Shown piece after piece: positions 1 to 24,451 of a stretch of 24,451 nt of DNA. Numbering within the stretch: position 1 is the stretch's first letter; the number at the start of each line of letters is the position of its first letter. A program made the translations under genes and the position numbers. The notes below the pieces were generated by a model. It searched no databases. It saw only the letters and a program-made list of their open reading frames with translations, and had not been told where the DNA came from. This DNA is from Desulfobacteraceae bacterium. GTDB taxonomy: Bacteria; Desulfobacterota; DSM-4660; Desulfatiglandales; HGW-15. The stretch is taken from NCBI GenBank assembly GCA_046538465.1, contig JBKHIW010000001.1, forward strand, positions 1-24,451, given 5' to 3'.

Positions 1-909
1 CTTGAGAAGACCGGCGAAATCTACCTGCCCTGCCCCTTGGTCCCACCGATAGGAGTTGACGTTCTGACCGAGCAGGGTTATTTCTTTCACCCCGCCCGCG
101 ACAAGCCCCTCAGCCTCCTCCAGTATGTCGGCCGGGGATCTGCCGGCCTCCCGCCCCCGGACATAAGGCACTATGCAATAGCTGCAGAAGTTGTCACAGC
201 CCTGCATTATGGTGATAAAATCTTTCACCCTGCCCTTGAAGTATTCCTCGGCCCCCTTGGCCGGAGCGGTCATCGGGGGGTGGTCAATGTCAACCGCTGC
301 AACCCGCTCACCGGTTTCCATGGTCCTCGCCACCAAGGCCGCTGTCCTGGGCGACTCCCTTGCACCGATCACTAGGTCGAGCTCCGGGAACCGTTTGAGC
401 AGGACCTCCCCTTCCTGCTGTGCCACGCATCCCATCATCACCAGTATCCGCGCCCGGCCTCGTTTCTTGAGCCGGGACATGCGGCCCAAAGTGCTCATAG
501 CCTTCTGCTCGGCCTTTTCCCTGACGCTGCAGGTGTTGACGATCAATATATCCGCCTCTTCAGGGCTCTCCGCGGGGGCCAGGCCGTGCTGGACAAGACA
601 CCGGGCCGCATAGTCAGAGTCGTACTCGTTCATTTGGCAGCCCATGGTGAAAATAAAGAACCGACACTGTTCCCCGGCGACCTCGTCCCGGCACGGAACG
701 GCTAGGACGGCCCTTCGCCCTTTTCCCAGGCCTCGGATCGCCTCTCTGACCAAATCCTCGCAGCCCGGTGCGATGTTGACCTCCATGAGCCCTGAACCGG
801 GGTCCAAGGTCCTGACCAACGCCATGCCGTCATAGGACTCCAGGGTTGTGCGAAACCTGTGGATATCCTTCTTGTCAACCCTGTAGTACTGCTTAGTGCT
901 GGTCTCCAT
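1..909 (-). CDS. miaB: tRNA-i6A37 methylthiotransferase MiaB with N-terminal DUF4911-like domain; 3' end beyond the left edge of the window
   Basis: Not in the ORF track because there is no stop in the window. Translated by hand from ATG 909: 303 open codons, METSTKQYYRVDKKDIHRFRTTLESYDGMALVRTLDPGSGLMEVNIAPGCE...FFIFTMGCQMNEYDS...IVNTCSVREKAEQK...MGCVAQ...IMQGCDNFCSYCIVPYVRGRE...EITLLGQNVNSY. Shows the UPF0004 cysteines, the radical-SAM CxxxCxxC, and the MiaB-typical REKAEQK and GQNVNSY. Confidence 0.9.
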   Translation of the reverse strand, partial: METSTKQYYRVDKKDIHRFRTTLESYDGMALVRTLDPGSGLMEVNIAPGCEDLVREAIRGLGKGRRAVLAVPCRDEVAGEQCRFFIFTMGCQMNEYDSDYAARCLVQHGLAPAESPEEADILIVNTCSVREKAEQKAMSTLGRMSRLKKRGRARILVMMGCVAQQEGEVLLKRFPELDLVIGARESPRTAALVARTMETGERVAAVDIDHPPMTAPAKGAEEYFKGRVKDFITIMQGCDNFCSYCIVPYVRGREAGRSPADILEEAEGLVAGGVKEITLLGQNVNSYRWDQGAGQVDFAGLLK

Positions 910-1795
910 GATTGACCGCGCCCGCCCCTCCACCCCACATAAGCTTTGTACGAAGGATCTCGAAGTAGGTCTGATAGGGTGACTTGACCAGCCTGATGCG
1001 CTCCTTGGATTTTTGAATTACCACTTTGTCGCCGTTTAGAAAGTTGAATCCAACCTGGCCGTCCAAGGTCAAGGCCACCTCCTCAAAGACCTCATCGCCC
1101 ATCTCGATCCTTACCGCGGCGGTGTCAGGAAAAATTATGGGGCGGTTGGTAAGAGTGAAAGGGCATATGGGAGCAAGTATGATATTGGACAGGGTGGGAT
1201 ACACAATAGGTCCCCCTGCTGAGAGGTTGTAGGCGGTTGATCCGGTGGGCGTGGAGATGATAAGCCCGTCCGCCCTGAAGGTGGTGAGGAACTGATCATT
1301 GATATGGACCTTGAGGTTGAGGATGCGGGCCGGTGCGCTCTTATTGATCACCACGTCATTGAGCGCCATTGACCTGAAGGCCTCTTCGCCGCCCCTGACC
1401 ACCCGCGCATCCAGCATCAAACGGCTCTCCACCTCCAACTCGCCCTGAAGCATGCGCTCCACCGTGGGGTAGAGCATCTTCAGGGGCACCTCGGTCATGA
1501 AACCGAGGCCGCCGAGGTTGACACCGAGTATTGGAGCCCCAAGCCCTCCTACCAGCCTTGCGGCACCCAGCAGAGTGCCGTCGCCCCCCAGTACCACGAT
1601 CCAATCCACACTTTCCCGGACGGCCGAGGATCGACGAGGCTCGGGCCGGGCCGTCCATGACCCGGGAGCCTCCATCTCTTCTGAAAAAACAAAAACTCCT
1701 CTCTGCTCCAGCCACTCCTGGAGGCGGGCGGCCTCCCTCCTGGCGGGTTCATATTTGTATTTATATATTATCCCGACCGATACACTTGTTTTCAT
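893..1795 (-). CDS. nadK: NAD(+)/NADH kinase
   Basis: GGDGT motif, GVNLGGLGF, ALNDVV, DGLIISTPTGSTAYNLSAGGP, LDGQ; 300 aa. Confidence 0.95.
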   Translation of the reverse strand: MKTSVSVGIIYKYKYEPARREAARLQEWLEQRGVFVFSEEMEAPGSWTARPEPRRSSAVRESVDWIVVLGGDGTLLGAARLVGGLGAPILGVNLGGLGFMTEVPLKMLYPTVERMLQGELEVESRLMLDARVVRGGEEAFRSMALNDVVINKSAPARILNLKVHINDQFLTTFRADGLIISTPTGSTAYNLSAGGPIVYPTLSNIILAPICPFTLTNRPIIFPDTAAVRIEMGDEVFEEVALTLDGQVGFNFLNGDKVVIQKSKERIRLVKSPYQTYFEILRTKLMWGGGAGAVNHGDQH

Positions 1796-1805
1796 TTTGT
1801 AGGGC

Positions 1806-2408
1806 TCATCTGCGGTCCTGGTGGATCACCGCCCAGTCTTCTGCATGATCCGAAGTGGTGTCCACCACTATATGTTCTACCGAAAGAGACGGCAGCCCGC
1901 TGAGCAGTTTGTCAAGATCCACAGGCTCGAATACGGCCTTGTTATTGAAGTAAGCCTGCTCAGTAAGAGCGTTGGAGTCGTATTCACCCCTGGATCGAGC
2001 CAGGATCCGCCTTATGGAGACCTCCTCGGGGCATCTGGTCTCCTGGATCACCAGAGTCATATTACTCTCAACGGCCACGCGGGCCGCCCTGCGCCGCAGG
2101 GCCTGCGTGGCAAAGGTGGCATCCATGACCAACCCTATGCCGAGGCCTGCAAAACGCCCGGCCATGCGAAACACCTCTTCGTATACCTCTTCCCTCTTCC
2201 CCATGTCCGAGGCGAGCTTTTCATTAAATACGTCCAGGTCTTTGAAGACCTCCAAGCGCAGAATATCTGTTCGGAGTACTATATATCCCTTGAGCCGCGC
2301 TGCGATCTCCGTAGACCGGGTTTTACCCGAGGCGGGGAGCCCGCAGGCGATCAGCACCACCCTGGAGCCCAACTCTCTTTCAATGTAAGCTTGGAACGGT
2401 TCGTCCAA
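1806..2408 (-). CDS. AAA_33-family P-loop kinase (COG0645-like, gluconate-kinase-like fold)
   Basis: Walker A GLPASGKT, LRTDILR, VMDATF..QALRRRA. Start moved from the track's 2522 to TTG 2408, which has GGAG 7 nt upstream and avoids overlap with the upstream gene. Confidence 0.75.
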   Translation of the reverse strand: MDEPFQAYIERELGSRVVLIACGLPASGKTRSTEIAARLKGYIVLRTDILRLEVFKDLDVFNEKLASDMGKREEVYEEVFRMAGRFAGLGIGLVMDATFATQALRRRAARVAVESNMTLVIQETRCPEEVSIRRILARSRGEYDSNALTEQAYFNNKAVFEPVDLDKLLSGLPSLSVEHIVVDTTSDHAEDWAVIHQDRR

Positions 2409-2439
2409 ATTGACACTCCGGGCCTCTGCGGCCGACTGC

Positions 2440-3444
2440 TTACTCCTCGATATAGGACCGGGCCAAAGCAAAGTACTTCCCGGCGACAACGGCCGCCTCG
2501 TCCCGGGCGGTGGGGGAGACACCCTGGTCGTCCAACTGAAAGCCTATGACCTTTCCCCTGACGTATGCCCTGTAAACCTTGTAGAAGGTGAGGAGGCGCT
2601 CCATGCCGCTCTCGCACGCCGGCTCTGCATAGGCCCTCCAAAGACACCCAGCGGCCTCGTATCCGCCCCGGAACTCCAAATCCATCAGCAAAAAAGCGAT
2701 ATCCGCCAGTATATCAGTATACCTGAATCGATCGTTGAATTCTATGCAGTCTATTACCGCCACTTTTTCTTCATCCAGAAGGCAGATGTGCTCCATGTGG
2801 AGGTCGCCGTGACAATCCCGTATACGACCGCTGGAGACCCGTTCCTCAAAGAGCTCGGAGTACCCCTTGAAAAAGTCCTCGGTCCAACGTTTGATTTCAG
2901 CATAGTCCTGCGAGTCTATTGTACGTCCTATATACGGCGCGGTCTGCTCAAAGTTCTCGTCCGTGTTGACCTTGAAGTTCTCCCAATGACCGAAGTTGTC
3001 GATCGTCGGCGAGCGCGCGGCCTTTAGATGGAAATCGGCCAGGACTCGGGCCACCCTCTTCAAGTGATGCTCCTTGAGCTCTCCCCGCTCATACAAATAG
3101 CGCATGAGCCTCTGTTCAGGAATACGTCTCATCCGCACGGCATAGTCAACTGTTTCCCCGGACCCGCCAAGGCGGTCCCTTCCCTTGTCCCTGGTCACAG
3201 GGATCACCCCCAGGTATATGTCCTCGGACAGGCGTTGATTGAGCCTGACTTCCTCCCTGCAGTAATGTCCGCGGAGCTCCAGGGTGGAAAAATTCAGGAA
3301 GCCGAAGTCAACCGGCTTCTTGATCTTGTAGACGAAGTCATCTCCCACCAAGACCATGGATATATGGGTCTGGATTAGACGCACGTCTGTGGTGGGATCC
3401 GGCAGCGAAGATGGATCTAACAGGTCTTCAATCCTTGCAGACAT
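2440..3444 (-). CDS. Aminoglycoside-phosphotransferase-like kinase (COG2187-like)
   Basis: LIQTHIS, VYKIKKPVDFGFLNFSTLE, catalytic-loop RDCHGDLH and IDCIEF motifs typical of this family; 334 aa. Confidence 0.8.
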   Translation of the reverse strand: MSARIEDLLDPSSLPDPTTDVRLIQTHISMVLVGDDFVYKIKKPVDFGFLNFSTLELRGHYCREEVRLNQRLSEDIYLGVIPVTRDKGRDRLGGSGETVDYAVRMRRIPEQRLMRYLYERGELKEHHLKRVARVLADFHLKAARSPTIDNFGHWENFKVNTDENFEQTAPYIGRTIDSQDYAEIKRWTEDFFKGYSELFEERVSSGRIRDCHGDLHMEHICLLDEEKVAVIDCIEFNDRFRYTDILADIAFLLMDLEFRGGYEAAGCLWRAYAEPACESGMERLLTFYKVYRAYVRGKVIGFQLDDQGVSPTARDEAAVVAGKYFALARSYIEE

Positions 3445-3521
3445 CTCCTTCCCTTTCCGGCTTTTCCTGAACGAGCCCTGGATACCGGGCAGTCCGCGCT
3501 ATGTGCGGGCGGCCGCCCTGC

Positions 3522-3549
3522 ATCTTATTCAGCCGCCCTGCCCTGTCAA
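3522..3549 (-). promoter_or_regulatory. Candidate sigma70 promoter for the kinase-kinase-nadK-miaB operon
   Basis: Minus strand TTGACA (3549-3544), 16-nt spacer, TAAGAT (3527-3522), about 80 nt upstream of the 3444 start. Confidence 0.55.
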
Positions 3550-3667
3550 CCTTTTTATCTTCTGGTATCAGGACCTCTTCACTGTTGAAGGGCTTTGTGA
3601 TAACTACCTCTGTCCAGTGAAGCAAAATGCGGATCTCAGCGGATCCTGATTCCAGGGAGGGACTGTG

Positions 3668-4516
3668 ATGGGAATAATGGAGAGCGTGGATCGGGCGGCG
3701 GGCTTCCTGGCCTCCAAGGCGACTGAGCGACCACTGGTAGGCATGATAACCGGTACGGGCCTTGGTGGTCTCACCAAGGATATGGAGGTGGACATTCGTA
3801 TTCCCTACAGCGACATACCCGGGTTTTCCAGCTCCACTATTGAAGGACATAAGGGTACTTTGGCCTGTGGGAGGATATACGGCAAAAGGGCGGTGGTGAT
3901 GGAAGGGAGGCTCCATCTCTACGAAGGCTATGAGCCCGGTCAAGTCGTCTTTCCGGTTCGGGTGATGGCGAGAATGGGGGTTGAATGCCTGCTGATATCC
4001 AGTGCGGCGGGAGGGCTCAATCCATGGTTCATTCCGGGGGACCTTATGTTGGTGAGAGACCACATCAATTTGACAGGGAAAAATCCTCTGACAGGCCCTA
4101 ACCCGGAGGGCCTGGGGCCTCGTTTTCCGGATATGAGCAGTCCATATGATCCCCGCCTGATAAGGCTGGCTCGCAGTCAGGCCTCGGCCCTGGGAATAGA
4201 CCTTAAAGAAGGGGTTTATGCAGGAGTCAGCGGTCCCAGCCTGGAAACCCCCGCCGAGACAAGATTCCTCAGGGCTATAGGCGCGGATGCCGTGGGCATG
4301 TCCACGGTCCTGGAGGTAATTGCGGCGGTTCACAGCGGACTGCGTGTGGCAGCCGTGGTAGCGGTTACCAACGTCAACCTCCCGGACTGCATGCGGCCCA
4401 CTACGCTGGAGGAGGTAATCACTAACGCCGAGCGCGCAGCCCCTGCACTCAGGGCGGTATGGAGGGGCCTCCTGGAGACCCTGACTCCTGAGGGCGATCC
4501 GACTGAAAGAGGCTGA
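3668..4516 (+). CDS. punA: Purine-nucleoside phosphorylase, trimeric (PNP-I/XapA-type)
   Basis: GTGLGG, GRLHLYEGY, SAAGGLN, DHINL, GPSLETPAE, GADAVGMST, VTN. AGGGAGG lies 7 nt upstream of ATG 3668 (track uses GTG 3665). Confidence 0.92.
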   Translation: MGIMESVDRAAGFLASKATERPLVGMITGTGLGGLTKDMEVDIRIPYSDIPGFSSSTIEGHKGTLACGRIYGKRAVVMEGRLHLYEGYEPGQVVFPVRVMARMGVECLLISSAAGGLNPWFIPGDLMLVRDHINLTGKNPLTGPNPEGLGPRFPDMSSPYDPRLIRLARSQASALGIDLKEGVYAGVSGPSLETPAETRFLRAIGADAVGMSTVLEVIAAVHSGLRVAAVVAVTNVNLPDCMRPTTLEEVITNAERAAPALRAVWRGLLETLTPEGDPTERG

Positions 4517-4537
4517 TCTTAGAAATAGGAGGCGGTT

Positions 4538-5860
4538 ATGGAGCATGCCGACATCTTGGTGGAAAACGCAACCATACTCACTGTCGATCTCGATAACACC
4601 ATTATCCAGGGAGGCTCAATAGCTGTTCGCGGTGACACCATAATCCATGTGGGGTCCCCGGCAGGCAGCGAGTGGCGAGCGGAGACGAAAATCGACGCCA
4701 AGGGAGGAATAGTGCTTCCCGGACTGGTGAACGCCCATACCCATGCAGCCATGACCCTCTTCCGGGGATTGGCCGACGACCTGCCGCTGATGGAGTGGCT
4801 GACCGACTATATTTTTCCGGTGGAAAAACGCATGGACGCCGATTTTGTAAGGACAGGGAGCCTTCTAGCCTGCGCTGAAATGATCCTTTCAGGCACCACG
4901 ACGTTTTGTGACATGTATCTCTTCGAGGCCGAGACCGCACGTGCTGCCGAACAGGCCGGTATGCGCTGCGTGGTGGGAGAGGTGTTGTATGATTTCGACT
5001 CCCCTTCCTACGGAGACCTTGAAAACGGCTTCAAGACTACCGAGGCCCTGATAAGTGACTGGAGTGGCCATCCTCTGGTATCAGTGGCAGTGGAGCCCCA
5101 CTCCCTTTTTACATGCAGCCCGGATCTCCTCGCCAGGGCCCGCGAGATAGCCGAAGCCGGTCAAGTTCCAATGGCCATACACTTGGCAGAGACCGAGAAC
5201 GAGGTTCGGAGGATACGGGAGCAATACGGCAGGCTCCCTGTTGAGCACCTTGCTGAGCTGGGGCTCCTGGGACCGGACCTGATAGCGGCCCACTGCGTCC
5301 ACCTTGAGGAGCACGAAATCTCCATGTTGGCGGAAGCCGGGGTAAAAGTGGTCCACAATCCGGAGAGCAACATGAAGCTCGCCTCGGGCGTTGCGCCTGT
5401 AACCCGGCTCCTGGAAGCCGGGCTGACTGTATCCCTGGGGACCGACGGCTGCGCCTCCAACAACAATCTGGACCTCCTATGCGAGATGGATACCGCCGCC
5501 AAGCTCCATAAGGTGCACACAATGGACGCAACCGCCCTGAGCGCAGAAACTCTCCTGCGCATGGCCACCATAGACGGGGCAAAGGCCTTGGGTCTCGACC
5601 CGGTCATAGGCTCATTGGAGCCCGGCAAAAAGGCGGACATGATCATCCTGGATATCGACGCCCCTCATCTCACCCCTTTGTACAATCCCGCCTCTCATGT
5701 GGTCTACTCGGCCTCGGGAAGCGATGTGCGCTGCTCCATAATAAATGGACGGGTGGTGATGGAAAACCGCGTGCTTCTCACGTTGGCACTCCCTGAGATC
5801 CTGGAGAGGGTAAAGCTGAGGGCCGGTGACGTACGCACGTGGACGTCCAAAAAGGTATAA
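4538..5860 (+). CDS. mtaD: 5'-methylthioadenosine/S-adenosylhomocysteine (5'-deoxyadenosine) deaminase, amidohydrolase family
   Basis: NAHTHAAMTLFRG..DD..LMEWL..YIFP.E, HLAET, AHCVH, HNPESNMKLASG, LGTDGCASNN, GSLEPGKKAD; GGAGG RBS. Confidence 0.88.
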   Translation: MEHADILVENATILTVDLDNTIIQGGSIAVRGDTIIHVGSPAGSEWRAETKIDAKGGIVLPGLVNAHTHAAMTLFRGLADDLPLMEWLTDYIFPVEKRMDADFVRTGSLLACAEMILSGTTTFCDMYLFEAETARAAEQAGMRCVVGEVLYDFDSPSYGDLENGFKTTEALISDWSGHPLVSVAVEPHSLFTCSPDLLARAREIAEAGQVPMAIHLAETENEVRRIREQYGRLPVEHLAELGLLGPDLIAAHCVHLEEHEISMLAEAGVKVVHNPESNMKLASGVAPVTRLLEAGLTVSLGTDGCASNNNLDLLCEMDTAAKLHKVHTMDATALSAETLLRMATIDGAKALGLDPVIGSLEPGKKADMIILDIDAPHLTPLYNPASHVVYSASGSDVRCSIINGRVVMENRVLLTLALPEILERVKLRAGDVRTWTSKKV

Positions 5861-5914
5861 AAATTAAATAATCAAATTAGAATTTTAACAAAGATAGCTC
5901 ATAATTTTTCTCAG

Positions 5915-7048
5915 CTATTGATTCGGTCTGACAAACCTGATGAGAGTGATCTCAGGAGGGCTGAGTATCCGAACCGGCGGGCCCCAGGTACCTGCCCCCC
6001 TGTTTACGTAAAGGACGGAGCCGTTCCCTGCATCATAGCGGCCTTTGAAGTAGGGGAAAACGCGTGAGACCAGCAGACCAAAAGGAAAAATCTGCCCGCC
6101 GTGCGTGTGTCCTGAGAGCTGAATGTCGAAACTCCCGGGAGCGCCCTCTTCCAGCTCAGGTCTGTGCGTAAGAAGAATCACCAGCCGGTCCTCATCGATC
6201 CGGGAAAGCATGGGGCGGGCGCGGGGAGGCGGCTCGACACCCCTCTCAGACCCGGTCGGGTCGTCGATACCGACCACCGCCAGCCAGGAGGAAGGCATGG
6301 CGGCAAGGTTGCGAAGGACGGTGAAGTCCGCCCGTTCCATAAAGTCCACGCTCCATTCCACCCCGGCGTAGAATTCATGGTTGCCCAACACGGCATACTT
6401 GCCGAGAGGGGGGGATAACTTTCTGAAGACGGCCTGGATCAGGTCCGGCCGTCTGCTTCCCCTGTCCACCAAATCCCCGGTCGCCGCGATCAAGTCCGGG
6501 CGGAGCAAGGCCGTCCGTTTCGCTACGCGCTCGGCCTCCTTCAGACTGTTTATCTCTCCCAGATGCAAATCGGATATTTGGACCACCCGCAGTTCGTTGA
6601 CCTCCGGGGGCAGCTTGGAGGTCTGCACCTCCAGCTCCTCCACCCGAAGATCGCCTGCCTCCAAGTGACCGTAAGCACTTGCGATCAGTGCAGCCCCTGC
6701 GCACGCTGCAAATCCTGCCCTGACCGTACGCCGGTCCCACGGCCTGCCTGCGAGGGCAAAAAGGCCCCTCACGACATCAACCGCACCCTGTGCACAAACA
6801 AATAGAAAAATCAGGGCCATCCACTCATACCCGATATAGAGAGTCAAAACAGGTAGAGGGCCTTCCCAGATTGAACCCAAAACCCTTCCAAGGACCGGAG
6901 AGATCCACATGAACCCCAACCAGGCGAGAACAACAGCCCTTCCGCGTGCTCCCAAAGGACGGCAGGCGATCAGTTTGAGATAAAGGTAGGTGTGGGCAAG
7001 GGCGTAGAGGCCCAAGACCGCTGTTAGAAAAATGACAAAAGAGGCCAT
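5915..7048 (-). CDS. Membrane-anchored calcineurin-like metallophosphoesterase (YkuE-like)
   Basis: N-terminal hydrophobic helices followed by SDLHLG, TGDLVDR, LGNHEFY, LLTHRP, LSGHTHGGQI. Start set to ATG 7048 (377 aa); the track's 7252 start would overlap the divergent gene and promoters. Confidence 0.88.
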   Translation of the reverse strand: MASFVIFLTAVLGLYALAHTYLYLKLIACRPLGARGRAVVLAWLGFMWISPVLGRVLGSIWEGPLPVLTLYIGYEWMALIFLFVCAQGAVDVVRGLFALAGRPWDRRTVRAGFAACAGAALIASAYGHLEAGDLRVEELEVQTSKLPPEVNELRVVQISDLHLGEINSLKEAERVAKRTALLRPDLIAATGDLVDRGSRRPDLIQAVFRKLSPPLGKYAVLGNHEFYAGVEWSVDFMERADFTVLRNLAAMPSSWLAVVGIDDPTGSERGVEPPPRARPMLSRIDEDRLVILLTHRPELEEGAPGSFDIQLSGHTHGGQIFPFGLLVSRVFPYFKGRYDAGNGSVLYVNRGAGTWGPPVRILSPPEITLIRFVRPNQ

Positions 7049-7061
7049 ATCGCTTGATCCT

Positions 7062-7089
7062 TTGAAATGCCTGCGAAATATATTAGAAT
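7062..7089 (+). promoter_or_regulatory. Candidate sigma70 promoter for the ATP-grasp/PBP/lipoprotein operon
   Basis: TTGAAA (7062-7067), 16-nt spacer, TAGAAT (7084-7089). Confidence 0.55.
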
Positions 7090-7105
7090 AAAAAAGATTG
7101 GTCAA
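7077..7105 (-). promoter_or_regulatory. Candidate sigma70 promoter for the metallophosphoesterase
   Basis: Minus strand TTGACC (7105-7100), 17-nt spacer, TATATT (7082-7077). Confidence 0.55.
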
Positions 7106-7109
7106 ACTC

Positions 7110-7133
7110 GCATCTGAAATGAGCATCTGAAAT
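7110..7133. repeat. 11-bp direct repeat GCATCTGAAAT x2 (13-bp period)
   Basis: Exact copies at 7110-7120 and 7123-7133, between the promoters and ATG 7139. Confidence 0.8.
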
Positions 7134-7138
7134 AGCGC

Positions 7139-7939
7139 ATGCAGCCTCCCTTTACTCCTCACCTCTACTTCATTGCCTTGGGCAGCCGTCTTCGCGGCGT
7201 GCCCGAGGTTCGTACCTTGGGAGTCAGGCCCAACTTTCAAGACTACACCCAAGAGGAACGGGAGGAGATACTCAACGCATCGCTGGTCCTTTATCCCACG
7301 CGGAATTACGCCCAGTTTCTTACTACCATGGGAAGGCCCATTTTCCCGAGCCTGGAGACCTACTTATACGCAGATGAGAAGATCCTTCAGAGCACCCTTT
7401 TCCAGATGCTGGGCATAAATCATCCATTGACCCGGTTCTATTACCCCCTTCATCATCACCGGATTCTTGAGGACTTCTCGTTCCCATTCGTTGCCAAACT
7501 ACCCAGGGCCTCCTCCCGCGGCCGAGGCGTCTTCCTGGTGGAAAAACCGGCGGATCTATGGAATTATCTGGACCGCACCAAGGTGGCTTATATTCAGGAA
7601 TTTCTCCCCCACAATCGAGATTTGAGGGTGGTGCTGATCAACTATGACCCAGTACTGGCGTATTGGCGCAAGGCGGCTCCCGGAAGCTTCAAGACCAACC
7701 TTTCCCAGGGCGGCTCCCCGGATTTCGACGGAATTCCGGAAGACATTTTGGCCTTTGCCTCAGAATGCGCCTGGAAGTGCAGATTCAATGATGTTGGGCT
7801 TGACTTCATTTACTGCCATGGAAGATGGTATCTAATCGAGGCGAACATGATGTACGGTCGCAAAGGCCTTTCTCTAAGGGGAATGGATCTCAAGGAAATC
7901 ATTCGCGGGAAACTGGTTAATGGCAAAATCACTCCGTGA
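7139..7939 (+). CDS. RimK-like ATP-grasp (alpha-L-glutamate ligase family) protein
   Basis: DEK, FPFVAK..ASSRGRGVFL, YIQEFL..RDLRV, FKTNLSQGG, GLDF, YLIEAN; 266 aa. Confidence 0.8.
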   Translation: MQPPFTPHLYFIALGSRLRGVPEVRTLGVRPNFQDYTQEEREEILNASLVLYPTRNYAQFLTTMGRPIFPSLETYLYADEKILQSTLFQMLGINHPLTRFYYPLHHHRILEDFSFPFVAKLPRASSRGRGVFLVEKPADLWNYLDRTKVAYIQEFLPHNRDLRVVLINYDPVLAYWRKAAPGSFKTNLSQGGSPDFDGIPEDILAFASECAWKCRFNDVGLDFIYCHGRWYLIEANMMYGRKGLSLRGMDLKEIIRGKLVNGKITP

Positions 7940-10900
7940 CGCCACCGGCCTTTATATCGGGGAGCGGCCCAAGGGCTTCAAGGTTTGGAAATTCTTCCTG
8001 TATTTGGCTCTCGCCGCTCTAGTCGGCCTCCTCGCCCTGTTGGGCGCGGTCTATTATGATGTCTCCAGGGAGGCCGCCTCCCGTATACAGGAAGGGGTCA
8101 TCCGTCGGGTTATCTTTTCAGAAAGCCCTGTCTACTATGACGACGGAGAGACCCTCATAGGTGTCTTTTTTGAGAAAACTCACAGGCGCTACATTGATTA
8201 CGAAGACATCCCCAAGGTCTTTGTAAAGGCCATAGTAGCGGCGGAAGACAAAAGTTTTTTCGACCACCCCGGATTCGACCTAACCGCTATAATGCGTGCC
8301 TTTGTAGCCAATATCAAAGCCGGGCGTGTGGTCCAGGGGGGAAGCACCATCACCCAGCAGACCGCCAAGAACGTCTTCGAGAGGCAGCGGCGTTCATATA
8401 CAGCAAAGCTGAAGGAGCTCTTTCAGGCCCTGCTCCTGGAGCGTAAATACTCTAAGGAGCAGATCTTGGAGTTTTATGTGAACCAGTTCTTTGTGAGCGG
8501 CTTCGGACGGGGCCTTCAAATCGCCTCCAGGTATTTTTTCGACAAGGACGCCAAGGACCTGGACTTGGTGGAAAGCGCATTCATCGCAGGCTGTGTCAAG
8601 GGGCCCAACAGGTACAACCCCTTTATTAAGAAGACCGAGACCGAAAAAGAGAGGGCCCTTCGGGAGGCTGAGACTCGCAAGGACTATGTCCTGGATCAAA
8701 TGCTGGCTCTTAATTTCATAACAAGCGAGGAACACCGGCGTGCCTGCGACAGGGAGATACCCTTCAAAGAGGGGCGGGTGACTTATCGTTTGAACGTAAT
8801 ACTGGACTATGTCCGCGAGCAGCTCCAGTCACCCTATTTCCGGACGGTATTGGAAGAGGAAGGCATAGAAAACATAGCCACCTCGGGGATAAGAATCTAT
8901 ACATCAATAAACCGAGAACTCCAAAGAGGTGCACTAAAGGGCCTGAGGACCCATCTTCCCAAGCTTGACGTGCAGCTCCTGGGATATGACGGGAAGGCGC
9001 TCCAGGACCGTTACGCCGGACTCCGGGAGAACCCTTCGAAGCTCGGAGACGAAGGCCTGCCGCTTATAGCCCGAGTGGACAGCGTGAACGCAGACCCGGA
9101 CCGGCTGAATTTGAGAGTCTCTTGGGAAGACGGGGAGGGCCTCATTGAGTTTCAAGGGATGAGAGAGCTGGGCAAGGCATGGATTCAGGGCCGAAGAGGC
9201 CCATGGGCCTCATTCGAAAAGGAGGAAGCTAAGGAGTTTCTTGGCTTGTTCGAAGAGGGGGATCTGGTCGCGGTGGCCCCTGATGAAGGACAAGGAACGA
9301 ACGGTCTTTGTCTTACCCAGATCCCTGAGCTGGAAGGGGGTACAATAATACTTCAAGATGGAATGATACGAGCCATGGCGGGTGGATATTTCAACCATCA
9401 CTTCAATCGTGCGGCAGACGCCAAACGGCAGATGGGCTCTGCATTCAAGCCACTGGTCTACACAGCAGCCCTTCAGCTCAAATGGAATCCCCTGGATCTC
9501 TTGAAGAACACAAAGGATGCATTCAATTTCGAGAAGACATCCTATCTCCCCAACCCGGACCATGAACCGCAATCCGAGGAGGTGTCCATGGCCTGGGCCG
9601 GGGTGAAATCGGAAAACCTTGCCACAGTTTGGCTTCTGTATCATCTCACCGATCATCTGAATCTCAGCGAGTTTCGGGAGGTGGTAAAGCATATCGGGCT
9701 GCATCGACGTTCCGATGAATCCTACCAGGACTATGCAGGAAGGATCAGAGATCGGCACGGAGTGGTGGTTAATGAAGACGCATTGATGGAGGCGTCCTTT
9801 ATAGAGGCGAAAAGGGCGATTGAATCCGATGTGATATTTGCGGGGCACGCAGAGGCCCTTAACAACCTCAGGAGACTCCATTACCAGGTAGACAAAGAAG
9901 CCCTGGATCTCAAGGACCCCGCCCACAGGCGGATCCTGCGCTTGAATTATCAGAGATTGAAGGACCTCAATATTGAGCTAAAGGAGATCCTTAAGCGAAC
10001 CAGGACCCTTTTGAACCGGGTGCCCACCGGCCGGGAGGCTGACGAGAGGAGCCATGGCGAGCTCTCCGCCTTGCTGGGCAGATTTGTGATCGAAGACCGA
10101 GGTGGACAGGGTCGGAGGCGGGTGGTGTTTCCGTTTACAGCCTCAGGGGAAAGAGAAGGCCTCGGAAACCCCTTGTCCTTGGACCAGGTCCTGAGGGACC
10201 CTGGACTGCTCGATCCAGGACGGATATGGATCGACGCCCTTTTGCCCTCGGAGGTGCTCGATTTCCTTCGCTCGAGCATGGTGAGCATATACAAGGACCT
10301 GAAGTCACAGCAACGGTATGACTTGGAACTGCTTTACAGGATCAGGGATTTCAGGACCTTGGTAAATCTCCATTATGTGCTGGAATTGGCCCGTCGGAGC
10401 GGGATTTCCACTCCCCTGGACCCGGTTCTCTCGTTTCCCTTAGGTTCAAATGCAGTAGGCATAGCCGAGATGGCCCGGGCTTACCATACTATGATGTGCG
10501 GCCGGGTACGGCCCTTGGGCCGAACCCTGTCCGAGGAGATGATCCCGGTGATCAAACGGATCGAGGACCGTCAAGGCGAGCTGATTTGGGAATACCAAGG
10601 AGGTGGACTGGAGATCCTCTCGCCGAAGATTTCCGGCATGATCTCGGAGATTCTTCGCCTGGTGATAGAGGAGGGAACCGGAAAACGTGCGAGAGGGAAA
10701 GTCCTTTTATCTGTGCCCGCCGGGGACGGTGACGAGATAGAGCTTCCCATCCCGGCCTTCGGAAAGACCGGAACGGCCAACCGTTTCACCAATTCCGCGT
10801 TCATGGGATTCGTACCTGGACCCGGCGGGGAAAGCAACGCCCTGGACAGGGAGAGAGGGTTTGTTATAGCTACATATGCAGGATTTGACGATAACAGCCC

Positions 10901-11237
10901 CATGAAAAGTGATCGTATTACTGTATACGGCTCTTCCGGCGCCCTTCCCATATGGATCGATACAGCCAATGCAGTGGTCAACAGCCCCTTTTATAGGAAA
11001 GGGCTTCGCCTGGCCGATCTGGCATTCGAGATTCGCCCCGGGCTTCTTAAAAGGCCCGAGGGCCTCCATCCCGTGGAGGTGGACGCAGCAACCGGACTGC
11101 CTGTCAGGAGGAAAGAGGAAAGGTCACCGGGAAGGACTGTATACATACTATCGAATGTGAATGTGGAAGACGGAACCGTGCGGCTCAACAGAGTGTTCGA
11201 GCCCATACAAGGAGCCGGTGAATATGGGAAAGACTAA
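7920..11237 (+). CDS. Class A penicillin-binding protein (PBP1A-like transglycosylase/transpeptidase) with large insertions
   Basis: N-terminal TM anchor. GT51 motifs EDKSFFDHPG, GGSTITQQTAK, KEQILEFYVN. Transpeptidase motifs SAFK (9438), SEN (9609), KTG (10764). 1105 aa. Confidence 0.9.
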   Translation: MAKSLRDATGLYIGERPKGFKVWKFFLYLALAALVGLLALLGAVYYDVSREAASRIQEGVIRRVIFSESPVYYDDGETLIGVFFEKTHRRYIDYEDIPKVFVKAIVAAEDKSFFDHPGFDLTAIMRAFVANIKAGRVVQGGSTITQQTAKNVFERQRRSYTAKLKELFQALLLERKYSKEQILEFYVNQFFVSGFGRGLQIASRYFFDKDAKDLDLVESAFIAGCVKGPNRYNPFIKKTETEKERALREAETRKDYVLDQMLALNFITSEEHRRACDREIPFKEGRVTYRLNVILDYVREQLQSPYFRTVLEEEGIENIATSGIRIYTSINRELQRGALKGLRTHLPKLDVQLLGYDGKALQDRYAGLRENPSKLGDEGLPLIARVDSVNADPDRLNLRVSWEDGEGLIEFQGMRELGKAWIQGRRGPWASFEKEEAKEFLGLFEEGDLVAVAPDEGQGTNGLCLTQIPELEGGTIILQDGMIRAMAGGYFNHHFNRAADAKRQMGSAFKPLVYTAALQLKWNPLDLLKNTKDAFNFEKTSYLPNPDHEPQSEEVSMAWAGVKSENLATVWLLYHLTDHLNLSEFREVVKHIGLHRRSDESYQDYAGRIRDRHGVVVNEDALMEASFIEAKRAIESDVIFAGHAEALNNLRRLHYQVDKEALDLKDPAHRRILRLNYQRLKDLNIELKEILKRTRTLLNRVPTGREADERSHGELSALLGRFVIEDRGGQGRRRVVFPFTASGEREGLGNPLSLDQVLRDPGLLDPGRIWIDALLPSEVLDFLRSSMVSIYKDLKSQQRYDLELLYRIRDFRTLVNLHYVLELARRSGISTPLDPVLSFPLGSNAVGIAEMARAYHTMMCGRVRPLGRTLSEEMIPVIKRIEDRQGELIWEYQGGGLEILSPKISGMISEILRLVIEEGTGKRARGKVLLSVPAGDGDEIELPIPAFGKTGTANRFTNSAFMGFVPGPGGESNALDRERGFVIATYAGFDDNSPMKSDRITVYGSSGALPIWIDTANAVVNSPFYRKGLRLADLAFEIRPGLLKRPEGLHPVEVDAATGLPVRRKEERSPGRTVYILSNVNVEDGTVRLNRVFEPIQGAGEYGKD

Positions 11238-12633
11238 ACTGGGAAAAATCACGCTTCTCCTGTCTTTCATTCTTCTGGTGGGGACGGCCGGGGGCTGTGC
11301 ACCCGGCCGGATCGGCTTCCCCGCAGCTGAAAAGGAGATCCGGACAGAAGAACCCTTGCTCGACCCGTCCGAGGTGGAAAGGCGTATAGACCGATTGGAA
11401 GAGGCCTTGACAAAGGATCTTGACGAAGAAAGAGAGGCCGAGCTTCAAAGACTGCTCTCGGACTACCGGAAGACACGCTCTTATCTCGGCCGTCCCGGTC
11501 GAAGCGGTGATGAAAAACATGTAGTAAAGATTCTTTATCATGCGCTGACCAGACTGGAGGAGAGCTACCTGGAGATGTCGCGGGCGGTCCGCCCTTCCCC
11601 TCCGGAAATAACGGGCGCTCTCTCAGATCAAAAAGAGCGCATCTTGAACGCTTATGTGGCCGGCGACCACGGAGCGGTGTTGAGCGGGCTCGATGATCTG
11701 GAGGCTGAATACGGGCCCGGCTATTTGGACCCGGCTCTTGGAGTGATCAAGGCCTTATCACTTGCAGAGCAGGGGAAAAAGGCCGAGGCCTTGGATCTGG
11801 CAGAAAAGATCCTCCCCGAGCTCGAAACCCGTCCCGGGTCGGCGGTGCTCAGAGGTAAGATGGTTTCCTGGTATGTGGAAACGAATCGTCCGGATCAGGC
11901 CCGTGCTCAGTATGAAAAGCTGGTGGATGATCTGCAGGAGACAAAGGTGGCGATCAACCGCGCGGGGAGAACACTGGCCCGCTTAGGCATTGAATCCCGG
12001 ACCGATATTGAAGCGATGGACGAGCCTAAGCCTCCACCCGGGGGGAAGGGGCAAACTGAACTCACCGGGACAGAGGATTTGATTAAGGAAGTAAACAGGC
12101 TCATAAGTGAGGGGGCCTTCCATGAGGCCAAGCTTCTCCTGGTCAGACACCGTATACGCTCGGCAGGCGAGGAAGACCGCGCGCTTATCGACCGGGCCAT
12201 GAAACGGGTGGAGGAGGCCGAAGCTCAGGCTGGAGAAGAGGATGAGCCTGCAGTTCAACGGGAATCCGGTTCGGGAGAGGCCTTGACCGATGCCCGCCGC
12301 CTGATTGAACAAGAGGACTACGAGGGGGCGCTGGCCAGCATAGAGGAGATGGAGCGGGAGGAGGCGTCTCTTGCCGCACTCCGCGACCTCAGGCGGGAGG
12401 CCACTGAGAAACTGATTCACAAGGAGCGTGAAGAGGCCGCCCAGCTCTATCTTCAAGCCAGAAACGCCAAGGACGAAAAAGAGAAAAAGGCCCTGCTTGC
12501 ATCTTGCTACAAGATTCTGCAAGGGCTTCTGGAGCGCTTCCCGGGCACGGATATGACGGAAAAGCTGGAGCGCAACCTGAAGACCGTACGAGAGGAAATG
12601 AAGTCTGTGGGCATGTCTCCTCCGCACCCCTGA
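11224..12633 (+). CDS. Putative lipoprotein, alpha-helical/TPR-like, function unknown
   Basis: From ATG 11224 (GGAG upstream): MGKTKLGKITLLLSFILLVGTAGG-C25, i.e. basic N-terminus, hydrophobic core and lipobox. Mature part is E/K/R/L/A-rich and helical. Overlaps the PBP stop by 14 nt. Confidence 0.7.
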   Translation: MGKTKLGKITLLLSFILLVGTAGGCAPGRIGFPAAEKEIRTEEPLLDPSEVERRIDRLEEALTKDLDEEREAELQRLLSDYRKTRSYLGRPGRSGDEKHVVKILYHALTRLEESYLEMSRAVRPSPPEITGALSDQKERILNAYVAGDHGAVLSGLDDLEAEYGPGYLDPALGVIKALSLAEQGKKAEALDLAEKILPELETRPGSAVLRGKMVSWYVETNRPDQARAQYEKLVDDLQETKVAINRAGRTLARLGIESRTDIEAMDEPKPPPGGKGQTELTGTEDLIKEVNRLISEGAFHEAKLLLVRHRIRSAGEEDRALIDRAMKRVEEAEAQAGEEDEPAVQRESGSGEALTDARRLIEQEDYEGALASIEEMEREEASLAALRDLRREATEKLIHKEREEAAQLYLQARNAKDEKEKKALLASCYKILQGLLERFPGTDMTEKLERNLKTVREEMKSVGMSPPHP

Positions 12634-12635
12634 TA

Positions 12636-13784
12636 TTAAAGGAATCTCGCCCTGGTGATGGCATCCCTGCCGAATCGGGTTCGAATTTCATCCACGGCCT
12701 GCTCCAGGGACTCCCACGCCTTGAGTGGATCATGGCTCTCGAAAAGGCTCAATTGCAAGTGTCCGTCTCGTACCGGAGAGAGGTTTGAAAGACCGATACC
12801 TATCAATCGGTATTTGTCTCTTCCAGAGGCCGTCCTTTGGAGGAGCCTTACCCCTTCCCTGTATATGACATAGGTCGAGGCGGTGGGCCGGGCAAGAGTC
12901 GCACTCCTGGTCAAGGAGCCGAAATCCGCCTTCTTCAGCTTGAGCGTCACGGTCACGCCTTGGAGGCCCTTCATTCTGGCCCTGGCACCCACGATCTCGG
13001 ATTGAGCCAGGAGTTCCGCCTTCAACCTTTCCGCGTCAGCGGTGTCCTCACACAGGGTCTCCTCGCTGCTGATGGACTTGACCTCGGACCTCTTTTCCAC
13101 CGGGGTTTCGTCCATCCCCCGGGCCAGTTCCAGGAGGCGGCTACCCGGCCCCCCGGGGCGTCCTTGAAGCCTGAGTACGTCGCCCAATGTCCTCAGCCCC
13201 TCGGATTCCAGGGCCGCTGCAGTCTTGGCCCCCACGCCCGGCACCTTTCTGAGTTCGAGTCCGTGGACTACCGAGTCCACATCCTCAGGCCTTATTACCG
13301 TGAGGCCGTCAGGTTTTTCCATATCCGAGGCCACCTTGGCCAGAAACCTGTTGGGGGCCACTCCCACCGATCCGGTGAGCGAGGTGCGCTCCATTATACG
13401 CCGCTTGATCTCTCTTCCCGTCTCCACCGGAGGCCCGTTCAAACGCCTGGATCCGGTGAGGTCGATATACGCCTCATCGATTGAGACCTGCTCAACTGAA
13501 GGCGAGAAATCCTTCAGCACCTCCATGACCTTGCAGGAGACCTCTTTGTATCGCGCCATGCGCACTGGAAGGAAAATGCCGTGAGGACACAACCGCTTTG
13601 CCTGGAAGATCGGCATGGCCGATCGTACCCCGAAGACCCGCGCCTCGTAGCTGGCCGTAGAGACCACCCCACGCCGGCCTGTCCCGCCTACCACAACCGG
13701 CTTCCCCCTGAGCTCGGGCCGGTCGAGCTGCTCCACCGCCGCATAAAAGGCGTCCATGTCCACGTGAAGGATCACCCGTTGCAT
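12636..13784 (-). CDS. dinB: DNA polymerase IV (Y family)
   Basis: HVDMDAFYAAVE, STASYEAR, SIDEAY, FLAKVASD..KPDG, VPGVG, and a C-terminal beta-clamp motif QLSLF. Confidence 0.95.
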   Translation of the reverse strand: MQRVILHVDMDAFYAAVEQLDRPELRGKPVVVGGTGRRGVVSTASYEARVFGVRSAMPIFQAKRLCPHGIFLPVRMARYKEVSCKVMEVLKDFSPSVEQVSIDEAYIDLTGSRRLNGPPVETGREIKRRIMERTSLTGSVGVAPNRFLAKVASDMEKPDGLTVIRPEDVDSVVHGLELRKVPGVGAKTAAALESEGLRTLGDVLRLQGRPGGPGSRLLELARGMDETPVEKRSEVKSISSEETLCEDTADAERLKAELLAQSEIVGARARMKGLQGVTVTLKLKKADFGSLTRSATLARPTASTYVIYREGVRLLQRTASGRDKYRLIGIGLSNLSPVRDGHLQLSLFESHDPLKAWESLEQAVDEIRTRFGRDAITRARFL

Positions 13785-13816
13785 AATTTATCCCTGTCCC
13801 AAATTCGATCCCTGGA

Positions 13817-14575
13817 TCAGCGGGGGGCTCCATAAGGGCCCATGAGCATGTTTCGCAGGCGTCTGTAGGCAAGGTCCATCAAAGGCTCCAAATTGACGAT
13901 ATCGGCCTTGTTGTACTCGATCAAGCGCTCCAGTGCGGACTTGTCCCCGCACCGTTGGTACTCCGCCCATAGCAGTACGGCGTGGTATCCGTTCATACCT
14001 TCCACTCCCGGGGTCCTCTCAAGTCCCACCTTACGTTCAATGGACTTGAGGCCTCCTCTCAGTCCTATACGCCGCAGCAAAAAGCGCAGATCGATATGGA
14101 CGGGCGGCATGGAAATGCCGGGAAAGGTGCGCCTGATGAACGGCAGGTCAAAACCTGCGCCGTTGAACGTGACTACCACGTCATACCGGGCGATTGAGCT
14201 CTCAAAGTCTTCCAGATTGAATCCGTTTACAAAAGTCTCCACCCTGGATCCGTCATAGAGCCCTATCACGGTAATTTCGTCGAAACCCTCATAACCGCCG
14301 CTGGTCTCAATATCCAGGTACACGGCCCTGTTTCTGAACTCCTTGAAAAGCCGCCACACCTCCGATCCGGGAAGACGCTCGGCAAAGTAATCCGCCTCAT
14401 GAAGGCGCCTCAGGCTTCGCTCCAGCTCCGTCCTGGCGAGGCTGTCCCGGGCAGAAGGGAGTACCGCGCCGCCACTGCCCAGGAAGTCCTCCCAAGTCCT
14501 GAGCCCTAGAGCCCAGAGTCTTTGCTCGGTCTTGAATCCTATTCCGGGTATGTGGAGAAAAGTGCTTTTCAGCAT
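13817..14575 (-). CDS. RNase H-like (RNase_H_2/YprB-like, COG3359-type) DEDD exonuclease with N-terminal helix-hairpin-helix
   Basis: HIPGIG HhH motif; YLDIET, TFNG..FDLPF, GGLKSIE, YNKADI acidic motifs; 252 aa. Confidence 0.8.
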   Translation of the reverse strand: MLKSTFLHIPGIGFKTEQRLWALGLRTWEDFLGSGGAVLPSARDSLARTELERSLRRLHEADYFAERLPGSEVWRLFKEFRNRAVYLDIETSGGYEGFDEITVIGLYDGSRVETFVNGFNLEDFESSIARYDVVVTFNGAGFDLPFIRRTFPGISMPPVHIDLRFLLRRIGLRGGLKSIERKVGLERTPGVEGMNGYHAVLLWAEYQRCGDKSALERLIEYNKADIVNLEPLMDLAYRRLRNMLMGPYGAPR

Positions 14576-14584
14576 AACGGCAAG

Positions 14585-15787
14585 CTATGGTCCGCAAAAA
14601 AGCCCGTTCTCATAGAGAAGCAGCTCGTCCCCGGATTCCAGGAGGGCGGTCACCCGCTTAGGCTCAGTGTTAACCAGGTCCCAGTGGAGGGCTGAATCAT
14701 TGAAGCCCAGATCCTCCTTTCGCTCTTTGGTAAGAGAGGCCGGGTCGCCGTCAAAGGTGTCCGAGTAGGAGGAGCCCAATGCTATGTGGCAGTTGCCGTA
14801 CCGCCCACCGAAGTTTTCATCGAAGAGCGTATTGGCCATAAAGCGGTCTATCCGGGAAAAGCGCCTGTCCGTCAGGCTGAACTCTCCTATACGACAAGCA
14901 CCTTCGTCCATTGCCGCCTGCTTGCGAACGAACTCCGCCCCCGTCTTGGCCCCCACCTTGACCGCCCGACCCTTCCTGAATTCCAATCGGACACCCTGGA
15001 CGTAATTGCCGCTCCTGAAAGAAGGCTGATCAGCATAATAAACGCCCTCTGTTCCCCGCCAATCAGGGGACATAAAGATCTCGAAGCTGGGTATATTATG
15101 CCCGGAGATACCCACCCATTTCCTCTGCTCTCCTTGCCTCACCCGGAGGTCCACGCGTTCGGACTCCAGATGCAATTCCTTGATTCGAAGAGCGTTCAGC
15201 CATTCCTTGATCGTTGCGGCCTCCCTGTAAATATTTTCCCATTGGGCGACCGGATCGTCGGTATTGAGATAACAGGCCTTTATAATCTGATGGGCGTACT
15301 GCCTGGGAGTCAACCCTGCCCGTTTGGCAAGCTCTTCAGTGGGCACCATGCACAGGGTCCATCCAAAGCTTCCGCGGTCTTCCCTCCGGTTGAGTATATC
15401 CCTCAGGGGCTTGACCGCCACAGCCGCCCTGCCAATCCTCTTGGGGTCAATCCGCCTGAGGTGGGTCAGAGACTCGGGTGCATGCAGGTAAATGCTCCCG
15501 TTGAGGCCTTCATAGAGTTCGCTCGTACCCGGGGGAATGAAGACCAGCTGATCATTGTCCGCCTTTTGAAAAAAATTCTTTTCCATTAAATGTGTGAGTC
15601 CCATCCGCATCACCGGGTGGTACCCGAAGTCCATAAGCCTTGAATGCACTATCTCGGCCAGGGGGACCGCCGCCCGATCGAATCGCACTATTACTACGTC
15701 TCCCCTGGAGAAAGGCTCCTTTCTCGCTGTCTGCATCCCCCAGAGCAGCACTTGAGCGTACTTTTCCATGGTTTGCTTTCCAAGCAT
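14585..15787 (-). CDS. Aminopeptidase, peptidase M29 (AmpS/AmpT-like)
   Basis: KYAQVL, NIPSFEIF..P, GEF, FDEN..G.CHIALG..Y, NDSALHWD; GGAGG RBS; 400 aa. Confidence 0.88.
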   Translation of the reverse strand: MLGKQTMEKYAQVLLWGMQTARKEPFSRGDVVIVRFDRAAVPLAEIVHSRLMDFGYHPVMRMGLTHLMEKNFFQKADNDQLVFIPPGTSELYEGLNGSIYLHAPESLTHLRRIDPKRIGRAAVAVKPLRDILNRREDRGSFGWTLCMVPTEELAKRAGLTPRQYAHQIIKACYLNTDDPVAQWENIYREAATIKEWLNALRIKELHLESERVDLRVRQGEQRKWVGISGHNIPSFEIFMSPDWRGTEGVYYADQPSFRSGNYVQGVRLEFRKGRAVKVGAKTGAEFVRKQAAMDEGACRIGEFSLTDRRFSRIDRFMANTLFDENFGGRYGNCHIALGSSYSDTFDGDPASLTKERKEDLGFNDSALHWDLVNTEPKRVTALLESGDELLLYENGLFCGP

Positions 15788-15875
15788 ATTACAAAGCCTC
15801 CTCGCTCTACCGTGTCCAAGGATTCGACCGCCGGACTCTATATCGCCACTCCCCTGCTTCTACTCGGGGCTTTTC

Positions 15876-16466
15876 TCAAAAAACCGCCGGCTTGCAGATC
15901 AACTCCCTGACCCTGAGGTCGAAGAGATGAAAGCTGTTTGCAGGCTTGAGCACCATTGCGGTATCGATCCCTGTTGAAGTTCCGCCTGTAGATATCACGT
16001 CCCTATCCGTTCGGATCAGCCCGGCGTCAGCGGCCATGAGAGCAAGCTCCACCGCCACCTTTGTACCTTGGCCGAAGGTGCGATAAGTGTAGGCGATTAT
16101 CTCATCGAGTTGGTATGTGGAGAGCTTGTCGCGCACCCCTCTCCCCACTCCTCCGAATGCGTGCTGGCAGGTGAGGACCTTGACTCCCGAGGCCTCCAGC
16201 CTCTCTCTCGCTTCTTGGCTGAGTTCCTGGTGATCGGGCTCTCGAAAGCCGGTGACATGGCTCACCGCCACAATCCGGATAGCGGAAGGAAAAACCTCCA
16301 GCGCCTCGAACGCGGTCTTTCCGCTGCAGGTAGGGATAAGGACTTTTTCTATGCCCAGCTCTCCAGCCCTTTGAACAACCATCTCCAGGACCCGGCGGGT
16401 ATTCTTCGGGCCCGGCTTGTCGAAATACTCACAAGATACCTGCCGGCAACCGGTAATATCAGACAT
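15876..16466 (-). CDS. Stand-alone pyruvate-kinase C-terminal-domain-like protein (COG1751/MTH1675-like)
   Basis: YFDKPGPKNT..VL, VSHVTGF, HAFGGVGR, RTFGQGTKVAVE..LMAADAG, GGT..GIDTA; GAGGAGG RBS. Confidence 0.75.
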   Translation of the reverse strand: MSDITGCRQVSCEYFDKPGPKNTRRVLEMVVQRAGELGIEKVLIPTCSGKTAFEALEVFPSAIRIVAVSHVTGFREPDHQELSQEARERLEASGVKVLTCQHAFGGVGRGVRDKLSTYQLDEIIAYTYRTFGQGTKVAVELALMAADAGLIRTDRDVISTGGTSTGIDTAMVLKPANSFHLFDLRVRELICKPAVF

Positions 16467-16586
16467 TTAGGCTTGTCCTCCTCTTTTGCTGGATTTCATG
16501 TCAGGTGGAACCGCTCTCTTCAGGCCCTTGTTTACACTGTTCAGCAGGAAAGGGGCAACCCAAAACCCGTCTGCCCCGGCCTGCGG

Positions 16587-16607
16587 AAAAAAGGCCCCCT
16601 TGGGCCT
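16587..16607 (-). terminator. Intrinsic terminator after mqnL
   Basis: Minus strand AGGCCC-AAGG-GGGCCT hairpin followed by a U tract, 6 nt after the mqnL stop. Confidence 0.7.
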
Positions 16608-16612
16608 CCGGT

Positions 16613-18421
16613 TCAGCTCATATCCGCCCGGTTGAACGAAAGCTCTTCAGGCCACTCCCTGAAGTGCCCGTCCCATGGCCCTTTTGTACAGGCGTCGACC
16701 AGGATTTTCCTCCCTGAGACGCGGATATCCCGCTCGGCGTCCACATTGCTGCACGCCCTCCAAACCAGGCCTCGGTGGTCAAAGAGATCCACCCCTGAGT
16801 CGAACAGCACCAGGATGTTGAACGCCCGAGCAGCCTCCAGGCCGAAGAGCAGTTCTTCATAGTAGGAAGTGTTTCTGCCGGGGCCCCACTCCACACTGGC
16901 AAAGGCAAGCCCGTTTTTCATTGCCCCCTGCCCCCCATCCCAGGCCCTTGCATCCACCACCCCTGGCACCTGTTCCTTTATGGCATTCAAGGCCTTCAGC
17001 AGGGCCTCGCTTGACCGGTCGACCCCTTCGCAGCCAGGCTGCCTGGGAGGCTCTCCTTGGGCCCGGGATGTGAGGTCTATCCCGACCTTGCCTCCAAAGA
17101 CGGGCACGGGTGAGGCGTGGTCCAGTACGTCCAGCGGGCCCTTGCCCCTGATCAGGTCGGTCTCCGGGTCGAGCCGTTCCAAGATCAAGGCCGCGAGATG
17201 CAGGGGATCCCGAAGAGGGGTATCCGCATCCACTACTAGGACGGCCTTTGCCAGACTCATTTGGCCTTGACCCCATAGGCCGTAGATCGCCTGCCGGGCC
17301 TCTCCCGGGTATGATTTTTCCACTGCAACAACCACCAGGTTGTGAAAGACCCCTTCAAAAGGCAGCCAATGATCCTTGACCTGGGGAAGAAGCATTTGTA
17401 TCAGCGGCAGAAACAGCCGCTCTGTCGCCAATCCCAGATATGCGTCCTCCATCGGCGGAGGGCCCACCACCGTGGCGCAGTAAAGAGGATTACGCCTGTG
17501 GGTCAAGGCGGTTACATGAAATACGGGGTAGTCGTCGGGAAGGGAGTAGTAGCCGGTGTGGTCTCCAAAAGGCCCTTCCTTCCGGAATTCATCCGGATCC
17601 ACGTACCCTTCCAGCACGAACTCGGCCTCGGCCGGCACTTCCAGGTCGTTGGTCACGCACCTGGTCATTGAAACGTAGCGCCCCCTTATGAAACCAGCCA
17701 GCAATAGTTCGTCCACATTCCTGGGAAGGGGCGCGGTTGCTGCATATATGGTCGCGGGGTCGGCCCCCACGGCCACCGACACGGGCATCCTCCTGCCCGC
17801 CCTCCGGTATTCCTGAAAAAAATGCGCCCCGTCCTTGTGGGGATGCCAGTGCATTCCGGTGGTGGCGCGATCAAAGACCTGCATCCGGTACATCCCTACA
17901 TTCCTCTTGTCCGACACCAAGCTCCGGGTGAAGACGAGAGGGAGTGTTATGAAGGGGCCTCCGTCTCCGGGCCAGCAGTGGAGCACAGGAAGCTTTCGGA
18001 GATCCACGGAGTCCCCTTGGAGCACCACCTCCTGACACGGTGCGCGGCCCCGGTGCCGGCGTGGCAGAAAGCCGGCCATGGAAATCATAACGGGCAAGAG
18101 TCTGCGCGCGTCTCTCAGGCCCCTGGGTGGGGAGAGTGTGAGCAGAGATCGAAGTCTTTGCCCCAGCTGATCAAGATTCTCCACTCCCATAGCCATCGAG
18201 ATCCGTCTCATGCTCCCGAAAAGGTTGGTGGCGGCTGGAAACGGCGATCCTTCAACCTGTTCGAAAAAAAGCGCCTTGCCCCCGCCGGGGCTCTTGGCCT
18301 CCTTGTCGGTCATCCGACTGATTTCCAGGTGGGAAGAGACCTTTCGTCCTATTCTCTTGAGCTCGCCGGCTTGCTCCAGGCACTGGACGAACTCCCCTAT
18401 GTTCGCATACCACGTCTTCAT
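16613..18421 (-). CDS. mqnL: UbiD-family decarboxylase, menaquinone (futalosine pathway) type
   Basis: ATNLFGS, WPGDGGPFITLP, NVGMYRMQ, MHWHPHKDG, EGPFGDHTGYY, ATVVGPPPMED, GPLDVLDH, KVGIDLT; 602 aa with a C-terminal extension typical of the long form. Next to an MqnP-like domain. Confidence 0.88.
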   Translation of the reverse strand: MKTWYANIGEFVQCLEQAGELKRIGRKVSSHLEISRMTDKEAKSPGGGKALFFEQVEGSPFPAATNLFGSMRRISMAMGVENLDQLGQRLRSLLTLSPPRGLRDARRLLPVMISMAGFLPRRHRGRAPCQEVVLQGDSVDLRKLPVLHCWPGDGGPFITLPLVFTRSLVSDKRNVGMYRMQVFDRATTGMHWHPHKDGAHFFQEYRRAGRRMPVSVAVGADPATIYAATAPLPRNVDELLLAGFIRGRYVSMTRCVTNDLEVPAEAEFVLEGYVDPDEFRKEGPFGDHTGYYSLPDDYPVFHVTALTHRRNPLYCATVVGPPPMEDAYLGLATERLFLPLIQMLLPQVKDHWLPFEGVFHNLVVVAVEKSYPGEARQAIYGLWGQGQMSLAKAVLVVDADTPLRDPLHLAALILERLDPETDLIRGKGPLDVLDHASPVPVFGGKVGIDLTSRAQGEPPRQPGCEGVDRSSEALLKALNAIKEQVPGVVDARAWDGGQGAMKNGLAFASVEWGPGRNTSYYEELLFGLEAARAFNILVLFDSGVDLFDHRGLVWRACSNVDAERDIRVSGRKILVDACTKGPWDGHFREWPEELSFNRADMS

Positions 18422-18466
18422 GAACGCTCCTTGCCCAATGCGGGCTTTGCCTCTGTCTGCAGGCGG

Positions 18467-20125
18467 TCACCCGGCAGCGTGCCTGGCCACTTCATCGCAC
18501 AGGACTCCCAGAAAAAGAACCACCGAAATCGCACTGTTTACATGGAAAAAGGCGACGTGTATCCGCTCCAGGTCATAGGGCCTTACAATTCTGTGCTCCG
18601 CTGCCAGCAGGGCCCCTATCACCGCAAGGGCCCCCAGGTATACAGGACCGAGATCGAAGATCACCATAAGCAGGAACAGGCAGACAAAGGCCGCCAGGTG
18701 AAGCAATGAAGAGATAAAAAAAGCTGTCCTTATCCCGAATCGTGCCGGGATAGAGAGTAGCCCCGCCCGGCGGTCATAATCCAAATCCTGACAGGCGTAA
18801 AGTATGTCGAAGCCTGCAATATAGGCCAAGAGGGCCCCGGACAGGACCAGTATCCCTGGATCCAAATCACCGGTGACCGCGATCCAGGCCCCGACCGGGG
18901 CCAAGGAGATGGCGAAACCTAGATAAAGATGGGTGAATACAGTGAATCTCTTTGTGTAAGAGTAGGAGAAGAGTATCATCAAGACCGGGAAGGCCAATAT
19001 AAAGCAAAGCTTGCTGATCATCGCAGCGGATAATAAAAAAAGAGCCGAGAATCCCGCAACAAACAGGGAGGCCTGGGTGAAGGAGATCTCTCCGGCTGGG
19101 AGGGCCCTGTTCGCGGTTCTCGGGTTCTCCCGGTCATAGGTCCTATCCACTATACGGTTGAATCCCATGGCTGCAGATCTCGCCCCCACCATGGCGGCAA
19201 GTATCCAAAAAATCAGGCCCGGGGTTATTTGGTGCTCCCGTTGGGCCAGTACCACGGCGGACAAGGCAAAGGGCAGGGCAAAGACCGTGTGGGAGAACTT
19301 GACCATCCGCCCGAAAACCGCCACGGCGTCTCCAAGTCCGCCCTCCTGCGTGCACACGAGCCGATTCCTGCCTGACTCCAGATACTTCCATGTGCATAGT
19401 ATCCGCTCCAAGTAGTTGAAGACCTCATATATGATTACTCCCAAGAGGCTCATCCCCATGATACCGACAAACATCTGCTCATAGGCGAAGCGTCCCCAGG
19501 AGTCCATGATCAAGAATCCCAGTCCCCTGTCAGTGGCAAAGGACTCCACGAAAAAAAGAACGGCGATCCCCGTGCCCGTGCCTATTCTGAGTGCGGTGAA
19601 TCCGCCTGGCAGGGCCGCGGGCATCACCACGTGGCGGATCACGTCCAGGCCGGAGCCCCCCAATGAGCGCAGTGAGTCCACATACTTTCGGTCAAGGCCG
19701 GCCACCGAGTCGCGCGTGGCCACCAATACCTGATAGCCTATGATCATGCTGATCATGAAGACCTTGGAGATATCTCCGAGACCGAATATGATAAGAAAAA
19801 TCGGAAGAAGTACAATCTTAGGTATGGGGTATGTCAAGAATACGGCCGGCGAGAGCAGCTTATCGGCCCTTTGGTGAAAACCCAGAAGAACCCCGGTCGG
19901 AAAAGCCACCGTCCACGCAAGAGCCATGGCCGCACCCACCCTGAACGCGCTGGCGCCTAGATGCCTCCAGAACATACCCTCCTTTACGGCCAAGCCAAAG
20001 GCGGCAAAGGCCTGCTCCGGGGGCGGGAGCACGTTGGAGGAAAGGCCCCATGATAAAAGCTTCCACCCGCCTACCAACACGGCCACCGTGAGCGCATAAC
20101 GCATGATAGGCCCTGTCTCCCTCAT
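18467..20125 (-). CDS. Fusion protein: SsuC/NitT-type ABC permease (N-terminal) + MqnP/UbiA-like prenyltransferase (C-terminal)
   Basis: One uninterrupted ORF; ATG 20125 overlaps the ATPase TGA (ATGA); 552 aa. Permease part: LPPP, HL.AS..RV, PIPKIVLLP, EAA-like loop VDSLRSLG, MPAALP. UbiA part from about 19306: MVKFSHTVFALPFA, GARSAAMGFNRIVDRTYDRENPRTANRALPAG, YSYTKRFT, YACQDLDYD. Confidence 0.85.
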   Translation of the reverse strand: MRETGPIMRYALTVAVLVGGWKLLSWGLSSNVLPPPEQAFAAFGLAVKEGMFWRHLGASAFRVGAAMALAWTVAFPTGVLLGFHQRADKLLSPAVFLTYPIPKIVLLPIFLIIFGLGDISKVFMISMIIGYQVLVATRDSVAGLDRKYVDSLRSLGGSGLDVIRHVVMPAALPGGFTALRIGTGTGIAVLFFVESFATDRGLGFLIMDSWGRFAYEQMFVGIMGMSLLGVIIYEVFNYLERILCTWKYLESGRNRLVCTQEGGLGDAVAVFGRMVKFSHTVFALPFALSAVVLAQREHQITPGLIFWILAAMVGARSAAMGFNRIVDRTYDRENPRTANRALPAGEISFTQASLFVAGFSALFLLSAAMISKLCFILAFPVLMILFSYSYTKRFTVFTHLYLGFAISLAPVGAWIAVTGDLDPGILVLSGALLAYIAGFDILYACQDLDYDRRAGLLSIPARFGIRTAFFISSLLHLAAFVCLFLLMVIFDLGPVYLGALAVIGALLAAEHRIVRPYDLERIHVAFFHVNSAISVVLFLGVLCDEVARHAAG

Positions 20126-20844
20126 GCCGCCAACTCCCGGCGGACCTTGCTCACGCATTCGAAGAACTCCGGCCGGGTCCGCAGACCTGGTTCGCCAAAG
20201 CCCGGGTTCTCCACCAACGCCTTGACTCGAGCCGGGCGGTCGGTGAGGATCAAAACCCTCGCGCCAAGAAAAACCGCCTCCTCCACGCTGTGGGTCACCA
20301 CCACATAAGTCAGTCGGCGTCTGGTCCATGTCTCCAGCAAGGTGTTCTGCAGATTCTCCCGGGTAATCGCGTCCAAGGATGAAAAGGGCTCGTCCATCAA
20401 GAGGACTTCCGGCTCCACGGCCAAGGCGCGGGCTATCGCGACCCGCTGCTTTTGACCTCCGCTCAGTTGAACCGGGTATCTCTGCTTGAGCCCGGAAAGA
20501 CCCAGCTCTTTCAGCAGGGGCTCCGCCAGGGCCCTCATCCTTTCCTTGGAGGTCCTTCGTATCCTCAGGCCCAGGGTCACATTGTCGTAAACATTCTTCC
20601 AGGGAAACAGACCAAAGTCCTGAAGTATAAACGAGACCTCACAGTCCTTTCCCCGCCCCACATTCACCTCGCCCGAGGTAGGTTTCATCAGTCCTGCCAG
20701 TATATAGAGGAGCGTGGTCTTACCGCAACCAGAGGGGCCTATCACCGCCACTGTCTGCCCCTGGGCTACGGAAAAACCGATATCCTCCAGCACCGCCCCG
20801 TCCCTTGGATCATAGGTCTTGGAGAGGCCGCCCACCCTGATCAT
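20122..20844 (-). CDS. ABC transporter ATP-binding protein (SsuB/TauB/NitT type)
   Basis: GPSGCGKT, LSGGQKQR, LLMDEPFSSLD, VTH. ATG 20844 overlaps the binding-protein TGA (ATGA). Confidence 0.92.
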   Translation of the reverse strand: MIRVGGLSKTYDPRDGAVLEDIGFSVAQGQTVAVIGPSGCGKTTLLYILAGLMKPTSGEVNVGRGKDCEVSFILQDFGLFPWKNVYDNVTLGLRIRRTSKERMRALAEPLLKELGLSGLKQRYPVQLSGGQKQRVAIARALAVEPEVLLMDEPFSSLDAITRENLQNTLLETWTRRRLTYVVVTHSVEEAVFLGARVLILTDRPARVKALVENPGFGEPGLRTRPEFFECVSKVRRELAA

Positions 20845-21794
20845 CGGACCTCCCCCTGCCATACCATCTCCCTGTAGGAAGGGAGCTTGTCGACAAGGCC
20901 GCGGGAAGACATCCATCCCCCCACCTCTTCCAAGTCCTTTATCGGGGGCACCCTGGCATCCGGGAAGAGCGGCACCCTGTAAGCCTCTCCCACTTGCTCC
21001 GGGAACCTGGTCCGTCTGACCAGTAGGTCGCGGTAGGCCTCGGGGTTGCGGTTTATTCGACGGACCGCCCGACGGTAGGCCCGGACAAAGGCGGGGCCTG
21101 CATTCCCACCTCGCTGGAGAAGCTCGTTAGTCAATGCGACTACCGTGAGCGTGGTATCCAGCCCCCGGTCATCCAAGACCACCCGCCCTCCCTGCTGCTC
21201 GGCCAGAGTTAACAGGGGCTCGGGGAGAAGCGCTGCAGACACTCTGTCGGCCAGCAGGACCTGCAGCCTCACCGGGATCTTTTTGATTTCCTCCTTTACC
21301 ACAAAGCCCTCTTCCAGACCCTCCCTTTCAAGCAGGCGGTCCAAAAGGTATTCGATAATCGTGGCCCGCGATATGGCCACTCTCTTTCCCTCGAGATCCC
21401 TGTAGGTTCGTATGCCGCTCCCGGGCGCACCCACCACCCCGAACATCCGGTGGTCTGAATTTGTGCGAAAGGCAGTGGCCACGATCCTGACCTCAGCTCC
21501 CGCCCCTGCCAGCAGCAAGGTGTTGAGCAGATCGCCGAAGCAGCCGTCCAAGCGCCCCGCTTGTAGGGCGACGTCCCTTTCCATAGCGCTTTGAAAATAG
21601 ATCAGCTCCACTTCCAGCCCCTGCTCCTCGAATAAACCTTGTTCCTCTGCCGCTAGCAGGGGAAGAGTGTCCACCACCGGCAGCAGACCCAGGCGCACCG
21701 GGCCTCCGGCCGCGGGCGGTGATGGGAAAAGGAACAAGGCCAGGAGAAAGACCGGTCCTGAAATCCACTTCCCAACCGATCCTTTGCTTTTCAT
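20841..21794 (-). CDS. ABC transporter substrate-binding protein (SsuA/NMT1-like)
   Basis: Signal peptide, then VRLGLLP..D.LPL..AEEQGLF..QGL.VEL, AL.AG.LDG, DLEGKRVA, PEP; GGAGG RBS; 317 aa. Confidence 0.88.
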   Translation of the reverse strand: MKSKGSVGKWISGPVFLLALFLFPSPPAAGGPVRLGLLPVVDTLPLLAAEEQGLFEEQGLEVELIYFQSAMERDVALQAGRLDGCFGDLLNTLLLAGAGAEVRIVATAFRTNSDHRMFGVVGAPGSGIRTYRDLEGKRVAISRATIIEYLLDRLLEREGLEEGFVVKEEIKKIPVRLQVLLADRVSAALLPEPLLTLAEQQGGRVVLDDRGLDTTLTVVALTNELLQRGGNAGPAFVRAYRRAVRRINRNPEAYRDLLVRRTRFPEQVGEAYRVPLFPDARVPPIKDLEEVGGWMSSRGLVDKLPSYREMVWQGEVR

Positions 21795-21832
21795 TCTTTC
21801 TTCCCTCCTGGATACACCGGACTATATTCCAC

Positions 21833-21860
21833 AGGCCCCTTCCAAGGGTCAAGGGGGCCT
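21833..21860. other. GC-rich hairpin between the remnant cluster and the ABC operon (terminator/attenuator-like)
   Basis: AGGCCCCTT (21833-21841) pairs with AAGGGGGCCT (21851-21860, one bulged G). Only a short T-run follows, and only on the plus strand. Confidence 0.4.
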
Positions 21861-21869
21861 TTGCCCGCA

Positions 21870-22259
21870 TCAATCAGTTGTCGCAGCCCCCTCACGAAGA
21901 TCAAAGCCCAGGCCGGGAGAGGTCCTGGGGAAGAGCGTCCCTTGCCTCAGTATAACCGCCCCGCACGAAGGATCGCCTCTCAGACCGAGATGTCCGTCCA
22001 AGTCGGCATAGTAAACGTTCCCCCTGGCCAGGGCGAAGTGTAGCCCGGCCGCGATTTCGAGCTCGGCTTCGTCCATGCACCCCACCATAACCTCCAGCCC
22101 TGCCGCCTTTCCCAAAAGGTCGTAAAGGGCCGTGTCCACTGCGGCAAGCGCCGAGGGATTCGCTGCAAGGCCCGGACGGAGCCTCTCAAGCAGCTTGGAG
22201 ATGCGCAGAGGGTCCCTCCCGTCCGGCAAAGGGGCGGCCGTTATATGCTTTATTCGCAC
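21870..22259 (-). pseudogene. Internally deleted dipeptide (L-Ala-D/L-Glu) epimerase-like enolase-superfamily gene
   Basis: 129-aa ORF joining a short N-terminus ([10 protein letters not shown]), the capping-domain helix ([22 protein letters not shown]) and the C-terminal segment (EVMVGCMDE...YADLDGH...PGLG). The barrel core with KxK and the D/E/D metal ligands is absent. Confidence 0.8.
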
Positions 22260-22262
22260 GGC

Positions 22263-23006
22263 TCAGTACCTTTTTTGATGGATCTCGTCCAGACTCAAAC
22301 GCTTGAGGTCTTCTATCAGGGCCACCAAATGCCGAATCATCAGCTCCCACATGCGCTCGCCCTTCTCCTTGGTCGCCTTGGTTGGATCGCCCAGGACACC
22401 GGTGGTCGAGATGCTGGCTGTATAGGCATACCAGCCTATGCTTCGTCTGGAAGAGAAGTTGAGGCAGCGGCTGGAAAACTCCGGTACGAACCGCTTCATC
22501 TTTTCCCGCCTCACCAAGGCAGGCCTGGCGGCCAGTGCTGTACTGGTCTCTATCTCCCCTGCATGGACGTCGTTGGGGGTATCGACCAGGGCGTATATGT
22601 CAGGGTCGCTGGTCTCTCCAGTATCCACACAGGTAAAGATGCGCGCGTCTCTGTTGATCTTCTGGGCGGCGAAGTGAAGCGACGGGCTGTTGCCGCCATG
22701 GCCGTTTATTATCACCAGCTTGGTGATCCCCTGTCTGGCCACGCTCATGCCGATTTCATATGCGAGCCGGCTCAATGTGTCAGGGCTGATTGCAACGGTC
22801 CCCTTAAAGCCTTCGTGGTGGTAGGAGACCCCATAGGCCACCAAAGGCAGGACCAAGGGCTTGGGATCAGAGCAGGCCCGGGCAAAGCCGCGGTGGGACG
22901 GCTGGCCGGCGCTCCGCCCCGGGGATGATCGAACCGGTAAGGCCTGTTGAAGGATGGATCCTTCAAGGGATCGAAATCGATCCATCTCCTGCCGCTCTTT
23001 AGCCAT
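22263..23006 (-). pseudogene. Creatininase-family amidohydrolase, 5'-truncated
   Basis: Recognisable from about 22885 down: LVLPLVAYGVSYHH, INGHGGN, HAGEIETS, GVLGDPTKAT.EKG. The N-terminal LPxGSxEQHGxHLPxxTD motif (metal ligands E, H, D) is missing. Confidence 0.8.
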
Positions 23007-23440
23007 ACCCCACTGGCATGGCTCATCCAGATGCGGAGCAAAGGCTCGCGGAGTTCCACAGGCATCAGGTCCACCGGCGACCTCTCCGGATCAAACCGTA
23101 TGCCGAGGACCTCCGGGCGCTGGCGGGCCCGGACCCGGCCCAAGCCCTCCGCCTGTATGCGGCCGCTGCTGCGCAGCAGAAAACCCGTATGCTCCACTAC
23201 CCGGGCCTCCTGGTGGGCTCCTCCAGCTACCAGCATGCGCAGACAATCAGACGTCTGCCTTTGATCATACCCGCAGGTACCAGGGTCCCCACCGACGGCC
23301 AAGAGCATACCCACCACCCTGCGGCACTTCTCGCACCGGCCGCCTCCGCGTTTTCCACGGTTTGCCGGACCGATCTCAATATCGGAATGCCTGTCCTTCT
23401 CCCGTCAAGCTCCCCTCCCGCGTCTCTTCCTTCCAGGTCT
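22900..23440 (-). pseudogene. Possible frameshifted remnant of an unidentified gene
   Basis: Two minus-strand frames (track ORFs 23227..23517 and 22772..23317) have protein-like segments that abut (RQTVENA..GWW, then DCLRMLVAGGAH..EHT..RFDP..LRIW..WIDFDP). It sits between two clear remnants. Family not identified. Confidence 0.3.
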
Positions 23441-23443
23441 GAA

Positions 23444-23662
23444 TCAATCACTGAAAGTACCAGGTAGCGAAGGCTGCGCCTCGGCCCTCTCTCTAGAGGC
23501 CTCCACCGCCGCCTCATAGTCCCCGGGGATCCTTATCAGCCGAACCCCAGCATCGACCATCTCCTGAGTCCTTCTGGTGTGATTCCGCTCAGGTATATAT
23601 ATGAAGCAATCCAGCCCGGCTGTAGCCGAGGCAAGGGCCACTGCAGCACCGTAATTGCCGCA
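23444..23662 (-). pseudogene. Fragment of a fold-type II PLP enzyme (threonine-synthase-like)
   Basis: CGNYGAAVALASATAGLDCFIYIP...QEM..AG..LIRIPGDYEAAVEAS is the SGN-loop region of this family. An in-frame TGA lies 6 codons upstream, the PLP-lysine region is absent, and the C-terminal half is absent. Confidence 0.8.
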
Positions 23663-23716
23663 CTTTTCTCCTTTCCGCTGTCACAGACAAAAATCTATCC
23701 AATAAAAAGCATATTA

Positions 23717-23739
23717 ATGCATTTTTAAAGTAAATGCAT
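23717..23739. promoter_or_regulatory. Candidate operator, perfect inverted repeat ATGCATTT-N7-AAATGCAT
   Basis: 8-bp arms at 23717-23724 and 23732-23739 in AT-rich intergenic DNA, overlapping the -10/start region of the minus-strand promoter. Confidence 0.45.
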
Positions 23740-23766
23740 GTTAGGGAAAAGTAGTCTGAGAGTCAA
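23738..23766 (-). promoter_or_regulatory. Candidate sigma70 promoter for the decayed cluster (possibly reading through to the ABC-mqn operon)
   Basis: Minus strand TTGACT (23766-23761), 17-nt spacer, TAACAT (23743-23738). Confidence 0.5.
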
Positions 23767-23803
23767 TGGGAAACCCCTTTGACTGAGGCTACGGCGACGG
23801 TCT

Positions 23804-23833
23804 TTGACATCACCATACTTCTTGGTTTACGCT
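23804..23833 (+). promoter_or_regulatory. Candidate sigma70 promoter for cobB
   Basis: TTGACA (23804-23809), 18-nt spacer, TACGCT (23828-23833), 50 nt upstream of ATG 23883. Confidence 0.45.
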
Positions 23834-23882
23834 CAATCTAAGATTCATTGTATTTCAATCGAGGAAGAGAGGACTTCAGCAA

Positions 23883-24451
23883 ATGACCGGCACATTGGAC
23901 CGCGCCGCTGACCTGATTGCAGAGGCGGAAAACGTCCTGGTCTTCACCGGCGCAGGGCTTAGCACGGAGTCCGGCATCCCTGATTTTCGCAGCCCCGGCG
24001 GCATATGGGACCGCTATGATCCTTCTGATTTTCAGTATCAGAAGATCGTATCCGACGAACGGGCCAGGGAAAAATATTGGCGGATGAGTACCGAATATTA
24101 TGAAGTCATGAAGAAGGCCAATCCAAACCCGGCCCACAAAGCCATAAAGACCTTGGAGGACATGGGAAAGCTCTTGGCCGTGGTAACCCAAAACATCGAT
24201 AATTTACACCAAAGGGCCGGCAATTCGCCTAAAAAAATAATTGAGATACATGGTACCGCATTCAGGGTGTCCTGTCTGGCATGCGGCAAGAGATATGAAA
24301 GAGAGGAGGTGGAGAAGCGGATACGCTCAGGCGTCAAGATCCCCTATTGCGACGATTGCGGCGGCATCTTGAAGCCGGATACGATTTCTTTCGGACAGGC
24401 CATGCCTGAACATGAGTTAAAGGAAGCCTTTAGGCTGGCGGAGAGCTGTGA
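23883..24451 (+). CDS. cobB: NAD-dependent protein deacylase (Sir2/sirtuin family); 3' end beyond the right edge
   Basis: Not in the ORF track. Translated by hand from ATG 23883: MTGTLDRAADLIAEAENVLVFTGAGLSTESGIPDFRSPGG...PNPAH...VTQNIDNLHQRAG...EIHG...CLAC...CDDCGGILKPDTISFGQ. Confidence 0.95.
   Translation, partial: MTGTLDRAADLIAEAENVLVFTGAGLSTESGIPDFRSPGGIWDRYDPSDFQYQKIVSDERAREKYWRMSTEYYEVMKKANPNPAHKAIKTLEDMGKLLAVVTQNIDNLHQRAGNSPKKIIEIHGTAFRVSCLACGKRYEREEVEKRIRSGVKIPYCDDCGGILKPDTISFGQAMPEHELKEAFRLAESC

Follow-up and report, generated by a model that had tools for sequence, protein, structure and literature searches.

The DNA analysed here comprises positions 1-24,451 of contig JBKHIW010000001.1 of the Desulfobacteraceae bacterium assembly GCA_046538465.1, and we refer to this whole stretch of 24,451 nucleotides as the window. 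Its minus strand carries a compact unit that begins with the genes of an ABC transporter and ends with a decarboxylase gene, and in which the permease of the transporter is continuous with a UbiA-type prenyltransferase. The features of the unit are as follows, in the order in which it would be transcribed, with the basis of each in brackets.

20841..21794, minus strand: extracytoplasmic binding protein, 317 aa, NMT1/SsuA fold, with an N-terminal signal peptide (Pfam NMT1, NMT1_2)
20122..20844, minus strand: ABC ATPase, 240 aa (Pfam ABC_tran)
18467..20125, minus strand: permease::UbiA fusion, 552 aa, a single open frame (Pfam BPD_transp_1 then UbiA)
19391..20125, minus strand: permease domain of the fusion, aa 1-245, six hydrophobic helices and an EAA-type loop (BPD_transp_1, hydropathy)
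19310..19390, minus strand: cytoplasmic linker of the fusion, about aa 246-272, variable (alignment, AlphaFold2)
18467..19309, minus strand: MqnP-type UbiA prenyltransferase domain of the fusion, aa 273-552, with the stop codon (Pfam UbiA, TIGR01475)
18428..18433, minus strand: AAGGAG ribosome-binding site of mqnL (read from the sequence)
16613..18421, minus strand: MqnL, UbiD-family decarboxylase, 602 aa (TIGR03701; Pfam UbiD_N, UbiD, UbiD_C)
16587..16609, minus strand: terminator-like hairpin and U run, closing the unit (shape and position)

A preliminary description of this locus had the first three genes linked by two ATGA overlaps, and this is what the minus strand holds: the ATPase ATG (20844-20842) overlaps the binding-protein TGA (20843-20841), and the fusion ATG (20125-20123) overlaps the ATPase TGA (20124-20122). 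The longest open frames overshoot, giving versions of 264 and 620 aa; the plausible starts are the overlapping ATGs, because the alignments of relatives begin there. mqnL does start 45 nt past the stop of the fusion with its own AAGGAG, as had also been claimed. The intrinsic terminator said to close the unit is present as an 8-bp, GC-rich hairpin followed by a U run, directly past the mqnL stop; it is absent from the output of a consensus terminator scan and its folding energy is ordinary against shuffled sequences (z = -0.74), and so it can be called on shape and position only.

As far as sequence allows, the transporter genes encode a binding-protein-dependent ABC importer of the NitT/TauT type, the direction of transport being inferred from the type of family. 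The binding protein meets the criterion for a type II periplasmic-binding fold on its Pfam matches, its AlphaFold2 model (pLDDT 90) and its Foldseek neighbours, which are SsuA, TauA, ThiY, Thi5 and PqqT. It has no close characterised relative, since any solved relative is just 14-21% identical, and it fails the test for the SsuA aliphatic sulfonate-binding subfamily (TIGR01728 SsuA_fam, 107 bits against a cut-off of 163.5). Export signals are found in all 18 of 18 orthologues, in the form of signal peptides, lipoboxes or an archaeal transmembrane anchor that match the envelope type of the host; with signals so conserved and a complete transporter set, we rejected the idea that the protein is a cytoplasmic enzyme like MqnA or Thi5. 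The ATPase (PF00005, 111 bits) has a Walker A motif (GPSGCGKT), signature (LSGGQKQR) and Walker B motif (LLMDEP), and its best NCBIfam matches are ATPases of the taurine, sulfonate and nitrate type, every one of them under its cut-off. The permease domain (PF00528, 62.7 bits against a cut-off of 26.4) has a conserved EAA-type cytoplasmic loop at about aa 150-173 and is conserved in an alignment of 23 fused relatives.

The permease::MqnP fusion is real. We rejected an assembly or frameshift artefact because PF00528 and PF01040 occur together in more than 120 independent proteins, 50-98% identical, and both domains and their boundaries are conserved in the fused relatives. The predicted topology is consistent, in that six helices leave the linker in the cytoplasm, on the same side as the start of the UbiA fold and the Asp-rich motif. 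A rigid interface by which the channel would hand its substrate directly to the enzyme is not supported by AlphaFold2, which predicts a disordered linker (aa 251-262, pLDDT < 50) and no fixed interface between the two domains (pTM of the fusion model 0.53). In the permease tree all fused forms fall in one starred clade (99), with a few free forms nested within it; in the UbiA tree the fused rows fall into two or more groups that also contain free ones, and starred branches force at least four changes. On these phylogenies, the permease tree favours a single fusion that was later split, while the UbiA tree leaves a single origin of the fused UbiA domain unresolved.

Sequence comparison identifies the UbiA domain as an MqnP orthologue, from which we infer that it prenylates 1,4-dihydroxy-6-naphthoate; the substrate of MqnP is a prediction from comparative genomics (PMC4746308). 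The domain scores 179.6 bits on PF01040 and 289.9 bits on TIGR01475 (cut-off 180.8), the motif residues N323/D327/D331 and D447/D451 are invariant in 23 fused relatives, and identity is 55-63% with free-standing MqnPs whose genes precede ubiX and mqnL and, in three loci (L064, L092 and L101), adjoin mqnA/C/D/B/E. It retains 63 of the 68 columns that are near-invariant in free-standing MqnPs, and no alignment column separates the fused from the free-standing forms. Three lineage-specific 'exception' models for MqnP in NCBIfam, NF041584, NF041585 and NF041586, are not passed (232, 228 and 251 bits against cut-offs of 420, 375 and 430). MqnL scores 616.5 bits on TIGR03701 (menaquinone biosynthesis decarboxylase), over the equivalog cut-off of 495.9. 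The closest known parallel for this half of the unit is the late futalosine module of MqnP, MqnL and MqnM (UbiX) with MenG, predicted for genes of the SCO4491/4490/4492 type (PMC4746308). Both place a UbiA-type prenyltransferase and a UbiD-type decarboxylase, and in relatives also UbiX and UbiE, in one operon; here, however, MqnP forms the C-terminal half of a protein that starts as an ABC permease, a binding protein and an ATPase open the unit, and the head-group genes are missing in most carriers.

The order of binding protein, ATPase, fusion, (UbiX), (UbiE) and MqnL repeats in six relatives of the same order and again farther afield, with three Spirochaetota and two Methanomassiliicoccus metagenome-assembled genomes among the distant carriers. 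A cultured organism, Desulfatirhabdium butyrativorans, also has a fused homologue. The fused operon thereby spans Desulfobacterota, Spirochaetota and Methanomassiliicoccus, often with UbiX and UbiE/MenG inside it, and wherever a fused locus was examined the orthologous binding protein adjoins the fused MqnP and MqnL, which upholds the association with mqn genes on which the preliminary description had staked its case. Sampling across the phylum added just one further fusion genome among 401. A related transporter with an unfused permease (65% identical) occurs in Desulfosarcina ovata (AP021876.1) and on three metagenome contigs, and neither MqnP nor MqnL stands beside it at those four loci. 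Nor is any additional gene conserved beside the operon in genomes that lack the early steps of the pathway, where the flanks vary even within a genus.

That no mqnA/B/C/D/E lies in the window had been noted before; we found this to be correct, and the remainder of the assembly (404 contigs, 82% complete) has none either. MqnA/D (PF02621) and MqnC/E (TIGR03699, TIGR03700) are absent from this assembly and from four other carriers that are 93-96% complete (G072, G115, G105 and G069), the first of which belongs to the same genus (95% complete). MqnC/E were not found in any of the early-gene-lacking fusion genomes tested, and MenD and MenB were never over cut-off in fusion genomes of this kind, the source genome and G072 included. 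UbiX and MenG are present in G072; in the source assembly no UbiX was seen and only a partial match to UbiE. The proposal that the association would hold especially in genomes without the early steps is likewise supported by the wider sample. PF02621 was not found in 12 of 19 genomes with the fusion, six of these 12 being 93-96% complete, against about one of 54 genomes with a free-standing MqnP, of which 53 have it (naive Fisher p = 3e-8, although relatives are not independent). The genomes without early genes retain UbiX, MenG/UbiE and two to four NrfD-type quinone-interacting subunits, and the fusion is the sole UbiA-family gene in the source assembly and the sole strong one in G072. The early-gene-lacking genomes thus satisfy the criteria neither for a complete futalosine pathway nor for the classical one with MenD, MenB and MenA. 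The other seven of the 19 keep mqnA/D, one of them in a complete chromosome, and the fusion is apparently their only MqnP; because of these genomes, import is not obligatory and the system is not one of salvage only.

Our essential contention is that the unit imports, for salvage, a naphthoquinol head group that bears a carboxyl group, 1,4-dihydroxy-6-naphthoate being the likeliest. We regard this as probable; what can be read from the DNA is that the genes are there, overlapping and fused as described, with their motifs and export signals, that they are conserved, and that early genes are missing, whereas the ligand, the direction of transport and the functional coupling are inferred. The secreted binding protein would capture the soluble head group outside the cell, most likely as 1,4-dihydroxy-6-naphthoate or its oxidised form, and the ATPase and a permease dimer would move it into the cytoplasm. 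There the MqnP domain, tethered at the channel by its flexible cytoplasmic linker, would prenylate it, MqnL would remove the carboxyl group with the help of prenyl-FMN from UbiX, and MenG/UbiE would methylate the product to menaquinone; the importer genes would be co-transcribed with that of the MqnL decarboxylase. Organisms without mqnA/C/D/E, such as the source genus, would rely on neighbours to release the head group, while those that retain these genes may scavenge alongside synthesis. All the computational checks suggested in the preliminary description favour its interpretation, which is thereby supported; the alternative it offered, that a futalosine intermediate is imported, is unlikely where MqnC and MqnD are missing.

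Three other explanations have to be weighed against head-group salvage. The transporter might import some other aromatic acid, such as 4-hydroxybenzoate, 1,4-dihydroxy-2-naphthoate or another carboxylated ring, which would then yield a different prenylated quinone or phenol and not menaquinone from the 6-naphthoate. Ubiquinone synthesis likewise uses UbiA, UbiD and UbiX on 4-hydroxybenzoate, close characterised relatives of the binding protein are lacking, and the failure of all the lineage-specific MqnP models leaves room for this. We nevertheless consider it unlikely, since the domain matches MqnPs from genomes with mqnA-E at nearly all their near-invariant columns with no discriminating column, MqnL passes an equivalog cut-off, and the fusion co-exists with mqnA/D in seven genomes as the only close MqnP. 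1,4-Dihydroxy-2-naphthoate, moreover, is normally a MenA substrate that needs no UbiD-type decarboxylase. It is also conceivable, if rather improbable, that a pathway yet to be recognised supplies the head group in genomes without the early genes, and that the transporter imports something else needed by that pathway or by the late steps. Many relatives indeed have no recognised head-group pathway at all, which gives unknown biochemistry some scope, PF02621 being found in 29 and MenD over its cut-off in six of the 151 genomes sampled from the order; but most of these other relatives also lack MqnP, and therefore probably make no menaquinone by the MqnP route. No further gene is conserved by the operon in the genomes without early genes, and the head group is the substrate suggested by a transporter that is physically joined to the enzyme using it.

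Much the same low standing must be given to the remaining possibility, that an unrelated small anion (a sulfonate, nitrate or the thiamine pyrimidine) is carried and that the fusion to MqnP has no substrate logic, reflecting for example co-expression or co-assembly in the membrane. The family-level matches are to taurine, sulfonate and nitrate systems, and the close unfused transporter stands alone in Desulfosarcina ovata, where it is annotated as a thiamine biosynthesis protein. Against this, the fusion and the operon order have been preserved across three phyla and down to 50% identity, the free Desulfosarcina-type forms are a single derived branch within the fused permease clade, the SsuA subfamily cut-off is unmet, and nothing would account for so strong an excess of carriers without early genes. 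The SsuABC, TauABC and NrtABC systems themselves share the three-component layout, the Pfam families and a single permease gene, and are the best family-level matches, but their subfamily cut-offs are not met, the permease here bears a prenyltransferase of 280 aa, and no sulfur or nitrogen assimilation genes occur near the operon.

The preferred reading, head-group salvage, has precedents in systems that use the same fold, which among its neighbours also serves vitamin and quinone precursors (ThiY with the pyrimidine, PqqT with PQQ). Like the unit described here, ThiXYZ is an ABC importer with an NMT1-fold binding protein, and it salvages a precursor of a vitamin, sometimes in cells that also synthesise it de novo; its binding protein ThiY (3ix1) is, however, only about 16% identical to our binding protein, its ligand differs, and the ThiXYZ permease has no fused enzyme. 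PqqT (9b1u, 9ooz) binds the quinone cofactor PQQ (PMC11331073), a carboxylated aromatic taken up from outside, although identity is 17-18%, PQQ is an unrelated cofactor and the PqqT system includes no downstream modification. A parallel in ecological logic is the salvage of DHNA by organisms that have only menA and menG, for which the importer is still unidentified (PMC4746308, PMC5738691). There, too, the head group comes from neighbours and only the late steps are encoded; that is the classical pathway, whereas here it is the futalosine branch, and the fusion marks a candidate for the transporter.

Microbes have been proposed to exchange soluble precursors of quinones, with the transporters stated to be unknown (PMC4746308), and our full-text literature searches found no description of this fusion or of a naphthoate importer. 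The fusion of an ABC importer permease to a biosynthetic membrane enzyme is an unusual architecture in itself. Among candidates for the unknown importer by which cells would scavenge the ring of menaquinone, or vitamin K2, from neighbours, the fused transporter is so far the best, and it occurs mostly in anaerobes that lack the genes to make that ring; it is labelled by physical fusion to the enzyme that would consume the imported ring, and it is found in genomes that have only the late steps yet encode quinone-dependent complexes. The open question of quinone-precursor transport thus becomes directly testable, through ligand binding, uptake and labelled incorporation. If true, our proposal would require menaquinone capacity to be scored differently when metabolism is reconstructed from the genomes of sulfate reducers, syntrophs, spirochaetes and some methanogens. 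More tentatively, and with slightly more doubt than confidence, we suggest that the fusion is the first identifiable importer for a menaquinone head-group precursor, a machine that couples transport to prenylation and so traps the ring in the membrane in lipid form; the spread of the fusion as far as Spirochaetota and methanogenic Methanomassiliicoccus would then mean that cross-feeding of head groups may support quinone-dependent energy metabolism across anoxic communities, including archaea that have been thought to lack quinones.

Four genes take up positions 16613-21794 on the minus strand of the window:

20841-21794, minus strand: binding-protein gene; 317 aa, with an N-terminal signal peptide and Pfam NMT1/NMT1_2 domains
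20122-20844, minus strand: ABC ATPase; its start ATG overlaps the TGA of the binding-protein gene
18467-20125, minus strand: permease::UbiA fusion gene; 552 aa, BPD_transp_1 then UbiA in a single frame (Pfam)
16613-18421, minus strand: MqnL, a UbiD-family protein of 602 aa, 45 nt after the fusion gene

The preliminary description of this operon is accurate: the four gene calls stand, the fusion gene starts at an ATGA across the ATPase stop to give the second of two such overlaps, AAGGAG lies at 18428-18433 in the 45-nt gap ahead of the UbiD-family gene, a GC-rich hairpin and U run follow the MqnL stop, and the next downstream gene is unrelated and has its own ribosome-binding site. The UbiD-family protein passes the equivalog model for menaquinone biosynthesis decarboxylase (616.5 vs 495.9 bits); the binding protein scores 107 bits against the SsuA subfamily model, under its cut-off of 163.5. 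Residues 450-602 of MqnL extend about 150 aa past the end of the 433-position TIGR03701 model, and its relatives are comparably long (606-621 aa).

In a 129-aa ORF elsewhere in the window (21870-22259, minus strand), a match to the end of the MR_MLE N-terminal domain is followed at once by a match to the end of the C-terminal one; it seems to be the remnant of an enolase-superfamily gene that has lost ~140 aa internally. In genome G115 (locus L020) ~420 nt separate the two parts, and the same-genus genome G072 does not have the gene. No Pfam family matches at E <= 0.01 in the 372-aa frame at 3428-4546 (minus strand) or, weak TPR matches excepted, in the 490-aa frame at 11161-12633 (plus strand). 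A 196-aa protein encoded by itself just downstream of the terminator (15876-16466, minus strand) has the C-terminal alpha/beta domain of pyruvate kinase as its sole match, and its gene is not kept beside the operon in relatives.

Among 5.8 billion proteins searched, more than 120 of ~545 aa matched, 50-98% identical and every one with both Pfam domains, from many independent assemblies and, in one case, from the cultured Desulfatirhabdium butyrativorans; on these comparisons the fusion is real and old. Both halves are conserved in an alignment of 23 fused proteins, and the conserved parts include the permease end (C-x-W-K), both Asp-rich motifs and the point where the UbiA fold begins. By hydropathy the permease half has six helices, and the variable linker and first Asp-rich loop would therefore be cytoplasmic, as both folds need. 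AlphaFold2 models each half confidently, with a disordered linker (aa 251-262) and a pTM of 0.53, a prediction that we take to mean a flexible tether between the halves and not a rigid contact of channel and enzyme.

Free-standing prenyltransferases from many Desulfobacterota share 55-63% identity with the UbiA half; they are followed by ubiX and mqnL and at three loci (L064, L092 and L101) directly adjoin mqnA/C/D/B/E. The UbiA half passes the broader TIGR01475 model and not the lineage-specific NCBIfam MqnP models. In a tree, fused UbiA domains fall within the clade of free-standing enzymes; 63 of 68 columns near-invariant in the free forms are kept and no column separates the two groups, so that nothing points to a change of substrate.

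The gene order binding protein, ATPase, fusion, MqnL recurs in six genomes from the window's own taxonomic order, with UbiX inserted in one, while in more distant carriers UbiX and a UbiE/MenG methyltransferase also lie within the operon. The layout is shared by ten more fused loci in species genomes, among them three Spirochaetota MAGs, a complete 4.9-Mb chromosome and Methanomassiliicoccus MAGs. Two MAGs with the latter label (loci L026, GCA_033485155.1, and L032) carry the whole operon plus UbiE on contigs of 316 kb and 115 kb, and the neighbours at L026 include DMRL synthase, DHBP synthase and a TtuA-like gene. UbiX is present and MqnA/C/D/E were not found in genome G155, and in the Syntrophorhabdaceae version (L027, 11576-11986) a small LpdD_chaperone-family gene (PF21758) follows the UbiD gene.

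Nineteen genomes with the fusion were found, and PF02621, which covers MqnA and MqnD, was not found in 12 of them (the window's own genome, G072, which is 95% complete, G115, G105, G069, G129, G137, G151, G155, G159, G160 and G550) and present in seven (G070, G152-G154 and G156-G158). Genomes with free-standing MqnP have it in 25/26, 10/10 and 20/20 cases, or 53/54 once two duplicates are removed (Fisher test, 3e-8, a naive value since relatives are not independent). Genomes without early genes belong to at least four separate lineages, namely families f1 and f48, G160 and an archaeon. Where tested, those lacking MqnA/D also yielded no MqnC/E, and in none of them does MenD or MenB exceed its cut-off; they retain UbiX, MenG/UbiE and two to four NrfD-type quinone-interacting subunits. 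The apparent absence of UbiX from the window's own assembly, which is only 82% complete and ~57% as large as G072, is best put down to missing sequence. As a separate matter, MqnA/D occurs in only 29 of 151 sampled genomes of the order and MenD above cut-off in only 6; most, many of them >90% complete, lack both MqnP and any recognised pathway to the menaquinone head group.

Homologues of the binding protein (~50% identical) are also encoded in separate operons of three genes (binding protein, ATPase and permease) that have no fused or adjacent MqnP, in Desulfosarcina ovata (AP021876.1, L109, 2115321-2132268) and on three metagenome contigs (L110, L111 and L113). The permeases of these operons share 65% identity with the fused permease domain and stop exactly where the linker starts; in a permease tree they form one tight clade nested deep within the fused clade, a topology from which we read them as a probable secondary split in one lineage. 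Two operons of this kind lie at L111, and L110 has, within 3 kb, a UbiA gene that is not MqnP and two UbiE-like genes.

Export signals were found in 18/18 binding-protein orthologues (plain signal peptides, spirochaete lipoboxes, an archaeal membrane anchor); they place this protein outside the cytoplasm and fit an importer. The binding-protein model (pLDDT 90) has as its nearest solved structures SsuA, TauA, Thi5, ThiY, a thiamin-binding protein and PqqT, at 14-21% identity, and these neighbours give no ligand. They do show that the NMT1/SsuA fold is already used for vitamin-precursor salvage and for binding a carboxylated quinone, PqqT having been solved with PQQ bound. That MqnL is needed speaks for a carboxylated substrate that keeps its carboxyl through prenylation, and MqnP orthology points to 1,4-dihydroxy-6-naphthoate, an inferred ligand. 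The alternative first entertained, import of a futalosine intermediate in place of a naphthoate-type precursor, is not a sensible reading for genomes without MqnC and MqnD. Rival readings are import of another aromatic acid, an unknown de novo route for the head group, or carriage of an unrelated anion.

Transporters for menaquinone precursors were described as remaining to be found (Ravcheev and Thiele 2016, PMC4746308), and our literature searches returned nothing later on this fusion. The best explanation of the operon is an importer of a carboxylated naphthoquinol head group that is physically linked to the prenyltransferase acting on that group, with the ligand, the direction of transport and the functional coupling inferred. 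Given the seven fusion genomes with the full pathway, such a system would also work alongside synthesis, just as thiamine precursor importers operate beside synthesis.

What the first reader, a model, noticed from the sequence alone, without database searches (positions are those of the whole stretch)
18467..20125. ABC permease fused to an intact MqnP/UbiA prenyltransferase: possible transport-coupled prenylation
Seen: about 245 aa of SsuC-type permease (ending ..CTWKYL, about 19379), a short linker (ESGRNRLVCTQEGGLGD), then a full UbiA domain with both Asp-rich motifs (NRIVDRTYD, YACQDLDYD). There is no stop or frameshift. Established: these are normally separate membrane proteins; both termini at the junction are normally cytoplasmic, so the topology is compatible; single-permease type I importers are homodimers. 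Inference: each transporter would carry two prenyltransferases, able to trap an imported, oxidation-prone hydroquinone acid by immediate prenylation (channelling). This is the best candidate for an undescribed system in the window.
Basis: partly seen in the sequence, partly recalled or inferred. Interest (0 to 1): 0.85.

Follow-up and report, generated by a model that had tools for sequence, protein, structure and literature searches.

The report
ABC importer permease fused to MqnP
One real, conserved gene joins the membrane channel of a nutrient importer to the enzyme that puts the lipid tail on the vitamin K2 (menaquinone) ring; it probably lets sulfate reducers and some other anaerobes import the ring instead of making it, and the importer for that ring has not been identified before.

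Summary
On the minus strand, 18467-20125 encodes one 552-aa protein: a NitT/TauT-type ABC permease, a variable linker of about 20 aa, and an intact MqnP-like UbiA prenyltransferase.

It is not an assembly error. All 120 best database hits (50-98% identity) have both domains. Carriers include Desulfobacterales, Spirochaetota, a Chloroflexota MAG and Methanomassiliicoccus archaea.

Every fused locus examined has the same order: exported binding protein, ATPase, permease::MqnP, then optionally UbiX and UbiE/MenG, then MqnL. That is an importer plus only the late futalosine steps.

- In 9 of 15 fused genomes I found no ring-synthesis genes (MqnA/D, MqnC/E, MenB).
- In five of the other six the fusion is the only MqnP homologue (the sixth was not tested).
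- The sister permease clade sits unfused next to MenA, with MenG in two of the four loci, in related genomes that also lack ring synthesis.

Best reading (about 0.65): a salvage cassette that imports a soluble naphthoate head group, probably 1,4-dihydroxy-6-naphthoate, and prenylates it at the membrane. Physical channelling is inferred only. AlphaFold2 gives no confident interface between the domains.

I found no description of this in the papers searched. This scan had already flagged the same fusion on other DNA (e1-3976768, e1-2419908, e1-910098).

The parts
20841..21794 (-). Substrate-binding protein, 317 aa, NMT1/SsuA family, with an N-terminal signal peptide
   Evidence: Pfam NMT1 2.2e-16 and NMT1_2 4.3e-15. 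TIGR01728 SsuA_fam scores 107 bits, below its cut-off. The orthologues in all fused loci start with a signal peptide, a lipobox or a membrane anchor. PDB sequence hits are weak only, best 3qsl at 7e-6.
20122..20844 (-). ABC ATPase, about 240 aa from the ATG at 20844 (the listed ORF reaches 20916)
   Evidence: Pfam ABC_tran 7.6e-32. Nearest NCBIfam models are TauB, SaoA and SsuB types. The start overlaps the binding-protein stop as ATGA, after a GGAGG.
19376..20125 (-). Permease domain of the fusion (residues 1-250): six transmembrane helices, NitT/TauT type, EAA coupling loop conserved
   Evidence: BPD_transp_1 at residues 75-240. AlphaFold2 helices. Foldseek matches CmpB 9u9z (TM 0.80) and NrtB 8wm8. 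Invariant G156, P169, A171, L172, P173. The start overlaps the ATPase stop as ATGA at 20122-20125.
19328..19375 (-). Interdomain linker (residues about 251-266): variable in sequence and length, predicted disordered
   Evidence: This is the only poorly conserved block in alignment A1. pLDDT is below 50 at residues 254-261. Unfused sister permeases end about 8 residues after TM6, exactly where the linker begins.
18470..19327 (-). MqnP-like UbiA prenyltransferase domain (residues 267-552), nine transmembrane helices. Asp-rich motifs lie at 19133-19159 (NRIVDRTYD) and 18773-18799 (YACQDLDYD). The stop codon is at 18467-18469.
   Evidence: PF01040 6.6e-53. TIGR01475 above cut-off; MqnP models 228-251 bits; proteobacterial UbiA model only 122 bits. 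Motif residues are invariant in 30 sequences. Foldseek matches ApUbiA 4od4, TM 0.87.
16613..18421 (-). MqnL, the UbiD-family menaquinone-pathway decarboxylase, 602 aa, starting 45 nt after the fusion's stop
   Evidence: TIGR03701 mena_SCO4490 scores 616.5 bits against a cut-off of 495.9. UbiD_N, UbiD and UbiD_C domains. The length of about 600 aa is shared by the MqnL of unfused Desulfobacterota clusters.

Best explanation
The operon encodes a salvage cassette for the menaquinone head group. An exported NMT1/SsuA-type binding protein captures a soluble naphthoate precursor outside the cell. The most likely precursor is 1,4-dihydroxy-6-naphthoate, the product of the early futalosine pathway. 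A homodimeric NitT/TauT-type ABC importer, built from the ATPase and the permease half of the fusion, brings it in. The MqnP domain tethered to each permease attaches the polyprenyl tail at the cytoplasmic face of the membrane. MqnL, with prFMN made by UbiX, removes the carboxyl group, and MenG methylates the ring to give menaquinone.

Shown here: the fusion is real; both domains are conserved; the cassette architecture is conserved across phyla and domains; ring-synthesis genes were not found in many carriers; and the importer clade is linked to quinone prenyltransferases.

Inferred: the identity of the substrate, the homodimeric stoichiometry, and any kinetic advantage (trapping or channelling) from the tether.
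For: 1. Conservation. All 120 best hits are fused, and both domains are under strong constraint.

2. Synteny. Every fused locus examined from Desulfobacterales, Spirochaetota, Chloroflexota, Methanomassiliicoccus and unbinned contigs has the order SBP, ATPase, permease::UbiA, then optionally UbiX and UbiE, then UbiD. About 70 unfused MqnP loci at 51-64% identity have UbiA-UbiX-UbiD and, apart from three distant ATPase matches (26-29% identity, 3-5 kb away, no permease or binding-protein match), no ABC genes within 6 kb.

3. Enzyme identity. MqnL scores above its equivalog cut-off, and the UbiA domain is much closer to MqnP models than to ubiquinone UbiA. The closest unfused homologues lie in genomes that all have MqnA/D, 10 of 10.

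4. Pathway gap. Nine of 15 fused genomes have no MqnA/D. These are G000, G001, G002, G005, G008, G423, G433, G437 and G441; five of them are at least 93% complete. They also have no MqnC/E; the positive control G436 scored 415 and 342 bits. None has MenB. The carriers checked do have UbiX and MenG. The five family members, including the window's own genome, have DsrA and so are sulfate reducers.

5. In five fused genomes that do have the early pathway, the fusion is the only UbiA/MqnP homologue.

6. Independent association. In the same family, four genomes without the fusion have a paralogous SBP-ATPase-permease (39-42% identity) followed directly by bona fide MenA (335.8 bits against a cut-off of 264), with MenG between them in two of the four, and in G007 followed by fumarate reductase. 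Fused and MenA-linked permeases form one clade with 99/98 support, apart from other NitT/TauT permeases of these genomes.

7. The binding proteins are all exported, and the three transporter genes are translationally coupled.

8. Ravcheev and Thiele (PMC4746308) state that importers of soluble menaquinone precursors remain to be annotated.
Against: There is no biochemical evidence for the substrate. The binding protein has only weak similarity to solved structures, which gives no hint of the ligand.

The fusion does not track loss of ring synthesis strictly. Six of 15 carriers keep MqnA/D. Nearly the whole family of the window's genome lacks MqnA/D (38 of 41) and MenB (41 of 41), whether or not a genome has the cassette.

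The window's own genome is only 82% complete and very fragmented, and UbiX was not found in it.

NCBIfam's three MqnP models score below their narrow cut-offs.

AlphaFold2 predicts no fixed contact between the two domains (pTM 0.63), so channelling has no structural support.

An unknown endogenous route to the ring cannot be excluded.
Confidence: 0.65

Rival explanations
1. The importer carries a substrate unrelated to quinones, for example a sulfonate, taurine, nitrate/bicarbonate or a thiamine pyrimidine as in other NitT/TauT systems. On this view the fusion to MqnP is a neutral read-through of adjacent genes that happened to be fixed.
For: The nearest named models for all three transporter parts are TauABC, SsuABC and SaoAP, all below their cut-offs. 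Nothing shows the ligand. No interdomain contact is predicted.
Against: The same five-to-seven-gene order is kept across bacterial phyla and an archaeal order at 50% identity. The sister permease clade is independently linked to MenA, with MenG in two of the four loci. The fusion is the sole MqnP in every carrier tested, so it cannot be a dispensable accident. Late-step genes are kept in genomes without ring synthesis.
Confidence: 0.08
2. The cassette imports and prenylates a different aromatic acid, for example 4-hydroxybenzoate or another hydroxyaromatic acid. It would then make a prenylated product other than menaquinone, such as a benzoquinone-type or novel lipid.
For: UbiA, UbiD, UbiX and UbiE homologues also build ubiquinone, plastoquinone and methyl-plastoquinone. 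A ubiquinone pathway exists in one Desulfobacterota class (PMC13386864). The MqnP equivalog cut-offs are not reached. The carriers have many crotonase-family genes, which would fit anaerobic degradation of aromatic or fatty acids.
Against: UbiD scores above the MqnL equivalog cut-off and well below the E. coli UbiD cut-off. The UbiA domain scores 228-251 bits on MqnP models but 122 on proteobacterial UbiA. The closest unfused relatives sit in genomes with the futalosine early genes. The cassette holds only one methyltransferase and no hydroxylase, which suffices for menaquinone but not for a benzoquinone.
Confidence: 0.12
3. The carriers make the naphthoate ring by an unrecognised third pathway. 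The importer would then be only an optional supplement or recycling device, and the tether to MqnP would have no special role.
For: Six of 15 carriers have the full early futalosine set and still keep the fusion. Almost the whole family lacks both known ring pathways, and PMC13386864 reports multiple genomes with neither pathway. These could hide an unknown route.
Against: No conserved extra genes accompany the cassette; the flanks differ between loci. Both cassette types carry their own importer in exactly those genomes where ring genes are missing. Acquisition by an archaeal methanogen lineage of importer plus late steps only argues that the cassette is self-sufficient.
Confidence: 0.12
4. 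The fusion is an artefact: an assembly error or a recent loss of the stop codon in this one MAG.
For: The genome is a fragmented MAG, 404 contigs and 82% complete.
Against: There are more than 120 independent fused clusters from NCBI, JGI, ENA and Logan assemblies. These include a 4.95-Mb chromosome and a 4.27-Mb contig. Both domains are under purifying selection.
Confidence: 0.01

Closest known systems
MqnP (SCO4491-type prenyltransferase) with MqnL, MqnM and MenG: the late futalosine pathway, as predicted by Ravcheev and Thiele 2016 (PMC4746308)
   Same: The UbiA domain is 51-64% identical to unfused MqnP of Desulfobacterota that sit in mqnP-mqnM-mqnL clusters. Both Asp-rich motifs are present. 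MqnL follows directly, above its equivalog cut-off. The fusion is the only MqnP homologue in carriers that have a complete pathway.
   Different: It is covalently joined to an ABC permease and co-transcribed with a binding protein and an ATPase. It often occurs in genomes without MqnA-E. NCBIfam's three MqnP models score below their cut-offs.
NitT/TauT-family binding-protein-dependent ABC importers (SsuABC, TauABC, NrtBCD, CmpBCD; structures 8wm8 and 9u9z)
   Same: It has a single six-helix BPD_transp_1 permease, an EAA loop, an NMT1/SsuA-type binding protein and a cognate ATPase. The fold matches CmpB and NrtB at TM 0.75-0.81.
   Different: The permease carries a C-terminal biosynthetic enzyme. 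It belongs to a distinct clade that also includes MenA-linked importers. The presumed substrate is an aromatic hydroquinone acid, not an inorganic anion or a sulfonate.
MenA plus MenG 'last two steps only' genomes, proposed to use external 1,4-dihydroxy-2-naphthoate (PMC4746308, section 'Further directions')
   Same: The logic is the same: late quinone steps are retained without ring synthesis. The sister importer clade is adjacent to MenA in G007, G018, G012 and G460, with MenG between them in G007 and G018.
   Different: That proposal named no transporter. Here the prenyltransferase is MqnP and needs a separate decarboxylase, and it is fused to the importer.
Transport-coupled metabolic trapping (PTS group translocation, vectorial acylation by FadL/FadD, PnuC with NadR); recalled from general knowledge, not tested here
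   Same: An imported solute is chemically modified at or near the transporter, so that it cannot leave.
   Different: In those systems the enzyme is a separate protein or the energy-coupling component. Here a biosynthetic membrane prenyltransferase is part of the ABC permease polypeptide. Whether the modification is mechanistically coupled to transport is unknown.

Membership tests
Type I ABC importer permease (BPD_transp_1, NitT/TauT group) | BPD_transp_1 domain with a six-helix core | tested here: met
   PF00528 scores 63 bits against a cut-off of 26.4. AlphaFold2 helices fit. Foldseek matches CmpB and NrtB at TM 0.75-0.81.
Type I ABC importer permease (BPD_transp_1, NitT/TauT group) | Conserved EAA coupling loop for the ATPase | tested here: met
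   G156, P169, A171, L172 and P173 are invariant, and D150 and S151 nearly so, in 30 fused sequences.
Type I ABC importer permease (BPD_transp_1, NitT/TauT group) | Cognate exported binding protein and ATPase in the same operon | tested here: met
   ATGA overlaps at 20841-20844 and 20122-20125. Signal peptides or lipoboxes in all orthologous binding proteins.
Type I ABC importer permease (BPD_transp_1, NitT/TauT group) | ATP-driven uptake of a defined substrate | not testable with these tools
   This needs binding and transport assays.
UbiA superfamily aromatic prenyltransferase | PF01040 domain with two Asp-rich motifs (NxxxDxxxD and DxxxD) | tested here: met
   PF01040 scores 180 bits. N323, R324, D327, D331 and D440, D447, D451 are invariant.
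UbiA superfamily aromatic prenyltransferase | Nine-helix fold with the motifs on the cytoplasmic side | tested here: met
   Nine helices between residues 277 and 551. ApUbiA 4od4 matches at TM 0.87, rmsd 2.6. With six permease helices before it, the motifs at the ends of UbiA helices 2 and 6 face the cytoplasm; this last point is inference from helix counts.
MqnP (futalosine-pathway prenyltransferase) | Score above the NCBIfam MqnP model cut-offs | tested here: not met
   MqnP_DT 251.5 against 430, MqnP_SCO4491 232 against 420, MqnP_Cj_Hp 228 against 375. These are narrow 'exception' models. The broader TIGR01475 is passed, 290 against 181.
MqnP (futalosine-pathway prenyltransferase) | Genomic association with MqnL, MqnM and MenG, and with the early futalosine genes in relatives | tested here: met
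   MqnL is adjacent and above its cut-off. UbiX and UbiE lie in the cassette in relatives. The closest unfused homologues are in genomes with MqnA/D, 10 of 10. It is the sole homologue in five genomes with a complete early pathway.
MqnP (futalosine-pathway prenyltransferase) | Prenylation of 1,4-dihydroxy-6-naphthoate | not testable with these tools
   This needs an enzyme assay.

The most novel reading that the evidence does not exclude
The fused complex performs true transport-coupled biosynthesis: the imported, oxidation-prone naphthoate is handed from the ABC translocation pathway straight to the tethered MqnP and never enters the cytoplasmic pool. This clade of importers, MqnP-fused and MenA-linked, would then underlie obligate cross-feeding of the quinone head group among sulfate reducers, spirochaetes and Methanomassiliicoccales methanogens in anoxic habitats. 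It would also identify the unknown lipid-soluble electron carrier of Methanomassiliicoccales as a salvaged menaquinone.
Probability: 0.15. Interest if true: 0.85.

Novelty: new variant of a known kind. Interest (0 to 1): 0.66.

Why it matters
No transporter for soluble menaquinone precursors has been identified. Ravcheev and Thiele (PMC4746308) named this as the missing piece of the precursor-exchange hypothesis.

This gene family gives a concrete candidate that can be tested, together with an unfused sister clade next to MenA. The ring specificity can be read from the attached enzyme: MqnP plus MqnL points to 6-carboxy, and MenA points to 2-carboxy.

If the reading is right, many sulfate reducers of this family, some spirochaetes and Methanomassiliicoccus-type methanogens depend on neighbours for the quinone ring. 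That affects cultivation, metabolic models built from MAGs (which would otherwise call them quinone-free or quinone-complete), and the open question of which membrane carrier Methanomassiliicoccales use (PMC4153887).

A permease covalently joined to a biosynthetic membrane enzyme is also an unusual ABC transporter architecture. No solved chain covers both domains.

Tried and rejected
- **Assembly error or stop loss:** rejected.

- **Strict rule 'fusion present = ring synthesis absent':** it does not hold. Six of 15 carriers have MqnA/D (the one checked, G436, also has MqnC/E). The window's whole family mostly lacks both pathways regardless of the cassette. I therefore use the pathway gap as supporting evidence, not as a correlation.

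- **Absences in the window's own genome:** these are weak evidence (82% complete, median contig 4.5 kb). I relied on relatives that are at least 93% complete.

- **Single origin of the fusion:** the permease tree is compatible with one clade (76/84). The UbiA-domain tree splits the fused sequences into two groups, and the AU test rejects one clade (p 0.0001; p 0.0036 when L057 is included). L057 is an unfused MqnP nested among fused ones, with no permease upstream. The history is left unresolved: one fusion with later fissions or domain exchange, or two fusions.

- **AlphaFold2 of the full protein:** both domains fold with confidence, but no interdomain packing is predicted, so it gives no support for a channel.

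- **Binding protein against PDB sequences:** only weak hits and no ligand clue.

- **Flanking genes:** one distant locus has a KAS III/RppA-like gene upstream, but this is not conserved. The window's own flanks (creatininase-family, M29 peptidase, PK_C-like) are not conserved either.

- **The roughly 150-aa C-terminal extension of UbiD:** it is shared with unfused clusters and so is not special.

- **Literature searches:** they found no description of the fusion.

- **Complex prediction:** not run. The full-length dimer is 1104 residues, which exceeds the size cap, and a dimer of the permease domain alone would not test the claim.
Full report
**Observation**

The feature is on the minus strand. 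The listed ORF runs 18467..20329, but its first 68 codons overlap the upstream ATPase gene. The ATG at 20125 overlaps the ATPase stop as ATGA and gives a 552-aa protein without a stop or frameshift.

Pfam finds BPD_transp_1 at residues 75-240 and UbiA at residues 284-529. NCBIfam places the C-terminal half in TIGR01475 (UbiA-like polyprenyltransferase, above cut-off). The three MqnP models score 228-251 bits and the proteobacterial UbiA model scores 122 bits. The N-terminal half hits TauC, SsuC and SaoP permease models, all below their cut-offs.

**Is the fusion real?**

All 120 best hits in the 5.8-billion-protein database are about 545 aa long, carry both Pfam domains and are 50-98% identical. 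They come from NCBI, JGI, ENA and Logan assemblies. The names given by sources are only generic, such as 'UbiA-like polyprenyltransferase' or '4-hydroxybenzoate polyprenyltransferase'.

- An alignment of 30 diverse members has 65% mean column identity. The invariant residues include the permease EAA-loop residues and both Asp-rich motifs (N323, R324, D327, D331; D440, D447, D451). Only the linker of about 20-30 residues varies.
- At 50% clustering the whole fused family collapses into one representative plus a fragment.
- Fused loci occur in Desulfobacterales MAGs, three Spirochaetota MAGs (one on a 4.27-Mb contig), a 4.95-Mb metagenomic chromosome, a Chloroflexota MAG and uncultured Methanomassiliicoccus archaea.

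Assembly error and recent stop loss are excluded.

**Anatomy**

AlphaFold2 with this alignment gives mean pLDDT 87.7. It predicts six permease helices and a linker with pLDDT below 50 at residues 254-261. A short amphipathic helix and nine UbiA helices follow. The pTM of 0.63 means the relative position of the two domains is not defined.

Foldseek matches the C-terminal half to Aeropyrum pernix UbiA (4od4, TM 0.87). It matches the N-terminal half to CmpB and NrtB of the cyanobacterial bicarbonate and nitrate importers (TM 0.75-0.81). No solved chain covers both halves.

This is inference from helix counts. Unfused sister permeases end about eight residues after helix 6, exactly where the linker starts.

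**Operon**

Upstream lie an NMT1/SsuA-family binding protein with a signal peptide (20841-21794) and an ABC ATPase (20122-20844). The binding protein, the ATPase and the permease are linked by two ATGA overlaps. Forty-five nucleotides downstream starts a UbiD-family protein that passes the equivalog cut-off for the menaquinone-pathway decarboxylase MqnL (TIGR03701, 616.5 against 495.9).

A tblastn synteny script over 121 fetched loci compared fused and unfused loci.

- Every fused locus has the order binding protein, ATPase, permease::UbiA, then optionally UbiX and UbiE, then UbiD. This agrees.
- About 70 loci with unfused MqnP (51-64% identical to the UbiA domain) have UbiA-UbiX-UbiD. Apart from three distant ATPase matches (26-29% identity, 3-5 kb away, no permease or binding-protein match), they have no ABC genes within 6 kb.

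The binding proteins of all fused loci begin with a signal peptide, a lipobox (Spirochaetota) or a membrane anchor (archaea). The system therefore faces outward and is an importer.

**Pathway context**

I searched whole genomes for the ring-forming enzymes of both known menaquinone routes. Of 15 genomes with the fusion, nine had none of them. These are the window's genome, four relatives in its family (93-96% complete), G423 (96% complete), G433, the Methanomassiliicoccus genome G437, and G441.

- They have no MqnA/D.
- They have no MqnC/E. The control G436 gave 415 and 342 bits next to its MqnA/D.
- They have no MenB.

UbiX is present in 14 of the 15. MenG is present in all five checked. The five family members, including the window's own genome, have DsrA and so are sulfate reducers, which normally depend on menaquinone (the dependence is general knowledge). 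The other six carriers have MqnA/D, and in the five tested the fusion is the only UbiA/MqnP homologue. All ten unfused control genomes have MqnA/D.

Two cautions apply. The fusion does not strictly track loss of ring synthesis. Also, the window's whole family is poor in both routes: MqnA/D in 3 of 41 genomes, one of them as pseudogene fragments, and MenB in 0 of 41. The argument is therefore one of logic. Late-step genes kept under selection in genomes without ring synthesis need an outside source of ring, and they travel with their own importer.

**Independent support: a sister cassette**

In four genomes of the same family without the fusion (G007, G018, G012, G460), a paralogous set of binding protein, ATPase and permease is followed by MenA, with MenG between them in G007 and G018. 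The permease is 39-42% identical to the fused one. The MenA is bona fide, at 335.8 bits against a cut-off of 264. In G007 the cluster is followed by fumarate reductase subunits.

In a permease tree, the fused and MenA-linked permeases form one clade with 99/98 support. A long branch separates it from the other NitT/TauT permeases of these genomes. So the same importer clade is attached to the two different enzymes that prenylate the two isomeric naphthoates. This is the strongest indication that the clade carries the quinone head group. It also suggests the specificities: the 6-carboxy isomer for the MqnP/MqnL type and the 2-carboxy isomer for the MenA type.

**Evolution**

The permease tree is compatible with one origin of the fused type (76/84). 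The UbiA-domain tree places fused sequences in two groups inside the Desulfobacterota MqnP radiation, and the AU test rejects a single clade (p 0.0001; p 0.0036 if the nested unfused L057 is added). The history may be one fusion followed by fission and domain exchange, or two fusions. This is open. The presence of the cassette in Spirochaetota and in archaea points to horizontal transfer of the whole cassette.

**Literature**

Ravcheev and Thiele (PMC4746308) named MqnP, MqnL and MqnM. They proposed that genomes with only late steps use soluble precursors, and they stated that the importers remain to be annotated. A 2026 survey of quinone pathways (PMC13386864) reports that the futalosine route dominates in Desulfobacterota and that some genomes have neither route. 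It does not mention a transporter or a fusion.

Borrel et al. (PMC4153887) listed ubiA and ubiE in Methanomassiliicoccales as genes for a lipid-soluble carrier of unknown nature. Six full-text searches found no description of the fusion.

Earlier notes of this scan had flagged the same fusion on other DNA (e1-3976768, e1-2419908). They had also flagged an unfused importer next to a late-step operon (e1-910098) and this very stretch (e1-5292872). My tests agree with them and add three things: the MenA-linked sister clade, the family-wide pathway census, and the two domain trees.

**Verdict**

The best explanation is a head-group salvage cassette with the prenyltransferase tethered to the importer (confidence about 0.65). 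Channelling is plausible but untested. The finding is a new variant built from known parts. It is not described in the papers I could search, and it makes an open question, the identity of the menaquinone-precursor importer, directly testable.

Noticed in passing
L122 (G007:C3:103000-119000) 6206-13482; also L010, L128, L129: This is a second, unfused cassette in the same family: NMT1-type binding protein, ATPase, permease, then MenA, with MenG before MenA in G007 and G018. In G007 it is followed by fumarate reductase FrdA/FrdB. It looks like a candidate importer for 1,4-dihydroxy-2-naphthoate.
   Followed up: partly
G004:C15:911-1361 and G004:C86:2507-2752: There are MqnA/D-family fragments with in-frame stops in one genome of the family. 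They look like relics of a lost futalosine pathway. Only genus g19 of the family keeps intact MqnA/D, next to an unfused MqnP.
   Followed up: no
L057 5890-6927 (Desulfobacteraceae bacterium RAAP-1): This unfused MqnP nests among fused sequences in the UbiA tree (sister to L042, support 99). A sensor kinase and a response regulator lie upstream instead of ABC genes. It may be a secondary loss of the importer half.
   Followed up: partly
window 21870-22259 (-): This 129-aa ORF matches only pieces of the mandelate racemase/enolase-superfamily N- and C-terminal domains. It is probably a truncated remnant of a dipeptide epimerase-like gene, and it sits next to a creatininase-family gene (22263-23006).
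   Followed up: no
window 15876-16466 (-): This 196-aa protein has only a pyruvate kinase C-terminal (PK_C) domain and no NCBIfam match. It lies just downstream of mqnL but is not conserved next to the cassette elsewhere.
   Followed up: no
window 3428-4546 (-) and 11161-12633 (+): These two ORFs, of 372 and 490 aa, have no Pfam or NCBIfam match. The second overlaps the end of a class A penicillin-binding protein gene (7920-11237).
   Followed up: no
P0132 (721 aa), P0157 (722 aa), P0159 (535 aa), P0223 (702 aa): These are other long proteins in which an MqnP-like UbiA domain is joined to something else, at either end. They are different fusion architectures and I did not examine them.
   Followed up: no
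G002:C11 (L123) 223-3977: A divergent MenA-like UbiA protein (121 bits against a cut-off of 102) lies convergent to an ABC_sub_bind/BPD_transp_2-type ABC transporter, 12 kb from the fused cassette. Most genomes of the family have such a distant MenA-like gene (29-37% identity to G007 MenA).
   Followed up: no
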